Shown: piece by piece, positions 1-64,000 of the stretch | How the letters are laid out: each line of letters opens with the position of its first letter | How positions within the stretch are numbered: position 1 is the stretch's first letter | NCBI GenBank assembly: GCA_032718475.1 | Contig: JAUCBJ010006711.1 | Span: 163,881-227,880 of the forward strand | DNA length: 64,000 nucleotides | Direction: 5' to 3' | From: Nemertoderma westbladi | Lineage: Eukaryota; Animalia; Xenacoelomorpha | Position numbers and translations under genes: made by a program | Notes under the pieces: model-generated | Told to the model about the DNA's origin: nothing | Seen by the model: only the letters and a program-made list of their open reading frames with translations | Databases searched by the model: none

Positions 1-1
1 A

Positions 2-2910
2 CCGAAGACGGATTACCATAGACCGAAACCAGAGCACAATACATCAAACGCATTACCAAGGCTCAGGCAATCATTGCCATATGCAGCAACGCAGGGGACT
101 ACAAGTCCACAGATAGCCGAAAGTAAGACCACACCATGGAACGAACAGGGGAACAATAACAACACGAATAAATATAACCCCAGTATGTCCAGTAGGCCGA
201 ATCCAAACAATAAGAATAGTAGGGACTTTGGTACAAACGCAGCTGCGATACGCAATGCGCTGTATAAGGAGGGCTACGACCCAAAGAGCAAATGCCAGCT
301 ACACGCAAATGCGCTTCATCAGACCATGAACTGCAGGTACTGGCAGGCGCTACCTAGGCAAGATCAGATAGATTATGCGTTGAGCAATAAAATCTGCTCG
401 CGATGTGTGATGAGTGGACATAGAGCAAGGGAATGCAAGGAGAAGCCGGTAAAGTTCGGTCAAAGGAGAGGCCAAACGATGGCAACGAGCACAGTAGGGG
501 CGAAGAAGAGAGGAACGGTGCTACTTGGAGTAGTACCCGTGCGAGTGATTGGGGAAGGCAATCGATCAGTAACAACACTAATGCTGGTCGATAGTGGAGC
601 AGCCTTCACATTAGTCGAGGAATGGGTGGCCGAAGAGATAGGATTGAGAACGAGGCCAAGCAGAATGGCGGTAACAACCATCTCTAGCAAAGATGAGATC
701 CTGGAGATGAGAACCGGACGGTGCGCAATTGCAGCAGTGGCACCGGGATGCGACTATGGGGCAACCATCGACCCCATCCAAGTGATAGAGTCAATTAATA
801 TCAATGCCAGGCGGCCAACCAACATCGAGGTCGAGCAATATAAATTCCTGGACGACATTGACTTCTCAATCCCAGATGTGGACATTAGGAAGGTATCCAT
901 CATAGTAGGAATGGACTGCCCAACGGCCCACGAAAGAATGCAAACGGTCTTCGGTGAAGACAAGCAGTGTGACCCGGTGGCGATATTAACACCATTCGTG
1001 CTGAGTGGCCCAATCAAGAGCAAGATACCATTTAGGATGTCGGAGACATCAGGATGCATGTTCGCGGGAACAATGCAGGAAATGGGTGATGAGGGAGCAG
1101 AGGAGCAGCTTAAAAGACTGCTCAAACAAGATTTCGAGGGACTGAAAGAGACCGGGGTCGGGACCTCGGTAGAAGACAAGCAGGCTTTACAAAGCGTGGA
1201 GGAATCGATGACATGCGATGAGGGGCGGTATACTATAGGAATGGTATGGAAACTACCGAAGATACCACTGCCCGATAATAGAGGGATGGTACTCACGAGA
1301 CTCCGCAAGCTGAAACAAACACTAAAACGGAGCCCCGAGAAGAATGAGTACATCCACAGAACGATTAAGAAGTACGTCGAGAAAGGATGGGCCGTGGAGT
1401 TACCGGTCGACGAGCCGAACACGGACAGGACATATTACCTGCCACTCCACGTGGCTTTAGACCCAAAGAAAGGTAAACTGCGGATGGTAGTTGACGCATC
1501 GGCAAAGACCAACGGGAAATGCTTAAACGACTATCTGTTAGAAGGTCCAAACATATACAACTCGGGCATAGAGGTCCTACTTAGATTTAGGAATGGGAAA
1601 CACGCCTTCACGTGTGACATAGAAGGCATGTTCAACCAAGTCCGCGTAACGAAAGAAGATAGCGACAGTCAACGCTTCTTATGGTATAACGGCGAGGAAG
1701 AACCGTCGATAATACCGGCATATAAGATGGTAGTACAAAACATGGGGGCCAAGTCGTCTTCATTTACGACGACTATGGCAGTGAGAGACACAGTGAAGGG
1801 GAAGGAAGATAGATACAGCACTAGGGCCGTCGATATGATTCGACGCGGCTTCTACGTAGACGACGGAATGGAGTCTGGAAATACGGTTAAGGAGATACTG
1901 GACACAGGGCGCGTGGTTCGCGACATCCTGAAAGGATCCGGCTTTAACCTGACCAAATTCCAATCCAGTTCGGAAGAATTTATCAAGGCGATAGAGGACA
2001 AGAGACCAGAATCTACCATGGATAATCCCACAACAGCCAAAGGGCAGGACATGGCGAACAAGAGAACAGAATCTCAACAGAAGGCATTGGGAATCGTGTG
2101 GAACAGGGAGACAGACGAACTGAAGTATCAGCTGAGCCAGGAGGGTGCAGACATCCACACGAAGAGGGGCTATGTATCGTATATAGCAAGGATATACGAT
2201 CCCCTAGGTCTAGCATCCCCATTATTAGTCACGGGGAAACAGATACTCAAGAGAGTATACAAATTGAAGGATGAGTGGGACGTAGAGGTACCAGAGGAAA
2301 TCAAGAAACAGTGGAGTAAGTGGACAGGAGACTTGGAGAAGATGGGAACATACAACATGCCACGAGTGTATTTCCCGGATGGGAACATGACGAATCTGGA
2401 CCTACACATGTTCTCCGATGCGTCGTTGGAGGCGTACAGAGCGGCACTCTATTTAGTACAACGAGAGGGGGCTCATAAGCCCAGACTGGCCTTTAGCAAA
2501 GCAAAGTCAACGCCGCCAGATTCAGCATCAGTTCCCAAGTTAGAATTGACAGCTGCGAGACTAGGAGTTAGAGCCACAGCCTACCTAGTGGATACTATTC
2601 CCAACATAGTGGAGACACACTACTGGACGGACTCTATGGTAGTGCTTGGTTGGCTACATAACGAAAGGACGAGATACCCAATATTCGTCGCAAATAAAGT
2701 GGACGAAATAAGGGCGACCACTGAACTGGAAAGGTGGCACTACTGCCCAACGGACGAGAACCCAGCGGACTTGTTGTCGAGGGGCGTGGTACGCCACACT
2801 TTCTTGAAGAAGGAAGTATTGTGGCAACATGGGCCACAATTTCTGAGCGATAAGGAGGCCTGGCCGCCGATGAGAAAGGTGGACCCGGGCTCAGAAGTAG
2901 TGTCAGAGGG
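2..2910 (+). pseudogene. Gag-Pol polyprotein fragment (Gag CCHC, aspartic protease, RT, RNase H); integrase absent
   Basis: Frame is open from base 2. Motifs: CSRCVMSGHRAREC, LVDSGA, YLPLHV, RMVVDAS, CDIEGMFNQV, FYVDDG, IYDPLG, MFSDAS, PKLEL, WTDS, NPADLLSRG. The last ~9 codons of the 74..2938 ORF run into the nested repeat. Confidence 0.95.
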
Positions 2911-3104
2911 TGATAAACAACCGCGACCTCTATACTAACAGCAGAACTGTTGAACAGACCAATACCCGTTAATATCCTTCTGCCAACCTAATAAGTTCTC
3001 GTCTAACCAATAAGACACAAAGACTGCTCTACTGTTAAGTAAAGGGGCTCAGGAGCGTGATATTACTAAATTGTAAGGGTTGCTAAATACAAAACCGCTA
3101 CTTA

Positions 3105-3120
3105 CCGTTAGATGGCGCTA
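3105..3120 (+). promoter_or_regulatory. CTCF/YY1-like motif CCGTTAGATGGCGCTA in the LTR (second copy at 20020-20035)
   Basis: Resembles the CTCF core consensus CCNNNAGRKGGCRS; motif similarity only. Confidence 0.3.
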
Positions 3121-4566
3121 ATCTGCCGTCCGCTAATATATTTACTAATTTTACACAACTCCTGCAAAATCGCTTGTTCCTTTCTCTACCGATTGCTCAA
3201 TAGAGAGCTAACTGTTCGAATCTATGAGCCACGCAGGAATAACCAAAACAATAAACCCGAGTCGGCTCCCTAAGCTTACTTAAGACGAGTGCGAGAGGCC
3301 TTGCACTCAGAGTATTCTTACGCCTAATTCTATCACTATTAAAGCACGCTATTACCTACGTCTTTTCTAATCGCGAATACTGGGGGTTCTCTAACGTAAT
3401 GTGTGAATGCGAGAATATTTAAAATATCAAAAATGGTACAGTAATTGTCTCTCGTGGATAGTACCACTCTGGGTCTAAAATTGCCTGCAGCTGGCTTTAG
3501 GCCAGCAAATCACTAGCGTTTCGTGCGTACCGAATAGTGCGTTCTAGCTGATTGTCCGCTAATGCAAATAACCGCTCAGCGTGAATAGTTTACAGTACTC
3601 TAATTATTACTTTAGCTACTCTCCGCTATGCTGCGTACTAATTCTTAATTTTACTAATCAATTACAGTCACAAATATTTAACAGCGTACTAATTACTAAG
3701 AGTTCCAGAATACGTAATTCTAATTTATCACGCAACAGGTTTCGCTAGTAATAGCCTAAATTGCCGTATTACTTTGACCTAATCAGTAACTAATTGTTGT
3801 AACTAAGAAATAGAAATCAATCAAAGAGAAAAGAGCGCCTACCTAAACATTCACAATCATAGGCACACTTCAGTAACACACCAATCAGCGTCAGCAATCA
3901 CAGTTCGCAATTATGCAGTTAACTACTGTATAGCCCACAATTATGCGACTCACTATTCGTACTACACGCTCAACGTTCGAAACGTTGTGATACGTGCAGG
4001 CCTCTCCCGGGTACATATAGGACTCCTAACTAACCTGATTCCCGCCCCCCTAATACTAAATAGAGACGAAACCTGGATCATCAGCCCCCTAATTACCGTA
4101 CCGGCGATTGGTCTGCGTACCACAGCGTTAACTTCCCGACCGCAACGGTGACCCCACGCCAGCGTTGCTCGCTTTGAATCCTCCGCTCTCCCTTAGTCGC
4201 CCAACCCCCCGATGTGCCCACCGCCCGCTGGCGCCTTAGCCCTCCATTACGCTAATAGCTACCGTAGCGGCGCATGCAAATCACAAAGTCTGACAGTCTC
4301 AGAAATCCCTTAGGATTATTGCGCAGGAAAGAATCACATAGAACCATTAATCAAAAGTAGAAATCATAGTTCAGTTGTAATTAGCAGTAATCGAAGGAAT
4401 TAATTGAGAAACACAAGCAAGAGTAATCGCACTAGCAAATCATTTCAAGAAATTAATCAAATTGCAAAAATACTCTAAAATCCGTCAAAATTGAATAGAG
4501 ACAGCTCAGCAAGTACAACAGCAGTGAAGGTTGAATCGATCGATAGGCTCTACCGGCACACCGCCA

Positions 4567-4573
4567 ATTTATA
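4567..4573 (-). promoter_or_regulatory. TATA box (TATAAAT) of the LTR; second copy at 21482-21488
   Basis: CCTATAAATTGG on the - strand, downstream of CCAAT/ATTGG motifs at ~4621 and ~4671, in the gag-pol sense orientation. Confidence 0.55.
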
Positions 4574-4986
4574 GGTGATCCGGATGGGATGATGCAATAG
4601 GGTGACTCAATCGCTCTCCTATTGGCTCTCCAGTCCATGCTAGCATTAGACCAACCTGGAAGCAGTTAATCCAATAAGGAGGCCGGATTGTAGCCCTATT
4701 GCTCAAATTATTACCATATATGGTAATGGTTCACGTCTCTGGCTGCTGAATGGCCAGGACGGCGTCCCTATGCTAGCCCTATCAAACTAATATCAGCAAG
4801 CACAAAATCCAGGGTCCGAATAAACTCGCTACCCTGGAACTATCTACATATATCCTAATACAAAATTACGTAGGTAGGGCTACATACTATACAAAATGGA
4901 TGGTTTCAAATATATGGGCGTTTTGATTTCCCTACCTAAATACCACTGCGTTATTATGCCTTATCTAAAATATCATGCTGCACAAT

Positions 4987-5070
4987 GGACTAATATTACG
5001 TACAGTATAACGGACTAATATTGCATACTGCATAACGGACTAATATTACATACTGCATGATGACTAATAA
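4987..5070. repeat. ~25-bp tandem repeat (GGACTAATATTRCRTACWGYATAAC), ~3.5 copies, in putative U3
   Basis: GACTAATA recurs at about 25-bp spacing four times. Confidence 0.85.
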
Positions 5071-5249
5071 TATGGATACAGCGCCATATACCGTAACACC
5101 GCTCCAAGGGAAATCATACAATGTTTCCCTCCAATTGTAGAAGAGTATAAGGTGATGTATACAAAACAAAATAAATTTCTTCCAACCAATCTAAATACTT
5201 GATACTATAGGTCCTACTATTTACAAATATTGCTATAGATATTGCATAA

Positions 5250-5390
5250 TGAATTACATACAAATTAAATTTACAAAATATTGTCTCTCTCACTGTTTAA
5301 CGATTATTACATACAAATTAAATTTACAAAATATTGTTTCTCTTTCGTTCTACTACATAATGATTACTACATACAAATCAAATATAAAAT
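5250..5390. repeat. ~53-60 bp degenerate direct repeat, 3 copies, in the 3' UTR
   Basis: TACATACAAATTAAATTTACAAAATATTGT occurs twice, plus a diverged third copy. Confidence 0.8.
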
Positions 5391-5590
5391 TTTGCTAGGG
5401 TAAGTGAAAGGAGTAAGCCAAACCCGCAGGTTTGTCTCCCCAATCACTTCCTTCGCCTCTCTCATAATATAAATTCCAAATAGCTCAACTAGTGTATATG
5501 AGTCTAGTCGAAAATTTCCAAATGCTACAATATACATCAGAGCGACGATGATGTATATATCTAGAGTCTGTCGCCCTGTGCTATAATGTA

Positions 5591-5869
5591 TTATCGACCC
5601 GCTCCTGGGTTCTTTGGGCTCGCTCCTCTCTTCCGCCCCCTTCCCAGATACACTAATCTACCTCCAGTCGACTCCGTTGACTGCGTCCGTGAGGCGTCAC
5701 TCCCCGGAACCGGCGACGATGTTCCCTGAGCCCCGACAGATTCCCGGCTCGTGCTTCTTCCTCGGCCTCGTCCCAATTGTCGTGCTCCTGTGGTCGCTTC
5801 TGCCAACTCTTCCTTATGCAGTTGCACTCGCGCCTTCTCCGACGCTCCCTGCGCCTTGCGCTGCAACCT
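5591..5869 (-). CDS. In-frame C-terminal continuation of the extra ORF beyond a single TAG (basic, RG-rich tail)
   Basis: Same frame as 5870..9298 (..GCA TAG AGG TTG CAG..); 92 further sense codons ending GRGRKRGASPKNPGAGR. Confidence 0.6.
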   Translation of the reverse strand, partial: RLQRKAQGASEKARVQLHKEELAEATTGARQLGRGRGRSTSRESVGAQGTSSPVPGSDASRTQSTESTGGRLVYLGRGRKRGASPKNPGAGR

Positions 5870-8800
5870 CTATGCTTCTATAATAGAGTGATAGTGATCG
5901 TCCTTGACTTGACGCTTGTCTTGGACCCCTCCTCCTGGTTCTTTCCGCGAGCCTTGAGCTCCAGCGGTCGTCGCTGTGGTCGCTGCGATCCTTTGTTCCT
6001 GTATCCTCTCAGCGGTCAATGAACCCACTGGCACATGAGTCAACAAGAATTCGTTGCGGTATTGTATAGCCGCCATCCTCCAATCACCTCGCGCGCGTAC
6101 CACTTTTCTAGTCTCCGTAAATACACCCTTCGTGATGCGATCGCAAATAGCAACGAAGTTCCATGTGTACTTATTGTCCATGTTCAATTGTCTGAAGTAC
6201 TCTCGAACTACGATAACTCCAGTGTTTTGTGGAAGGTCTTGAGCAGTTAGGATGAGCTCCTGATATTGTGGTAGCGATTGTAGATATGGCTCGTACGCAA
6301 CATGCGATGGGTCTACCGCCCAAAACCCATATCCCGCTTTAAATGGTAACCAACGCATCTGCGCTTGAATATGGTAATCCGCCACACTCTCCCACTTGTC
6401 TAACATCTCCCGAAGTAGGTTAGCGCTATGGTTTTGAAAGGAATCATCTCGCAGCTGACATCTCGCGCTACGATGTCCCTTTACCCCACAATATCCACAT
6501 TGAGAAATGAAGACGGTGCACGTGTGAAACGAATGGTCGGTCTCATTACACCAACGACAGACTTTATGTGCCGCCTCCACTACCGCGTCGCACGACTTTA
6601 GATTGTGCCTTGTGCTGCCGCACAACTTGCACCTACGCGCTTGTGGAAACCAGGCCCTCTCGTATATGAGGTCTCCAATCGGTTTCGCACTTCCTTCCTT
6701 CCCAATGTCTAATACGATGTCGTCCTCTCCAGTCAACGGTTGTCGATCCGGAACAAAGTAAACATCCTCGCCCTTGTCCTCTATCTCCAATATTTCCTCC
6801 CGCGTTCGTTTCGGATATGTCTTCTCCACCGGAAGATCTACTCCGAACACCTCTACTAACGTTTCCGGCCAGCCCTCCTTAACAGGTCTATCAGCCTCCG
6901 AGTGGAAGGGAGTACCAAACCCGCGGGTTTGATTCCCGAACCACTTCTCCAAAGCTTCTGGCGTCGGATATTCCATCGACGGTCGGTCTCCCAAATCTCC
7001 GATGTTCTGTCGATATACTCCTTCGAATATCGCTAATCCTCTCCTAATCATCGACGTATTCTCTAACGATTGGTTGAAGAACGGGGTTAAGAAACGCTTC
7101 ATCACGTCGGATTGGATTCCCCCTTTCGAGCGAACGTATTGATCTCCTCCGAATACCAATGGATGACGCTTCAAAACTCGCGCAACGATATCCGCTAATA
7201 AACAAGTCACCGTGTTCGACTCAAGCACCAAATAATATTGTAGCGACGCACGGGGTGGCGCGCAAATGTTCCAATACACTAACGCTTGCCGCTTGAAGTG
7301 GGATTTGAACTCCGCTCCCGGTGGCGTGTTGTATTCGCCATACGCCTCCTCATACTTCTTTTGCGTCTTTAACTTAAAGTCCCAATTATACAACAAGTGT
7401 GCTATAAAGCCCATACCAGTCTTGGCAGAGTTGGGATACTCCCTATAAATTCCAATATCCTGTGCCCATAGCAACAATAGCTTGGTGTCGACAAACGGTC
7501 TCGGCAATCTATCTTCCAGATCAGTCATGGCGTTGAAGTCGCTCTCCAAATCGCTCTGGACTCCCGATCCCACCTTGACGTAATCTTGGTTGAGAATAGC
7601 CTCTCTAACTTTCTTTGGTAACATCCTGGCGTCGATACGCTCCGCTCCGTGCATACCTCCTCGCCTGCATACCTCCAAAATCTGTTCCCTAGGATCCTTC
7701 CCCTTCCGATATTGTGTCGTTATGATGGGCTCCGGTCTCTCTCGATCCGCCCTCACACGCATAAACACATGAGTCACACCATCGGCCGCACGAATTTGAA
7801 TACACTTGCTGGTCAAACATTCCTGATGGGACCCTCCTTCATTGTCGTAGAACATCACCCTCCAATCCTGCAGCGATTCCTCCGTCTTCCTCCACTGACG
7901 CTGAATCTCGTCTGATGGGGTCCACATGCGCTCGATAGCCTTGTGGTCATCATATCGGGTATAAGAACCCTTCCTCCTCAGCCACGTCTGGTCTACCTCC
8001 TCGTCGTCTGGGAATGTAGCCACCGCGACCCATACCTTGATGTACTTATCCAACCATCCGAATAGCTTACTCTCCTTCCCCGGAGCTCCAATCTTATCCA
8101 ACGTGTCATAATCTGTGATCTGCATTGGGACATCACGCAAGAACTTCGCGCATAAAACTTCCCGTAGACAGTCAACGTTCCAATGGTCCGCCATTCTTAC
8201 CATCGGCAAGAATCGTATCGCTTCTCGCGACTCCGGATGATCTACTAATATCGCAGGTTCGGTGCCGTCGGAATAATACACCGGTCCGGGTTGAGATACG
8301 ACCTGTGGAACAAATCCGGTCACTCTCCTCGTCTCCTCTTGATGTCTATCCGCGGTCTTATTATACTCCGCTATCCTGTTCTCAAATAACTCTTTCGCCT
8401 TCGCCGCTCGCTCCTCCTGCCGCAACGCGTCTATGTCGTCCTGATGCTCAGGCGTGAGGCTTCTCACTCGGTGAGGTGAAGTAAACGTAGTCCAGGGACT
8501 CGAGAGCTCCAAACCCGCGGGTTTGGTACCCGAGTCCCGCGCCGCTTCGCGCCACGCCTCTAGATCCTTGTAGGCTCGGTACAGCGAAATGGCCGCTGCC
8601 GTCTCTATCAAACTGGGTGTCGAACAGGGTTTAATCTCCGTATACGGATCTAATGTCGTAACGGTCGGCGTAATGGGTCTCGGAGGTCGCTTTCCGCTGA
8701 AGTCGATACTGATCGTCGGGTTGCTCATCGGGTAACCTCCCTCGTTGTATCTAAGGAATTGGTGAGCTGGACATCGCGTTAATATCGGTTCCGGATGTTG

Positions 8801-9298
8801 CTCGTCTAGTCGGTCGGGAATCGCCACGTCCTGTTTATTCATGCATTCACCACACTTGTAGAAGAGCTTGTATACGCTGAAGACTTTCGGCGTCTCCTGA
8901 TCCTCGCCTCGAGTCCTCCGATACAGATGCATTCCGTCGAACTGGTCTCGGACTGCAGGTAGAGGCTCCTCATGTCGTAAATACATATTCATATGGTATA
9001 GTCGTGCGATTTCCTCGTCCGGATCTGCGCTAATGTCGCACACGTCCAAAGCGAAGTCGTAGGGATACCGCGTGCGATACTCTCTCCGCAAGACTTCCAT
9101 CCGGTCCCCCAACGCTCTCATTCTTTCTCTCCGTAATTCTTTATCATAACTTGGTTTGTACTTCCCGTTCAGCTCCATCACGGACCGCCCATGGTAGTAA
9201 ACGTTAGAGTCTTTACATCCTGGTCGCGCGAATGGTAGCTCCGCCTCCTCTCTGGCAGTAAATCCTCTGCGCGGTTGCGCTCTAATATCCCTCTCCAT
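5870..9298 (-). CDS. Extra ORF (ORF3, 1142 aa): DEDDy-like 3'-5' exonuclease domain plus three CCHC zinc knuckles
   Basis: ExoI MFYDNEG (~7840), CIQI, LPKKVREAILNQDYVKVGSGVQSD (ExoII, ~7570), FVDT, GMGFIAHLL, ExoIII-like QYYLVLE (~7230). Knuckles CKLCGSTRHNLKSC, CRWCNETDHSFHTC, CGYCGVKGHRSARC (~6455-6630). No signal peptide or TM segment seen. Confidence 0.8.
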   Translation of the reverse strand: MERDIRAQPRRGFTAREEAELPFARPGCKDSNVYYHGRSVMELNGKYKPSYDKELRRERMRALGDRMEVLRREYRTRYPYDFALDVCDISADPDEEIARLYHMNMYLRHEEPLPAVRDQFDGMHLYRRTRGEDQETPKVFSVYKLFYKCGECMNKQDVAIPDRLDEQHPEPILTRCPAHQFLRYNEGGYPMSNPTISIDFSGKRPPRPITPTVTTLDPYTEIKPCSTPSLIETAAAISLYRAYKDLEAWREAARDSGTKPAGLELSSPWTTFTSPHRVRSLTPEHQDDIDALRQEERAAKAKELFENRIAEYNKTADRHQEETRRVTGFVPQVVSQPGPVYYSDGTEPAILVDHPESREAIRFLPMVRMADHWNVDCLREVLCAKFLRDVPMQITDYDTLDKIGAPGKESKLFGWLDKYIKVWVAVATFPDDEEVDQTWLRRKGSYTRYDDHKAIERMWTPSDEIQRQWRKTEESLQDWRVMFYDNEGGSHQECLTSKCIQIRAADGVTHVFMRVRADRERPEPIITTQYRKGKDPREQILEVCRRGGMHGAERIDARMLPKKVREAILNQDYVKVGSGVQSDLESDFNAMTDLEDRLPRPFVDTKLLLLWAQDIGIYREYPNSAKTGMGFIAHLLYNWDFKLKTQKKYEEAYGEYNTPPGAEFKSHFKRQALVYWNICAPPRASLQYYLVLESNTVTCLLADIVARVLKRHPLVFGGDQYVRSKGGIQSDVMKRFLTPFFNQSLENTSMIRRGLAIFEGVYRQNIGDLGDRPSMEYPTPEALEKWFGNQTRGFGTPFHSEADRPVKEGWPETLVEVFGVDLPVEKTYPKRTREEILEIEDKGEDVYFVPDRQPLTGEDDIVLDIGKEGSAKPIGDLIYERAWFPQARRCKLCGSTRHNLKSCDAVVEAAHKVCRWCNETDHSFHTCTVFISQCGYCGVKGHRSARCQLRDDSFQNHSANLLREMLDKWESVADYHIQAQMRWLPFKAGYGFWAVDPSHVAYEPYLQSLPQYQELILTAQDLPQNTGVIVVREYFRQLNMDNKYTWNFVAICDRITKGVFTETRKVVRARGDWRMAAIQYRNEFLLTHVPVGSLTAERIQEQRIAATTATTAGAQGSRKEPGGGVQDKRQVKDDHYHSIIEA

Positions 9299-9405
9299 TA
9301 TGCCTCGCGTATATACATATATATATATCCCAATAAGTGCCGTTACGTAACCAACTACACTGTGGGTAAATCAGTTAGATGTCGCCGAAGGACAGACCTC
9401 CCGAA

Positions 9406-9428
9406 CCCCCCCCCCCCCCCCCCCCCCC
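9406..9428. repeat. C23 homopolymer (G23 on the element sense strand) in the pol-ORF3 spacer
   Basis: Directly visible; a (TA)n tract lies at ~9310-9328. Confidence 0.95.
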
Positions 9429-10026
9429 GCCTTCCAGCAGTTCAGGTTCGACTCTCTAGATCCCGTCTCTTCCTAACTAACTATCCTCTAACCTATTCCC
9501 ATGCATAGCGCAAAAACTTTGGAGATAACCAACCTTTGGAGATGGCCGTGACCAACTCACTTTTTGATGCCCAAACTACTCCCATTACTCGTACTAAACT
9601 ACAGTAGTTAGAAAGGACCATAGCCACAATACTCGACTATACCAAACCCACAGGTTTGATAATCGAACATCACACATCCTGCAAACTACTGAGTGGGGTC
9701 CATGTACGCCTCTGGTGCTACTAACCTTTAGCACCTTAGTTGCACTGTTGGCACCAATCTGTGGAAGTTGCTAAACTCAATTTACACTCCTACGTAATAT
9801 AGCCGTCACCATGGTTTCTAAATGCTATTTTCCAGGCTTCACAACTTTTCAAATTACTGTTTATCTATAGACGAATTCTAAAACGCGTCTATACACAGCG
9901 TCTGGAATTGTCTTGGGTTCACTTCTAATTTTTAAAATTTTGTAATTTTCCAAAAATTTTGAAAATAAAATTTTGTTTTGATACCCACCAGACAAAACTC
10001 AACGCAAATCACCACAACCCCGCTCC

Positions 10027-10063
10027 TATGCATTTCCTTGTATTTGCATACGAGGAATGCATA
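10027..10063 (-). other. Stem-loop just 3' of the pol stop codon, with a GCAA tetraloop on the sense strand
   Basis: Sense strand reads TATGCATTCCTCGTAT-GCAA-ATACAAGGAAATGCATA (one mismatch, one bulge). Confidence 0.6.
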
Positions 10064-10084
10064 CGATGTGAGTTGCGTCCAACA

Positions 10085-13000
10085 CTAACTCTGTTTTGAG
10101 ACAGGAGACAAATTATAATCTCCCGTCTCGATACGTGTCTCCTCTAATAACACAATATCTTGGACCGGTCGGTCCAAGGTGTGTAAACCATTAGTTTTAC
10201 ACTTTTTTGGGTGCGGACACTTGCACCTAATTTTCACAGTGACTGTGCGCACTATGTTTTGCACGTCTGGGTGTGTGTGCAAGATCACTCCAGTCTCCCA
10301 ATACTTTCTCTTGACAATGGGTTCGGTTATCAATACGTAGTCTCCCTTTTGGAGACTCCGAACCGTTTTGTACCACTTTGTTCTGGTGGATATGGTGGGA
10401 AGATAGTATTCCCGCCAATATTCCCAGAATTTGTACGCGACTAATTGAGTCATTTTCCAGCTCTTACGACTATATAGGTCGGCACTAATGGGTTCTGATG
10501 CCGGCACAAGAAATGCTGGACTCTGCATTAGCAAATGATTCGGCGTTAATGCAACACCGTCTGGCAACATAGCTATCGGCCTCGAGTTTAGGGTATGCTC
10601 GATTTCAATGAAAGCTGTGACCAGTTCGTCGTCGGTAAGTTGTTTGTTCACAGGCAATGTTTTGGCAATGGCCTGTTTTACAGAGCGAACCAAACGCTCC
10701 CAAATTCCTCCTCTCCAAGGACTTTCTGGAGTATTAAATCTCCATTCTACTCGTTGCGGCAAAAGTGCTGCAGAAATTTCCTTATTCTGTGCTGCTTTAT
10801 GAGCCGCGTTCAACTCGCTATTCCCTCCGACAAAGTTTGTACCCTTGTCAGAGTAGAACGCCTTTACTAGTCCTCTCCTGGCCATAAATCTCTTTAAGGC
10901 CAGGAGCAGAGATTTGGTCGACATGTCTGCCACACGCTCGATATGTATGGCTCTACTCGCCATACATGTCAGTAGCAGACCCCATCGCTTGTGGGTCAGC
11001 CGTCCACTCTTTGCTTCAATCGGACCAAAACAGTCCACCCCTGTATTCGTAAAGGGTGGGTCATATGCCTGCACTCTCGCTTCCGGGAGTTCAGCCATCT
11101 CCTGTTCCAATACTCTGGCGTTCACCCTCTTGCAAACCAGACAGGCGTCATACATAGTGCCGACTGCCCTGCTTGGCTGCAATAGAATGAATCGCTGTCT
11201 CGCTGCCGACAGACAGTGTAACTTTCCCGCGTGATGCAACCTCTTATGTATATCCCATAGAATCGCTCTTTGCAATTCTATCGGGTAACTAGGGATTATC
11301 ACTGGGAACCGAAACTGTGAGTTTATGTCGACAGTCTGGATTCTCGATCTATGACAAATCAAACCCTTATGGATTAATGGACTCCATTTTCTAAGGGGTT
11401 TATAGAGAACTGGTCGATGAGCCGATAATAGATGGAATTCTTTCGGGAAGGCACACATTTGATAATGTTTCAAATGCTTTAATTCCGCTTGATCAATCTC
11501 ATCCTCTGTCAGAGGTTGTTTCAATTTCCGAATTCGCTCACTATTGGTGCTCAATGGTTCTCTCAAATGTTTTGAATGTTTTAAACAAAGGTACGAAACG
11601 TATCGGCTTAACCACGCAGGTCTTTTACAAATTGTCAGCCAAGAGGCAGACGAATTTAGTAATTTGTCATAAATACTGCATGACTCTAATGCCAGCGACG
11701 GTTGTCCGCTAACTAATGGACGTTTCGAATCCAAACCCGCAGGTTTGGAAACCAAAGGATCCATTGTGTCGGTCATTTTCTGTCCGTCACTTACCAATTG
11801 TGACTCCGGTTTAGTCTGTAAGGGCGGTTTTATGTCATAACTTACCCTTCCTGACCTAATAGTCACGTAAGTCTGTTGGTCTGACAGGTCTCCGGGCCGC
11901 TCCAATGACTCTTCAGGCTGCTCCAATGACTCTTCAGGCCGCTCCAATGACTTAAGTTTGGCTTTAGACTTCGACTTAGAGACTTTCTCCACTTTGACTT
12001 CTGCATCTTCAGGCATCGGATTGGTCACTATCTTTAGTCGCTCTGGCCAATGTTCCTGTGTCCTCGTTAGAAAATCAGGTCCATGCAACCAAAACTCCTG
12101 CGACTCTTCCTGACAGAATTCCGCCGGCATTGCACCTCTCGAAGTTATGTCGGCCGGGTTCAACACTCCCGGACAATGTCTCCATTGTTCCTTCGTCGAA
12201 AAGTCAACGATCTGAGCGCGTCTATTGGCCACAAATGTCTTTAGTGCAATATTGTCGGCCGCAATGTATACTAACACCAAGGATGCGTCCGTCCAATAGA
12301 ATAAGGTCAATGTCGTGTCTAACTCCTCAGTTATTTGCTTACTTACCTCGACCGAAACTACAGCCGCCTGTAACTCTGCACGAGGGACAGTCATGTATTT
12401 GACCGGCATTGTCTTTGATCTAGAAGTCACAAAAGCCGTCTCAAACTTGTCCTGACTTACCTCTCGGCGAAGGTAGGCTACCATACCAAAACCGGTGTCA
12501 CTTGCGTCACTAAATAGGTGGAGCTCTAAATCAGCTGGGAATACCAGCTGATTCGGAAGGTAGGAACGGGGTACATCTATATTTTTCAATAGATGCAACT
12601 CGGCTTCCCACTCCCTCCACTGCTTTGCATGTATAGGAGATATTGGTTCGTCCCACTCTAAGTCGGACAACCAAATTTTCCTCATGCACGCTCGTGCCTG
12701 TAATATAACCGGACTGATAAAGTTCATCGGGTCAAATAGTCTACTCAATGTCGATAAGCAAATCCTCTTAGTCAAAACTTTGTCTGGGCTACTGGGCTCA
12801 AATCTAACTCTTACCTGGAACTTATCTGAGTTCGGGTTCCAAGCGAGTCCCAGTACTCGCGCCATGGGAATTGGTTCTACCCCCAATTCTATGTCTCCGC
12901 TCCCGCGATCCTTTACCGGGAACGACTCTAATAGGGCCTCCGAGTTCGTAGTGAACTTGGTCAGAGGAAATCCCCCTGTAGCCAAGCACTCCTGCAGGCC

Positions 13001-16000
13001 GTGAGCCACTTCTATGGCTTGTTCCGCTGTGTCCTTGGACACCAATCCGTCGTCCATATAGAAGTTTCTCAATATAGACTCGATTACTTCTACTGGATAC
13101 TTACCAATCTGGGCTGTTGCCGTTTTCTTTAAAACGAACAGCGTGCCATTCGGACTATCGCGGGCGCCAAATATCCTAACGTACATCTGGTATGTAACCA
13201 CTGGGCCGGATAAGTCTTCATTCTCAAACCAGAGAAATCGAAGGCTATCCTGGTCTGCCTTACAGGCTCTTACCTGGTGGAACATCGCCTCGATGTCACA
13301 AGTAAATGCGAATCGCCGCTGTCTAAAACGCAACAGTATTCCGATCAAATAGTTATTCAGGTTGGGACCATCCATCAACTCTGAATTCAGGGACATACCT
13401 CTATAGACTGCTGCGCAGTCGTTGACTACTCGGACTTTGTCTGGCTTGTCAGGGTGAGTCACATAGTGGTGTGGAAGGTAATAAGTCTGGTCTGTCACCA
13501 AGTCAGGGTCCTCTACCTTCCCAGCAAATCCCTTGGCGAAATAGTTGTTGATCTGGGCGCAATACTTCTCCCTAATGTCCGGATTCTTCAACAACCGAGC
13601 CCTTACTCCGTTCAATCTTTTCAAGGCTAAGTTGTAGTTGTTCTCCAACTTAGGTGGTTGTCGACGCCACAACATTCCAACTTCAAAATGTCCAGTCGGT
13701 AGTAGACGTATGGTATCTTCCATCATCTCCAACGACCGTTTCTCATCAGTAGACATGGCTAGGTCATATCCACCGGGTTCCATTGCGTCCCTATCCAGCC
13801 ATTCGACGGTTCTAGCTCCTGTCTCGAGGTCCTGGCGTATCAATTCCTTTTGTAATTCCTCCTCACTGTATTGGAAAATGTCTAGGTCTCGAGATTTAGC
13901 CACTTGACCCTCCACTATGTCTGTATAAGTCAAAACGTTAGTCAAATAGGTAGCGTGGGCCGCTGAACCAGACCCACGGGTCTGATAACAGTAGTCCTCG
14001 GGTTCACTATCTGTCCGGTCATTATGAAGTGGTTCCGACAACCTAACATTATCGGGAATCAACTCCTCATCTGACTCGCTAAAGTCACTATAGTGGTCAA
14101 TACAGGTTCTCCTAAACTCGTCTATGTCTGGTGGTTTTACTAACGGTGGTTGAGCTATAGGCTGTAATTCGTCGTATCTATTCATTGGCTTGTCGCCACC
14201 TGTAAACTCATAAGACATGGGTACTCGTGTATACCAACCTAGTATGGTCCTATGGGCATGTGGTCCATTGACATGCGGCTCAGCTGGTCTCGTTTCCCAT
14301 ATCTGGTGTGCGATCAGCTGTTCTGCACCAATCAACATAGAAACATTCCTATAACCTACCTGGTGTCTGGGTATCCTGAGCTTGTCAAAATACTCCTGTG
14401 CTATGGGACTCATCGGCGGCACCTTACCTAACTGCCTGCCGAATCCCTTCATAGCTAGACACTTAAATCCGTCCAATGGCAAAGCTTTCCGTTCTTGTCG
14501 AGTATGCTGGTCTCTCGGAAGTAGGGAATCTAGTTCCACCGAAATTCTGTGTCCCTTGAGGTCACCTACCCCATGCATAGACTTCAACTCTATTTGGATC
14601 TCCTCGGCGTCCTGGAAGCTAGAAACAGCTCTCGCCACTTCCTCGTCGATATACGATAATGTGGACGCAGTGTCCAACATCACATATATTCGCTTCGATC
14701 CCTTATCGCTGGTGAGTTTCACCGGAATCACGCTAAATATTTCCGACGTGGCCGATGATAAATACGTCCGCGCGCTGGTCGATGAACTATCCGCGGTGAA
14801 ACCTTGGCAGGTCACTTCTCTCGCGCTCGACTCGCCATCCTCGTCCGACGAACCTGGTTGGTAACCATCGTCCTGGATGCCAGTGTACGTATTCCTCCTT
14901 ATCGATACGGGTTCTTTGCTCCCCTTCCTTTGAGGATTTCGCTGTAAGTAACGGTCCGTTGGGGTATGGAAATCCGCATGTAGCAACTTGTGATGTAGTC
15001 TGCCGCATTCCATGCATCCGTCCTTGCTGTTCGGGCACTGCCGCCGTACATGTCCTGGCGCAAGACAAGCCCAACAGGTGTCCAACGTCCGCACTTGAAC
15101 TCTTCTCTGTTCTGAATTTAATTCCTTGAACCGTCTGCAACTATCTAACTTATGGTCGTCAGATCTTACCTCCTTTAGTAAACAGTATTGGCAACCTACA
15201 AATCCATCCGGCAACTCCTGTTGCTTTAACCTAGGTCTATCTAACCGCTCACCTGACCATACTCGCGAGTCTGATCTAAAGGCTGGGGTATTCGAATTAT
15301 ATCTGTCTACTGAGTTATAAGTCACAGTGGTCCTGTCATCGTCAAAACTTACCATAGACTTACCGGTAACAGGTTTAGACTCTCTCATATTCTCTTCTGA
15401 GAAGTTTGATTTCATCTCTGCTACTGCGTCTGTGGCTATCATGTCATGAATATGCTGAAGTGTCAATACTTTACCTTGGCCCTCCAACTTATTCTCTAAT
15501 TTGCGCCATTTCTGTCGGTAACGCATGTTTAGACGTCTTATTACGCTCTTTAAAACTTCGGCGTGATCACCATGATGAGGTAGATTCACCGTCCTCAAGA
15601 TGTCCAATGCGTTCGAAATAGCGTTCGCTAAATTCAACAGCTCAAACGGAGTTGTAATCCTTCCGCCCTTACCCAAGTCTTCTACTATCGACTGCGCCAT
15701 CTTGGTTTTATTCCCGTAGATGTCGCTAAGCGTCTTCATTGCTAACTCGAATGCTCTTTCGTTGCCGACGAAATTATCAGCAATGGCTCTAGGTTCTCGA
15801 TGGAGCATCTGAAGCAAATAGTTGAACTTCTCGTTGGGAGTAAAGGTGCTGTTGGTTAGCTGCTCGTCGACATAGGTTTTAAAGGTCCTCCAGTGCTTGT
15901 GGTTGCCCATAAACTTCTGGGGTTGTTGCGTCGGCAGTCCTTGCCTAGCAGCAAACTTACCTATGTCCCTAAGGGTTGCGTCGTTCCGGGTTAACAAATG

Positions 16001-17788
16001 GTTTAGTTCCGCAGGGTTGTTAAGTCTGGTCCTTTCCCGGTGGTTCCAACTTACCTGCTCCGCGTTGGTCCTTCTTTCCTTATAGTTTCGGGACTTCTGA
16101 CGTCTCATTTCTTCCTCTTCATCGCTTGACTCGGTGTCAGTCCTTAGCGCTCGCGATGATTTGCGCGCCGAGGCCCTGACCCAAGCATCCTGAATAAATC
16201 TTTCTGCCGAATTTTCGAAATTGGGATTATGGATATTCGGGACAGGCGTCCTTACCTGAGGTCTATGTGGTATAGTTTCCTCCGATATGCGTACTCGTTG
16301 ACTAGGCTGGACTTTATCTAACTCAGGCCTGCTGGGATTAGAATTACTTCTTACCTGGGCTGCTTCCTTTAACCGTAGGTTGCTAAGCATGTCCGTTATA
16401 GGTTGGATGTGCGGCGATATAGCTTGCGCTAAACTAGCACTTAACTCATCCCTCGTAATAAATTCCTGGCTAGGGTTCTGTTGTATAGTCGGCTCTATCT
16501 GAGTAATCCGCTGTCTCTCATATGATCCCTCTTCCGGTTTAACCCGGAAGTTCTCCGTCGAACTGGGTCGGCGCTCCGTCCGCGTATTCCAAACCCTCGG
16601 GTTCGGTTCGCCAAGTACTCGTTCCGTCGGAGTTTCTTCTCTAAATTCTCCGTTCTCGCGTTCGATATATAGTGGTGCGGTGTTCCGATGACGTAGATCC
16701 TGAGCGATGGGTGAAACACTAATACCAACTGGCGTGCGATATGTAGAGAATGGTTTAGCGATCCGTGTACTCGTAATAGCTGGACCGAGTATAGGAATTC
16801 TGGTCGTCGTTGACTCGCGTATAGTCGGAGTTCTCGCTTCCTGTTCGGCCTTCTGCAGTGCGAACAGTTCTCGCAACTCTGTCCCCACACTCGCCCCACA
16901 TTCTTCGAGCATTCGCATCCCCTTCTCGGCGATTTCGTTCGCCTTCCTAGTCCGTTCTTCGCTCTCTAAACTTAATCTCGCACTTTCCAACTGCGCCAGT
17001 TTACGCTCTTCTTCTTCCCTCGCTCGTCTCGCTGCGCTCTCTTCTTCTACTCGCGACCTTTCTTCATACAATGCGCGTCTTCTTTTCTCGATCTCGAGTT
17101 CGCGTTCCTTGCGTCCGCGTTCGAGTTGAAGCTCGCGCTCCTTCTGTTCACGATCGAGTTTCTTGCGCTCGCGTTCGGCTTGGAGTTCGCGTTTCTTCGC
17201 TTCCTGTTCGCATTCAAGTTGGAGTTCGCGTTCTCTCTGTTCGCGTTCGAGTTGGAGTTCGCGTTTCTTCGCTTCCCGCTCGCATTCAAGTTGGAGTTCG
17301 CGTTCTCTCTGTTCGCGTTCGAGTTCCTCGCGCTCGCGCTCGGCTTGGAGTTCGCGTTCCCTTTGCTCGCGTTCCGCTCGCTCGCGCTTACTTATCTCTT
17401 CCAACTCTCGTAACTCTGCGTCCAACTTACGTGTGCGCTCCCGTTCCCGCTCGGCTTCCTTCCGTGCTTCCTGTGCACGCAAAACTTCCGCCTGCTGTTC
17501 GTCTAGTCGGCGTCTTCTCTCCTCCGCCGAGTTGTGAGAAACAAGGGATCTAGCACATATTACCTTACCTCGCGCGTGACTAACCTGGGAATCGCCGCTG
17601 TCTCTAGATGCATCGTCGGTTGGAGTCAACGTCCTCTGTTGGATGTTCTCCGTCGTCGGTAGCACCTGACCTGGTACCACCACTCCATTCTGCATCAGCC
17701 AGCTAGTAACTTCCCTCTGATACCGGCGCTCCTCTTTATCCTGCGTCTCTTCTCGCTCCACTAAGTCTCTCAACTCTGCGTCACTCAC
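10085..17788 (-). CDS. BEL/Pao Gag-Pol polyprotein (Gag, protease, RT, RNase H, integrase)
   Basis: Three BEL knuckles (CQYC..H..C, CWACLAPGHVRRQC, CMECGRLHHKLLH); PR MLDTAST; RT YLPHH, CDIEAMFHQV, FYMDDG; RH LFSDAS, PRAEL, WTDA, NPADITSRG; IN HKRLHH..CLVC, GVDCFGP, YSDKGTNF, WERLVRSVK; C-terminal RPVQDIVLLE. Confidence 0.97.
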   Translation of the reverse strand: MSDAELRDLVEREETQDKEERRYQREVTSWLMQNGVVVPGQVLPTTENIQQRTLTPTDDASRDSGDSQVSHARGKVICARSLVSHNSAEERRRRLDEQQAEVLRAQEARKEAERERERTRKLDAELRELEEISKRERAEREQRERELQAEREREELEREQRERELQLECEREAKKRELQLEREQRERELQLECEQEAKKRELQAERERKKLDREQKERELQLERGRKERELEIEKRRRALYEERSRVEEESAARRAREEEERKLAQLESARLSLESEERTRKANEIAEKGMRMLEECGASVGTELRELFALQKAEQEARTPTIRESTTTRIPILGPAITSTRIAKPFSTYRTPVGISVSPIAQDLRHRNTAPLYIERENGEFREETPTERVLGEPNPRVWNTRTERRPSSTENFRVKPEEGSYERQRITQIEPTIQQNPSQEFITRDELSASLAQAISPHIQPITDMLSNLRLKEAAQVRSNSNPSRPELDKVQPSQRVRISEETIPHRPQVRTPVPNIHNPNFENSAERFIQDAWVRASARKSSRALRTDTESSDEEEEMRRQKSRNYKERRTNAEQVSWNHRERTRLNNPAELNHLLTRNDATLRDIGKFAARQGLPTQQPQKFMGNHKHWRTFKTYVDEQLTNSTFTPNEKFNYLLQMLHREPRAIADNFVGNERAFELAMKTLSDIYGNKTKMAQSIVEDLGKGGRITTPFELLNLANAISNALDILRTVNLPHHGDHAEVLKSVIRRLNMRYRQKWRKLENKLEGQGKVLTLQHIHDMIATDAVAEMKSNFSEENMRESKPVTGKSMVSFDDDRTTVTYNSVDRYNSNTPAFRSDSRVWSGERLDRPRLKQQELPDGFVGCQYCLLKEVRSDDHKLDSCRRFKELNSEQRRVQVRTLDTCWACLAPGHVRRQCPNSKDGCMECGRLHHKLLHADFHTPTDRYLQRNPQRKGSKEPVSIRRNTYTGIQDDGYQPGSSDEDGESSAREVTCQGFTADSSSTSARTYLSSATSEIFSVIPVKLTSDKGSKRIYVMLDTASTLSYIDEEVARAVSSFQDAEEIQIELKSMHGVGDLKGHRISVELDSLLPRDQHTRQERKALPLDGFKCLAMKGFGRQLGKVPPMSPIAQEYFDKLRIPRHQVGYRNVSMLIGAEQLIAHQIWETRPAEPHVNGPHAHRTILGWYTRVPMSYEFTGGDKPMNRYDELQPIAQPPLVKPPDIDEFRRTCIDHYSDFSESDEELIPDNVRLSEPLHNDRTDSEPEDYCYQTRGSGSAAHATYLTNVLTYTDIVEGQVAKSRDLDIFQYSEEELQKELIRQDLETGARTVEWLDRDAMEPGGYDLAMSTDEKRSLEMMEDTIRLLPTGHFEVGMLWRRQPPKLENNYNLALKRLNGVRARLLKNPDIREKYCAQINNYFAKGFAGKVEDPDLVTDQTYYLPHHYVTHPDKPDKVRVVNDCAAVYRGMSLNSELMDGPNLNNYLIGILLRFRQRRFAFTCDIEAMFHQVRACKADQDSLRFLWFENEDLSGPVVTYQMYVRIFGARDSPNGTLFVLKKTATAQIGKYPVEVIESILRNFYMDDGLVSKDTAEQAIEVAHGLQECLATGGFPLTKFTTNSEALLESFPVKDRGSGDIELGVEPIPMARVLGLAWNPNSDKFQVRVRFEPSSPDKVLTKRICLSTLSRLFDPMNFISPVILQARACMRKIWLSDLEWDEPISPIHAKQWREWEAELHLLKNIDVPRSYLPNQLVFPADLELHLFSDASDTGFGMVAYLRREVSQDKFETAFVTSRSKTMPVKYMTVPRAELQAAVVSVEVSKQITEELDTTLTLFYWTDASLVLVYIAADNIALKTFVANRRAQIVDFSTKEQWRHCPGVLNPADITSRGAMPAEFCQEESQEFWLHGPDFLTRTQEHWPERLKIVTNPMPEDAEVKVEKVSKSKSKAKLKSLERPEESLEQPEESLERPGDLSDQQTYVTIRSGRVSYDIKPPLQTKPESQLVSDGQKMTDTMDPLVSKPAGLDSKRPLVSGQPSLALESCSIYDKLLNSSASWLTICKRPAWLSRYVSYLCLKHSKHLREPLSTNSERIRKLKQPLTEDEIDQAELKHLKHYQMCAFPKEFHLLSAHRPVLYKPLRKWSPLIHKGLICHRSRIQTVDINSQFRFPVIIPSYPIELQRAILWDIHKRLHHAGKLHCLSAARQRFILLQPSRAVGTMYDACLVCKRVNARVLEQEMAELPEARVQAYDPPFTNTGVDCFGPIEAKSGRLTHKRWGLLLTCMASRAIHIERVADMSTKSLLLALKRFMARRGLVKAFYSDKGTNFVGGNSELNAAHKAAQNKEISAALLPQRVEWRFNTPESPWRGGIWERLVRSVKQAIAKTLPVNKQLTDDELVTAFIEIEHTLNSRPIAMLPDGVALTPNHLLMQSPAFLVPASEPISADLYSRKSWKMTQLVAYKFWEYWREYYLPTISTRTKWYKTVRSLQKGDYVLITEPIVKRKYWETGVILHTHPDVQNIVRTVTVKIRCKCPHPKKCKTNGLHTLDRPVQDIVLLEETRIETGDYNLSPVSKQS
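17060..17400 (-). repeat. Coding tandem repeats giving an E/R-rich coiled coil in Gag (RELQxExE units, 33-36 bp)
   Basis: TTGGAGTTCGCGTT recurs on the + strand; protein RERELQAERE/KRELQLEREQ. Confidence 0.85.
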
Positions 17789-18534
17789 CTGAGTCGCCTG
17801 CGCTTGTGATGCCCATAGCAGCCAGTTCTCTGTCCTAACTCGTCGGATCGCTCCGATAACTCGCGGTGCTCCAACAAGGCTGCTAAAACCCTGTCGTAAA
17901 TCCTCGTCGCCACGTCGCTCGACTGAGACTCTACTGCCTTCTTCGCTAGGACTGCAAGCTCCTCCGTCTGCTTGAATAACGCTGAGTTATATCCTCTTCT
18001 AATCTCTGCTAACTCTACCCTCCCGATGTTGGCTGAGTCGGCCAACATTTTTCTTACCTTGTCCGCCGTCCGAGTTATATGTCCGGCATGCGCGCGAAGT
18101 TTCTTCTTTATCGCGATATCAAGTTCTCTATCACTTACCTGACTTACACTCGGTGGACTTGAAGGATTATTTCGGGAACTACGGGTACTCCTTACAGCCG
18201 TTGGGACCACGGCACTTACCATACCCACAGGTCTGGAAACCGGGCTCCGGGCTCTCGCTTCTGCTACACTATCCTCCCTATCACTCACCTCTGTCCGGGC
18301 TGCCGTACAGTCCTTCCTTACAGTAGCGGTAGGGGATCCTAATACTATTACTTGAGGTTGCTGTTCTTCCTCACTAGTCACTGTCTCGTCCTCCTGTTCA
18401 CTTACGTCAGCGTCACTCGCTGCGTCGTCATAGTCGGCATTGTCGTCAACAGTAATATTGACGCTATCGTCAGTCGGCGGTCCAGCCGCCGTCTCGTAGC
18501 TGTCCTCTAGTGCCTCCTTGTCTGAGACACTCAT
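17785..18534 (-). CDS. Gag N-terminal segment, joined to the main polyprotein by a -1 frame change near 17835
   Basis: ATG start, acidic N-terminus and helical segment; overlaps the open upstream extension (RTENWLLWASQAQATQV) of the 10085..17788 frame, which itself starts only at a GTG. Confidence 0.85.
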   Translation of the reverse strand: MSVSDKEALEDSYETAAGPPTDDSVNITVDDNADYDDAASDADVSEQEDETVTSEEEQQPQVIVLGSPTATVRKDCTAARTEVSDREDSVAEARARSPVSRPVGMVSAVVPTAVRSTRSSRNNPSSPPSVSQVSDRELDIAIKKKLRAHAGHITRTADKVRKMLADSANIGRVELAEIRRGYNSALFKQTEELAVLAKKAVESQSSDVATRIYDRVLAALLEHRELSERSDELGQRTGCYGHHKRRRLR

Positions 18535-19379
18535 AGTCTAAATAATGTTTGCCTTCCGGCAAAATATCTCGCAAAGGTTCGAGATATGATTATAATTTAA
18601 CCGAAATACGGTCAAATTATTTGTCAAATAATCAGTTGGTCCAAAATGTCAAAATAAATTCGCAATGCAATATTGTGAATTTAATGGGGTATATAGTTAT
18701 AGCAAATACTAGCACAATATTTAAACAAAAATATTATTATATAGCTACTATATAGTATTAAATACCGGTATAGCACAAAATAACTCTGAATCTAATACAA
18801 AATATTCAAAATATACTTGCCACCCGAATATTTCTAATTTTATATATATATAGCTCTAATCAACGTAATTTTAATTTCAAATATTATATGTATCCACTAA
18901 CGCGTGGCTACATCTTCGGGTTGCGACTCTCTCTAACTCTCTCTCTAACTTGAGCGATTCAAAACCATGGTCGGCTAAACCTAAATATCCTAACTAATAA
19001 ATTGAGTTCAGCTTCGCAGTTAAACAACCGATAATTTTTTACTGCTTCCACAAACACACTGGTGCCAACAGAACAACTAACCTTGTTTGCTGTGAGATTC
19101 CACGTCCGCGTCCAAAGATTCAGGCCCTTCGCTGATTGCAAACCGAACCCGCAGACCCACACGAACCCCAAACTCAGAAGTTCCGTCTTGCCATGTATCT
19201 CCAGATGGTATAAAATAACTAAGCGGTTACCTAACATACCGGTACAAAACTCTAGAATTTTACAAAATAATTTTGACCGAAACTGAATTCTCGCAAACCT
19301 AGCTAATAATTTTCAAAAAACTTACTAATTACAGTTTGCCCTAAGGCCTAAGGAACTGCTGTATTCGCAATTAGCAAAA

Positions 19380-19830
19380 ACGCACTACCGTACATTCACT
19401 GTATGCAGTACAGTAAGTAAAACAGTACACCAACCTAACAGCCTAATGATACTGTGTGTGGTACGGCAAAACAAATGTCCCTTCTACCGTCCGCAGTAAC
19501 AACAATCAGCCTAATGTACTACTGTACTATCGTACGCAGCCAGTGAATACAGTAATCTAAACTAACAGCCTAAAAGAATATACTCAATGTTCTACCGTAC
19601 GCTAGCCTATAGCCTACAGCAGACGATCACGTGCTCCAATTTATTGCCTAATACTATGATATTACTATCAGCCTAAGAATACTCTATTGACCGCTGCAAG
19701 CAACAGCCAATAACGCGTATTACTGATACGAAGTATCAGTAAATCTAAATCTTCACGGCCTAAGAATATACTCTATGTCCTACTGTACGTGGTAGGCCTA
19801 CAGCAGACAATAATGCGCGTATTACTGATA
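19380..19830. repeat. Degenerate direct repeats in the 5' leader/U5 region
   Basis: GCCTAA(A)GAATATACTC..GCCTACAGCAGAC at ~19568 and ~19758; CGCGTATTACTGATA at ~19714 and ~19816; several CAGCCTAA units. Confidence 0.6.
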
Positions 19831-21490
19831 AACAACCACGACCTCTATACTAACAGCAGAACTGTTGAACAGACCAATACCCGTTAATATCCTTCTGCCA
19901 ACCTAATAAGTTCTCGTCTAACCAATAAGACACAAAGACTGCTCTACTGTTAAGTAAAGGGGCTCAGGAGCGTGATATTACTAAATTGTAAGGGTTGCTA
20001 AATACAAAACCGCTACTTACCGTTAGATGGCGCTAATCTGCCGTCCGCTAATATATTTACTAATTTTACACAACTCCTGCAAAATCGCTTGTTCCTTTCT
20101 CTACCGATTGCTCAATAGAGAGCTAACTGTTCGAATCTATGAGCCACACAGGAATAACCAAAACAATAAACCCGAGTCGGCTCCCTAAGCTTACTTAAGA
20201 CGAGTGCGAGAGGCCTTGCACTCAGAGTATTCTTACGCCTAATTCTATCACTATTAAAGCACGCTATTACCTACGTCTTTTCTAATCGCGAATACTGGGG
20301 GTTCTCTAACGTAATGTGTGAATGCGAGAATATTTAAAATATCAAAAATGGTACAGTAATTGTCTCTCGTGGATAGTACCACTCTGGGTCTAAAATTGCC
20401 TGCAGCTGGCTTTAGGCCAGCAAATCACTAGCGTTTCGTGCGTACCGAATAGTGCGTTCTAGCTGATTGTCCGCTAATGCAAATAACCGCTCAGCGTGAA
20501 TAGTTTACAGTACTCTAATTATTACTTTAGCTACTCTCCGCTATGCTGCGTACTAATTCTTAATTTTACTAATCAATTACAGTCACAAATATTTAACAGC
20601 GTACTAATTACTAAGAGTTCCAGAATACGTGATTCTAATTTATCACGCAACAGGTTTCGCTAGTAATAGCCTAAATTGCCGTATTACTTTGACCTAATCA
20701 GTAACTAATTGTTGTAACTAAGAAATAGAAATCAATCAAAGAGAAAAGAGCGCCTACCTAAACATTCACAATCATAGGCACACTTCAGTAACACACCAAT
20801 CAGCGTCAGCAATCACAGTTCGCAATTATGCAGTTAACTACTGTATAGCCCACAATTATGCGACTCACTATTCGTACTACACGCTCAACGTTCGAAACGT
20901 TGTGATACGTGCAGGCCTCTCCCGGGTACATATAGGACTCCTAACTAACCTGATTCCCGCCCCCCTAATACTAAATAGAGACGAAACCTGGATCATCAGC
21001 CCCCTAATTACCGTACCGGCGATTGGTCTGCGTACCACAGCGTTAACTTCCCGACCGCAACGGTGACCCCACGCCAGCGTTGCTCGCTTTGAATCCTCCG
21101 CTCTCCCTTAGTCGCCCAACCCCCCGATGTGCCCACCGCCCGCTGGCGCCTTAGCCCTCCATTACGCTAATAGCTACCGTAGCGGCGCATGCAAATCACA
21201 AAGTCTGACAGTCTCAGAAATCCCTTAGGATTATTGCGCAGGAAAGAATCACATAGAACCATTAATCAAAAGTAGAAATCATAGTTCAGTTGTAATTAGC
21301 AGTAATCGAAGGAATTAATTGAGAAACACAAGCAAGAGTAATCGCACTAGCAAATCATTTCAAGAAATTAATCAAATTGCAAAAATACTCTAAAATCCGT
21401 CAAAATTGAATAGAGACAGCTCAGCAAGTACAACAGCAGTGAAGGTTGAATCGATCGATAGGCTCTACCGGCACACCGCCAATTTATAGG
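19826..21490 (-). repeat. 5' LTR remnant of the inner element, cut 2 bp upstream of the TATA box
   Basis: Near-identical to 2911-4575; lacks the counterpart of 4576-5098. Confidence 0.85.
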
Positions 21491-21541
21491 GGCACCTTAG
21501 TGGAGTTAGAGAAGAGTTTAGTCATCCAAGATTTGGACTGA
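21491..21541 (+). pseudogene. Possible extreme C-terminus of the outer Pol (GTLVELEKSLVIQDLD*)
   Basis: Resembles the BEL terminal motif seen in the inner element (QDIVLLEE) and is followed by an A-rich non-coding spacer; short match. Confidence 0.45.
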
Positions 21542-21650
21542 GGACGGTGGGATTGAGACGCCCTTCCCACACAAAAAATTTAAAATAAAAAAAAAAATAA
21601 AATAATAGTACATAATAGGTACGCAGTTAGTAGGCAGAAGTTAGCCAGTA

Positions 21651-22021
21651 AGAGGTACGTAGTACCTAGAGTTAGTTAGTTAAGAGGTACGTAGTACCTA
21701 GAGTTAGTTAGTTAGTTAGGAGGTACGAGAGAGTTAGAGGGTACGTAGTACCGTTAGTTAGAGAGTTAGAGGGTACATAGTACCGTTAGTTAGAGAGTTA
21801 GAGGGTACGTAGTACCATTAGTTGGAGAGTTAGAGGGTACGTAGTACCGTTAGTTAGAGAGTTAGAGGGTACGTAGTACCGTTAGTTAGAGAGTTAGAGG
21901 GTACGTAGTACCATTAGTTAGAGAGTTAGAGGGTACGTAGTACCGTTAGTTAGAGAGTTAGAGGGTACATAGTACCGTTAGTTAGAGAAGAGTTAGAGTT
22001 AGAGGGTACGTAGTACCATTA
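21651..22021. repeat. 32-bp minisatellite GTTAGTTAGAGAGTTAGAGGGTACGTAGTACC, ~11 copies including variants
   Basis: GTAC core recurs at 21741, 21773, 21805, 21837, 21869, 21901, 21933 and 21965; each unit contains the GGTAC-GTA-GTACC mini-hairpin. Confidence 0.95.
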
Positions 22022-22510
22022 GTAAGAGAGAGAGTAAGAGGTAGAAGGGTATATACGATATAGATATTAGTTACCAGTTAGTAGTGAGAGGGGGGCATAT
22101 GAGTACAGCTGGGTAAATTGTGTGGCCACGCGATGCATACTGCTGTACTGTACAGGCCCACAGAGTAGGCCAGAATGTGGATTAGAGAATAGAATAATCC
22201 ATAGGCAATAGTAAGTAGTAGGACAGTAGAATTAAAACTAAACTAAAATAAATAGAATAGGGCTGAAAGTTACAAATTATGGCAACACTAGGAAAGTTAT
22301 TCTGGAACATAATAAAAGTAACTGACAGAAATTAAAATTAGGGTGTATTTACTAGCTTCAGAATTAATTAGTAATAATTTAGGCAAAAAGGGCGCAGTTG
22401 AGTAAGGAATAGGCCATTATCGGACCGTACAGAACATCTTAGATACATCACTCATCTGTATTGCGCCTTGGTAAGGCACCACCTTACAGATGAGCAAGTG
22501 AGTGTTCGGA

Positions 22511-24547
22511 ATGGCGAGCAAATTGATCAGAAAGAGAAAGGCGGAGTCAGGAGGAAAGGAGATACTGGTGGATTTCACCGAGAGGCATCCGGAAGAGAAG
22601 ATTAGAGGATACTACGAGAGGTTGGAAAGGGGTCACGCGGCACGAGCGCTGCAGGATCACTTCCAGGAGATGCACGAACAGCGGCTGGTCGGGACCTACG
22701 GGATGCCGTCGCTGGACAATGCGATCTTCCAACACTTCCACTACGTGGTGAAAGGGGACGAGGCGAAGTTCGGGATTCCGAAGTACCTGAGGGAATCACC
22801 GAGGAAGGATTGGAAGAGATTCATAGAGTCCGTCAACAGGGGAGGATACATGATCCTAGACGACGAGGGAACCGTGGAAGACGAGGAGGGTTCGAGACGA
22901 GGATCGGCGGGGTCGGCCAGGACCATACTCCTACATTTGGCCGCGCCAAATGGGGACATCTTCTTATTCGATCTAGGAACGTACAGGAAGAAGGACGGGC
23001 CGAAATTAAACCGGTTGCCGAAAGCGGTACAAGTCTTGGTAAGAGAGAAGTCGACGACGAAAGTAGGATCGGCGATTCACGAGGACGCAGAGAGAATCAT
23101 CGGTCCGGACGCCACCAACCTCCTGGATATGCAGAAGGTCTTCATGGCTATGACGGCACCGGATGGGTTGGGGGTAGTCGGAAACACAGGCCAATGCGGG
23201 GTGGTGGCAATGGGCCAACTATTGGGGCTCGTATGCCACAAACCGATGGACTGGGGGAAGTTCAGGGAAGAATACGGAGCAGAACTAGTGAACTCGCTAA
23301 AGTGGGGAGCGAGACCGGGAAAGCAAGAGGTATATCAATTCCGCAGAGGAGCGATAAAGGTATATCAGAAGCGATATATCCTGCAGGAAGATTGGATGAT
23401 GATAAGTTTGCTAAACTTATTTTTGACCGTGGTTATCGAGAGGGAACCAGCGGCATTTCTGTTATCGGGATCACCCCTAAGCTACAGGAGAGCCTTTAAA
23501 ATGGCCTTCGACGGTCTGGTAGACCACCCGGGGCTGAAGGGCGAGTCGGTATACTACAACAGCCGACATCTGGTAGACGGGGAGACAGATACGCCGTATC
23601 AGAGATGGGAGCAGCTAGTGACGGATAGACGAGAAGCAAAGCGACTGGAAGAAGTCGCTAGACGGGAGAGGATAGAAGCAGAGGAGAGGGAAGAAGAGGC
23701 CAGGACGCAGAGTTACGGCTTCGAGGAACAGGCAGGCTTAGACGAACTTCATTGGACTTCATCAGGGAGTTCGGGGGAGTCTCTAGGGCGAGAATTGGGA
23801 TGGACAGTGGGATCGCCGAAACAGTCAACGTCGGGGTTGCAAGCGATGCCCATACCAGCGGGGGCCGAAGGTGACCAACCGCCAAGGAAGTTAAGGGAGC
23901 TAGAGGGATGGAGAGCTACGGGCGAGAGCCAAGGCGGGAAGGGACATAGTGGATCCATCGGGATACCGGGGTTGGAGCCACTGCCAGAGGAGGAGGAGGA
24001 TGACGACGAGTTCGGAGGGGTGCCGCCCATCGAGAGGATTGGCCACTCGGACACGGACTGGGTTGGCGGGAGGGTGGTGACGGCCAGTGGGGCGAGGGCC
24101 TTCTGGAACAGATCCGGCAAGCGGACCTGGGTGCACGAGGAGCCGGCGATGGATTTCGCGGGGAGCACTATCAGGTTGGGCGAGCAACCGGGGACGGCAC
24201 CACGGATAGTATTCGGGGAGACAATGCCCGAGAGGGGCGGAGAGATCGATGTAGACAGGGACACCAACGTGGAGAAGTTCGCCTACCAGCGACTCCACAG
24301 ACCGCGGAGATCGCTTGGGGCGAAAGACGACGTGGGGCGGGAGACGCGCCATGACGCGCCAGCGCATGAAGGCCCAGGAGTTCAAGTGGGGTTTCTTCCT
24401 TATCAATCAGGAGGCTCACATGGAAATCATAAAGCGGAGGCTACCGTTTACCTATCAAGAGGTAGCAACGGCGGCGTCGTATGCCGGAGTGATGAATACA
24501 CAAAGATATTTGGACAGGTGGACGCCACAGAACCGAGGGGAGTTTAG
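22511..24547 (+). CDS. Extra ORF (ORF3) of the outer element: DEDDy-like 3'-5' exonuclease domain, then acidic linker; frameshifted near 24310-24335
   Basis: ATG at 22511 (MASKLIRKRK); ExoI MILDDEG (~22850), LLHLA..IFLFDL, LPKAVQVLVREKSTTKVGSAIHED (ExoII, ~23060), LLDMQ, GVVAMGQLL, ExoIII-like QKRYILQE (~23375). Confidence 0.78.
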   Translation: MASKLIRKRKAESGGKEILVDFTERHPEEKIRGYYERLERGHAARALQDHFQEMHEQRLVGTYGMPSLDNAIFQHFHYVVKGDEAKFGIPKYLRESPRKDWKRFIESVNRGGYMILDDEGTVEDEEGSRRGSAGSARTILLHLAAPNGDIFLFDLGTYRKKDGPKLNRLPKAVQVLVREKSTTKVGSAIHEDAERIIGPDATNLLDMQKVFMAMTAPDGLGVVGNTGQCGVVAMGQLLGLVCHKPMDWGKFREEYGAELVNSLKWGARPGKQEVYQFRRGAIKVYQKRYILQEDWMMISLLNLFLTVVIEREPAAFLLSGSPLSYRRAFKMAFDGLVDHPGLKGESVYYNSRHLVDGETDTPYQRWEQLVTDRREAKRLEEVARRERIEAEEREEEARTQSYGFEEQAGLDELHWTSSGSSGESLGRELGWTVGSPKQSTSGLQAMPIPAGAEGDQPPRKLRELEGWRATGESQGGKGHSGSIGIPGLEPLPEEEEDDDEFGGVPPIERIGHSDTDWVGGRVVTASGARAFWNRSGKRTWVHEEPAMDFAGSTIRLGEQPGTAPRIVFGETMPERGGEIDVDRDTNVEKFAYQRLHRPRRSLGAKDDVGRETRHDAPAHEGPGVQVGFLPYQSGGSHGNHKAEATVYLSRGSNGGVVCRSDEYTKIFGQVDATEPRGV

Positions 24548-24818
24548 GGATTTCTTGGCGGAGCACGTGCCGCGAGCAATGAAAATGATCCTATGGGACG
24601 CCACCAGAGGGAGACAACAGGGCCACTCTGAGGGGCCACCTGCGAAGCGATATCGGGCACTAATAACACCAGCGCCCATGGAGCCAACAACTGGAATCAG
24701 CAGGGAGGTGGCGGCAAAAGTCCGAAAGCAGAAAGCGGATCCCAGAGGAGCGGTGGTAACCAAGAAACGACCCAGGGAAGAGGACGCCAGGGGGAACTAT
24801 CCCCAGAGGAACAGATAG
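24315..24818 (+). pseudogene. Frameshifted C-terminal part of the outer ORF3
   Basis: KWGFFLI..LPFTYQEV aligns by eye with inner ORF3 GYGFWAV..LPQYQEL; ends in a basic tail. Confidence 0.6.
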
Positions 24819-25103
24819 GTTCCCAGGGCTGGGGGAGAGAAACTGAGACTTGGACGTGGTACGCCTGGAAGGCGCCGCGTGGGACGTACGAACTATTAAG
24901 TACAAATTAAGCTGATGCAAAATAATTAAATAAGTGCAATTATATGTACGTACGTAGTGATCAGTAATTTAGCAATAAAATATACGTTCGGAGTAAGTAC
25001 CATAGTCATACAACCTTTCTCAATTAGCTACTGGGACTGGGGGGATAACTGACTAGACTATGGCACTATGGACGAGACGCCAGACGATTTCACACTTCTT
25101 GAG

Positions 25104-26060
25104 TGTGACGGCACAAGAGGGGGGGGGAGATTCGTCAGAAGGGATGAGGTAGCCAAAGAGAGACGGAGTAATAGTGCGAAGTGCGGATAGAGTGCGGACG
25201 CAATTCTAGTGTGGGGGGGGGGGAGAATAAGAAGCTGAGTGAGGGACGAGGAGGTCCGAGGGTATGAGAGAGTTAGGGTGAGAGTGGAGAAGAGATAGGG
25301 CGAAGGTGTTGGGGAAACAAAAGTTGCATGAGAGGTGAGCGCGATCGGCCCGACATGGGACGCCAGGCATACAGGGTAGCGTTATCATACCCATAGGGAG
25401 CGGCCTGGAAAGCCAGCTCCGAGAGAAAAGAATTCCACCCCACACCCGATACTAGATCGGGATCCAGCGGGATTGTAGCGCACTTTGAGGTGGATGCTAT
25501 CTTCTCACCGGGAAGATAGCATGGGGGGGAGTGTTAGCTTATTCAATCCCGCTAACACCCCATAAAGTTAAGCCGATAAGCAATATTGGGGGCCATGAGA
25601 TTGAGTAATCAATCACACGTGCCACCCCAACAAAATGGGAAGGAGAAACACACAATGAGGGTCAGGGGCCAAACCCCTAAGCCAGAGAGAACAGGTGGAG
25701 TGAACGGGAACACTCCAAAGGGCGCCAACAAGGGTATCAACCAATCAGAGGGGGGAAAGGCATCGATTAGGTAGAGTAACAAGGCCAACCGTGCAATATA
25801 GCCAGTTGGCAGTAATCACTTTACTCAGTTATCTCAGTATCATATTGGTGCTAGTTAGGTTAGTTAGTTTAGCTAGGGAAGGACCGGGACTTTAATTACC
25901 GTTTCCCGCCTTCTGTGTACAACATCATATATCTATATCTATATCTTTTACCTGAATATTATACGCGACAAACAACGTAAACCCTTTCACTCTTCACACA
26001 CGGCGGGGACGCGTAAATTAACAAACGGATAAACCGGGATCCTCCCTGGATCCCGTCACA
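25104..26060 (+). repeat. 3' LTR of the outer element (957 bp; alternative start 25532)
   Basis: Perfect 8-bp terminal inverted repeat TGTGACGG..CCGTCACA and a sharp junction to satellite at 26061. An alternative start, GGGGGGGAG|TGTTAGC at 25532, has a better polypurine tract. The partner LTR is outside the window. Confidence 0.7.
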
Positions 26061-29000
26061 GAGATGGATGAATTTTGATTGTGTCAGAACACCCCCTATC
26101 TGTGGCTGTCTGAGTTGAGAAATAAGTAGCCTATCTCCCTATTAATATTGTTGTGTTCTAGAATATTTATTATAGTTTCATCGTATTGCTAAAGTGGCTG
26201 GAGCCAAAGTTATTATGTAATGCAATAATTCACCTCAAATATCTCAGCTATTTCATGAACATAATGAAATATTATATCCATGTCAAATTCCTTGGTATTT
26301 TTCTGCAATAATTTTTCAAAATATCCTCTGATTTTTTTCAAAAACCATATCAATTTTCATATTTATAACTTCTATCCCACTCCACGAGATAAAGAATCTT
26401 AAATGAAAGTCAAAAGAAGAGGTAACAATTACATTTATAGAAGTAATCAGCTGTTATTTGCTACGTCTTTCCGCTGGAGATGGATGAATTTTGATTGTGT
26501 CAGAACACCCCCTATCTGTGGCTGTCTGAGTTGAGAAATAAGTAGCCTATCTCCCTATTAATATTGTTGTGTTCTAGAATATTTATTATAGTTTCATCGT
26601 ATTGCTAAAGTGGCTGGAGCTAAAGTTATTATGTAATGCAATAATTCACCTCAAATATCTCAGCTATTTCATGAACATAATCAAGTATTAAAGCCATGTC
26701 AAAATCCTTGTTGTTTTTCTGCAATAATTTATCAAAATATCCTCTGATTTTTTACAAAAATCATATCGATTTTCATATTTATAACTTCTATCCCACTCCA
26801 CGAGATAGATAATCTTAAATTAACGTCAAAAGAACAGGTAACACTTACATTTATAGCAGTAATCAGCTGTTATTTGCTACGTCTTTCCGCTGGAGATGGA
26901 TGAATTTTGATTGCGTTGGAACACCCCCTATCTGTGGCTGTCTGAGTGGAGAGATAAGTAGCCTATCTCCCTGTTAATATTGTTGTGTTCTAGAATATTT
27001 ATTATAGTTTCATCGTATTGCCAAAGTGACTAGAGCTGAAGTTGACTCATAATACAATAATTCACCTCAAATATCTCAGCTATTTCATGAACATAATGAA
27101 GTATTAAATCCATGTCAAATTCCTTGGTATTTTTTTGCAATAATTTATCAAAATATCCTCTGATTTTTTTCAAAAACCACATCGATTTTCTTATTTATAA
27201 CTTCTATCCCACTCAACGAGATAGAGAATCTTAAATGAACGTCAAAAGAACAGGTAACACTTACATTTATAGCAGTAATCAGCTGTTATTTGCTACGTCT
27301 TCCCACTGGAGATGGATGAATTTTGATTGCGTTGGAACACCCCCTATCTGTGGCTGTCTGAGTGGAGAGATAAGTAGCCTATCTCCCTGTTAATATTGTT
27401 GTGTTCTAGAATATTTATTATAGTTTTATCGTATTGCCAAAGTGACTAGAGCTGAAGTTGACTCATAATACAATAATTCACCTCAAATATCTCAGCTATT
27501 TCATGAACATAATGATGTATTAAATCCATGTCAAATTCCTTGGTATTTTTCTGCAATAATTTATCAAAATATCCTCTGATTTTTTTCAAAAACCATATCA
27601 ATTTTCATATTTATAACTTCTATCCCACTCCACGAGATAGAGAATCTTAAATGAACGTCAAAAGAACAGGTAACACTTAAATTTATAGAAGTAATCAGCT
27701 GTTATTTGCTACGTCTTTCCGCTGGAGATGGATGAATTTTGATTGCGTTGGAACACCCCCTATCTGTGGCTTTCTGAGTGGAGAGATAAGTATCCTATCT
27801 CCCTATTAATATTGTTGTGTTCTAGAATATTTTTTATAGTTTCATCGTATTGCCAAACTGACTAGAGCTGAAGTTAACTCATAATACAATAATTCACCTC
27901 AAATATCTCAGCTATTTCATGAACATAATGAAGTATTAAAGCCATGTCAAAATCATTGGTGTTTTTCTGCAATAATTTATCAAAATATCCTCTGATTTTT
28001 TTCAAAAACCACATCGATTTTCTTATTTATAACTTCTATCCCACTCCACGAGATAGAGAATCTTAAATGAACGTCAAAAGAACAGGTAACACTTACATTT
28101 ATAGCAGTAATCAGCTGTTATTTGCTACGTCTTTCCGCTGGAGATGGATGAATTTTGATTGCGTTGGAACACCCCCTATCTGTGGCTGTCTGAGTGGAGA
28201 GATAAGTAGCCTATCTCCCTGTTAATATTGTTGTGTTCTAGAATATTTATTATAGTTTCATCGTATTGCCAAAGTGACTACAGCTGAAGTTGACTCATAA
28301 TACAATAATTCACCTCAAATATCTCAGCTATTTCATGAACATAATGAAGTAAAAATCCATGTCAAATTCCTTGGCATTTTTCTGCAATAATTTATCAAAA
28401 TATCCTCTGATTTTTTTAAAAAACCATATCAATTTTCATATTTATAACTTCTATCCCACTCAACGAGATAAAGTATCTTAAATGAAAGTCAAAAGAACAG
28501 GTAACACTTACATTTATAGAAGTAATCAGCTGTTATTTGCTACGTCTTTCCGCTGGAGATGGATGAATTTTGATTGCGTTGGAACACCCCCTATCTGTGG
28601 CTTTCTGAGTGGAGAGATAAGTATCCTATCTCCCTATTAATATTGTTGTGTTGAATATTTTTTATAGTTTCATCGTATTGCCAAAGTGACTAGAGCTCAA
28701 GTTGTCTCATAATACAATAATTCACCTCAAATATCTCAGCTATTTCATGAACATAATGAAGTATTAAATCCATGTCAAAATCCTTGGTATTGTTCTGCAA
28801 TAATTTATCAAAATATCCTCTGATTTTTTTCAAAAACCATATCAATTTTCATATTTATAACTTCTATCCCACTCCACGAGATAGAGAATCTTAAATGAAA
28901 GTCAAAAGAACAGGTAACACTTACATTTATAGAAGTAATCAGCTGTTATTTTCTACGTCATTCCGCTGGAGATGGATGAATTTTGATTGTGTCAGAACAC

Positions 29001-32000
29001 CCCCTATCTGTGGCTGTCTGAGTTTAGAAATAAGTAGCCTATCTCCCTATTAATATTGTTGTGTTCTAGAATATTTATTATAGTTTCATCGTATTGCTAA
29101 AGTGGCTGGAGCTAAAGTTATTATGTAATGCAATAATTCACCTCGAATATCTCATCTATTTCATGAACATAATGAAGTATTAAAGCCATGTCAAAATCCT
29201 TGGTGTTTTTCTGCAATAATTTTTCAAAATATCCTGTGATTTTTTACAAAAATCATATCGATTTTCATATTTATAACTTCTATCCCACTCAACGAGATAA
29301 AGTATCTTAAATGAAAGTCAAAAGAACAGGTAACACTTACATTTATAGAAGTAATCAGCTGTTATTTGCTACGTCTTTCTGCTGGAGATGGATTAATTTT
29401 GATTGCGTTGGAACACCCCCTATCTGTGGCTTTCTGAGTGGAGAGATACGTATCCTATCTCCCTATTAATATTGTTGTGTTCTAGAATATTTTTTATAGT
29501 TTCATCGTATTGCCAAAGTGACTAGAGCTGAAGTTAACTCATAATACAATAATTCACCTCAAATATCTCAGCTATTTCATGAACGTAATGAAGTATTAAA
29601 TCCATGTCAAAATCATTGGTGTTTTTCTGCAATAATTTATCAAAATATCCTCTGATTTTTTTCAAAAACCACATCGATTTTCTTATTTATAACTTCTATC
29701 CCACTCCACGAGATAGAGAATCTTAAATGAACGTCAAAAGAACAGGTAACACTTACATTTATAGCAGTAATCAGCTGTTATTTGCTACGTCTTTCCGCTG
29801 GAGATGGATGAATTTTGATTGCGTTGGAACACCCCCTATCTGTGGCTTTCTGAGTGGAGAGATAAGTAGCCTATCTCCCTGTTAATATTGTTGTGTTCTA
29901 GAATATTTGTTATAGTTTCATCGTATTGCCAAAGTGACTAGAGCTGAAGTTGACTCATAATACAATAATTCACCTCAAATATCTCAGCTATTTCATGAAC
30001 ATAATGAAGTAAAAATCCATGTCAAATTCCTTGGTATTTTTCTGCAATAATTTATCAAAATATCCTCTGATTTTTTTAAAAAAGCATATCAATTTTCATA
30101 TTTATAACTTCTATCCCACTCAACGAGATAAAGTATCTTAAATGAAAGTCAAAAGAACAGGTAACACTTACATTTATAGAAGTAATCAGCTGTTATTTGC
30201 TACGTCTTTCCGCTGGAGATGGATGAATTTTGATTGCGTTGGAACACCCCCTATCTGTGGCTTTCTGAGTAGAGAGATAAGTAGCCTATCTCCCTGTTAA
30301 TATTGTTGTGTTCTAGAATATTTATTATAGTTTCATCGTATTGCCAAAGTGACTAGAGCTGAAGTTGACTCATAATACAATAATTCACCTCAAATATCTC
30401 AGCTATTTCATGAACATAATGAAGTAAAAATCCATGTCAAATTCCTTGGTATTTTTCTGCAATAATTTATCAAAATATCTTCTGATTTTTATCAAAAACC
30501 ACATCGATTTTCTTATTTATAACTTCTATCCCACTCCACGAGATAGAGAATCTTAAATGAACGTCAAAAGAACAGGTAACACTTACATTTATAGCAGTAA
30601 TCAGCTGTTATTGGCTACGTCTTCCCGCCGGAGATGGATGAATTTTGATTCCGTTGGAACACCCCCTATCTGTGGCTGTCTGAGTGGAGAGATAAGTAGC
30701 CTATCTCCCTGTTAATATTGTTGTGTTCTAGAATATTTATTATAGTTTCATCGTATTGCCAAAGTGACTAGAGCTGAAGTTGACTCATAATACAATAATT
30801 CACCTCAAATATCTCAGCTATTTCATGAACATAATGAAGTAAAAATCCATGTCAAATTCCTTGGTATTTTTTTGCAATAATTTATCAAAATATCCTCTGA
30901 TTTTTTTCAAAAACCACATCGATTTTCTTATTTATAACTTCTATCCCACTCCACGAGATAGAGAATCTTAAATGAACGTCAAAAGAACAGGTAACACTTA
31001 CATTTATAGCAGTAATAAGCTGTTATATGCTACGTCTTTCCACTGGAGATGGATAAATTTTGATTGCGTTGGAACACCCCCTATCTGTGGCTTTCTGAGT
31101 GGAGAGATAAGTATCCTATCTCCCTATTAATATTGTTGTGTTGAATATTTTTTATAGTTTCATCGTATTGCCAAAGTGACTAAAGCTCAAGTTGTCTCAT
31201 AATACAATAATTCACCTCAAATATCTCAACTATTTCATGAACATAATGAAGTATTAAATCCATGTCAAAATCCTTGGTATTTTTCTGCAATAATTTATCA
31301 AAATATCCTCTGATTTTTTTCAAAAACCATATCAATTTTCATATTTATAACTTCTATCCCACTCCACGAGATTGAGAATCTTAAATGAACGTCAAAAGAA
31401 CAGGTAACACTTACATTTATAGAAGTAATCAGCTGTTATTTGCTACGTCTTTCCGCTGGAGATGGATGAACTTTGATTGCGTTGGAACACCCCCTATCTG
31501 TGGCTTTCTGAGTGGAGAGATAAGTATCCTATCTCCCTATTAATATTGTTGTGTTGAATATTTTTTATAGTTTCATCGTATTGCCAAAGTGACTAGAGCT
31601 CAAGTTGTCTCATAATACAATAATTCACCTCAAATATCTCAGCTATTTCATGAACATAATGAAGTATTAAATCCATGTCAAAATCCTTGGTATTTTTCTG
31701 CAATAATTTATCAAAATTTCCTCTGATTTCTTTTCAAAAACCATATCAATTTTCATATTTATAACTTCTATCCCACTCCACGAGATTGAGAATCTTAAAT
31801 GAACGTCAAAAGAACAGGTAACACTTACATTTATAGAAGTAATCAGCTGTTATTTTCTACATCTTTCCGCTGGAGATGGATGAATTTTGATTGTGTCAGA
31901 ACACCCCCTATCTGTGGCTGTCTGAGTTTAGAAATAAGTAGCCTATCTCCCTATTAATATTGTTGTGTTCTAGAATATTTATTATAGTTTCATCGTATTG

Positions 32001-32799
32001 CTAAAGTGGCTGGAGCTAAAGTTATTATGTAATGCAATAATTCACCTCAAATATCTCAGCTATTTCATGAACATAATGAAGTATTAAAGCCATGTCAAAA
32101 TCCTTGGTGTTTTTCTGCAATAATTTTTCAAAATATCCTCTGATTTTTTACAAAAATCATATCGATTTTCATATTTATAACTTCTATCCCACTCAACGAG
32201 ATAAAGTATCTTAAATGAAAGTCAAAAGAACAGGTAACACTTACATTTATAGAAGTAATCAGCTGTTATTTGCTACGTCTTTCTGCTGGGGATGGATTAA
32301 TTTTGATTGCGTTGGAACACCCCCTATCTGTGGCTTTCTGAGTGGAGAGATACGTATCCTATCTCCCTATTAATATTGTTGTGTTCTAGAATATTTTTTA
32401 TAGTTTCACGTATTGCCAAAGTGACTAGAGCTGAAGTTAACTCATAATACAATAATTCACCTCAAATATCTCAGCTATTTCATGAACATAATGAAGTATT
32501 AAAGCCATGTCAAAATCATTGGTGTTTTTCTGCAATAATTTATCAAAATATCCTCTGATTTTTATCAAAAACCACATCGATTTTCTTATTTATAACTTCT
32601 ATCCCACTCCACGAGATAGAGAATCTTAAATGAACGTCAAAAGAACAGGTAACACTTACATTTATAGCAGTAATCAGCTGTTATTTGCTACGTCTTCCCG
32701 CCGGAGATGGATGAATTTTGATTGCGTTGGAACACCCCCTATCTGTGGCTGTCTGAGTGGAGAGATAAGTATCCTATCTCCCTATTAATATTGTTGTGT

Positions 32800-35700
32800 T
32801 CTAGAATATTTTTTATAGTTTCATCGTATTGCCAAAGTGACTAGAGCTGAAGTTAACTCATAATACAATAATTCACCTCAAATATCTCAGCTATTTCATG
32901 AACATAATGAAGTATTAAAGCCATGTCAAATTCCTTGGTATTTTTCTGCAATAATTTATCAAAATATCCTCTGATTTTTTTAAAAAACCATATCAATTTT
33001 CATATTTATAACTTCTATCCCACTCAACGAGATAAAGTATCTTAAATGAAAGTCAAAAGAACAGGTAACACTTACATTTATAGAAGTAATCAGCTGTTAT
33101 TTGCTACGTCTTTCCGCTGGAGATGGATGAATTTTGATTGCGTTGGAACACCCCCTATCTGTGGCTTTCTGAGTGGAGAGATAAGTATCCTATCTCCCTA
33201 TTAATATTGTTGTGTTGAATATTTTTTATAGTTTCATCGTATTGCCAAAGTGACTAGAGTTCAAGTTGTCTCATAATACAATAATTCACCTCAAATATCT
33301 CAGCTATTTCATGAACATAATGAAGTATTAAATCCATGTCAAAATCCTTGGTATTTTTCTGCAATAATTTATCAAAATATCCTCTGATTTTTTTCAAAAA
33401 CCATATCAATTTTCATATTTATAACTTCTATCCCACTCCACGAGATTGAGAATCTTAAATGAACGTCAAAAGAACAGGTAACACTTACATTTATAGAAGT
33501 AATCAGCTGTTATTTGCTACGTCTTTCCGCTGGAGATGGATGAATTTTGATTGCGTTGGAACACCCCCTATCTGTGGCTTTCTGAGTGGAGAGATAAGTA
33601 TCCTATCTCCCTATTAATATTGTTGTGTTGAATATTTTTTATAGTTTCATCGTATTGCCAAAGTGACTAGAGCTCAAGTTGTCTCATAATACAATAATTC
33701 ACCTCAAATATCTCAGCTATTTCATGAACATAATGAAGTATTAAATCCATGTCAAAATCCTTGGTATTTTTCTGCAATAATTTATCAAAATTTCCTCTGA
33801 TTTTTTTCAAAAACCATATCAATTTTCATATTTATAACTTCTATCCCACTCCACGAGATTGAGAATCTTAAATGAACGTCAAAAGAACAGGTAACACTTA
33901 CATTTATAGAAGTAATCAGCTGTTATTTGCTACGTCTTTCTGCTGGAGATGGATGAATTTTGATTGTGTCAGAACACCCCCTATCTGTGGCTGTCTGAGT
34001 TTAGAAATAAGTAGCCTATCTCCCTATTAATATTGTTGTGTTCTAGAATATTTATTATAGTTTCATCGTATTGCTAAAGTGGCTGGAGCTAAAGTTATTA
34101 TGTAATGCAATAATTCACCTCAAATATCTCAGCTATTTCATGAACATAATGAAGTATTAAAGCCATGTCAAAATCCTTGGTGTTTTTCTGCAATAATTTT
34201 TCAAAATATCCTCTGATTTTTTACAAAAATCATATCGATTTTCATATTTATAACTTCTATCCCACTCAACGAGATAAAGTATCTTAAATGAAAGTCAAAA
34301 GAACAGGTAACACTTACATTTATAGAAGTAATCAGCTGTTATTTGCTACGTCTTTCTGCTGGAGATGGATTAATTTTGATTGCGTTGGAACACCCCCTAT
34401 CTGTGGCTTTCTGAGTGGAGAGATACGTATCCTATCTCCCTATTAATATTGTTGTGTTCTAGAATATTTTTTATAGTTTCATCGTATTGCCAAAGTGACT
34501 AGAGCTGAAGTTGTCTCATAATTCAATAATTCACCTCAAATATCTCAGCTATTTCATGAACATAATGAAGTAATAAATCCATGTCAAAATCCTTGGTATT
34601 TTTCTGCAATAATTTATCAAAATATCCTCTGATTTTTTTCAAAAACCACATCGATTTTCTTATTTATAACTTCTATCCCACTCCACGAGATAGAGAATCT
34701 TAAATGAACGTCAAAAGAACAGGTAACACTTACATTTATAGCAGTAATCAGCTGTTATTTGCTACGTCTTTCCGCTGGAGATGGATTAATTTTGATTGCG
34801 TTGGAACACCCCCTATCTGTGGCTGTCTGAGAGGAGAGATAAGTAGCCTATCTCCCTGTTAATATTGTTGTGTTCTAGAATATTTATTATAGTTTCATCG
34901 TATTGCCAAAGTGACTAGAGCTGAAGTTGACTCATAATACAATAATTCACCTCAAATATCTCAGCTATTTCATGAACATAATGAAGTATTAAATCCATGT
35001 CAAATTCCTTGGTATTTTTCTGCAATAATTTATCAAAATATCCTCTGATTTTTTTCAAAAACCATATCGATTTTCATATTTATAACTTCTATCCCACTCA
35101 ACGAGATAAAGTATCTTAAATGAAAGTCAAAAGAACAGGTAACACTTACATTTATAGAAGTAATCAGCTGTTATTTGCTACGTCTTTCTGCTGGAGATGG
35201 ATTAATTTTGATTGCGTTGGAACACCCCCTATCTGTGGCTTTCTGAGTGGAGAGATACGTATCCTATCTCCCTATTAATATTGTTGTGTTCTAGAATATT
35301 TTTTATAGTTTCATCGTATTGCCAAAGTGACTAGAGCTGAAGTTAACTCATAATACAATAATTCACCTCAAATATCTCAGCTATTTCATGAACATAATGA
35401 AGTATTAAAGCCATGTCAAATTCCTTGGTATTTTTCTGCAATAATTTATCAAAATATCCTCTGATTTTTTTAAAAAACCATATCAATTTTCATATTTATA
35501 ACTTCTATCCCACTCAACGAGATAAAGTATCTTAAATGAAAGTCAAAAGAACAGGTAACACTTACATTTATAGAAGTAATCAGCTGTTATTTGCTACGTC
35601 TTTCCGCTGGAGATGGATGAATTTTGATTGCGTTGGAACACCCCCTATCTGTGGCTTTCTGAGTGGAGAGATAAGTATCCTATCTCCCTATTAATATTGT

Positions 35701-38700
35701 TGTGTTGAATATTTTTTATAGTTTCATCGTATTGCCAAAGTGACTAGAGTTCAAGTTGTCTCATAATACAATAATTCACCTCAAATATCTCAGCTATTTC
35801 ATGAACATAATGAAGTATTAAATCCATGTCAAAATCCTTGGTATTTTTCTGCAATAATTTATCAAAATATCCTCTGATTTTTTTCAAAAACCATATCAAT
35901 TTTCATATTTATAACTTCTATCCCACTCCACGAGATTGAGAATCTTAAATGAACGTCAAAAGAACAGGTAACACTTACATTTATAGAAGTAATCAGCTGT
36001 TATTTGCTACGTCTTTCCGCTGGAGATGGATGAATTTTGATTGCGTTGGAACACCCCCTATCTGTGGCTTTCTGAGTGGAGAGATAAGTATCCTATCTCC
36101 CTATTAATATTGTTGTGTTGAATATTTTTTATAGTTTCATCGTATTGCCAAAGTGACTAGAGCTCAAGTTGTCTCATAATACAATAATTCACCTCAAATA
36201 TCTCAGCTATTTCATGAACATAATGAAGTATTAAATCCATGTCAAAATCCTTGGTATTTTTCTGCAATAATTTATCAAAATTTCCTCTGATTTTTTTCAA
36301 AAACCATATCAATTTTCATATTTATAACTTCTATCCCACTCCACGAGATTGAGAATCTTAAATGAACGTCAAAAGAACAGGTAACACTTACATTTATAGA
36401 AGTAATCAGCTGTTATTTGCTACGTCTTTCTGCTGGAGATGGATGAATTTTGATTGTGTCAGAACACCCCCTATCTGTGGCTGTCTGAGTTTAGAAATAA
36501 GTAGCCTATCTCCCTATTAATATTGTTGTGTTCTAGAATATTTATTATAGTTTCATCGTATTGCTAAAGTGGCTGGAGCTAAAGTTATTATGTAATGCAA
36601 TAATTCACCTCAAATATCTCAGCTATTTCATGAACATAATGAAGTATTAAAGCCATGTCAAAATCCTTGGTGTTTTTCTGCAATAATTTTTCAAAATATC
36701 CTCTGATTTTTTACAAAAATCATATCGATTTTCATATTTATAACTTCTATCCCACTCAACGAGATAAAGTATCTTAAATGAAAGTCAAAAGAACAGGTAA
36801 CACTTACATTTATAGAAGTAATCAGCTGTTATTTGCTACGTCTTTCTGCTGGAGATGGATTAATTTTGATTGCGTTGGAACACCCCCTATCTGTGGCTTT
36901 CTGAGTGGAGAGATACGTATCCTATCTCCCTATTAATATTGTTGTGTTCTAGAATATTTTTTATAGTTTCATCGTATTGCCAAAGTGACTAGAGCTGAAG
37001 TTGTCTCATAATTCAATAATTCACCTCAAATATCTCAGCTATTTCATGAACATAATGAAGTAATAAATCCATGTCAAAATCCTTGGTATTTTTCTGCAAT
37101 AATTTATCAAAATATCCTCTGATTTTTTTCAAAAACCACATCGATTTTCTTATTTATAACTTCTATCCCACTCCACGAGATAGAGAATCTTAAATGAACG
37201 TCAAAAGAACAGGTAACACTTACATTTATAGCAGTAATCAGCTGTTATTTGCTACGTCTTTCCGCTGGAGATGGATTAATTTTGATTGCGTTGGAACACC
37301 CCCTATCTGTGGCTGTCTGAGAGGAGAGATAAGTAGCCTATCTCCCTGTTAATATTGTTGTGTTCTAGAATATTTATTATAGTTTCATCGTATTGCCAAA
37401 GTGACTAGAGCTGAAGTTGACTCATAATACAATAATTCACCTCAAATATCTCAGCTATTTCATGAACATAATGAAGTATTAAATCCATGTCAAATTCCTT
37501 GGTATTTTTCTGCAATAATTTATCAAAATATCCTCTGATTTTTTTCAAAAACCATATCGATTTTCATATTTATAACTTCTATCCCACTCAACGAGATAAA
37601 GTATCTTAAATGAAAGTCAAAAGAACAGGTAACACTTACATTTATAGAAGTAATCAGCTGTTATTTGCTACGTCTTTCTGCTGGAGATGGATTAATTTTG
37701 ATTGCGTTGGAACACCCCCTATCTGTGGCTTTCTGAGTGGAGAGATACGTATCCTATCTCCCTATTAATATTGTTGTGTTCTAGAATATTTTTTATAGTT
37801 TCATCGTATTGCCAAAGTGACTAGAGCTGAAGTTAACTCATAATACAATAATTCACCTCAAATATCTCAGCTATTTCATGAACATAATGAAGTATTAAAG
37901 CCATGTCAAATTCCTTGGTATTTTTCTGCAATAATTTATCAAAATATCCTCTGATTTTTTTAAAAAACCATATCAATTTTCATATTTATAACTTCTATCC
38001 CACTCAACGAGATAAAGTATCTTAAATGAAAGTCAAAAGAACAGGTAACACTTACATTTATAGAAGTAATCAGCTGTTATTTGCTACGTCTTTCCGCTGG
38101 AGATGGATGAATTTTGATTGCGTTGGAACACCCCCTATCTGTGGCTTTCTGAGTGGAGAGATAAGTATCCTATCTCCCTATTAATATTGTTGTGTTGAAT
38201 ATTTTTTATAGTTTCATCGTATTGCCAAAGTGACTAGAGTTCAAGTTGTCTCATAATACAATAATTCACCTCAAATATCTCAGCTATTTCATGAACATAA
38301 TGAAGTATTAAATCCATGTCAAAATCCTTGGTATTTTTCTGCAATAATTTATCAAAATATCCTCTGATTTTTTTCAAAAACCATATCAATTTTCATATTT
38401 ATAACTTCTATCCCACTCCACGAGATTGAGAATCTTAAATGAACGTCAAAAGAACAGGTAACACTTACATTTATAGAAGTAATCAGCTGTTATTTGCTAC
38501 GTCTTTCCGCTGGAGATGGATGAATTTTGATTGCGTTGGAACACCCCCTATCTGTGGCTTTCTGAGTGGAGAGATAAGTATCCTATCTCCCTATTAATAT
38601 TGTTGTGTTGAATATTTTTTATAGTTTCATCGTATTGCCAAAGTGACTAGAGCTCAAGTTGTCTCATAATACAATAATTCACCTCAAATATCTCAGCTAT

Positions 38701-40320
38701 TTCATGAACATAATGAAGTATTAAATCCATGTCAAAATCCTTGGTATTTTTCTGCAATAATTTATCAAAATTTCCTCTGATTTTTTTCAAAAACCATATC
38801 AATTTTCATATTTATAACTTCTATCCCACTCCACGAGATTGAGAATCTTAAATGAACGTCAAAAGAACAGGTAACACTTACATTTATAGAAGTAATCAGC
38901 TGTTATTTGCTACGTCTTTCTGCTGGAGATGGATGAATTTTGATTGTGTCAGAACACCCCCTATCTGTGGCTGTCTGAGTTTAGAAATAAGTAGCCTATC
39001 TCCCTATTAATATTGTTGTGTTCTAGAATATTTATTATAGTTTCATCGTATTGCTAAAGTGGCTGGAGCTAAAGTTATTATGTAATGCAATAATTCACCT
39101 CAAATATCTCAGCTATTTCATGAACATAATGAAGTATTAAAGCCATGTCAAAATCCTTGGTGTTTTTCTGCAATAATTTTTCAAAATATCCTCTGATTTT
39201 TTACAAAAATCATATCGATTTTCATATTTATAACTTCTATCCCACTCAACGAGATAAAGTATCTTAAATGAAAGTCAAAAGAACAGGTAACACTTACATT
39301 TATAGAAGTAATCAGCTGTTATTTGCTACGTCTTTCTGCTGGAGATGGATTAATTTTGATTGCGTTGGAACACCCCCTATCTGTGGCTTTCTGAGTGGAG
39401 AGATACGTATCCTATCTCCCTATTAATATTGTTGTGTTCTAGAATATTTTTTATAGTTTCATCGTATTGCCAAAGTGACTAGAGCTGAAGTTGTCTCATA
39501 ATTCAATAATTCACCTCAAATATCTCAGCTATTTCATGAACATAATGAAGTAATAAATCCATGTCAAAATCCTTGGTATTTTTCTGCAATAATTTATCAA
39601 AATATCCTCTGATTTTTTTCAAAAACCACATCGATTTTCTTATTTATAACTTCTATCCCACTCCACGAGATAGAGAATCTTAAATGAACGTCAAAAGAAC
39701 AGGTAACACTTACATTTATAGCAGTAATCAGCTGTTATTTGCTACGTCTTTCCGCTGGAGATGGATTAATTTTGATTGCGTTGGAACACCCCCTATCTGT
39801 GGCTGTCTGAGAGGAGAGATAAGTAGCCTATCTCCCTGTTAATATTGTTGTGTTCTAGAATATTTATTATAGTTTCATCGTATTGCCAAAGTGACTAGAG
39901 CTGAAGTTGACTCATAATACAATAATTCACCTCAAATATCTCAGCTATTTCATGAACATAATGAAGTATTAAATCCATGTCAAATTCCTTGGTATTTTTC
40001 TGCAATAATTTATCAAAATATCCTCTGATTTTTTTCAAAAACCATATCGATTTTCATATTTATAACTTCTATCCCACTCAACGAGATAAAGTATCTTAAA
40101 TGAAAGTCAAAAGAACAGGTAACACTTACATTTATAGAAGTAATCAGCTGTTATTTGCTACGTCTTTCTGCTGGAGATGGATTAATTTTGATTGCGTTGG
40201 AACACCCCCTATCTGTGGCTTTCTGAGTGGAGAGATACGTATCCTATCTCCCTATTAATATTGTTGTGTTCTAGAATATTTTTTATAGTTTCATCGTATT
40301 GCCAAAGTGACTAGAGCTGA
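32800..40320. repeat. Higher-order repeat: 6-monomer unit of 2490 bp, ~3 copies
   Basis: Identical variant order at 33121, 35611 and 38101; 2490 = 4x416 + 2x413. Boundaries approximate. Confidence 0.9.
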
Positions 40321-43300
40321 AGTTGACTCATAATACAATAATTCACCTCAAATATCTCAGCTATTTCATGAACATAATGAAGTATTAAATCCATGTCAAA
40401 TTCCTTTGTATTTTTCTGCAATAATTTATCAAAATATCCTCTGATTTTTTTCAAAAACCATATCAATTTTCATATTTATAACTTCTATCCCACTCAACGA
40501 GATAAAGTATCTTAAATGAAAGTCAAAAGAACAGGTAACACTTACATTTATAGAAGTAATCAGCTGTTATTTGCTACGTCTTTCCGCTGGAGATGGATGA
40601 ATTTTGATTGCGTTGGAACACCCCCCTATCTGTGGCTTTCTGAGTGGAGAGATAAGTATCCTATCTCCCTATTAATATTGTTGTGTTCTAGAATATTTTT
40701 TATAGTTTCATCGTATTGCCAAAGTGACTAGAGCTGAAGTTGTCTCATAATTCAATAATTCACCTCAAATATCTCAGCTATTTCATGAACATAATGAAGT
40801 AATAAATCCATGTCAAAATCCTTGGTATTTTTCTGCAATAATTTATCAAATTATCCTCTGATTTTTTTCAAAAACCACATCGATTTTCACATCAATTTTC
40901 ATATTTATAACTTCTATCCCACTCAGCGGGATAAAGTATCTTAAATGAAAGTCAAAAGAACAGGTAACACTTACATTTATAGAAGTAATCAGCTGTTATT
41001 TGCTTCGTCTTTCCGCTGGAGATGGATGAATTTTGATTGTGTCAGAACACCCCTATCTGTGGCTGTCTGAGTTGAGAGATAAGTAGCCTATCTCCCTATT
41101 AATATTGTTGTGTTCTAGAATATTTATTATACAATAATTCACCTCAAATATCTCAGCTATTTCATGAACATAATGAAGTATTAAATCCATGTCAAATTCC
41201 TTGGTATTTTTCTGCAATAATTTATCAAAATATCCTCTGATTTTTTTAAAAAACCATATCAATTTTCATATTTATAACTTCTATCCCACTCAACGAGATA
41301 AAGTATCTTAAATGAAAGTCAAAAGAACAGGTAACACTTACATTTATAGAAGTAATCAGCTGTTATTTGCTACGTCTTTCCGCTGGAGATGGATGAATTT
41401 TGATTGCGTTGGAACACCCCCTATCTGTGGCTTTCTGAGTGGAGAGATAAGTATCCTATCTCCCTATTAATATTGTTGTGTTGAATATTTTTTATAGTTT
41501 CATCGTATTGCCAAAGTGACTAGAGCTCAAGTTGTCTCATAATACAATAATTCACCTCAAATATCTCAGCTATTTCATGAACATAATGAAGTATTAAATC
41601 CATGTCAAAATCCTTGGTATTTTTCTGCAATAATTTATCAAAATTTCCTCTGATTTTTTTCAAAAACCATATCAATTTTCATATTTATAACTTCTATCCC
41701 ACTCCACGAGATTGAGAATCTTAAATGAACGTCAAAAGAACAGGTAACACTTACATTTATAGAAGTAATCAGCTGTTATTTGCTACGTCTTTCTGCTGGA
41801 GATGGATGAATTTTGATTGTGTCAGAACACCCCCTATCTGTGGCTGTCTGAGTTTAGAAATAAGTAGCCTATCTCCCTATTAATATTGTTGTGTTCTAGA
41901 ATATTTATTATAGTTTCATCGTATTGCTAAAGTGGCTGGAGCTAAAGTTATTATGTAATGCAATAATTCACCTCAAATATCTCAGCTATTTCATGAACAT
42001 AATGAAGTATTAAAGCCATGTCAAAATCCTTGGTGTTTTTCTGCAATAATTTTTCAAAATATCCTCTGATTTTTTACAAAAATCATATCGATTTTCATAT
42101 TTATAACTTCTATCCCACTCAACGAGATAAAGTATCTTAAATGAAAGTCAAAAGAACAGGTAACACTTACATTTATAGAAGTAATCAGCTGTTATTTGCT
42201 ACGTCTTTCTGCTGGAGATGGATTAATTTTGATTGCGTTGGAACACCCCCTATCTGTGGCTTTCTGAGTGGAGAGATACGTATCCTATCTCCCTATTAAT
42301 ATTGTTGTGTTCTAGAATATTTTTTATAGTTTCATCGTATTGCCAAAGTGACTAGAGCTGAAGTTGTCTCATAATTCAATAATTCACCTCAAATATCTCA
42401 GCTATTTCATGAACATAATGAAGTAATAAATCCATGTCAAAATCCTTGGTATTTTTCTGCAATAATTTATCAAAATATCCTCTGATTTTTTTCAAAAACC
42501 ACATCGATTTTCTTATTTATAACTTCTATCCCACTCCACGAGATAGAGAATCTTAAATGAACGTCAAAAGAACAGGTAACACTTACATTTATAGCAGTAA
42601 TCAGCTGTTATTTGCTACGTCTTTCCGCTGGAGATGGATTAATTTTGATTGCGTTGGAACACCCCCTATCTGTGGCTGTCTGAGAGGAGAGATAAGTAGC
42701 CTATCTCCCTGTTAATATTGTTGTGTTCTAGAATATTTATTATAGTTTCATCGTATTGCCAAAGTGACTAGAGCTGAAGTTGACTCATAATACAATAATT
42801 CACCTCAAATATCTCAGCTATTTCATGAACATAATGAAGTATTAAATCCATGTCAAATTCCTTGGTATTTTTCTGCAATAATTTATCAAAATATCCTCTG
42901 ATTTTTTTCAAAAACCATATCGATTTTCATATTTATAACTTCTATCCCACTCAACGAGATAAAGTATCTTAAATGAAAGTCAAAAGAACAGGTAACACTT
43001 ACATTTATAGAAGTAATCAGCTGTTATTTGCTACGTCTTTCTGCTGGAGATGGATTAATTTTGATTGCGTTGGAACACCCCCTATCTGTGGCTTTCTGAG
43101 TGGAGAGATACGTATCCTATCTCCCTATTAATATTGTTGTGTTCTAGAATATTTTTTATAGTTTCATCGTATTGCCAAAGTGACTAGAGCTGAAGTTGAC
43201 TCATAATACAATAATTCACCTCAAATATCTCAGCTATTTCATGAACATAATGAAGTATTAAATCCATGTCAAATTCCTTTGTATTTTTCTGCAATAATTT

Positions 43301-46300
43301 ATCAAAATATCCTCTGATTTTTTTCAAAAACCATATCAATTTTCATATTTATAACTTCTATCCCACTCAACGAGATAAAGTATCTTAAATGAAAGTCAAA
43401 AGAACAGGTAACACTTACATTTATAGAAGTAATCAGCTGTTATTTGCTACGTCTTTCCGCTGGAGATGGATGAATTTTGATTGCGTTGGAACACCCCCCT
43501 ATCTGTGGCTTTCTGAGTGGAGAGATAAGTATCCTATCTCCCTATTAATATTGTTGTGTTCTAGAATATTTTTTATAGTTTCATCGTATTGCCAAAGTGA
43601 CTAGAGCTGAAGTTGTCTCATAATTCAATAATTCACCTCAAATATCTCAGCTATTTCATGAACATAATGAAGTAATAAATCCATGTCAAAATCCTTGGTA
43701 TTTTTCTGCAATAATTTATCAAATTATCCTCTGATTTTTTTCAAAAACCACATCGATTTTCACATCAATTTTCATATTTATAACTTCTATCCCACTCAGC
43801 GGGATAAAGTATCTTAAATGAAAGTCAAAAGAACAGGTAACACTTACATTTATAGAAGTAATCAGCTGTTATTTGCTTCGTCTTTCCGCTGGAGATGGAT
43901 GAATTTTGATTGTGTCAGAACACCCCTATCTGTGGCTGTCTGAGTTGAGAGATAAGTAGCCTATCTCCCTATTAATATTGTTGTGTTCTAGAATATTTAT
44001 TATACAATAATTCACCTCAAATATCTCAGCTATTTCATGAACATAATGAAGTATTAAATCCATGTCAAATTCCTTGGTATTTTTCTGCAATAATTTATCA
44101 AAATATCCTCTGATTTTTTTAAAAAACCATATCAATTTTCATATTTATAACTTCTATCCCACTCAACGAGATAAAGTATCTTAAATGAAAGTCAAAAGAA
44201 CAGGTAACACTTACATTTATAGAAGTAATCGGCTGTTATTTGCTACGTCTTTCCGCTGGAGATGGATGAATTTTGATTGCGTTGGAACACCCCCTATCTG
44301 TGGCTTTCTGAGTGGAGAGATAAGTATCCTATCTCCCTATTAATATTGTTGTGTTCTAGAATATTTTTTATAGTTTCATCGTATTGCCAAAGTGACTAGA
44401 GCTGAAGTTAACTCATAATACAATAATTCACCTCAAATATCTCAGCTATTTCATGAACATAATGAAGTATTAAAGCCATGTCAAAATCATTGGTATTTTT
44501 CTGCAATAATTTATCAAAATATCCTCTGATTTTTATCAAAAACCACATCGATTTTCTTATTTATAACTTCTATCCCACTCCACGAGATAGAGAATCTTAA
44601 ATGAACGTCAAAAGAACAGGTAACACTTACATTTATAGCAGTAATCAGCTGTTATTTGCTACGTCTTTCCGCTGGAGATGGATTAATTTTGATTGCGTTG
44701 GAACACCCCCTATCTGTGGCTGTCTGAGAGGAGAGATAAGTAGCCTATCTCCCTGTTAATATTGTTGTGTTCTAGAATATTTATTATAGTTTCATCGTAT
44801 TGCCAAAGTGACTAGAGCTGAAGTTGTCTCATAATTCAATAATTCACCTCAAATATCTCAGCTATTTCATGAACATAATGAAGTATTAAATCCATGTCAA
44901 AATCCTTGGTATTTTTCTGCAATAATTTATCAAAATATCCTCTGATTTTTTTCATAAACCATATCAATTTTCATATTTATAACTTCTATCCCACTCCACG
45001 AGATAAAGAATCTTAAATGAAAGTCAAAAGAAGAGGTAACACTTACATTTATAGAAGTAATCAGCTGTTATTTGCTACGTCTTTCCGCTGGAGATGGATG
45101 AATTTTGATTGTATCAGAACACCCCCTATCTGTGGCTGTCTGAGTTGAGAAATAAGTAGCCTATCTCCCTATTAATATTGTTGTGTTCTAGAATATTTAT
45201 TATAGTTTCATCGTATTGCTAAAGTGGCTGGAGCTAAAGTTATTATGTAATGCAATAATTCACCTCAAATATCTCAGCTATTTCATGAACATAATGAAGT
45301 ATTAAATCCATGTCAAATTCCTTGGTATTTTTCTGCAATAATTTATCAAAATATCCTCTGATTTTTTTCATAAACCATATCAATTTTCATATTTATAACT
45401 TCTATCCCACTCCACGAGATAAAGAATCTTAAATGAAAGTCAAAAGAAGAGGTAACACTTACATTTATAGAAGTAATCAGCTGTTATTTGCTACGTCTTT
45501 CCGCTGGAGATGGATGAATTTTGATTGTGTCAGAACACCCCCTATCTGTGGCTGTCTGAGTTGAGAAATAAGTAGCCTATCTCCCTATTAATATTGTTGT
45601 GTTCTAGAATATTTATTATAGTTTCATCGTATTGCTAAAGTGGCTGGAGCTAAAGTTATTATGTAATGCAATAATTCACCTCAAATATCTCAGCTATTTC
45701 ATGAACATAATCAAGTATTAAAGCCATGTCAAAATCATTGGTGTTTTTCTGCAATAATTTATCAAAATATCCTCTGATTTTTTTCAAAAACCACATCGAT
45801 TTTCTTATTTATAACTTCTATCCCACTCCACGAGATAGAGAATCTTAAATGAACGTCAAAAGAACAGGTAACACTTACATTTATAGCAGTAATCAGCTTT
45901 TATTTGCTACGTCTTTCTGCTGGAGATGGATGAATTTTGATTGCGTTGGAACACCCCCTATCTGTGGCTTTCTGAGTGGAGAGATAAGTATCCTATCTCC
46001 CTATTAATATTGTTGTGTTGAATATTTTTTATAGTTTCATCGTATTGCCAAAGTGACTAGAGCTCAAGTTGTCTCATAATACAATAATTCACCTCAAATA
46101 TCTCAGCTATTTCATGAACATAATGAAGTATTAAATCCATGTCAAAATCCTTGGTATTTTTCTGCAATAATTTATCAAAATATCCTCTGATTTTTTTCAA
46201 AAACCATATTAATTTTCATATTTATAACTTCTATCCCACTCCACGAGATTGAGAATCTTAAATGAACGTCAAAAGAACAGGTAACACTTACATTTATAGC

Positions 46301-49300
46301 AGTAATCAGCTGTTATTTGCTACGTCTTTCCGCTGGAGATGGATTAATTTTGATTGCGTTGGAACACCCCCTATCTGTGGCTGTCTGAGAGGAGAGATAA
46401 GTAGCCTATCTCCCTGTTAATATTGTTGTGTTCTAGAATATTTTTTATAGTTTCATCGTATTGCCAAAGTGACTAGAGCTGAAGTTGACTCATAATACAA
46501 TAATTCACCTCAAATATCTCAGCTATTTCATGAACATAATGAAGTATTAAATCCATGTCAAATTCCTTTGTATTTTTCTGCAATAATTTATCAAAATATC
46601 CTCTGATTTTTTTCAAAAACCATATCAATTTTCATATTTATAACTTCTATCCCACTCAACGAGATAAAGTATCTTAAATGAAAGTCAAAAGAACAGGTAA
46701 CACTTACATTTATAGAAGTAATCAGCTGTTATTTGCTACGTCTTTCCGCTGGAGATGGATGAATTTTGATTGCGTTGGAACACCCCCCTATCTGTGGCTT
46801 TCTGAGTGGAGAGATAAGTATCCTATCTCCCTATTAATATTGTTGTGTTCTAGAATATTTTTTATAGTTTCATCGTATTGCCAAAGTGACTAGAGCTGAA
46901 GTTGTCTCATAATTCAATAATTCACCTCAAATATCTCAGCTATTTCATGAACATAATGAAGTAATAAATCCATGTCAAAATCCTTGGTATTTTTCTGCAA
47001 TAATTTATCAAAATATCCTCTGATTTTTTTCAAAAACCACATCGATTTTCTTATTTATAACTTCTATCCCACTCCACGAGATAGAGAATCTTAAATGAAC
47101 GTCAAAAGAACAGGTAACACTTACATTTATAGCAGTAATCAGCTGTTATTTGCTACGTCTTTCCGCTGGAGATGGATTAATTTTGATTGCGTTGGAACAC
47201 CCCCTATCTGTGGCTGTCTGAGAGGAGAGATAAGTAGCCTATCTCCCTGTTAATATTGTTGTGTTCTAGAATATTTATTATAGTTTCATCGTATTGCCAA
47301 AGTGACTAGAGCTGAAGTTGACTCATAATACAATAATTCACCTCAAATATCTCAGCTATTTCATGAACATAATGAAGTATTAAATCCATGTCAAATTCCT
47401 TGGTATTTTTCTGCAATAATTTATCAAAATATCCTCTGATTTTTTTCAAAAACCATATCGATTTTCATATTTATAACTTCTATCCCACTCAACGAGATAA
47501 AGTATCTTAAATGAAAGTCAAAAGAACAGGTAACACTTACATTTATAGAAGTAATCAGCTGTTATTTGCTACGTCTTTCTGCTGGAGATGGATTAATTTT
47601 GATTGCGTTGGAACACCCCCTATCTGTGGCTTTCTGAGTGGAGAGATACGTATCCTATCTCCCTATTAATATTGTTGTGTTCTAGAATATTTTTTATAGT
47701 TTCATCGTATTGCCAAAGTGACTAGAGCTGAAGTTGACTCATAATACAATAATTCACCTCAAATATCTCAGCTATTTCATGAACATAATGAAGTATTAAA
47801 TCCATGTCAAATTCCTTTGTATTTTTCTGCAATAATTTATCAAAATATCCTCTGATTTTTTTCAAAAACCATATCAATTTTCATATTTATAACTTCTATC
47901 CCACTCAACGAGATAAAGTATCTTAAATGAAAGTCAAAAGAACAGGTAACACTTACATTTATAGAAGTAATCAGCTGTTATTTGCTACGTCTTTCCGCTG
48001 GAGATGGATGAATTTTGATTGCGTTGGAACACCCCCCTATCTGTGGCTTTCTGAGTGGAGAGATAAGTATCCTATCTCCCTATTAATATTGTTGTGTTCT
48101 AGAATATTTTTTATAGTTTCATCGTATTGCCAAAGTGACTAGAGCTGAAGTTGTCTCATAATTCAATAATTCACCTCAAATATCTCAGCTATTTCATGAA
48201 CATAATGAAGTAATAAATCCATGTCAAAATCCTTGGTATTTTTCTGCAATAATTTATCAAATTATCCTCTGATTTTTTTCAAAAACCACATCGATTTTCA
48301 CATCAATTTTCATATTTATAACTTCTATCCCACTCAGCGGGATAAAGTATCTTAAATGAAAGTCAAAAGAACAGGTAACACTTACATTTATAGAAGTAAT
48401 CAGCTGTTATTTGCTTCGTCTTTCCGCTGGAGATGGATGAATTTTGATTGTGTCAGAACACCCCTATCTGTGGCTGTCTGAGTTGAGAGATAAGTAGCCT
48501 ATCTCCCTATTAATATTGTTGTGTTCTAGAATATTTATTATACAATAATTCACCTCAAATATCTCAGCTATTTCATGAACATAATGAAGTATTAAATCCA
48601 TGTCAAATTCCTTGGTATTTTTCTGCAATAATTTATCAAAATATCCTCTGATTTTTTTAAAAAACCATATCAATTTTCATATTTATAACTTCTATCCCAC
48701 TCAACGAGATAAAGTATCTTAAATGAAAGTCAAAAGAACAGGTAACACTTACATTTATAGAAGTAATCAGCTGTTATTTGCTACGTCTTTCCGCTGGAGA
48801 TGGATGAATTTTGATTGCGTTGGAACACCCCCTATCTGTGGCTTTCTGAGTGGAGAGATAAGTATCCTATCTCCCTATTAATATTGTTGTGTTCTAGAAT
48901 ATTTTTTATAGTTTCATCGTATTGCCAAAGTGACTAGAGCTGAAGTTAACTCATAATACAATAATTCACCTCAAATATCTCAGCTATTTCATGAACATAA
49001 TGAAGTATTAAAGCCATGTCAAAATCATTGGTATTTTTCTGCAATAATTTATCAAAATATCCTCTGATTTTTATCAAAAACCACATCGATTTTCTTATTT
49101 ATAACTTCTATCCCACTCCACGAGATAGAGAATCTTAAATGAACGTCAAAAGAACAGGTAACACTTACATTTATAGCAGTAATCAGCTGTTATTTGCTAC
49201 GTCTTTCCGCTGGAGATGGATTAATTTTGATTGCGTTGGAACACCCCCTATCTGTGGCTGTCTGAGAGGAGAGATAAGTAGCCTATCTCCCTGTTAATAT

Positions 49301-52300
49301 TGTTGTGTTCTAGAATATTTATTATAGTTTCATCGTATTGCCAAAGTGACTAGAGCTGAAGTTGTCTCATAATTCAATAATTCACCTCAAATATCTCAGC
49401 TATTTCATGAACATAATGAAGTATTAAATCCATGTCAAAATCCTTGGTATTTTTCTGCAATAATTTATCAAAATATCCTCTGATTTTTTTCAAAAACCAC
49501 ATCGATTTTCTTATTTATAACTTCTATCCCACTCCACGAGATAAAGAATCTAAAATGAAAGTCAAAAGAACAGGTAACACTTACATTTATATAAGTAATC
49601 AGCTGTTATTTGCTACGTCTTTCCGCTGGAGATGGATGAATTTTGATTGTATCAGAACACCCCCTATCTGTGGCTGTCTGAGTTGAGAAATAAGTAGCCT
49701 ATCTCCCTATTAATATTGTTGTGTTCTAGAATATTTATTATAGTTTCATCGTATTGCTAAAGTGGCTGGAGCTAAAGTTATTATGTAATGCAATAATTCA
49801 CCTCAAATATCTCAGCTATTTCATGAACATAATGAAGTATTAAATCCATGTCAAATTCCTTGGTATTTTTCTGCAATAATTTATCAAAATATCCTCTGAT
49901 TTTTTTCATAAACCATATCAATTTTCATATTTATAACTTCTATCCCACTCCACGAGATAAAGAATCTTAAATGAAAGTCAAAAGAAGAGGTAACACTTAC
50001 ATTTATAGAAGTAATCAGCTGTTATTTGCTACGTCTTTCCGCTGGAGATGGATGAATTTTGATTGTGTCAGAACACCCCCTATCTGTGGCTGTCTGAGTT
50101 GAGAAAAAGTAGCCTATCTCCCTATTAATATTGTTGTGTTCTAGAATATTTATTATAGTTTCATCGTATTGCTAAAGTGGCTGGAGCTAAAGTTATTATG
50201 TAATGCAATAATTCACCTCAAATATCTCAGCTATTTCATGAACATAATCAAGTATTAAAGCCATGTCAAAATCATTGGTGTTTTTCTGCAATAATTTATC
50301 AAAATATCCTCTGATTTTTTTCAAAAACCACATCGATTTTCTTATTTATAACTTCTATCCCACTCCACGAGATAGAGAATCTTAAATGAACGTCAAAAGA
50401 ACAGGTAACACTTACATTTATAGCAGTAATCAGCTTTTATTTGCTACGTCTTTCTGCTGGAGATGGATGAATTTTGATTGCGTTGGAACACCCCCTATCT
50501 GTGGCTTTCTGAGTGGAGAGATAAGTATCCTATCTCCCTATTAATATTGTTGTGTTGAATATTTTTTATAGTTTCATCGTATTGCCAAAGTGACTAGAGC
50601 TCAAGTTGTCTCATAATACAATAATTCACCTCAAATATCTCAGCTATTTCATGAACATAATGAAGTATTAAATCCATGTCAAAATCCTTGGTATTTTTCT
50701 GCAATAATTTATCAAAATATCCTCTGATTTTTTTCAAAAACCATATTAATTTTCATATTTATAACTTCTATCCCACTCCACGAGATTGAGAATCTTAAAT
50801 GAACGTCAAAAGAACAGGTAACACTTACATTTATAGCAGTAATCAGCTGTTATTTGCTACGTCTTTCCGCTGGAGATGGATTAATTTTGATTGCGTTGGA
50901 ACACCCCCTATCTGTGGCTGTCTGAGAGGAGAGATAAGTAGCCTATCTCCCTGTTAATATTGTTGTGTTCTAGAATATTTATTATAGTTTCATCGTATTG
51001 CCAAAGTGACTAGAGCTGAAGTTGACTCATAATACAATAATTCACCTCAAATATCTCAGCTATTTCATGAACATAATGAAGTATTAAATCCATGTCAAAT
51101 TCCTTGGTATTTTTCTGCAATAATTTATCAAAATATCCTCTGATTTTTTTCAAAAACTATATCAATTTTCATATTTATAACTTCTATCCCACTCAGCGAG
51201 ATAAAGTATCTTAAATGAAAGTCAAAAGAACAGGTAACACTTACATTTATAGAAGTAATCAGCTGTTATTTGCTTCGTCTTTCCGCTGGAGATGGATGAA
51301 TTTTGATTGTGTCAGAACACCCCTATCTGTGGCTGTCTGAGTTGAGAGATAAGTAGCCTATCTCCCTATTAATATTGTTGTGTTCTAGAATATTTATTAT
51401 AGTTTCATCGCATTGCTAAAGTGGCTGGAGCTAAAGTTATTATGTAATGCAATAATTCACCTCAAATATCTCAGCTATTTCATGAACATAATGAAGTATT
51501 AAATCCATGTCAAAATCCTTGGTATTTTTCTGCAATAATTTATCAAAATATCCTCTGATTTTTTTCAAAAACCATATCAATTTTCATATTTATAACTTCT
51601 ATCCCACTCCACGAGATAAAGAATCTAAAATGAAAGTCAAAAGAACAGGTAACACTTACATTTATAGAAGTAATCAGCTGTTATTTGCTACGTCTTTCCG
51701 CTGGAGATGGATGAATTTTGATTGTGTCAGAACACCCCCTATCTGTGGCTGTCTGAGTTGAGAAATAAGTAGCCTATCTCCCTATTAATATTGTTGTGTT
51801 CTAGAATATTTATTATACTTTCATCGTATTGCTAAAGTGGCTGGAGCTAAAGTTATTATGTAATGCAATAATTCACCTCAAATATCTCAGCTATTTCATG
51901 AACATAATGAAGTATTAAATCCATGTCACATTCCTTGGTATTTTTCTGCAATAATTTATCAAAATATCCTCTGATTTTTTTCAAAAACCATATCAATTTT
52001 CATATTTATAACTTCTATCCCACTCCACGAGATAAAGAATCTTAAATGAAAGTCAAAAGAAGAGGTAACACTTACATTTATAGCAGTAATCAGGTGTTAT
52101 TTGCTACGTCTTTCCGCTGGAGATGGATGAATTTTGATTGCGTTGGAACACCCCCTATCTGTGGCTTTCTGAGTGGAGAGATAAGTATCCTATCTCCCTA
52201 TTAATATTGTTGTGTTCTAGAATATTTTTTATAGTTTCATCGTATTGCCAAAGTGACTAGAGCTGAAGTTAACTCATAATACAATAATTCACCTCAAATA

Positions 52301-55300
52301 TCTCAGCTATTTCATGAACATAATGAAGTATTAAAGCCATGTCAAATTCCTTGGTATTTTTCTGCAATAATTTATCAAAATATCCTCTGATTTTTTTCAA
52401 AAACCACATCGATTTTCTTTTATTTATAACTTCTATCCCACTCCACGAGATAGAGAATCTTAAATGAACGTCAAAAGAACAGGTAACACTTACATTTATA
52501 GCAGTAATCAGCTGTTATTTGCTACGTCTTTCCGCTGGAGATGGATTAATTTTGATTGCGTTGGAACACCCCCTATCTGTGGCTGTCTGAGTGGAGAGAT
52601 AAGTATCCTATCTCCCTATTAATATTGTTGTGTTCTAGAATATTTTTTATAGTTTCATCGTATTGCCAAAGTGACTAGAGCTGAAGTTAACTCATAATAC
52701 AATAATTCACCTCAAATATCTCAGCTATTTCATGAACATAATGAAGTATTAAAGCCATGTCAAATTCCTTGGTATTTTTCTGCAATAATTTATCAAAATA
52801 TCCTCTGATTTTTTTAAAAAACCATATCAATTTTCATATTTATAACTTCTATCCCACTCAACGAGATAAAGTATCTTAAATGAAAGTCAAAAGAACAGGT
52901 AACACTTACATTTATAGAAGTAATCAGCTGTTATTTGCTACGTCTTTCCGCTGGAGATGGATGAATTTTGATTGCGTTGGAACACCCCCTATCTGTGGCT
53001 TTCTGAGTGGAGAGATAAGTATCCTATCTCCCTATTAATATTGTTGTGTTCTAGAATATTTTTTATAGTTTCATCGTATTGCCAAAGTGACTAGAGCTGA
53101 AGTTAACTCATAATACAATAATTCACCTCAAATATCTCAGCTATTTCATGAACATAATGAAGTATTAAAGCCATGTCAAAATCATTGGTGTTTTTCTGCA
53201 ATAATTTATCAAAATATCCTCTGATTTTTATCATAAACCACATCGATTTTCTTATTTATAACTTCTATCCCACTCCACGAGATAGAGAATCTTAAATGAA
53301 CGTCAAAAGAACAGGTAACACTTACATTTATAGCAGTAATCAGCTGTTATTTGCTACGTCTTCCCGCCGGAGATGGATGAATTTTGATTGCGTTGGAACA
53401 CCCCCTATCTGTGGCTTTCTGAGTGGAGAGATAAGTATCCTATCTCCCTATTAATATTGTTGCGTTCTAGAATATTTTTTATAGTTTCATCGTATTGCCA
53501 AAGTGACTAGAGCTGAAGTTAACTCATAATACAATAATTCACCTCAAATATCTCAGCTATTTCATGAACATAATGAAGTATTAAAGCCATGTCAAAATCA
53601 TTGGTGTTTTTCTGCAATAATTTATCAAAATATCCTCTGATTTTTATCATAAACCACATCGATTTTCTTATTTATAACTTCTATCCCACTCCACGAGATA
53701 GAGAATCTTAAATGAACGTCAAAAGAACAGGTAACACTTACATTTATAGCAGTAATCAGCTGTTATTTGCTACGTCTTCCCGCCGGAGATGGATGAATTT
53801 TGATTGCGTTGGAACACCCCCTATCTGTGGCTGTCTGAGTGGAGAGATAAGTATCCTATCTCCCTATTAATATTGTTGTGTTCTAGAATATTTATTATAG
53901 TTTCATCGTATTGCTAAAGTGGCTGGAGCTAAAGTTATTATGTAATGCAATAATTCACCTCAAATATCTCAGCTATTTCATGAACATAATGAAGTATTAA
54001 ATCCATGTCAAATTCCTTGGTATTTTTCTGCAATAATTTATCAAAATATCCTCTGATTTTTTTCAAAAACCATATCAATTTTCATATTTATAACTTCTAT
54101 CCCACTCAACGAGATAAAGTATCTTAAATGAAAGTCAAAAGAACAGGTAACACTTACATTTATAGAAGTAATCAGCTGTTATTTGCTACGTCTTTCCGCT
54201 GGAGATGGATGAATTTTGATTGCGTTGGAACACCCCCCTATCTGTGGCTTTCTGAGTGGAGAGATAAGTATCCTATCTCCCTATTAATATTGTTGTGTTC
54301 TAGAATATTTTTTATAGTTTCATCGTATTGCCAAAGTGACTAGAGCTGAAGTTGTCTCATAATTCAATAATTCACCTCAAATATCTCAGCTATTTCCTGA
54401 ACATAATGAAGTATTAAATCCATGTCAAAATCCTTGGTATTTTTCTGCAATAATTTATTAAAATATCCTCTGATTTTTTTCAAAAACCACATCGATTTTC
54501 TTATTTATAACTTCTATCCCACTCCACGAGATAGAGAATCTTAAATGAACGTCAAAAGAACAGGTAACACTTACATTTATAGCAGTAATCAGCTGTTATT
54601 TGCTACGTCTTTCCGCTGGAGATGGATTAATTTTGATTGCGTTGGAACACCCCCTATCTGTGGCTGTCTGAGAGGAGAGATAAGTAGCCTATCTCCCTGT
54701 TAATATTGTTGTGTTCTAGAATATTTATTATAGTTTCATCGTATTGCCAAAGTGACTAGAGCTGAAGTTGACTCATAATACAATAATTCACCTCAAATAT
54801 CTCAGCTATTTCATGAACATAATGAAGTATTAAATCCATGTCAAATTCCTTGGTATTTTTCTGCAATAATTTATCAAAATATCCTCTGATTTTTTTCAAA
54901 AACCATATCAATTTTCATATTTATAACTTCTATCCCACTCAGCGAGATAAAGTATCTTAAATGAAAGTCAAAAGAACAGGTAACACTTACATTTATAGAA
55001 GTAATCAGCTGTTATTTGCTTCGTCTTTCCGCTGGAGATGGATGAATTTTGATTGTGTCAGAACACCCCTATCTGTGGCTGTCTGAGTTGAGAGATAAGT
55101 AGCCTATCTCCCTATTAATATTGTTGTGTTCTAGAATATTTATTATAGTTTCATCGTATTGCTAAAGTGGCTGGAGCTAAAGTTATTATGTAATGCAATA
55201 ATTCACCTCAAATATCTCAGCTATTTCATGAACATAATGAAGTATTAAAGCCATGTCAAAATCCTTGGTGTTTTTCTGCAATAACTTTTCAAAATATCCT

Positions 55301-56079
55301 CTGATTTTTTACAAAAATCATATCGATTTTCATATTTATAACTTCTATCCCACTCAACGAGATAAAGTATCTTAAATGAAAGTCAAAAGAACAGGTAACA
55401 CTTACATTTATAGAAGTAATCAGCTGTTATTTGCTACGTCTTTCTGCTGGAGATGGATTAATTTTGATTGCGTTGGAACACCCCCTATCTGTGGCTTTCT
55501 GAGTGGAGAGATACGTATCCTATCTCCCTATTAATATTGTTGTGTTCTAGAATATTTTTTATAGTTTCATCGTATTGCCAAAGTGACTAGAGCTGAAGTT
55601 GACTCATAATACAATAATTCACCTCAAATATCTCAGCTATTTCATGAACATAATGAAGTATTAAATCCATGTCAAATTCCTTGGTATTTTTCTGCAATAA
55701 TTTATCAAAATATCCTCTGATTTTTTTCAAAAACCATATCAATTTTCATATTTATAACTTCTATCCCACTCAACGAGATAAAGTATCTTAAATGAAAGTC
55801 AAAAGAACAGGTAACACTTACATTTATAGAAGTAATCAGCTGTTATTTGCTACGTCTTTCCGCTGGAGATGGATGAATTTTGATTGCGTTGGAACACCCC
55901 CTATCTGTGGCTTTCTGAGTGGAGAGATAAGTATCCTATCTCCCTATTAATATTGTTGTGTTCTAGAATATTTTTTATAGTTTCATCGTATTGCCAAAGT
56001 GACTAGAGCTGAAGTTGTCTCATAATTCAATAATTCACCTCAAATATCTCAGCTATTTCCTGAACATAATGAAGTATTA

Positions 56080-59000
56080 AATCCATGTCAAAATCCTTGG
56101 TATTTTTCTGCAATAATTTATTAAAATATCCTCTGATTTTTTTCAAAAACCACATCGATTTTCTTATTTATAACTTCTATCCCACTCCACGAGATAGAGA
56201 ATCTTAAATGAACGTCAAAAGAACAGGTAACACTTACATTTATAGCAGTAATCAGCTGTTATTTGCTACGTCTTTCCGCTGGAGATGGATTAATTTTGAT
56301 TGCGTTGGAACACCCCCTATCTGTGGCTGTCTGAGAGGAGAGATAAGTAGCCTATCTCCCTGTTAATATTGTTGTGTTCTAGAATATTTATTATAGTTTC
56401 ATCGTATTGCCAAAGTGACTAGAGCTGAAGTTGACTCATAATACAATAATTCACCTCAAATATCTCAGCTATTTCATGAACATAATGAAGTATTAAATCC
56501 ATGTCAAATTCCTTGGTATTTTTCTGCAATAATTTATCAAAATATCCTCTGATTTTTTTCAAAAACCATATCAATTTTCATATTTATAACTTCTATCCCA
56601 CTCAGCGAGATAAAGTATCTTAAATGAAAGTCAAAAGAACAGGTAACACTTACATTTATAGAAGTAATCAGCTGTTATTTGCTTCGTCTTTCCGCTGGAG
56701 ATGGATGAATTTTGATTGTGTCAGAACACCCCTATCTGTGGCTGTCTGAGTTGAGAGATAAGTAGCCTATCTCCCTATTAATATTGTTGTGTTCTAGAAT
56801 ATTTATTATAGTTTCATCGCATTGCTAAAGTGGCTGGAGCTAAAGTTATTATGTAATGCAATAATTCACCTCAAATATCTCAGCTATTTCATGAACATAA
56901 TGAAGTATTAAATCCATGTCAAAATCCTTGGTATTTTTCTGCAATAATTTATCAAAATATCCTCTGATTTTTTTCAAAAACCATATCAATTTTCATATTT
57001 ATAACTTCTATCCCACTCCACGAGATAAAGAATCTAAAATGAAAGTCAAAAGAACAGGTAACACTTACATTTATAGAAGTAATCAGCTGTTATTTGCTAC
57101 GTCTTTCCGCTGGAGATGGATGAATTTTGATTGTGTCAGAACACCCCCTATCTGTGGCTGTCTGAGTTGAGAAATAAGTAGCCTATCTCCCTATTAATAT
57201 TGTTGTGTTCTAGAATATTTATTATAGTTTCATCGTATTGCTAAAGTGGCTGGAGCTAAAGTTATTATGTAATGCAATAATTCACCTCAAATATCTCAGC
57301 TATTTCATGAACATAATGAAGTATTAAATCCATGTCACATTCCTTGGTATTTTTCTGCAATAATTTATCAAAATATCCTCTGATTTTTTTCAAAAACCAT
57401 ATCAATTTTCATATTTATAACTTCTATCCCACTCCACGAGATAAAGAATCTTAAATGAAAGTCAAAAGAAGAGGTAACACTTACATTTATAGAAGTAATC
57501 AGCTGTTATTTGCTACGTCTTTCCGCTGGAGATGGATGAATTTTGATTGTGTCAGAACACCCCCTATCTGTGGCTGTCTGAGTTGAGAAATAAGTAGCCT
57601 ATCTCCCTATTAATATTGTTGTGTTCTAGAATATTTATTATAGTTTCATCGTATTGCTAAAGTGGCTGGAGCTAAAGTTATTATGTAATGCAATAATTCA
57701 CCTCAAATATCTCAGCTATTTCATGAACATAATCAAGTATTAAAGCCATGTCAAAATCATTGGTGTTTTTCTGCAATAATTTATCAAAATATCCTCTGAT
57801 TTTTTTCAAAAACCACATCGACTTTCTTATTTATAACTTCTATCCCACTCCACGAGATAGAGAATCTTAAATGAACGTCAAAAGAACAGGTAACACTTAC
57901 ATTTATAGCAGTAATCAGCTTTTATTTGCTACGTCTTTCCGCTGGAGATGGATTAATTTTGATTGCGTTGGAACACCCCCTATCTGTGGCTGTCTGAGAG
58001 GAGAGATAAGTAGCCTATCTCCCTGTTAATATTGTTGTGTTCTAGAATATTTATTATAGTTTCATCGTATTGCCAAAGTGACTAGAGCTGAAGTTGACTC
58101 ATAATACAATAATTCACCTCAAATATCTCAGCTATTTCATGAACAAAATGAAGTAAAAATCCATGTCAAATTCCTTGGTATTTTTCTGCAATAATTTATC
58201 AAAATATCCTCTGATTTTTTTTAAAAACCATATCAATTTTCATATTTATAACTTCTATCCCACTCAACGAGATAAAGTATCTTAAATGAAAGTCAAAAGA
58301 ACAGGTAACACTTACATTTATAGAAGTAATCAGCTGTTATTTGCTACGTCTTTCCGCTGGAGATGGATGAATTTTGATTGCGTTGGAACACCCCCTATCT
58401 GTGGCTTTCTGAGTGGAGAGATAAGTATCCTATCTCCCTATTAATATTGTTGTGTTGAATATTTTTTATAGTTTCATCGTATTGCCAAAGTGACTAGAGC
58501 TCAAGTTGTCTCAATAATACAATAATTCACCTCAAATATCTCAGCTATTTCATGAACATAATGAAGTATTAAATCCATGTCAAAATCCTTGGTATTTTTC
58601 TGCAATAATTTATCAAAATATCCTCTGATTTTTTTCAAAAACCATATCAATTTTCATATTTATAACTTCTATCCCACTCCACGAGATTGAGAATCTTAAA
58701 TGAACGTCAAAAGAACAGGTAACACTTACATTTATAGAAGTAATCAGCTGTTATTTTCTACGTCTTTCCGCTGGAGATGGATGAATTTTGATTGTGTCAG
58801 AACACCCCCTATCTGTGGCTGTCTGAGTTTAGAAATAAGTAGCCTATCTCCCTGTTAATATTGTTGTGTTCTAAAATATTTATTATAGTTTCATCGTATT
58901 GCCAAAGTGACTAGAGCTGAAGTTGACTCATAATACAATAATTCACCTCAAATATCTCAGCTATTTCATGAACATAATGAAGTAAAAATCCATGTCAAAA

Positions 59001-61900
59001 TCCTTGGTATTTTTCTGCAATAATTTATTAAAATATCCTCTGATTTTTTTCAAAAACCACATCGATTTTCTTATTTATAACTTCTATCCCACTCCACGAG
59101 ATAGAGAATCTTAAATGAACGTCAAAAGAACAGGTAACACTTACATTTATAGCAGTAATCAGCTGTTATTTGCTACGTCTTTCCGCTGGAGATGGATTAA
59201 TTTTGATTGCGTTGGAACACCCCCTATCTGTGGCTGTCTGAGAGGAGAGATAAGTAGCCTATCTCCCTGTTAATATTGTTGTGTTCTAGAATATTTATTA
59301 TAGTTTCATCGTATTGCCAAAGTGACTAGAGCTGAAGTTGACTCATAATACAATAATTCACCTCAAATATCTCAGCTATTTCATGAACATAATGAAGTAT
59401 TAAATCCATGTCAAATTCCTTGGTATTTTTCTGCAATAATTTATCAAAATATCCTCTGATTTTTTTCAAAAACCATATCAATTTTCATATTTATAACTTC
59501 TATCCCACTCAGCGAGATAAAGTATCTTAAATGAAAGTCAAAAGAACAGGTAACACTTACATTTATAGAAGTAATCAGCTGTTATTTGCTTCGTCTTTCC
59601 GCTGGAGATGGATGAATTTTGATTGTGTCAGAACACCCCTATCTGTGGCTGTCTGAGTTGAGAGATAAGTAGCCTATCTCCCTATTAATATTGTTGTGTT
59701 CTAGAATATTTATTATAGTTTCATCGCATTGCTAAAGTGGCTGGAGCTAAAGTTATTATGTAATGCAATAATTCACCTCAAATATCTCAGCTATTTCATG
59801 AACATAATGAAGTATTAAATCCATGTCAAAATCCTTGGTATTTTTCTGCAATAATTTATCAAAATATCCTCTGATTTTTTTCAAAAACCATATCAATTTT
59901 CATATTTATAACTTCTATCCCACTCCACGAGATAAAGAATCTAAAATGAAAGTCAAAAGAACAGGTAACACTTACATTTATAGAAGTAATCAGCTGTTAT
60001 TTGCTACGTCTTTCCGCTGGAGATGGATGAATTTTGATTGTGTCAGAACACCCCCTATCTGTGGCTGTCTGAGTTGAGAAATAAGTAGCCTATCTCCCTA
60101 TTAATATTGTTGTGTTCTAGAATATTTATTATAGTTTCATCGTATTGCTAAAGTGGCTGGAGCTAAAGTTATTATGTAATGCAATAATTCACCTCAAATA
60201 TCTCAGCTATTTCATGAACATAATGAAGTATTAAATCCATGTCACATTCCTTGGTATTTTTCTGCAATAATTTATCAAAATATCCTCTGATTTTTTTCAA
60301 AAACCATATCAATTTTCATATTTATAACTTCTATCCCACTCCACGAGATAAAGAATCTTAAATGAAAGTCAAAAGAAGAGGTAACACTTACATTTATAGA
60401 AGTAATCAGCTGTTATTTGCTACGTCTTTCCGCTGGAGATGGATGAATTTTGATTGTGTCAGAACACCCCCTATCTGTGGCTGTCTGAGTTGAGAAATAA
60501 GTAGCCTATCTCCCTATTAATATTGTTGTGTTCTAGAATATTTATTATAGTTTCATCGTATTGCTAAAGTGGCTGGAGCTAAAGTTATTATGTAATGCAA
60601 TAATTCACCTCAAATATCTCAGCTATTTCATGAACATAATCAAGTATTAAAGCCATGTCAAAATCATTGGTGTTTTTCTGCAATAATTTATCAAAATATC
60701 CTCTGATTTTTTTCAAAAACCACATCGACTTTCTTATTTATAACTTCTATCCCACTCCACGAGATAGAGAATCTTAAATGAACGTCAAAAGAACAGGTAA
60801 CACTTACATTTATAGCAGTAATCAGCTTTTATTTGCTACGTCTTTCCGCTGGAGATGGATTAATTTTGATTGCGTTGGAACACCCCCTATCTGTGGCTGT
60901 CTGAGAGGAGAGATAAGTAGCCTATCTCCCTGTTAATATTGTTGTGTTCTAGAATATTTATTATAGTTTCATCGTATTGCCAAAGTGACTAGAGCTGAAG
61001 TTGACTCATAATACAATAATTCACCTCAAATATCTCAGCTATTTCATGAACAAAATGAAGTAAAAATCCATGTCAAATTCCTTGGTATTTTTCTGCAATA
61101 ATTTATCAAAATATCCTCTGATTTTTTTTAAAAACCATATCAATTTTCATATTTATAACTTCTATCCCACTCAACGAGATAAAGTATCTTAAATGAAAGT
61201 CAAAAGAACAGGTAACACTTACATTTATAGAAGTAATCAGCTGTTATTTGCTACGTCTTTCCGCTGGAGATGGATGAATTTTGATTGCGTTGGAACACCC
61301 CCTATCTGTGGCTTTCTGAGTGGAGAGATAAGTATCCTATCTCCCTATTAATATTGTTGTGTTGAATATTTTTTATAGTTTCATCGTATTGCCAAAGTGA
61401 CTAGAGCTCAAGTTGTCTCAATAATACAATAATTCACCTCAAATATCTCAGCTATTTCATGAACATAATGAAGTATTAAATCCATGTCAAAATCCTTGGT
61501 ATTTTTCTGCAATAATTTATCAAAATATCCTCTGATTTTTTTCAAAAACCATATCAATTTTCATATTTATAACTTCTATCCCACTCCACGAGATTGAGAA
61601 TCTTAAATGAACGTCAAAAGAACAGGTAACACTTACATTTATAGAAGTAATCAGCTGTTATTTTCTACGTCTTTCCGCTGGAGATGGATGAATTTTGATT
61701 GTGTCAGAACACCCCCTATCTGTGGCTGTCTGAGTTTAGAAATAAGTAGCCTATCTCCCTGTTAATATTGTTGTGTTCTAAAATATTTATTATAGTTTCA
61801 TCGTATTGCCAAAGTGACTAGAGCTGAAGTTGACTCATAATACAATAATTCACCTCAAATATCTCAGCTATTTCATGAACATAATGAAGTAAAAATCCAT
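56080..61900. repeat. Higher-order repeat: 7-monomer unit of 2907 bp, 2 copies
   Basis: Marker ORFs at 56916 and 59823; shared rare variants (GTCACATT, ATCGACTT, TCAATAAT, GAACAAAA) at the same offset. Boundaries approximate. Confidence 0.85.
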
Positions 61901-62627
61901 GTCAAATTCCTTGGTATTTTTCTGCAATAATTTATCAAAATATCCTCTGATTTTTTTAAAAAACCATATCAATTTTCATATTTATAACTTCTATCCCACT
62001 CAACGAGATAAAGTATCTTAAATGAAAGTCAAAAGAACAGGTAACACTTACATTTATAGAAGTAATCAGCTGTTATTTGCTACGTCTTTCCGCTGGAGAT
62101 GGATGAATTTTGATTGCGTTGGAACACCCCCTATCTGTGGCTTTCTGAGTGGAGAGATAAGTATCCTATCTCCCTATTAATATTGTTGTGTTGAATATTT
62201 TTTATAGTTTCATCGTATTGCCAAAGTGACTAGAGCTCAAGTTGTCTCATAATACAATAATTCACCTCAAATATCTCAGCTATTTCATGAACATAATGAA
62301 GTATTAAATCCATGTCAAAATCCTTGGTATTTTTCTGCAATAATTTATCAAAATATCCTCTGATTTTTTTCAAAAACCATATCAATTTTCATATTTATAA
62401 CTTCTATCCCACTCCACGAGATTGAGAATCTTAAATGAACGTCAAAAGAACAGGTAACACTTACATTTATAGAAGTAATCAGCTGTTATTTTCTACGTCT
62501 TTCCGCTGGAGATGGATGAATTTTGATTGTGTCAGAACACCCCCTATCTGTGGCTGTCTGAGTTTAGAAATAAGTAGCCTATCTCCCTATTAATATTGTT
62601 GTGTTCTAGAATATTTATTATAGTTTC

Positions 62628-64000
62628 TGTTGCGTTCTGTGCTCAAAAAACACTGAACAACGAAATGTAAGCCGACTACTGATTCTAATTGACTCAGATA
62701 GATTGCTTACTAATATCCTACAGCGTTTGAATAAACCACCCGTTTATAAGGCAAAACTAATATTTCTGAAATGTTCTAAATGTTGCTGCTAATTAAGGCA
62801 AAAAGGTGATACCCACATTTAAATATCACATGACTGAGTCAAGCTAAATTTGCTATATTGTAATCTAGATTTAGCGTATACTTTCAATATAATATAGGAC
62901 TAATTTTGTAATAAATATAAAATGAAATCTGACAGTCGAGTTCCGCCAATTATCGGCTATAAGCCGCTTTTACGCAGGTCCCATTTCCAAATAATGTCAT
63001 TTTGGCTTCTCCAAAACTGTAATACTTCCAATGAACCAACCGAAAAGGGAGAGTCTGTCTATTATGGATGATCAAATAGCTAACCAGCCCACCTTGTGAC
63101 AGTGAAAGATCCCCAAAATCGAAAGTCGGCCTAGTGATAGAAATATATATAAATCAGAATTGTGAGTCCCCCCAAATAATCCCAAATGAAATGTAGAATC
63201 GAAGCACCTATTTTTTACTGTCGATTCCCCTCCCAAAACTAGGAATGGTTGGAAATGGGCTGGGCTGGTCAATAATCTAATGCGGCAATACGACCTTTTA
63301 TCCAAAATGTACTAACAGACTAATTAAATCAAAAAACATCCTAGGGCCTACTTATTCAGCATATAACCGTCTCAGCCGTCGAAGGAATATTTCTGTATTG
63401 CACCCCACCCCCCTGCCCCAAATGAACCCCAGTGTTCCTCGCTTAATTTTGAACCCCTTCCAGTGTAGTGTTGCAGGCCTACCGATGGGCGATAGGCTAT
63501 ACTTCCCTGTTCATTATACCGGTATACTGGCCGGATTTTGCTTCATCTCATACCCTCTCGCCTGTGGAATCGCCGGCAGATCGCTCCCGGTAAAACTACT
63601 CCATTATCCTGTATGTTATTTCCATAGGCCTACTGCCATGTGCCATATGTTGAAAATTGTCCGTTTTCAGATTGTAGACGGACAATTTAATTGAATCAGT
63701 CATTAACAGATTTAGGATTTACGGCATTTCACATTTAACTTGAAATCACAATGTCAAAGAACAAACAACAGGTATAATTCAGTACCAGTAATTATAAATA
63801 TGACCAAATGACAAATTGTAGTTGTTGTGGAGTTGTGCAGTACTACAGTTAGCAGTCTGCTTAAGTACTGAAGAACACAAAAGCGAATTCTTAATAATTA
63901 AAAACTCACCAAATGACTGAATGACAAAGTGACATGTCCCTTTTTAAAAAGTGTTGGGCGCGAAATTCAAACTTTCTATGATTTAGTATACTGTATAGAA
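62628..64000. mobile_element. Probable terminus (LTR) of a third element inserted into the satellite
   Basis: The monomer breaks mid-unit (..TAGTTTC|TGTTGCG..); the new sequence starts TGTT and is non-coding to the window end. No second end is visible. Confidence 0.45.

What the first reader, a model, noticed from the sequence alone, without database searches (positions are those of the whole stretch)
5418..18236. Eight dispersed copies of a 17-18 bp palindrome spaced along the whole internal region, independent of reading frame
Seen (+ strand): 5418 CCAAACCCGCAGGTTTG; 6915 CCAAACCCGCGGGTTTG; 8509 CCAAACCCGCGGGTTTGG (perfect palindrome); 9642 CCAAACCCACAGGTTTG; 11731 CCAAACCCGCAGGTTTGG; 13968 CCAGACCCACGGGTCTG (symmetric double change that keeps the dyad); 16589 CCAAACCCTCGGGTTCGG; 18219 CCATACCCACAGGTCTGG. 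Gaps are 1497, 1594, 1133, 2089, 2237, 2621 and 1630 bp. Two copies are non-coding. The six coding copies use different frames (KPAGL, QTRGF/QTRGS, PNPRV, RPVGM) and sit in linkers or low-complexity regions. I saw none in the LTRs or the outer element. Inference: a selected nucleic-acid-level signal, such as a dimeric protein binding site (chromatin or anti-silencing) or self-complementary RNA dimerisation/packaging sites distributed along a long genome, possibly recognised by Gag or ORF3 knuckles.
Basis: partly seen in the sequence, partly recalled or inferred. Interest (0 to 1): 0.85.

Follow-up and report, generated by a model that had tools for sequence, protein, structure and literature searches.

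The report
Evenly spaced hairpin palindromes in retrotransposon
An 18.6-kb BEL/Pao retrotransposon of an animal genome carries nine evenly spaced copies of one 18-base palindrome, in all three reading frames and in non-coding spacers, which likely fold into small hairpins on its RNA that its own zinc-knuckle proteins would bind for packaging, an arrangement I did not find described for such elements.

Summary
All 8 listed sites are at the stated coordinates, and there is a probable ninth at 15257, in the middle of the largest gap. They lie only in the internal region of an 18.6-kb BEL/Pao LTR retrotransposon that is coded on the minus strand. There are none in its LTRs, the outer element or the satellite.

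Chance does not explain the sites: 6 hits with at most 3 mismatches against 0.01 expected. Protein coding does not explain them either. They use three frames plus two spacers, and codon choice is pushed towards the motif. Spacing is far more even than random (about 1.6 kb, CV 0.24, P about 2e-4).

On the sense strand each site is a 7-bp stem with a YGYG loop whose two G are invariant. Of 18 transitions away from the palindrome, 16 are G.U-compatible on the sense strand and the other 2 are compensated. This favours an RNA-level signal over a symmetric double-stranded DNA site.

The best reading, inferred and not tested, is an array of RNA hairpins bound by the element's CCHC zinc-knuckle proteins to handle a very long genomic RNA.

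Seventy-seven distant BEL/Pao relatives have nothing comparable. Close relatives could not be obtained, so conservation across sister families remains untested.

The parts
18219..18236 (-). Site 1. Sense strand CCAGACCTGTGGGTATGG, in ORF1, frame 1 (RPVGM).
16589..16606 (-). Site 2. Sense strand CCGAACCCGAGGGTTTGG, gag-pol residue 461, frame 0 (PNPRVW). The loop A is private to this copy.
   Evidence: In one search, place 16597 reads G (+ strand) in about 100% of depth in 4 of 4 runs.
15257..15274 (-). Site 3, the probable ninth member, not in the finding. Sense strand TCAGACTCGCGAGTATGG, gag-pol residue 905, frame 0. It carries a compensated U7-A12 pair.
13968..13985 (-). Site 4. Sense strand TCAGACCCGTGGGTCTGG, gag-pol residue 1334, frame 2 (QTRGS). 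It carries a compensated G4-C15 pair.
11731..11748 (-). Site 5. Sense strand CCAAACCTGCGGGTTTGG, gag-pol residue 2080, frame 1 (KPAGL). It lies in an insertion of about 60 aa that is absent from 11 relatives.
9642..9659 (-). Site 6. Sense strand TCAAACCTGTGGGTTTGG, in the non-coding spacer between gag-pol and ORF3.
8509..8526 (-). Site 7. A perfect palindrome, CCAAACCCGCGGGTTTGG, ORF3 residue 282, frame 1 (KPAGL). Its flanks can add a 10-bp lower stem.
6915..6932 (-). Site 8. Sense strand TCAAACCCGCGGGTTTGG, ORF3 residue 813, frame 2 (QTRGF).
5418..5435 (-). Site 9. Sense strand ACAAACCTGCGGGTTTGG, non-coding, 435 nt downstream of ORF3.
19826..21490 (-). 5' LTR of the inner element in the sense orientation. 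It holds no motif copy.
   Evidence: 1665 bp, 3 differences from the other LTR
2911..4575 (-). 3' LTR of the inner element. It holds no motif copy.
10085..17986 (-). gag-pol open frame, 2633 codons. Pfam matches: DUF1759 (gag), Peptidase_A17 (Pao), Integrase_H2C2 and DUF5641.
17785..18537 (-). ORF1 open frame, 250 codons. It overlaps the start of the gag-pol frame in another frame.
   Evidence: table 4
5870..9370 (-). ORF3, 1166 codons, first Met at 9298. It has no Pfam family and only 8 weak relatives.
15035..15076 (-). Gag CCHC zinc knuckle (CWACLAPGHVRRQC), a candidate reader of the hairpins.
6458..6631 (-). Three CCHC zinc knuckles of ORF3, a candidate reader of the hairpins.

Best explanation
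Nine near-identical 18-nt palindromes lie about every 1.6 kb along the sense strand of the internal region of an 18.6-kb BEL/Pao retrotransposon. They likely act as RNA stem-loops (7-bp stem, YGYG tetraloop) that the element's own CCHC zinc-knuckle proteins would bind to recognise, condense and package its unusually long genomic RNA.

Shown directly:
- the sites, their frame independence and their even spacing;
- codon choice bent towards the motif;
- the hairpin potential and the invariance of the two loop G;
- the sense-strand G.U pattern and two compensated pairs;
- the presence of the zinc knuckles.

Inferred:
- that the RNA rather than the DNA is the active form;
- that the purpose is packaging or condensation.
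For: 1. The sites are not chance and not protein-driven. There are 6 hits at <=3 mismatches against 0.01 expected. Codon-order shuffles give a mean of 0.01. Three frames and two non-coding spacers are used. At the 7 coding sites the synonymous codons give 17 mismatches to the motif against 39.2 expected from the element's codon usage, and 47 of 49 stem pairs against 33 expected. These sites were chosen because they match, so the P values of 4e-11 and 3e-9 are inflated.

2. The spacing is even. Gaps run from 1133 to 2237 nt, with CV 0.24.

3. The structure is kept. 95% of 63 stem cells pair, and 2 pairs changed on both sides (A-U to G-C at 13968; C-G to U-A at 15257); 20 of 500 shuffles reach this. 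In a 218-nt context the hairpin forms with probability >=0.64 at 8 of 9 sites on the sense strand, but with probability >=0.9 at only 5 of 9 on the antisense strand, where the other four are <=0.22.

4. The strand asymmetry favours RNA. Of 18 transitions away from the palindrome, 16 are C>U or A>G on the sense strand, which keeps G.U pairing. The only 2 of the opposite kind are the compensated ones (p 0.0013). In the centre the count is 7 C>U against 0 G>A (p 0.016). Family-wide variation shows no such bias: in run X1 the + strand counts are C>T 169, G>A 131, A>G 147 and T>C 141.

5. The loop is Y-G-Y-G, with both G invariant in 9 of 9 sites. HIV-1 NC zinc knuckles bind exactly the 2nd and 4th G of the GGAG and GGUG tetraloops (PMC7599994, passages read). 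The element encodes one CCHC knuckle in Gag and three in ORF3.

6. The family agrees as far as it was seen. The one loop letter that departs from YGYG (16597) is private to this copy: all four runs read the canonical letter. No variant at >=3% share falls in the 30-nt block at 11727-11756.

7. All nine sites lie in the transcribed internal region and none lies in the LTRs.
Against: - No RNA, binding or packaging data exist here.
- NC-type hairpins do not need a conserved stem sequence, yet here the stem sequence is nearly the same at all nine sites. That points to a sequence-specific reader, to inter-site pairing or to recent copying.
- Two sites (18219, 15257) have a G.A mismatch in mid-stem, and the 15257 stem alone is weak (-0.6 kcal/mol).
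- At 18219 the sense hairpin has only 0.03 probability in context.
- Complementarity of the flanks beyond the 18-mer is modest (combined z about -3) and equal on both strands.
- The nine copies may share ancestry by copying, so the 16:2 count may overstate the number of independent events.
- The within-family test at 11731 had no power: 5 variable places in 161, with about 0.9 expected in the 30-nt block.
- 0 of 77 distant BEL/Pao relatives have a comparable array, so there is no comparative support.
Confidence: 0.4

Rival explanations
1. RNA-RNA pairing sites. Each palindrome would pair with its counterpart on a second genomic RNA as an 18-bp extended duplex. This would give a multi-point dimer linkage that keeps two very long RNAs in register for template switching. 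Alternatively, sites would pair with each other within one RNA to compact it.
For: - The 18-mers are self-complementary, and predicted homodimer duplexes (-16 to -36 kcal/mol on the sense strand) are stronger than two hairpins.
- The centre varies only as Y opposite an invariant G, so every central position could still pair as G-C or G.U in a duplex.
- Palindromes are a recurrent theme of retroviral dimer linkages, genomes are linked at sites besides the DIS, and dimer sites raise template switching (PMC516450, passages read).
- Even spacing suits a zipper.
Against: - In-register pairing needs only self-complementarity, not the same sequence at all nine sites; identical sites invite out-of-register pairing.
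- The two compensated pairs (13968, 15257) keep intra-site pairing but would create A.C mismatches with other sites, which argues against site-to-site compaction.
- Known dimer initiation uses palindromic loops, not 4-nt loops.
Confidence: 0.2
2. Double-stranded DNA sites for a symmetric dimeric protein of the host or the element, for example a chromatin, insulator or anti-silencing factor, spaced along the integrated copy.
For: - The dyad symmetry, CCANACC-N4-GGTNTGG, has a degenerate 4th position in the half-site that a protein could tolerate: A, G or T across 18 half-sites.
- The stem sequence is conserved, as expected for sequence-specific recognition.
- The spacing is even.
Against: - A symmetric DNA site predicts mirror-symmetric substitutions, but the count is 16 of one strand class against 2 of the other (p 0.0013), and 7:0 at the central CpGs, where deamination in duplex DNA should give TG and CA equally.
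- The two changes of the minority class are exactly the compensated pairs.
- There is no copy in the LTRs, where regulatory DNA sites would be expected.
Confidence: 0.12
3. Sense-RNA hairpins read by a host factor rather than by the element's own proteins, for example for nuclear export, localisation or stability of a long unspliced transcript, or to block processive piRNA biogenesis along it.
For: The RNA-level evidence is the same as for the best explanation.
Against: - Known export or localisation elements are single or clustered, not spaced through coding sequence (recalled, not tested).
- There is no Rfam match: 0 matches at E<=1 over 18,580 bases on both strands.
- The loop pattern xGxG fits zinc-knuckle recognition, and the element carries four knuckles.
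Confidence: 0.13
4. No function. A short palindrome would have spread inside the element by copying (reverse-transcriptase template jumps or small insertions) into places where the proteins tolerate six extra codons, and is simply young.
For: - All coding copies lie in inter-domain linkers, and site 11731 sits in an insertion of about 60 aa that is absent from 11 of 11 aligned relatives.
- The motif has no stop codon in any frame (peptides).
- The motif is absent from 77 of 77 distant relatives.
Against: - Passive spread predicts irregular spacing, but the spacing is even (P 2e-4).
- Passive spread does not predict strand-asymmetric, wobble-compatible drift, compensated pairs or invariant loop G.
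- Similarity ends within about 8 nt of the core, and the flanks differ between sites.
- The family is old enough to hold contigs under 90% alike (2157 of 28,417 laid in X1). Even so, the two sites for which family variation was seen are canonical in the bulk of the family.
Confidence: 0.1

Closest known systems
HIV-1 packaging-signal hairpins SL2 and SL3 (GGUG and GGAG tetraloops bound by the two NC zinc knuckles)
   Same: A short stem capped by a tetraloop whose 2nd and 4th bases are G. The element encodes CCHC knuckles. (PMC7599994, passages read; loop pattern.)
   Different: The HIV hairpins cluster in the 5' leader, are few and have unrelated stems. Here nine copies with nearly the same stem are spread through coding sequence and spacers at about 1.6-kb steps. 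Loop positions 1 and 3 are pyrimidines.
Dispersed packaging signals of ssRNA viruses and hepatitis B virus (Stockley/Twarock model)
   Same: Multiple stem-loops sharing a motif, distributed across the whole genome including coding regions and proposed to bind coat protein during assembly. (PMC6281560 and PMC5699041, abstracts seen in the listings.)
   Different: Those signals are degenerate and share little beyond a loop motif. Here the whole 18-mer is conserved and the spacing is regular. That class of signal was not described for LTR retroelements in the papers I saw.
Retroviral dimer initiation/linkage palindromes (HIV-1 DIS, HFV and MoMLV palindromes)
   Same: Self-complementary sequence on the genomic RNA, matured into an extended duplex by NC and linked to template switching. 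(PMC516450, passages read.)
   Different: A DIS palindrome sits in a loop near the 5' end, as one or a few copies. Here the palindrome is the stem itself, with a 4-nt loop, and is repeated nine times along the genome.
Su(Hw) binding-site array of the Drosophila gypsy element (recalled from memory, no call)
   Same: A retroelement carrying many copies of one protein-binding DNA motif.
   Different: The gypsy sites are tightly clustered in a non-coding leader, are not palindromic and act as DNA. Here the sites are dispersed, partly coding and show RNA-type substitution patterns.
In-frame palindromic mini-insertions such as Rickettsia palindromic elements or mitochondrial GC-cluster palindromes (recalled from memory, no call)
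   Same: Short palindromes found inside protein-coding genes in tolerated positions.
   Different: Those are longer mobile units scattered over a whole genome without regular spacing. Here the motif is confined to one retroelement's internal region and is evenly spaced.

Membership tests
BEL/Pao LTR retrotransposon (host element of the motif) | Pao-type pol domains in the order gag, PR, RT, IN, flanked by LTRs | tested here: met
   Pfam finds DUF1759, Peptidase_A17, Integrase_H2C2 and DUF5641 in that order on the minus strand. The LTRs are 1665 bp with 3 differences. The best pol relatives are BEL/Pao proteins of marine invertebrates at about 40% identity.
NC-binding packaging hairpins of retroviruses | A stem-loop with exposed G at loop positions 2 and 4 | tested here: met
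   The loop is Y-G-Y-G and both G are invariant in 9 of 9 sites. A 7-bp stem is predicted at 9 of 9 sites as isolated 18-mers.
NC-binding packaging hairpins of retroviruses | Location in the 5' leader, upstream of or around the gag start | tested here: not met
   The sites run from 5418 to 18236, through three ORFs and two spacers.
NC-binding packaging hairpins of retroviruses | Specific binding by the element's NC or Gag and a requirement for encapsidation | not testable with these tools
   Only the presence of CCHC knuckles is shown.
Dispersed packaging signals (PS-mediated assembly) | Many stem-loops with a shared motif spread over the genome | tested here: met
   Nine sites span 12.8 kb with even spacing.
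Dispersed packaging signals (PS-mediated assembly) | Degenerate sequence in which only a minimal loop motif is shared | tested here: not met
   10 of 30 aligned columns are invariant and the whole stem is conserved.
Retroviral dimer initiation site | A self-complementary sequence presented in a hairpin loop for kissing | tested here: not met
   The palindrome forms the stem, the loop is only 4 nt, and the loop is fully self-complementary (CGCG) at only 3 of 9 sites.
Retroviral dimer initiation site | Dimerisation of the RNA through the site | not testable with these tools
   Only predicted duplex energies are available.
Palindromic DNA site of a dimeric protein | Mirror-symmetric conservation and substitution in the two half-sites | tested here: not met
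   Transitions split 16 to 2 between the two strand classes (p 0.0013). Position 1 varies in 5 of 9 sites while its mirror, position 18, is invariant.
Mobile palindromic mini-element | Copies scattered in the genome outside one host element, without regular spacing | tested here: inconclusive
   There are none in the other 45 kb of the window and the spacing is regular. The host genome itself could not be searched.
Any Rfam family | A match to a curated covariance model | tested here: not met
   0 matches at E<=1 over 2911-21490 on both strands.

The most novel reading that the evidence does not exclude
A giant retrotransposon has written a regularly spaced array of identical protein-binding RNA hairpins through its own genes, bending codons and linker peptides to do so. 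Its zinc-knuckle proteins can then seize and fold a roughly 17-kb genomic RNA at nine anchor points. This would be a distributed packaging code in a retroelement, where all known packaging and dimerisation signals are concentrated at the 5' end.
Probability: 0.35. Interest if true: 0.8.

Novelty: new variant of a known kind. Interest (0 to 1): 0.66.

Why it matters
Packaging and dimerisation signals of retroviruses and LTR retrotransposons are understood as compact 5'-leader structures. A conserved, evenly spaced hairpin array that overrides codon choice throughout an 18.6-kb element would show that a retroelement can use a genome-wide cis code. It could help explain how BEL/Pao elements two to three times the usual size handle their RNA.

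It would also give a simple, testable system: one 18-nt hairpin, four zinc knuckles. And it shows that frame-independent motif recurrence can reveal RNA signals hidden in coding sequence.

Tried and rejected
- The window's own genome is not held, so the genome-wide distribution of the motif could not be tested.
- Earlier findings of the scan: nothing for this place or these sequences. A word search gave only loose analogues.
- Sequencing runs: no RNA holder is listed. X4 is only guessed to be RNA and laid nothing on 11660-11820, so nothing can be said on expression.
- The first laying showed only 40 of 1227 variable places, so motif against flank conservation could not be counted over the whole element. 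The second laying was complete for 161 bases but underpowered.
- Close relatives were not found. A viral contigs protein scan found none. A protein search with a 401-aa piece around site 11731 gave 0 hits at E<=1e-20 among proteins of 220-702 aa. The best full-length pol relatives are only about 40% identical.
- A motif scan of viral contigs gave 32 contigs with one match each, none with several, which I take as chance in phage-like contigs.
- In the 77 metagenome BEL/Pao loci (548,371 bases) there are 7 hits at <=4 mismatches, three of them in one family. The largest number of dispersed copies of any near-palindrome of >=16 nt is 3 (9 loci), against 8 in the inner element. The looser 14-mer screen is noise. 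The model search gave 1 hit at E 0.87.
- The L041/L042/L052 palindrome lies about 95 residues from the place homologous to site 11731, so it is not a conserved counterpart.
- The outer element has one unrelated palindrome at 22934 with no further copies.
- Extension of the hairpins by the flanks gives a combined z of about -3 on both strands, so it does not tell the strands apart.
- Ideas dropped after reading the sequences:
  - Internal polypurine tracts for plus-strand priming: the motif is not purine-rich.
  - U1 / 5' splice-site-like sequences: GGU follows the motif at only 5 of 9 sites.
  - RUNX-like or Grainyhead-like DNA motifs: recalled consensus sequences, no exact fit, not tested.
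- ORF3 identity: no Pfam family even at E<=1, and 8 weak hits in 1.84 billion representatives, of which 7 of 8 have no Pfam family.
- Paper searches for a precedent listed none for evenly spaced palindromes or hairpins inside an LTR retrotransposon. Only open-access full text was searched.
Full report
WHAT THE REGION IS

Window 2911-21490 is one LTR retrotransposon of 18,580 bp. Its 1665-bp LTRs (2911-4575 and 19826-21490) differ at 3 places. All long open frames are on the minus strand:
- ORF1: 18537..17785.
- A 2633-codon gag-pol frame: 17986..10085.
- ORF3: 9370..5870, 1166 codons.

Pfam finds DUF1759, Peptidase_A17 (Pao), Integrase_H2C2 and DUF5641 in gag-pol. This is therefore a BEL/Pao element, two to three times the size of its relatives: the 77 related contigs are 2-12 kb long. 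The best pol relatives are about 40% identical and come from sea urchins, molluscs and unnamed assemblies.

The element is inserted into a different BEL/Pao element on the + strand, whose pol is 31% identical. A 416-bp satellite array fills 26061-62627. The sense strand of the motif-bearing element is thus the minus strand of the window.

CHECKING THE OBSERVATION

Counts against chance:
- The window holds 6 matches to CCAAACCCGCGGGTTTGG with at most 3 mismatches, where 0.01 is expected. 0 of 100 shuffles reach 6.
- It holds 8 matches with at most 4 mismatches and 9 with at most 5.
- Shuffling codon order inside the ORFs gives 0.01 hits at <=3 mismatches. Keeping the proteins and shuffling synonymous codons gives 1.08 (maximum 4 in 300 shuffles). 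The observed count is 6.

The ninth site:
- It lies at 15257, in the middle of the largest gap.
- I treat it as probable.

Where the sites are not: nothing else in the window scores below E 0.1 except the mirror images of the sites. There are no copies in the LTRs, the outer element or the satellite.

Frames:
- Frame 0: 16589 and 15257.
- Frame 1: 18219, 11731 and 8509.
- Frame 2: 13968 and 6915.
- Sites 9642 and 5418 are outside the ORFs.

The coding copies sit between domains. Site 11731 lies inside an insertion of about 60 residues that none of 11 aligned relatives has.

A NUCLEIC-ACID SIGNAL, NOT A PROTEIN REPEAT

Given the encoded peptides and the element's own codon usage, the seven coding sites should differ from the motif at 39.2 positions. 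They differ at 17. They should form 33 of 49 stem pairs and form 47. These sites were picked because they match, so the formal P values are inflated. The whole-region shuffles are the unbiased version of this test.

Spacing is strikingly even. Gaps are 1497, 1594, 1133, 2089, 2237, 1289, 1332 and 1630 nt, with CV 0.24. Only 0.022% of random placements of nine points are that regular.

WHICH STRAND AND WHICH MOLECULE

Aligned on the sense strand, the sites read [C/U/A]C[A/G][A/G]AC[C/U]-YGYG-[G/A]GU[U/C/A]UGG. This is a 7-bp stem with a 4-nt loop.
- 95% of the 63 stem cells pair.
- Two pairs changed on both sides and still pair: A-U to G-C at 13968, and C-G to U-A at 15257.
- Three cells do not pair: A.G at the stem end of 5418, and G.A in mid-stem at 18219 and 15257.

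The pattern of departures from the perfect palindrome is asymmetric:
- 16 transitions are C>U or A>G on the sense strand. These leave a G.U pair in sense RNA but an A.C mismatch in the complement.
- 2 transitions are of the opposite kind, and these two are exactly the compensated pairs (p 0.0013).
- At the two central CpGs there are 7 C>U and no G>A (p 0.016). Deamination in duplex DNA would give both equally.

The family's general variation shows no such bias: in X1, + strand C>T is 169 against G>A 131.

Folding in a 218-nt context gives the hairpin a probability of at least 0.64 at 8 of 9 sites on the sense strand. On the antisense strand it reaches 0.9 at only 5 of 9.

The flanks add some further pairing, for example a 10-bp lower stem at 8509. 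Against shuffled flanks this is modest (combined z about -3) and the same on both strands.

One caveat applies. If the copies arose by duplication of each other, some shared changes are not independent.

THE FAMILY AND ITS RELATIVES

The family is very abundant in DNA runs of one coded organism: 28,417 contigs were laid in X1, of which 2157 are under 90% alike.

Only two statements about the motif could be drawn from the runs:
- The single loop letter that breaks YGYG, at 16597, is private to the window copy. All four runs read the canonical letter at about 100% of depth.
- In the 161 bases around site 11731, only 5 places vary at >=3% share: 11712, 11714, 11721, 11759 and 11766. None is in the 30-nt block 11727-11756. 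About 0.9 would be expected there, so this has no statistical weight.

Distant relatives do not have the feature:
- In 77 metagenome BEL/Pao loci (548 kb), no near-palindrome of >=16 nt has more than 3 dispersed copies, against 8 in this element by the same script.
- The motif model gives a single hit, at E 0.87.

MECHANISM

The data fit best a signal that works as sense-strand RNA. The loop G are invariant while the loop pyrimidines drift. That excludes a hairpin with an irrelevant loop. It leaves two readings: the G are read by a protein, or they pair in an intermolecular duplex.

- HIV-1 NC zinc knuckles grip the 2nd and 4th G of the GGAG and GGUG tetraloops (PMC7599994, passages).
- This element has one CCHC knuckle in Gag and three in the orphan ORF3.
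- A shared reader explains why all nine stems have the same sequence.
- The compensated pairs preserve pairing within a site, not between sites.
- Regular anchor points make sense for condensing an RNA of about 17 kb.

The duplex or dimer-linkage reading remains a serious rival. Palindromes, extended duplexes and extra linkage points are documented for retroviruses (PMC516450, passages). A symmetric DNA-protein site, a host RNA-binding reader and neutral copy-paste spread are less likely, for the reasons given under the rival explanations. None of the functional steps was tested.

COMPARISON AND NOVELTY

The parts are familiar: NC-type hairpins, self-complementary RNA sites, and the dispersed packaging signals of ssRNA viruses and HBV (PMC6281560 and PMC5699041, abstracts only). 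The arrangement is not. It consists of nine nearly identical hairpins at even steps through the coding body of an LTR retrotransposon, imposed on three reading frames.

Five full-text searches listed no such description, and Rfam has no match. I therefore rate it a new variant of a known kind. It is interesting but rests on one copy plus limited family data.

A note of this scan on a conserved hairpin pair inside a fungal LINE (e1-7579191) is a loose parallel that I did not test.

Noticed in passing
window 26061-62627: A satellite array with a 416-bp period, about 88 copies at 94-95% identity and about 32% GC. It starts right after the outer retroelement and fills more than half of the window.
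   Followed up: no
window 21728-21988: Eight tandem copies of a 32-bp unit with a palindromic core (GGTACGTAGTACC), just outside the inner element's LTR and within the outer element.
   Followed up: no
window 5870-9370 (minus strand): ORF3 is an orphan protein of 1166 codons with three CCHC zinc knuckles near its C-terminal end. It has no Pfam family and only 8 weak relatives among 1.84 billion representatives. In DNA runs the ORF3 region has about half the summed depth of gag-pol, so many family copies may lack it or differ there.
   Followed up: partly
window 17785-17986 (minus strand): ORF1 and the gag-pol frame overlap by about 200 nt in different frames. Contigs of all four runs mostly differ from the window copy by one base in length within this overlap. 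The window copy is therefore probably frameshifted, and most copies likely have one continuous frame (table 4).
   Followed up: partly
window 17169-17325 (minus strand coding): A 72-bp tandem repeat (2.2 copies) encodes a glutamate/arginine-rich coiled-coil-like stretch (ERELQLE...) in the long N-terminal part of gag-pol.
   Followed up: no
window 19720-19742 and 19664-19742: A hairpin with 10-bp arms lies 85-105 nt inside the 5' LTR boundary in the leader. Contigs show several alternative short insertions or duplications there (tables 5 and 5c). No clear tRNA-type primer-binding site or polypurine tract is seen next to the LTRs.
   Followed up: no
window 1-2910 and 21491-26060 (+ strand): The outer BEL/Pao element is split by the inner one. 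Its pol is only 31% identical to the inner pol. A 681-codon open frame at 22502-24547 has no Pfam family.
   Followed up: partly
window 6430-8492, 5459-5525 and 15288-15370: Some deletion joints seen in family contigs end within 15-25 nt of motif sites 8509, 5418 and 15257. Only 15 of 115 joints were shown, so this may be coincidence (table 5).
   Followed up: no

What the first reader, a model, noticed from the sequence alone, without database searches (positions are those of the whole stretch)
5870..9298. BEL/Pao retrotransposon with a 3'-5' exonuclease + triple zinc-knuckle gene in the env slot
Seen: a 1142-aa sense ORF between pol and the 3' LTR with DxE (YDNEG), KVGSGVQSD and Yxxx[E] motifs, followed by three Cx2Cx4Hx4C knuckles; no env-like hydrophobic segments. 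Established: this motif layout matches WRN-exo/EXD2/Mut-7/RNase D type DEDDy nucleases; BEL/Pao elements normally have only gag-pol, sometimes env. From memory, DEDDy ORF3s have been reported in Ty3/gypsy-type elements and Penelope-like terminons of bdelloid rotifers; I know of no description in BEL/Pao or fused to three knuckles. Inference: an RNA-binding exonuclease that could trim or degrade piRNA/siRNA (anti-silencing), process element RNA or primer 3' ends, or proofread for an unusually long (~19 kb) element.
Basis: partly seen in the sequence, partly recalled or inferred. Interest (0 to 1): 0.9.

Follow-up and report, generated by a model that had tools for sequence, protein, structure and literature searches.

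The report
BEL/Pao retrotransposons carry knuckled exonuclease gene
A jumping gene of the BEL/Pao type carries, where retroviruses carry their envelope gene, a third gene for a protein with a predicted RNA-trimming enzyme fold and three zinc knuckles; related genes sit in the same place in distantly related elements and are kept by selection, and the protein likely trims RNA ends to protect the element from the host's RNA defences (untested).

Summary
Confirmed and extended. The 1142-aa ORF (minus strand, co-oriented with a BEL/Pao gag-pol) lies between pol and the 3' LTR of a young element (LTR copies 99.8% identical, at least 18.6 kb). Pfam finds nothing in it, but aa 462-717 fold as a DnaQ-like DEDDy exonuclease (Z 12-13 to Pol I exo, Nibbler, WRN, RNase D) with a full acid set (D485, E487, D583, Y689, E693), followed by three CCHC knuckles and a conserved helical domain. 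Eight distant homologues share the layout; 8 of 12 related metagenome loci have BEL pol directly upstream, in 9-10 kb elements whose pol is only about 30% identical. A second, broken member lies in the same window. Selection keeps the gene (37 of 40 listed variants synonymous; dN/dS 0.07-0.18 in relatives). The closest architecture is trypanosome RNase D (exonuclease plus four knuckles, trims U tails). DEDDy third genes are known from rotifer gypsy-like elements; I found none described in BEL/Pao or with knuckles, but Repbase/GyDB were not searchable. Best guess: an RNA 3'-end trimmer countering host RNA surveillance. Proofreading for length is not supported. Also found: nine evenly spread hairpins in this element only.

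The parts
5870..9298 (-). ORF3, 1142 aa (P0001): N-terminal region, DEDDy exonuclease, linker, three CCHC knuckles, conserved helical C-domain
   Evidence: 37 of 40 listed variants among copies synonymous
7148..7915 (-). DnaQ-like DEDDy exonuclease domain, aa ~462-717; predicted metal ligands D485, E487, D583, E693 and Y689
   Evidence: AlphaFold model pLDDT 67; VIA Z 12-13 to DnaQ-fold enzymes; Foldseek EXD2 1e-4; family alignment
6458..6631 (-). three Cx2Cx4Hx4C zinc knuckles, aa 890-947
   Evidence: family profile matches Lin28 knuckles (2.6e-8) and the trypanosome RNase D finger domain (9.5e-7)
6179..6436 (-). conserved helical C-domain (FExxADxG..T..R...wGF pattern in the family), aa ~955-1040
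   Evidence: alignments; model pLDDT 72 with the knuckles; best Z 2.8
7919..9298 (-). N-terminal ~460 aa, absent from the homologues; function unknown, kept by selection
   Evidence: homologues are 514-727 aa with best stretches at aa 557-1039; 16 of 18 listed variants in this part synonymous
9360..9380 (-). splice-acceptor-like signal (CTAAC, pyrimidine run, CAG) 62 nt upstream of the ATG, in the open frame; inferred route to an env-like spliced mRNA
   Evidence: sequence; inference, no RNA reads
10085..17986 (-). BEL/Pao gag-pol frame (P0002): coiled-coil, DUF1759, triple Cys-His box, protease, RT (YMDD), RNase H, integrase
17785..18537 (-). 5' part of gag in another frame; this copy is probably broken by a frameshift in the overlap
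   Evidence: copies in the runs differ by an indel in the overlap
2911..4575 (-). 3' LTR (part shared with the 5' copy; the true LTR may extend to about 5100)
19826..21490 (-). 5' LTR, probably truncated at its outer end
   Evidence: no target-site duplication seen
5419..18235 (-). nine dispersed hairpins CARACY-YGYG-RGTNTGG, starting (sense) at 18235, 16605, 15273, 13984, 11747, 9658, 8525, 6931, 5434; two lie inside ORF3
   Evidence: 8 copies at <=2 mismatches vs shuffle mean 0.02; ninth by matrix scan; 91.7% of cells paired, 3 pairs with double changes
22502..24818 (+). second member of the ORF3 family (P0004): intact-looking exonuclease, knuckles missing, C-domain in another frame (broken copy); probably the ORF3 of the older BEL element whose pol lies at 2-2910
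   Evidence: HMM of the 8 outside homologues hits it at 3.7e-18, C-domain at 0.0023; codon usage r=0.67 with the left pol
2..2910 (+). older BEL/Pao pol (P0003) interrupted by the element
   Evidence: 31.5% identical to the element's RT-RNase H

Best explanation
ORF3 is an accessory gene of BEL/Pao retrotransposons, kept by purifying selection, whose protein is predicted to be an active 3'-5' exoribonuclease with its own RNA-reading zinc knuckles, and it likely trims RNA 3' ends to counter the host's RNA surveillance of the element. Steps: (1, shown) the gene lies after pol in unrelated BEL lineages and is selected as strongly as integrase; (2, predicted) the DEDDy fold and all four metal-binding acids are intact; (3, inferred from trypanosome RNase D) the knuckles and C-domain grip single-stranded U/G-containing RNA and feed its 3' end to the exonuclease across a flexible linker; (4, inferred) it is made from an env-like spliced mRNA, apart from Gag-Pol, so it can act in the cell rather than only in the particle; (5, inferred, least certain) its substrates are host marks on element RNA, such as oligo-U tails, or small silencing RNAs and their precursors.
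For: Fold: all 50 listed VIA rows are DnaQ-like, top Z 12.0-12.8, rmsd 3.2-3.7 over 162-178 residues; D485/E487 end strand 1, D583 follows strand 4, Y689/E693 lie in the last long helix. Four acids present in 10 of 12 family proteins examined; all 7 copies of the L004-L012 family that cover the domain keep ExoI DxE and ExoIII YxxxD. Selection. Linkage: 8 of 12 loci. Architecture precedent: TbRND, exonuclease plus four CCHC fingers, where the finger domain is needed for RNA binding and U-tail trimming (PMC7797062); the Atlas's nearest cluster for homologue P0006 is that family at 0.86, a lead only. Host uridylation restricts LINE-1 (PMC6191937 abstract). No transmembrane segment in P0001, L003 or L009 ORF3.
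Against: No activity, substrate or transcript shown. The model is moderate (pLDDT 67, 9 sequences) and active-site geometry could not be measured. The last acid is E, not D, in P0001 and 3 other members, and ExoII is E in the L009 family; this may lower activity. One homologue (P0005) has lost most of the exonuclease motifs and doubled the knuckle-C module, so binding alone can persist. The uridylation precedent is for a non-LTR element; that paper never mentions LTR elements. Conserved acids do not separate counter-defence from ordinary replication chores. Piwi-bound piRNAs are usually 2'-O-methylated and resist such trimmers (recalled).
Confidence: 0.42

Rival explanations
1. Housekeeping enzyme of the replication cycle: it is packaged with the genomic RNA through its knuckles and trims the tRNA primer, strong-stop cDNA, RNase H leftovers or cDNA 3' ends before integration.
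For: DnaQ-fold relatives act on ssDNA as well as RNA (top VIA rows include Pol I exo and WRN); proposed for rotifer ORF3s (PMC5408684; PMC6431247); no canonical primer-binding site next to this copy's 5' LTR; selection equal to integrase fits a core role.
Against: L003, L007 and L009 carry the gene yet have ordinary TGG primer sites; BEL/Pao elements are described with gag, pol and at most env, so they replicate without it; it is a separate ORF, not part of Gag-Pol.
Confidence: 0.25
2. RNA-binding adaptor in the manner of Egalitarian or EXD1: the exonuclease fold and knuckles bind the element's RNA (for example the nine hairpins) for export, transport or packaging, and cutting is secondary.
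For: Egalitarian and Exd1 are among the fold matches (Z 10.7, 11.8); knuckles resemble Lin28's; nine hairpins with G-containing four-base loops lie on the sense strand; P0005 keeps knuckles but not the catalytic set.
Against: Catalytic acids are kept in 10 of 12 proteins across 20-25% identity; the hairpins are absent from L003, L006, L007, L008, L009 and from both flanking BEL pieces, so they are not the family's partner; Gag's own Cys-His box is an equally good reader.
Confidence: 0.17
3. Proofreading exonuclease that lets reverse transcriptase copy an unusually long genome.
For: This element is at least 18.6 kb; DnaQ folds proofread in DNA polymerases.
Against: Relatives with the gene measure about 9.9 kb (L003), 10.4 kb (L007) and 9.35 kb (L009); the domain is not fused to RT; knuckle-plus-exonuclease matches RNA trimmers.
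Confidence: 0.05
4. Captured host gene riding along, or a gene that limits the element or benefits the host.
For: LTR elements capture ORFs after pol (PMC6431247); rotifer ORF3s showed no clear departure from neutrality within the genome.
Against: dN/dS 0.07-0.18 between element subfamilies, 37 of 40 synonymous, no common indel in the ORF; no cellular gene was among the 8 hits (contexts of 7 of them unseen).
Confidence: 0.08

Closest known systems
DEDDy-exonuclease ORF3 of bdelloid rotifer Juno and Vesta LTR retrotransposons and Athena/Terminon elements (Rodriguez et al. 2017, PMC5408684; passages and section 3.1 read)
   Same: Enzymatic third ORF in the env position, RNase D-like DEDDy fold, intact acids with a D-to-E change (DEED there; DEED in the L009 family, DEDE here), no transmembrane segment, activity untested.
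   Different: Those elements are rotifer lineages, not BEL/Pao (Pao occurs once, BEL not at all in the paper); no CCHC array or C-domain is described for their ORF3s; here one architecture is shared by BEL lineages only ~30% identical in pol. Their sequences could not be compared.
Trypanosoma brucei RNase D, TbRND (Gao et al. 2021, PMC7797062; abstract and two result sections read)
   Same: DEDD exonuclease followed by tandem CCHC fingers; both parts matched (exonuclease Z 11.1; finger domain 9.5e-7; Atlas 0.86 for P0006).
   Different: Cellular mitochondrial gene, four fingers, 28-aa linker; here three knuckles, ~170-aa linker, an extra C-domain, and a mobile element. TbRND is not the top structural match, so orthology is not shown.
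EXD2 / WRN exonuclease / Nibbler (Mut-7) / NrnC group, Pfam DNA_pol_A_exo1
   Same: Fold and motif order.
   Different: Below Pfam detection (no family at E<=1), 10-16% identity, ~40-aa insertion, ExoIII acid E.
BEL/Pao elements with env (Roo, Tas, Cer7/Cer13, Atlas, mosquito gB-like)
   Same: Third ORF after pol, probably spliced.
   Different: Not a glycoprotein; no hydrophobic segment.

Membership tests
BEL/Pao (Belpaoviridae) | BEL-specific domains Peptidase_A17, DUF1759, DUF5641 | tested here: met
   (1.3e-38, 1.1e-8, 1.6e-16); L003 likewise
BEL/Pao (Belpaoviridae) | triple Cys-His box in Gag with a final Cx2Cx3Hx4H-type finger | tested here: met
   aa 932, 971, 991 of P0002; feature defined in PMC554778
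BEL/Pao (Belpaoviridae) | order protease, RT, RNase H, integrase | tested here: met
   LDTA 1104, YMDD, DAS 1827, HHCC 2247, DCFGP 2318
BEL/Pao (Belpaoviridae) | TG..CA LTRs, target-site duplication, tRNA primer site, polypurine tract | tested here: inconclusive
   window copy: CA end present, outer end of 5' LTR probably lost, no duplication, no TGG within 70 nt of the 5' LTR; relative L009 has TGT..ACA, 5-nt duplication, TGG site and purine tract
BEL/Pao (Belpaoviridae) | RT tree placement among the seven superfamilies | not testable with these tools
   no reference RT set could be loaded
DnaQ-like DEDDy exonucleases | RNase H-like DnaQ fold | tested here: met
DnaQ-like DEDDy exonucleases | ExoI DxE, ExoII D, ExoIII Yx3D | tested here: met
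   D485/E487, D583, Y689; the last acid is E693, a conservative change shared with P0004, P0006, P0012
DnaQ-like DEDDy exonucleases | Pfam PF01612 gathering score | tested here: not met
   no family at E<=1 for P0001; P0006 E=0.2: divergent, undetected subfamily
DnaQ-like DEDDy exonucleases | metal-dependent 3'-5' exonuclease activity | not testable with these tools
   needs an assay
Finger-bearing RNase D (TbRND type) | exonuclease followed by tandem CCHC fingers | tested here: met
   three rather than four fingers
Finger-bearing RNase D (TbRND type) | common descent with TbRND rather than convergence | tested here: inconclusive
   Z 11.1, below or tied with other DEDDy enzymes; Atlas 0.86, 163 shared features, a lead only
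Finger-bearing RNase D (TbRND type) | preference for U-rich RNA | not testable with these tools
   needs an assay
env-type ORF3 | transmembrane segment of a fusion glycoprotein | tested here: not met
   maximum 19-residue hydropathy 1.34
Rotifer Juno/Vesta DEDDy ORF3 | sequence kinship with those ORF3s | not tested
   their sequences were not among any tool's results
Pseudo-nuclease adaptors (EXD1 type) | loss of catalytic acids | tested here: not met
   acids kept in 10 of 12 proteins

The most novel reading that the evidence does not exclude
An old, widespread and so far unnamed group of BEL/Pao elements encodes its own counter-defence ribonuclease: a knuckle-guided trimmer that erases host U tails from element RNA or destroys silencing small RNAs, the first retrotransposon-borne enzyme aimed at RNA surveillance; in this giant element it or Gag may also read nine evenly spaced genomic hairpins.
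Probability: 0.3. Interest if true: 0.88.

Novelty: new variant of a known kind. Interest (0 to 1): 0.66.

Why it matters
BEL/Pao elements are described with gag, pol and at most env. A conserved enzymatic third gene, invisible to Pfam and selected as hard as integrase across lineages 30% identical in pol, is a new accessory module for the least studied LTR group. Why LTR elements carry DEDDy nucleases has been open since 2017; here the attached knuckles give a handle on the substrate and a single soluble protein that can be assayed, so the question becomes directly testable. If it counters uridylation or small-RNA silencing it would be a transposon-encoded anti-surveillance enzyme.

Tried and rejected
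Pfam on P0001 and P0004: nothing at E<=1. Word-indexed homologue searches: none for P0001 aa 470-960 or P0004; the alignment search returned only one of its own members. phmmer of the domain against PDB gave only a rotavirus VP4 chance hit; a poorly aligned exonuclease-only profile found nothing. Viral contigs: no relative in three scans. No genome is held for the window. Contig look-up by protein was closed, so the context of 7 of the 8 protein homologues is unseen; P0010 matches the 2.5-kb locus L001, too short to show pol. The knuckle/C-domain model has no clear structural match (Foldseek best E=1 to Lin28; best Z 2.8); this does not show a new fold. The N-terminal 460 aa were not folded (both jobs used) and the Atlas did not answer for them. 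Tree of 11 exonuclease domains: no supported branch, long branches, so origin and number of acquisitions are open. No RNA holder listed; run X4 is only guessed to be RNA and is kept as contigs, so expression and splicing were not tested. Rfam: no family in 2900-26600; no tRNA gene. Two integrase dN/dS values above 1 (L010, L012; 73 and 32 codons) were dropped as probable out-of-frame overlaps, and L007's exonuclease dS was saturated. Apparent ExoI losses in L006 and L010 were frame artefacts. MAFFT alignments A1 and A9 misplaced ExoI of P0001 and were not used for the exonuclease fold. Rejected: env-like role; proofreading for length; neutral cargo; knuckles as a copy of the Gag box (family profile scores it only E=0.2); hairpins as a protein motif (three different reading phases, two non-coding). 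Novelty searches: searches found no BEL/Pao exonuclease paper; two older Genome Research papers on nematode Cer elements were not held.
Full report
Observation. The stretch 5870-9298 is one open frame of 1142 codons on the minus strand. It lies 787 nt downstream of a 2633-codon frame with the BEL/Pao markers Peptidase_A17, DUF1759 and DUF5641, a triple Cys-His box, protease, YMDD reverse transcriptase, RNase H and integrase. A 1665-nt direct repeat with 3 mismatches flanks both, so the insertion is young and at least 18,580 nt long. The outer end of the 5' repeat is probably lost; I saw no target-site duplication and no TGG primer site within 70 nt of the 5' LTR. The 5' part of gag is in another frame and this copy is probably broken there.

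What the protein is. Pfam finds nothing and two word-indexed searches found nothing. HMMER over 1.84 billion representatives gave 8 proteins at E<=0.001, 514-727 aa; all 8 carry an exonuclease-like part (degenerate in P0005) and a knuckle array followed by a conserved C-domain. They are singletons or a pair, 1 of 9 cluster members named, as 'hypothetical protein'. A profile of these 8 alone finds exactly two frames in the window: ORF3 (3.5e-21) and a second ORF at 22502-24547 (3.7e-18). With the corrected alignment AlphaFold gives pLDDT 67; Foldseek's 10 matches at E<=0.001 are all EXD2, and all 50 rows of the independent VIA search are DnaQ-fold, led by Pol I exonuclease, diDNase, NrnC, Nibbler, WRN and RNase D at Z 12.0-12.8. 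The family profile reaches EXD2 by sequence at 1.7e-6 and its knuckles match Lin28 and the trypanosome RNase D finger domain better than retroviral nucleocapsids. D485, E487, D583, Y689 and E693 sit on the expected elements; four acids are present in 10 of 12 family proteins (P0010 lacks its first motif as called, P0005 is degenerate).

Linkage. One scan of metagenome contigs gave 12 loci from three assemblies by contig prefix. Eight have BEL pol directly upstream on the same strand (L003, L004, L006-L010, L012); three have too little upstream DNA (L001, L002, L011) and one is a fragment without pol (L005). L003 is an intact 9.9-kb element with Peptidase_A17 at 2.8e-47; L009 has TGT..ACA LTRs, a 5-nt duplication, a primer site and a purine tract. 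Nine of the 12 loci are one family in one assembly, so the independent cases are two assemblies plus the window. RT-RNase H identity between the window element, the flanking older element and L003 is 30-32%, ORF3 identity 16-25%. The second exonuclease gene in the window shares codon usage with the interrupted pol on the left (r=0.67; T at fourfold sites 0.04 and 0.09 versus 0.19-0.26 in the element), so it is probably that element's ORF3 (inference). A tree of the domains resolved nothing.

Selection. Thousands of contigs of the same organism label lie on ORF3 at under 90 to over 99% identity (4283 in X1), with no indel at 10% share. Of the 40 best-supported variants listed (124 more not shown) 37 are synonymous, against 0.336 expected for random transitions (p 9e-15); 16 of 18 in the N-terminal part. 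In the L004-L012 family, against L009, dN/dS is 0.11-0.18 for the exonuclease (5 values of 8; one saturated, two not covered), 0.07-0.13 for knuckles and C-domain (8 of 8) and 0.08-0.17 for integrase (4 values; two short overlaps dropped, two not covered); L003 versus L002 gives 0.09. These pairs share a reference and are not independent.

How it most likely works. The only solved enzyme with this layout that my searches met is TbRND, whose four CCHC fingers are needed for RNA binding and for trimming U-rich 3' ends (PMC7797062, abstract and sections 12-13). I infer the same division of labour here. A branch-point, pyrimidine run and CAG just upstream of the ATG suggest an env-like spliced mRNA; untested. 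The target is the weakest step. Hosts mark retroelement RNA by uridylation (LINE-1; PMC6191937, abstract and a term search only) and by small RNAs, and most BEL/Pao elements replicate without a third gene, which favours a host-facing role (0.42) over a replication chore (0.25), a binding adaptor (0.17), passive or host-benefit cargo (0.08) or proofreading (0.05). My confidence that it is an active knuckle-guided exonuclease of some substrate is about 0.75.

Hairpins. The element, and nothing else in the window, holds 8 copies of a 16-nt palindrome at <=2 mismatches (shuffle mean 0.02) and a ninth weaker one. On the sense strand 91.7% of cells pair, with double changes at 3 of 8 pairs (8 of 500 shuffles as high; the structure was derived from these sequences). 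Five related elements and both flanking pieces lack it, so it is not the family's partner; it may relate to the size of this genome.

What is known. DEDDy ORF3s were described in rotifer Juno/Vesta elements and Terminons (PMC5408684, passages and section 3.1; PMC6431247 passages; PMC6338049 passages). The ICTV profile (PMC8742986, whole text) and the metazoan survey (PMC3118150, passages, no 'exonuclease'; supplement 9, lengths up to 22.8 kb) list only gag, pol and env for BEL/Pao; passages of PMC9094657, PMC554778, PMC13524379 and PMC11662393 add env types only. Seven searches found no BEL/Pao exonuclease or exonuclease-knuckle ORF. Limits: Repbase, GyDB and subscription papers were not searchable, bioRxiv supplements were closed, and I have an unverified recollection that an exonuclease was once noted in a nematode Cer element; two older papers were not held. 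Earlier AI notes of this scan report RRP6-like and dead DEDDh cargo in gypsy elements (unchecked), which makes exonuclease cargo a recurring theme and lowers surprise; none matched this sequence or all of the BEL words.

Verdict. Real, selected, lineage-spanning accessory gene; new variant of a known kind (enzymatic ORF3), new for BEL/Pao and in architecture as far as I could search; interest 0.66.

Noticed in passing
window 5419-18235, minus strand: Nine copies of a hairpin (stem CARACY/RGTNTG, loop YGYG) spaced 1.1-2.2 kb through gag, pol, ORF3 and both flanking non-coding parts, none in the LTRs, in three reading phases; G-U pairs fall on the sense strand and the sense strand folds better in 7 of 8 tested. 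Absent from five related elements. Possible dispersed packaging or export signals, or sites of a dimeric DNA-binding protein.
   Followed up: partly
window 22502-24818 (+) with 2-2910 (+): Second ORF3 family member, knuckles lost and C-domain out of frame; shares strand, skew and codon usage with the interrupted pol on the left, so probably one older element split by the insertion and a deletion.
   Followed up: partly
window 9730-9765 (-) and 19045-19082 (+): A ~35-nt segment containing a primer-site-like TGGTGCCAACAG occurs twice in opposite orientation, once before ORF3 and once in the 5' leader; unexplained.
   Followed up: partly
window 19500-19830: No TGG primer site follows the 5' LTR; the leader has short degenerate repeats instead.
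   Followed up: partly
window 9408-9430 (-): A run of about 21 G just upstream of the splice-acceptor-like signal of ORF3.
   Followed up: no
window 8760-8860 (-), ORF3 aa ~148-179: CxxC ... CxxH pattern in the N-terminal region, a possible further zinc site.
   Followed up: no
window 21622-22047: About ten tandem copies of a 32-nt unit upstream of the second exonuclease gene.
   Followed up: no
window ~26100-64000: Satellite of about 90 copies of a 413-416 nt unit, 32% GC.
   Followed up: no
P0005: Homologue with a degenerate exonuclease and two copies of the knuckle-plus-C-domain module.
   Followed up: no
L003:6841-6961: In this intact 9.9-kb relative the ORF3 frame overlaps the end of pol, and gag and pol are separated by a single in-frame stop at 3194-3196.
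   Followed up: no

Follow-up and report, generated by a model that had tools for sequence, protein, structure and literature searches.

A decayed retroelement accessory gene with a DEDD exonuclease-type domain, homologous to the third ORF of a nested BEL/Pao element in Nemertoderma westbladi

Organization of the locus

The window, that is, the whole stretch of DNA analysed, comprises 64,000 nt of Nemertoderma westbladi (assembly GCA_032718475.1, contig JAUCBJ010006711.1, positions 163,881-227,880 of the forward strand). It contains a fragment of an outer BEL/Pao gag-pol, an inner BEL/Pao element and, beyond the latter, an outer copy of a third open reading frame (ORF3), with the following features.

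2-2910, plus strand: outer BEL/Pao gag-pol fragment, with zinc knuckle, protease, RT and RNase H region
2911-21490, minus strand: inner BEL/Pao element, young and nested, with LTR pair and Pfam domains
2911-4575 and 19826-21490, minus strand: LTRs of the inner element, 3 mismatches in 1665 nt
17785-18537, minus strand: inner gag
10085-17986, minus strand: inner pol (Pfam Peptidase_A17 1.3e-38, DUF1759, Integrase_H2C2, rve, DUF5641)
5870-9370, minus strand: inner ORF3 (P0002), intact, 1166 codons from stop to stop, first ATG at 9298, no interruption
About 7145-7882, minus strand: exonuclease-like domain of inner ORF3 (D509, E511, D607, Y713-x3-E717)
6245-6649, minus strand: three CCHC knuckles and C-terminal module of inner ORF3
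21491-22510, plus strand: non-coding spacer from the inner element to outer ORF3, with an A-rich run and 32-bp tandem repeats at 21622-22055
22511-24352, plus strand: first frame of outer ORF3, with 614 codons counted from the ATG at 22511 (P0001; stop to stop, 22502-24547)
22805-23458, plus strand: outer exonuclease-like domain, with D120 (22859), E122 (22865), D195 (23084), Y292 (23375) and E296 (23387)
24343-24362, plus strand: frame break in outer ORF3, at a short, imperfect tandem duplication with a length not divisible by three
24255-24818, plus strand: tail of outer ORF3 in the +1 frame (P0003), the continuation of P0001
24354-24818, plus strand: outer ORF3, second frame, with the C-terminal module T-R-x-R ... 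WGFF ... LPFTYQE at 24354-24488, a basic tail and the stop at 24816-24818
24819-26060, plus strand: non-coding 3' terminus of the repeat that carries ORF3; its last letters are ...ACA, directly abutting a satellite; repeated in all four sequencing runs

The inner element has what defines a BEL/Pao retrotransposon, namely an LTR pair, gag and a Pao-type pol with integrase, and its ORF3 lies within the LTRs. All its frames are open, and its youth is indicated by the few mismatches between the LTRs. The inner ORF3 is a separate reading frame, located about 0.8 kb downstream of pol, and encodes a 480-aa N-terminal extension and the knuckles, both of which the outer copy lacks.

The outer ORF3 at 22511-24818 is a decayed copy: its frame is broken once, seven amino-acid changes are private to it, and it has no CCHC knuckles, against three in the inner protein. 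Its exonuclease-like domain is followed by a long acidic and glycine-rich linker, and the first frame encodes just two Cys residues, each within that domain. Homology to the ORF3 family switches frame exactly at the break; when read through it, with an X at the break, the product has 769 residues and scores 62.5 bits against the family profile, with a second domain at profile positions 546-589. A short intron at 24255-24354 was considered in place of the frame break and rejected, since the change of frame coincides with the short tandem duplication. The segment at 24819-26060 would be the 3' LTR of the outer element; its partner LTR is absent from the window, the 5' end of that element lying beyond it.

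Homology of the two ORF3 proteins

The outer and inner ORF3s had been proposed as homologues in a first-pass annotation of this DNA, and both a pairwise and an independent profile comparison bear this out. BLASTP of P0001 against P0002 aligned a single stretch with significance (30.8 bits, E 3e-4; 166 aa at 23% identity), which covers residues 172-319 of the outer and 584-740 of the inner protein; the tail P0003 was not significant against inner ORF3 in the same kind of search (E 8.3). A family HMM was built from 8 database relatives of P0002, with the window sequences excluded, and was scored on the 192 six-frame ORFs of positions 1-27000 of the window. The inner ORF3 ranked first (132.4 bits, two domains), the outer frame second (57.3 bits, E 7e-20 for one sequence; profile 48-259 on residues 102-319) and the outer tail third (6.1 bits, profile 551-591), while the remaining 189 ORFs all stayed at or below 4.6 bits. 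None of 1000 shuffles of the tail reached 6.1 bits, the top one scoring 4.1, and the C-terminal module is colinear in the +1 frame of the outer copy. The outer frame is thus confirmed, by profile comparison, as a true but very distant homologue of inner ORF3.

Five motif pairs had been put forward for this homology, and four of them fall in columns conserved in the family: MILDDEG/MFYDNEG, which corresponds to ExoI; LPK..KVGS....D, which corresponds to ExoII; LLDMQ/FVDTK; and WGFF..LPFTYQE/YGFW..LPQYQE. The pair AYQRLHRP/IYERAWFP was rejected, its columns being unconserved and gapped. It was probably mis-paired, as the profile places the outer stretch right after AYQRLHRP on the post-knuckle module. 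The expectations that the two ORF3s lack DNA similarity and that the Pol proteins are clearly divergent both held, the best blastn match being 28 nt (E 0.08) and the pols sharing 31% identity over 624 aa (E 2e-97). These comparisons support a deep divergence of the two ORF3s, with no recent exchange seen between them.

Relatives and selection

The ORF3 family is small and very divergent, consisting of proteins of 514-727 aa in which an exonuclease domain is followed by an acidic linker, three CCHC knuckles and a conserved F-E-x-F-A-D..T-R-x-R..WGFF module. The knuckle region, which the inner protein shares with the database relatives and the outer copy lacks, matched by family profile the CCHC pair of Lin28 (E 1.1e-5) and the CCHC part of Trypanosoma brucei RNase D (7c45_A, 3.2e-5). 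Word-index searches yielded no relatives with the outer domain, only the family's own member P0005 with the family alignment at near lengths, and no fused forms at longer lengths, the last being weak evidence. With tblastn nothing was found in phage records. P0008 was not found in metagenome or viral contigs, nor P0011 in viral contigs, and the contig of P0004 (L001, 3685 nt), surveyed by ORF length only, has no other ORF of more than 106 codons.

The suggestion that ORF3 has been maintained by selection is supported for the outer family. Variation in the first frame comprises 19 listed places, taken from 40 of 596 rows. All 11 listed places that vary between copies are third-position and synonymous, although 10 of them cluster in a 120-nt interval and could reflect a single sublineage, whereas 7 of the 8 listed places private to the window copy change the amino acid. 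This pattern points to purifying selection on the family to which the outer copy belongs.

Exonuclease fold and catalytic residues

The domain common to both ORF3s has the DEDD 3'-5' exonuclease fold of the RNase D/WRN type, so that the exonuclease-like nature previously attributed to the ORF3 product stands as far as the fold and the acid residues are concerned. The family profile matched EXD2 (6k17_A, E 2.1e-5) with ExoI and ExoII aligned, the D-x-E and ExoII Asp of both window proteins falling on the D-C-E and ExoII Asp of EXD2, and matched the WRN exonuclease with E 1.4. An AlphaFold model of outer residues 95-335, based on a family alignment of only 10 sequences, had a pLDDT of 71.2 and a pTM of 0.72; a single-sequence model of residues 1-353 was discarded (pLDDT 36). 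In a Foldseek search of the PDB with the outer model, all 19 matches with E of 1e-3 or less were chains of DEDD exonuclease fold, including ExnV1, phage Pol I, EXD2, T. brucei RNase D, RICE1, Rrp6 and Egalitarian, with modest TM-scores (0.33-0.49). The best 50 VIA-align matches (Z 12.5-10.3) were likewise every one of this fold (NrnC, WRN, Nibbler, RNase D, Klenow exo), and PF01612-type clusters made up 25 of 30 ESM Atlas matches for the outer protein (score 0.94) and 24 of 30 for the inner one (score 0.91).

The ExoI D-x-E and the ExoII Asp are present in both window proteins (D120, E122 and D195 in the outer, D509, E511 and D607 in the inner), and the D-x-E is kept in 8 of 9 aligned family sequences and the ExoII Asp in 9 of 10. 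The canonical ExoIII motif Y-x3-D is replaced by Y-x3-E in both (Y292..E296 and Y713..E717), with the Tyr kept and a conservative change of Asp to Glu; among the 8 relatives, two also have Y-x3-E (P0005 and P0011) and five have Y/C-x3-D. Standard sequence searches scarcely reach this domain. A Pfam scan of P0001 and P0002 gave no match at E of 0.01 or less, the gathering threshold not being reached, and PF01612 touched one of 10 family members (E 0.2, 11.9 bits against a cut-off of 23.6). With phmmer, neither ORF3 found a nuclease in the PDB. Catalytic activity of the exonuclease-like domain is predicted from the residues kept.

Relation of outer ORF3 to the outer pol

The outer fragment at 2-2910 carries Peptidase_A17 (1.9e-39), Asp_protease_2 and RVT_1 in Pfam and breaks off immediately past the RNase H region. 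The outer part of the window contains neither integrase nor DUF5641; no integrase-like stretch was found in 21400-26100, nor any DNA likeness of that interval to the 3' part of the inner element or to 2-2910. Other copies of the pol family continue past 2894-2910 with sequence unlike that from 21491 onward, in at least 25 contigs of 4 sequencing runs. The pol-to-ORF3 joint of the outer element is thus not canonical, and the earlier view that 2-2910 and 21491-26060 form one BEL/Pao element was not substantiated. The outer ORF3 may belong to the BEL/Pao family of 2-2910, an assignment contradicted at the joint.

Comparison with known systems

EXD2, the WRN exonuclease, RNase D and Nibbler, all of PF01612 (DNA_pol_A_exo1), have the same fold as the ORF3s and likewise possess the D-x-E of ExoI, the Asp of ExoII with the Asp that follows it, and the Tyr of ExoIII. 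Among nucleases, the sequence profile picked out EXD2 alone, and WRN aligns with the outer model over 168 residues (Z 12.2, rmsd 3.2). The ORF3s differ from this group in missing the Pfam gathering score, in the ExoIII Glu, in being a gene of a mobile element and in their C-terminal half. RNase D of T. brucei (PDB 7c42-7c4c, 'CCHC-type domain-containing protein') likewise has a DEDD exonuclease followed by a CCHC knuckle, and its nuclease domain matches the outer model (Foldseek E 7.3e-4; Z 10.8, rmsd 3.5, 175 aligned). This enzyme trims U-tails, and the entry title names a U12 complex. In contrast to the ORF3 family, this protein is cellular, has a single knuckle region rather than three and lacks the WGFF module; identity is 15-19%. 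BEL/Pao elements can carry env-like ORF3s in addition to gag and pol; these are different proteins from the ORF3s described here, both being an extra gene besides gag and pol.

Exonuclease ORF3s of the DEDDy type are already known from rotifer retroelements. They occur in the bdelloid LTR retrotransposons Juno and Vesta and in the Athena/Terminon Penelope-like elements (PMC5408684, Rodriguez, Kenefick and Arkhipova 2017; PMC6431247). The function proposed for them is 3'-end processing. As in the window, the ORF3 of Juno and Vesta is an extra post-pol frame of an LTR retrotransposon, with an RNase D-like DEDD exonuclease domain in which an Asp/Glu exchange affects one acid residue; a further likeness is that some rotifer members have Cys/His motifs. 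The rotifer hosts are low-copy Ty3/gypsy-like (Juno, Vesta) and Penelope-like elements, whereas here a BEL/Pao element is concerned. By their published description, the rotifer proteins are strongly homologous to cellular DEDDy enzymes and carry a DEED motif, while the window ORF3s have no Pfam match at threshold, the residues D-E-D-E, three CCHC knuckles and the WGFF module. Across 8.1 million PMC papers and 0.36 million preprints searched, a DEDD exonuclease ORF3 was found described only for the rotifer Ty3/gypsy-like and Penelope-like elements (PMC5408684).

Alternative explanations

A chance likeness between two unrelated low-complexity frames might be suspected from the weak pairwise scores and from the long biased linkers of both proteins. 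It is extremely improbable: the independent profile separates the outer domain from the 189 other ORFs, fold and motif columns agree, and the explanation is refuted by the HMM scores together with the Foldseek and VIA-align results. A true homologue could still be a dead nuclease, an RNA-binding adaptor like Egalitarian, Exd1 or Maelstrom that binds the RNA of the element uncut. The catalytically dead, RNA-binding Egalitarian and Exd1 are among the structural matches, the final acid residue is Glu rather than Asp, P0004 no longer has either the Glu of ExoI or the Asp of ExoII and shows no aligned ExoIII segment, and the same idea is raised in the rotifer study (PMC5408684). We regard a dead nuclease as unlikely, given the D-x-E, ExoII Asp and Tyr kept in both window proteins and most relatives, the conservative nature of the swap and a Glu codon that varies only synonymously among copies (23389).

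The segment 21491-26060 might be the 3' part of another copy, or of another type of LTR element, secondarily juxtaposed to 2-2910 through recombination between two inner-element copies or through an assembly join across the 17-kb repeat. The missing integrase and pol 3' end, the differing continuation of other copies and the high abundance of both the pol and the ORF3 repeat families in the sequencing runs all agree with such an origin, as do the flanks, which give no target duplication if the LTR is ended at the limit of agreement between its two copies. The flanks do read as a 4-bp AGGG duplication, but only if the last 3 letters common to both LTR copies are excluded from the LTR; the two outer parts have the same orientation, their order (pol, ORF3, ...ACA end) matches that of the inner element, and recombination of inner copies inside one outer element would give the same picture with the parts kept together. 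We consider juxtaposition a real possibility, though not the favoured one. Independent capture is also a live rival, because the rotifer DEDDy ORF3s are common to unrelated retroelement classes (PMC5408684). The two elements, or their ancestors, could have separately acquired an exonuclease-knuckle gene from a pool of accessory ORFs circulating among retroelements, and the gene would therefore define no BEL/Pao clade. At least two gains of such ORF3s took place in bdelloids (Juno, Vesta), and the Penelope-like Athena elements have them as well (PMC5408684). The domain tree joins the outer copy to the database protein P0011 (87% support) rather than to the inner copy; the outer domain is 25-27% identical to P0011 and P0005 against 20% to the inner domain, and the architectures differ in the N-terminal extension and knuckles. 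On the other side, ORF3 is a separate frame on the same side of pol in both, its divergence (20-23% identity) is in line with that of the pols, and most branches of the tree have supports of 29-51% and do not resolve. Separate acquisition is conceivable to about the same degree as juxtaposition.

Interpretation and significance

The segment 22511-24818 is best explained as a decayed retroelement accessory gene homologous to the third ORF of the inner element, both encoding a DEDD-fold protein that would act as a 3'-end trimmer, and we consider this reading likely. Within the replication complex of the element, the protein would probably shorten RNA or cDNA at single-stranded 3' ends, such ends being the presumed substrate of the exonuclease-like domain, and the knuckles of the inner protein and the database relatives may bring it to nucleic acid. 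The first-pass interpretation as a whole, an ancient capture defining an exonuclease-bearing BEL/Pao clade, is partly supported; its step to a clade has a single secure example, the inner element, and an uncertain one, the outer element, to rest on. A fuller version, in which an ancient and selected third gene of BEL/Pao elements combines a DEDD exonuclease, three nucleocapsid-like knuckles and a new WGFF module into a Pfam-invisible 3'-end trimmer kept across pols about 30% identical, is rather doubtful.

New here is the presence of such an enzyme in an intact, young, high-copy BEL/Pao element, which adds a third retroelement superfamily to the hosts of the module. Also new are its differing domain make-up, in which a C-terminal module conserved in the family accompanies three CCHC knuckles, and the second ORF3 copy, very distant and with signs of purifying selection. 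The intact inner ORF3 offers a testable protein for the long-open role of such nucleases in retroelements. Accessory genes of retrotransposons reveal aids to multiplication or to escape from host control beyond gag and pol; if the proposed activity is true, trimming might remove 3' tails added by the host, or small-RNA guides, that hold retrotransposition in check.

Organization of the two elements

The intact inner element of the window is certainly a BEL/Pao element with an exonuclease-like ORF3. It is nested between an outer gag-pol fragment and a decayed outer ORF3:

2-2910, plus strand: outer BEL/Pao gag-pol frame, inside which the window begins (Pfam Peptidase_A17, 1.9e-39; aspartyl protease; RT)
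2911-21490, minus strand: complete nested second BEL/Pao element (LTR pair, open gag, pol, ORF3)
2911-4575 and 19826-21490, minus strand: LTRs of the inner element, 3 mismatches in 1665 places
Inner pol, minus strand: 2633 codons (Pfam Peptidase_A17, DUF1759, integrase, DUF5641)
5870-9370, minus strand: inner ORF3 (P0002), 1166 codons
22511 (ATG) to 24547, plus strand: first frame of outer ORF3 (P0001), ORF reading
24255-24818, plus strand: +1 frame of outer ORF3 (P0003), ORF reading
1.2 kb 3' of outer ORF3, ending ...ACA at 26060 and adjoining the satellite
26061-62627: satellite, about 88 units of 416 bp, 94-95% alike, GC near 0.32

Right after the nested element comes about 1 kb without long frames, containing 32-bp tandem repeats. 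These lie at 21622-22055, upstream of outer ORF3, as about 10-13 units around GGTACGTAGTACC with a palindromic core, and joints in contigs of public runs indicate that their number differs between copies. The inner pol frame starts with a long Glu/Arg-rich, coiled-coil-like stretch (17050-17420, minus strand; ERELQ... units) encoded by 33-72-bp tandem repeats, unusual in the BEL/Pao gag region. The ORF3-bearing repeat abuts the satellite directly at 26060, and at the position that the element occupies, satellite copies elsewhere simply continue (loose ends at 26061). Past the satellite end at 62627 GC goes up, and 62628-64000 holds just two short frames of 79 and 137 codons.

Homology and architecture of the ORF3 family

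BLASTP of outer against inner ORF3 gave one segment (30.8 bits, E 3e-4, 23% identity, 166 aa), a direct pairwise similarity that is only just real; the outer tail P0003 alone had no significant BLASTP match to inner ORF3. An exhaustive phmmer search with inner ORF3 among 1.84 billion representatives retrieved eight proteins of 514-727 aa at E <= 1e-3 (best 3.9e-11), and an HMM made solely from them was run over the 192 six-frame ORFs of 1-27000. Inner ORF3 matched in two domains (132.4 bits); the outer frame scored 57.3 bits (aa 102-319) and the +1 tail 6.1 bits over the last 40 profile positions; no remaining ORF exceeded 4.6 bits, and none of 1000 shuffled tails reached the real tail's score. 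Because of these HMM scores and shuffles, homology inferred from sequence is secure for the N-terminal domain and weak but colinear for the C-terminal module. The homology proposed in the first-pass annotation was borne out, and so were its statements that the two ORF3 DNAs show no similarity and that the pol proteins are clearly divergent (31% identity over 624 aa). Four of its five motif pairs fall in family-conserved columns; AYQRLHRP/IYERAWFP was rejected as a shared motif, its columns not being family-conserved.

In this family the exonuclease domain is followed by an acidic linker, three CCHC knuckles and a conserved F-E-x-F-A-D..T-R-x-R..WGFF..Y-x-E-L module, and the nearest solved protein with the same nuclease-then-knuckle order is T. 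brucei RNase D. The inner copy has about 480 aa ahead of the exonuclease domain (7883-9298, minus strand) that match no Pfam family and are missing from the outer copy and from all eight relatives. One relative, P0004 (locus L001, 124-2022), contains two copies of the knuckle-WGFF half and no longer has the ExoI Glu or the ExoII Asp; by its sequence it looks like a member that has degenerated or is not catalytic. A word-index search at longer protein lengths turned up no fused forms, which is weak evidence.

Fold and catalytic residues

No Pfam family reached threshold for either ORF3 or for family members. Against the PDB, the family profile matched human EXD2 (E 2.1e-5, ExoI and ExoII aligned), Lin28-type CCHC knuckles (1.1e-5) and, weakly, the WRN exonuclease. 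An AlphaFold model of outer aa 95-335, from a 10-sequence alignment, was usable (pLDDT 71.2, pTM 0.72). All 19 of its Foldseek matches at E <= 1e-3 were DEDD exonuclease-fold chains, as were the best 50 in VIA-align (Z 12.5 to 10.3 over 153-179 aligned residues, rmsd 3.0-4.4), and in the ESM Atlas the outer and inner domains alike fall among PF01612-type clusters. Profile, model, structure-search and ESM Atlas lines agree on a predicted DEDD exonuclease fold. The catalytic columns read D120-x-E122, D195 and Y292-x3-E296 in the outer copy and D509-x-E511, D607 and Y713-x3-E717 in the inner; the final acid is Glu in both, in contrast to the Asp of the classical motif, which five relatives have.

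Decay and selection of the outer ORF3

The outer copy is decayed, as read from its sequence: between 24343 and 24362, where there is a short imperfect tandem duplication, the homology passes into another frame, and the product read through with X at the break spans 769 residues and scores 62.5 bits. Zinc knuckles are absent from it, the first frame having two Cys, both in the nuclease domain, and the second none, compared with nine in the inner knuckle region.

In contigs of four public runs of the same organism this region is a very abundant repeat. Among the best-supported 40 of 596 variable places, 19 lie in the first frame. The window copy differs from all other copies at eight of these, seven changing the amino acid; the other 11 vary among other copies, and all 11 are third-position and synonymous, ten of them clustered within 120 nt. 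Synonymous between-copy differences and mostly replacing private changes form a pattern of purifying selection during family diversification, followed by neutral decay of the window copy, in keeping with the selection claimed earlier. One run from another study (X5) carries an outer ORF3 variant in which ten third-position differences form a fixed block (23269-23389), a hint at a separate sublineage or at a host population that is related.

Relation to the outer pol and origin of ORF3

It had also been supposed that 2-2910 and 21491-26060 belong together. Shared orientation and the pol-ORF3-end order fit this idea without proving it, but the outer pol frame stops just past the RNase H region, and nothing resembling an integrase occurs in 21400-26100. 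Beyond 2894-2910 other copies carry on with a purine-rich sequence which, judged by eye, is unlike the letters from 21491 onward (at least 25 contigs, counted from ten relevant entries among those listed, with 55 further entries outside the list). The LTR copies agree to 21490. The flanks of an LTR ending there lack a target duplication; only when the LTR is shortened by 3 nt can a 4-bp duplication, AGGG, be read. The joint thus speaks against simple pol-ORF3 continuity, as far as sequence can tell. The simplest explanation would be that two inner-element copies recombined, either inside a single outer element or across loci, or that an assembly join runs through the inner-element repeat.

The domain tree places the outer copy with the database relative P0011 (87% support), not with the inner copy, and does not resolve the other branches. 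In rotifers, according to two reports, comparable DEDDy ORF3s were gained more than once and are common to several retroelement classes (PMC5408684; PMC6431247). For this reason ORF3 may have descended vertically inside one exonuclease-bearing clade, as first proposed, or may have been captured more than once from a gene pool of retroelements.

Proposed role

Fold, residues and selection of ORF3 are shown, and from sequence and model its product would be a metal-dependent 3'-5' exonuclease acting on single-stranded 3' ends, which the knuckles, where present, would bring to nucleic acid. It may serve processing of the element's RNA or cDNA, or alternatively counter host 3'-tailing or small-RNA control. 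The main rival, by analogy with Egalitarian or Exd1, is that the domain would be catalytically silent and bind RNA.

A literature search of PMC papers and preprints on exonucleases of BEL/Pao or Belpaoviridae and on DEDDy domains in retrotransposons found the rotifer work alone. ORF3s of this kind are already known from rotifer retroelements; the window case differs, and is new, in its host superfamily, in its combination of domains and in belonging to a sequence family that Pfam does not reach.
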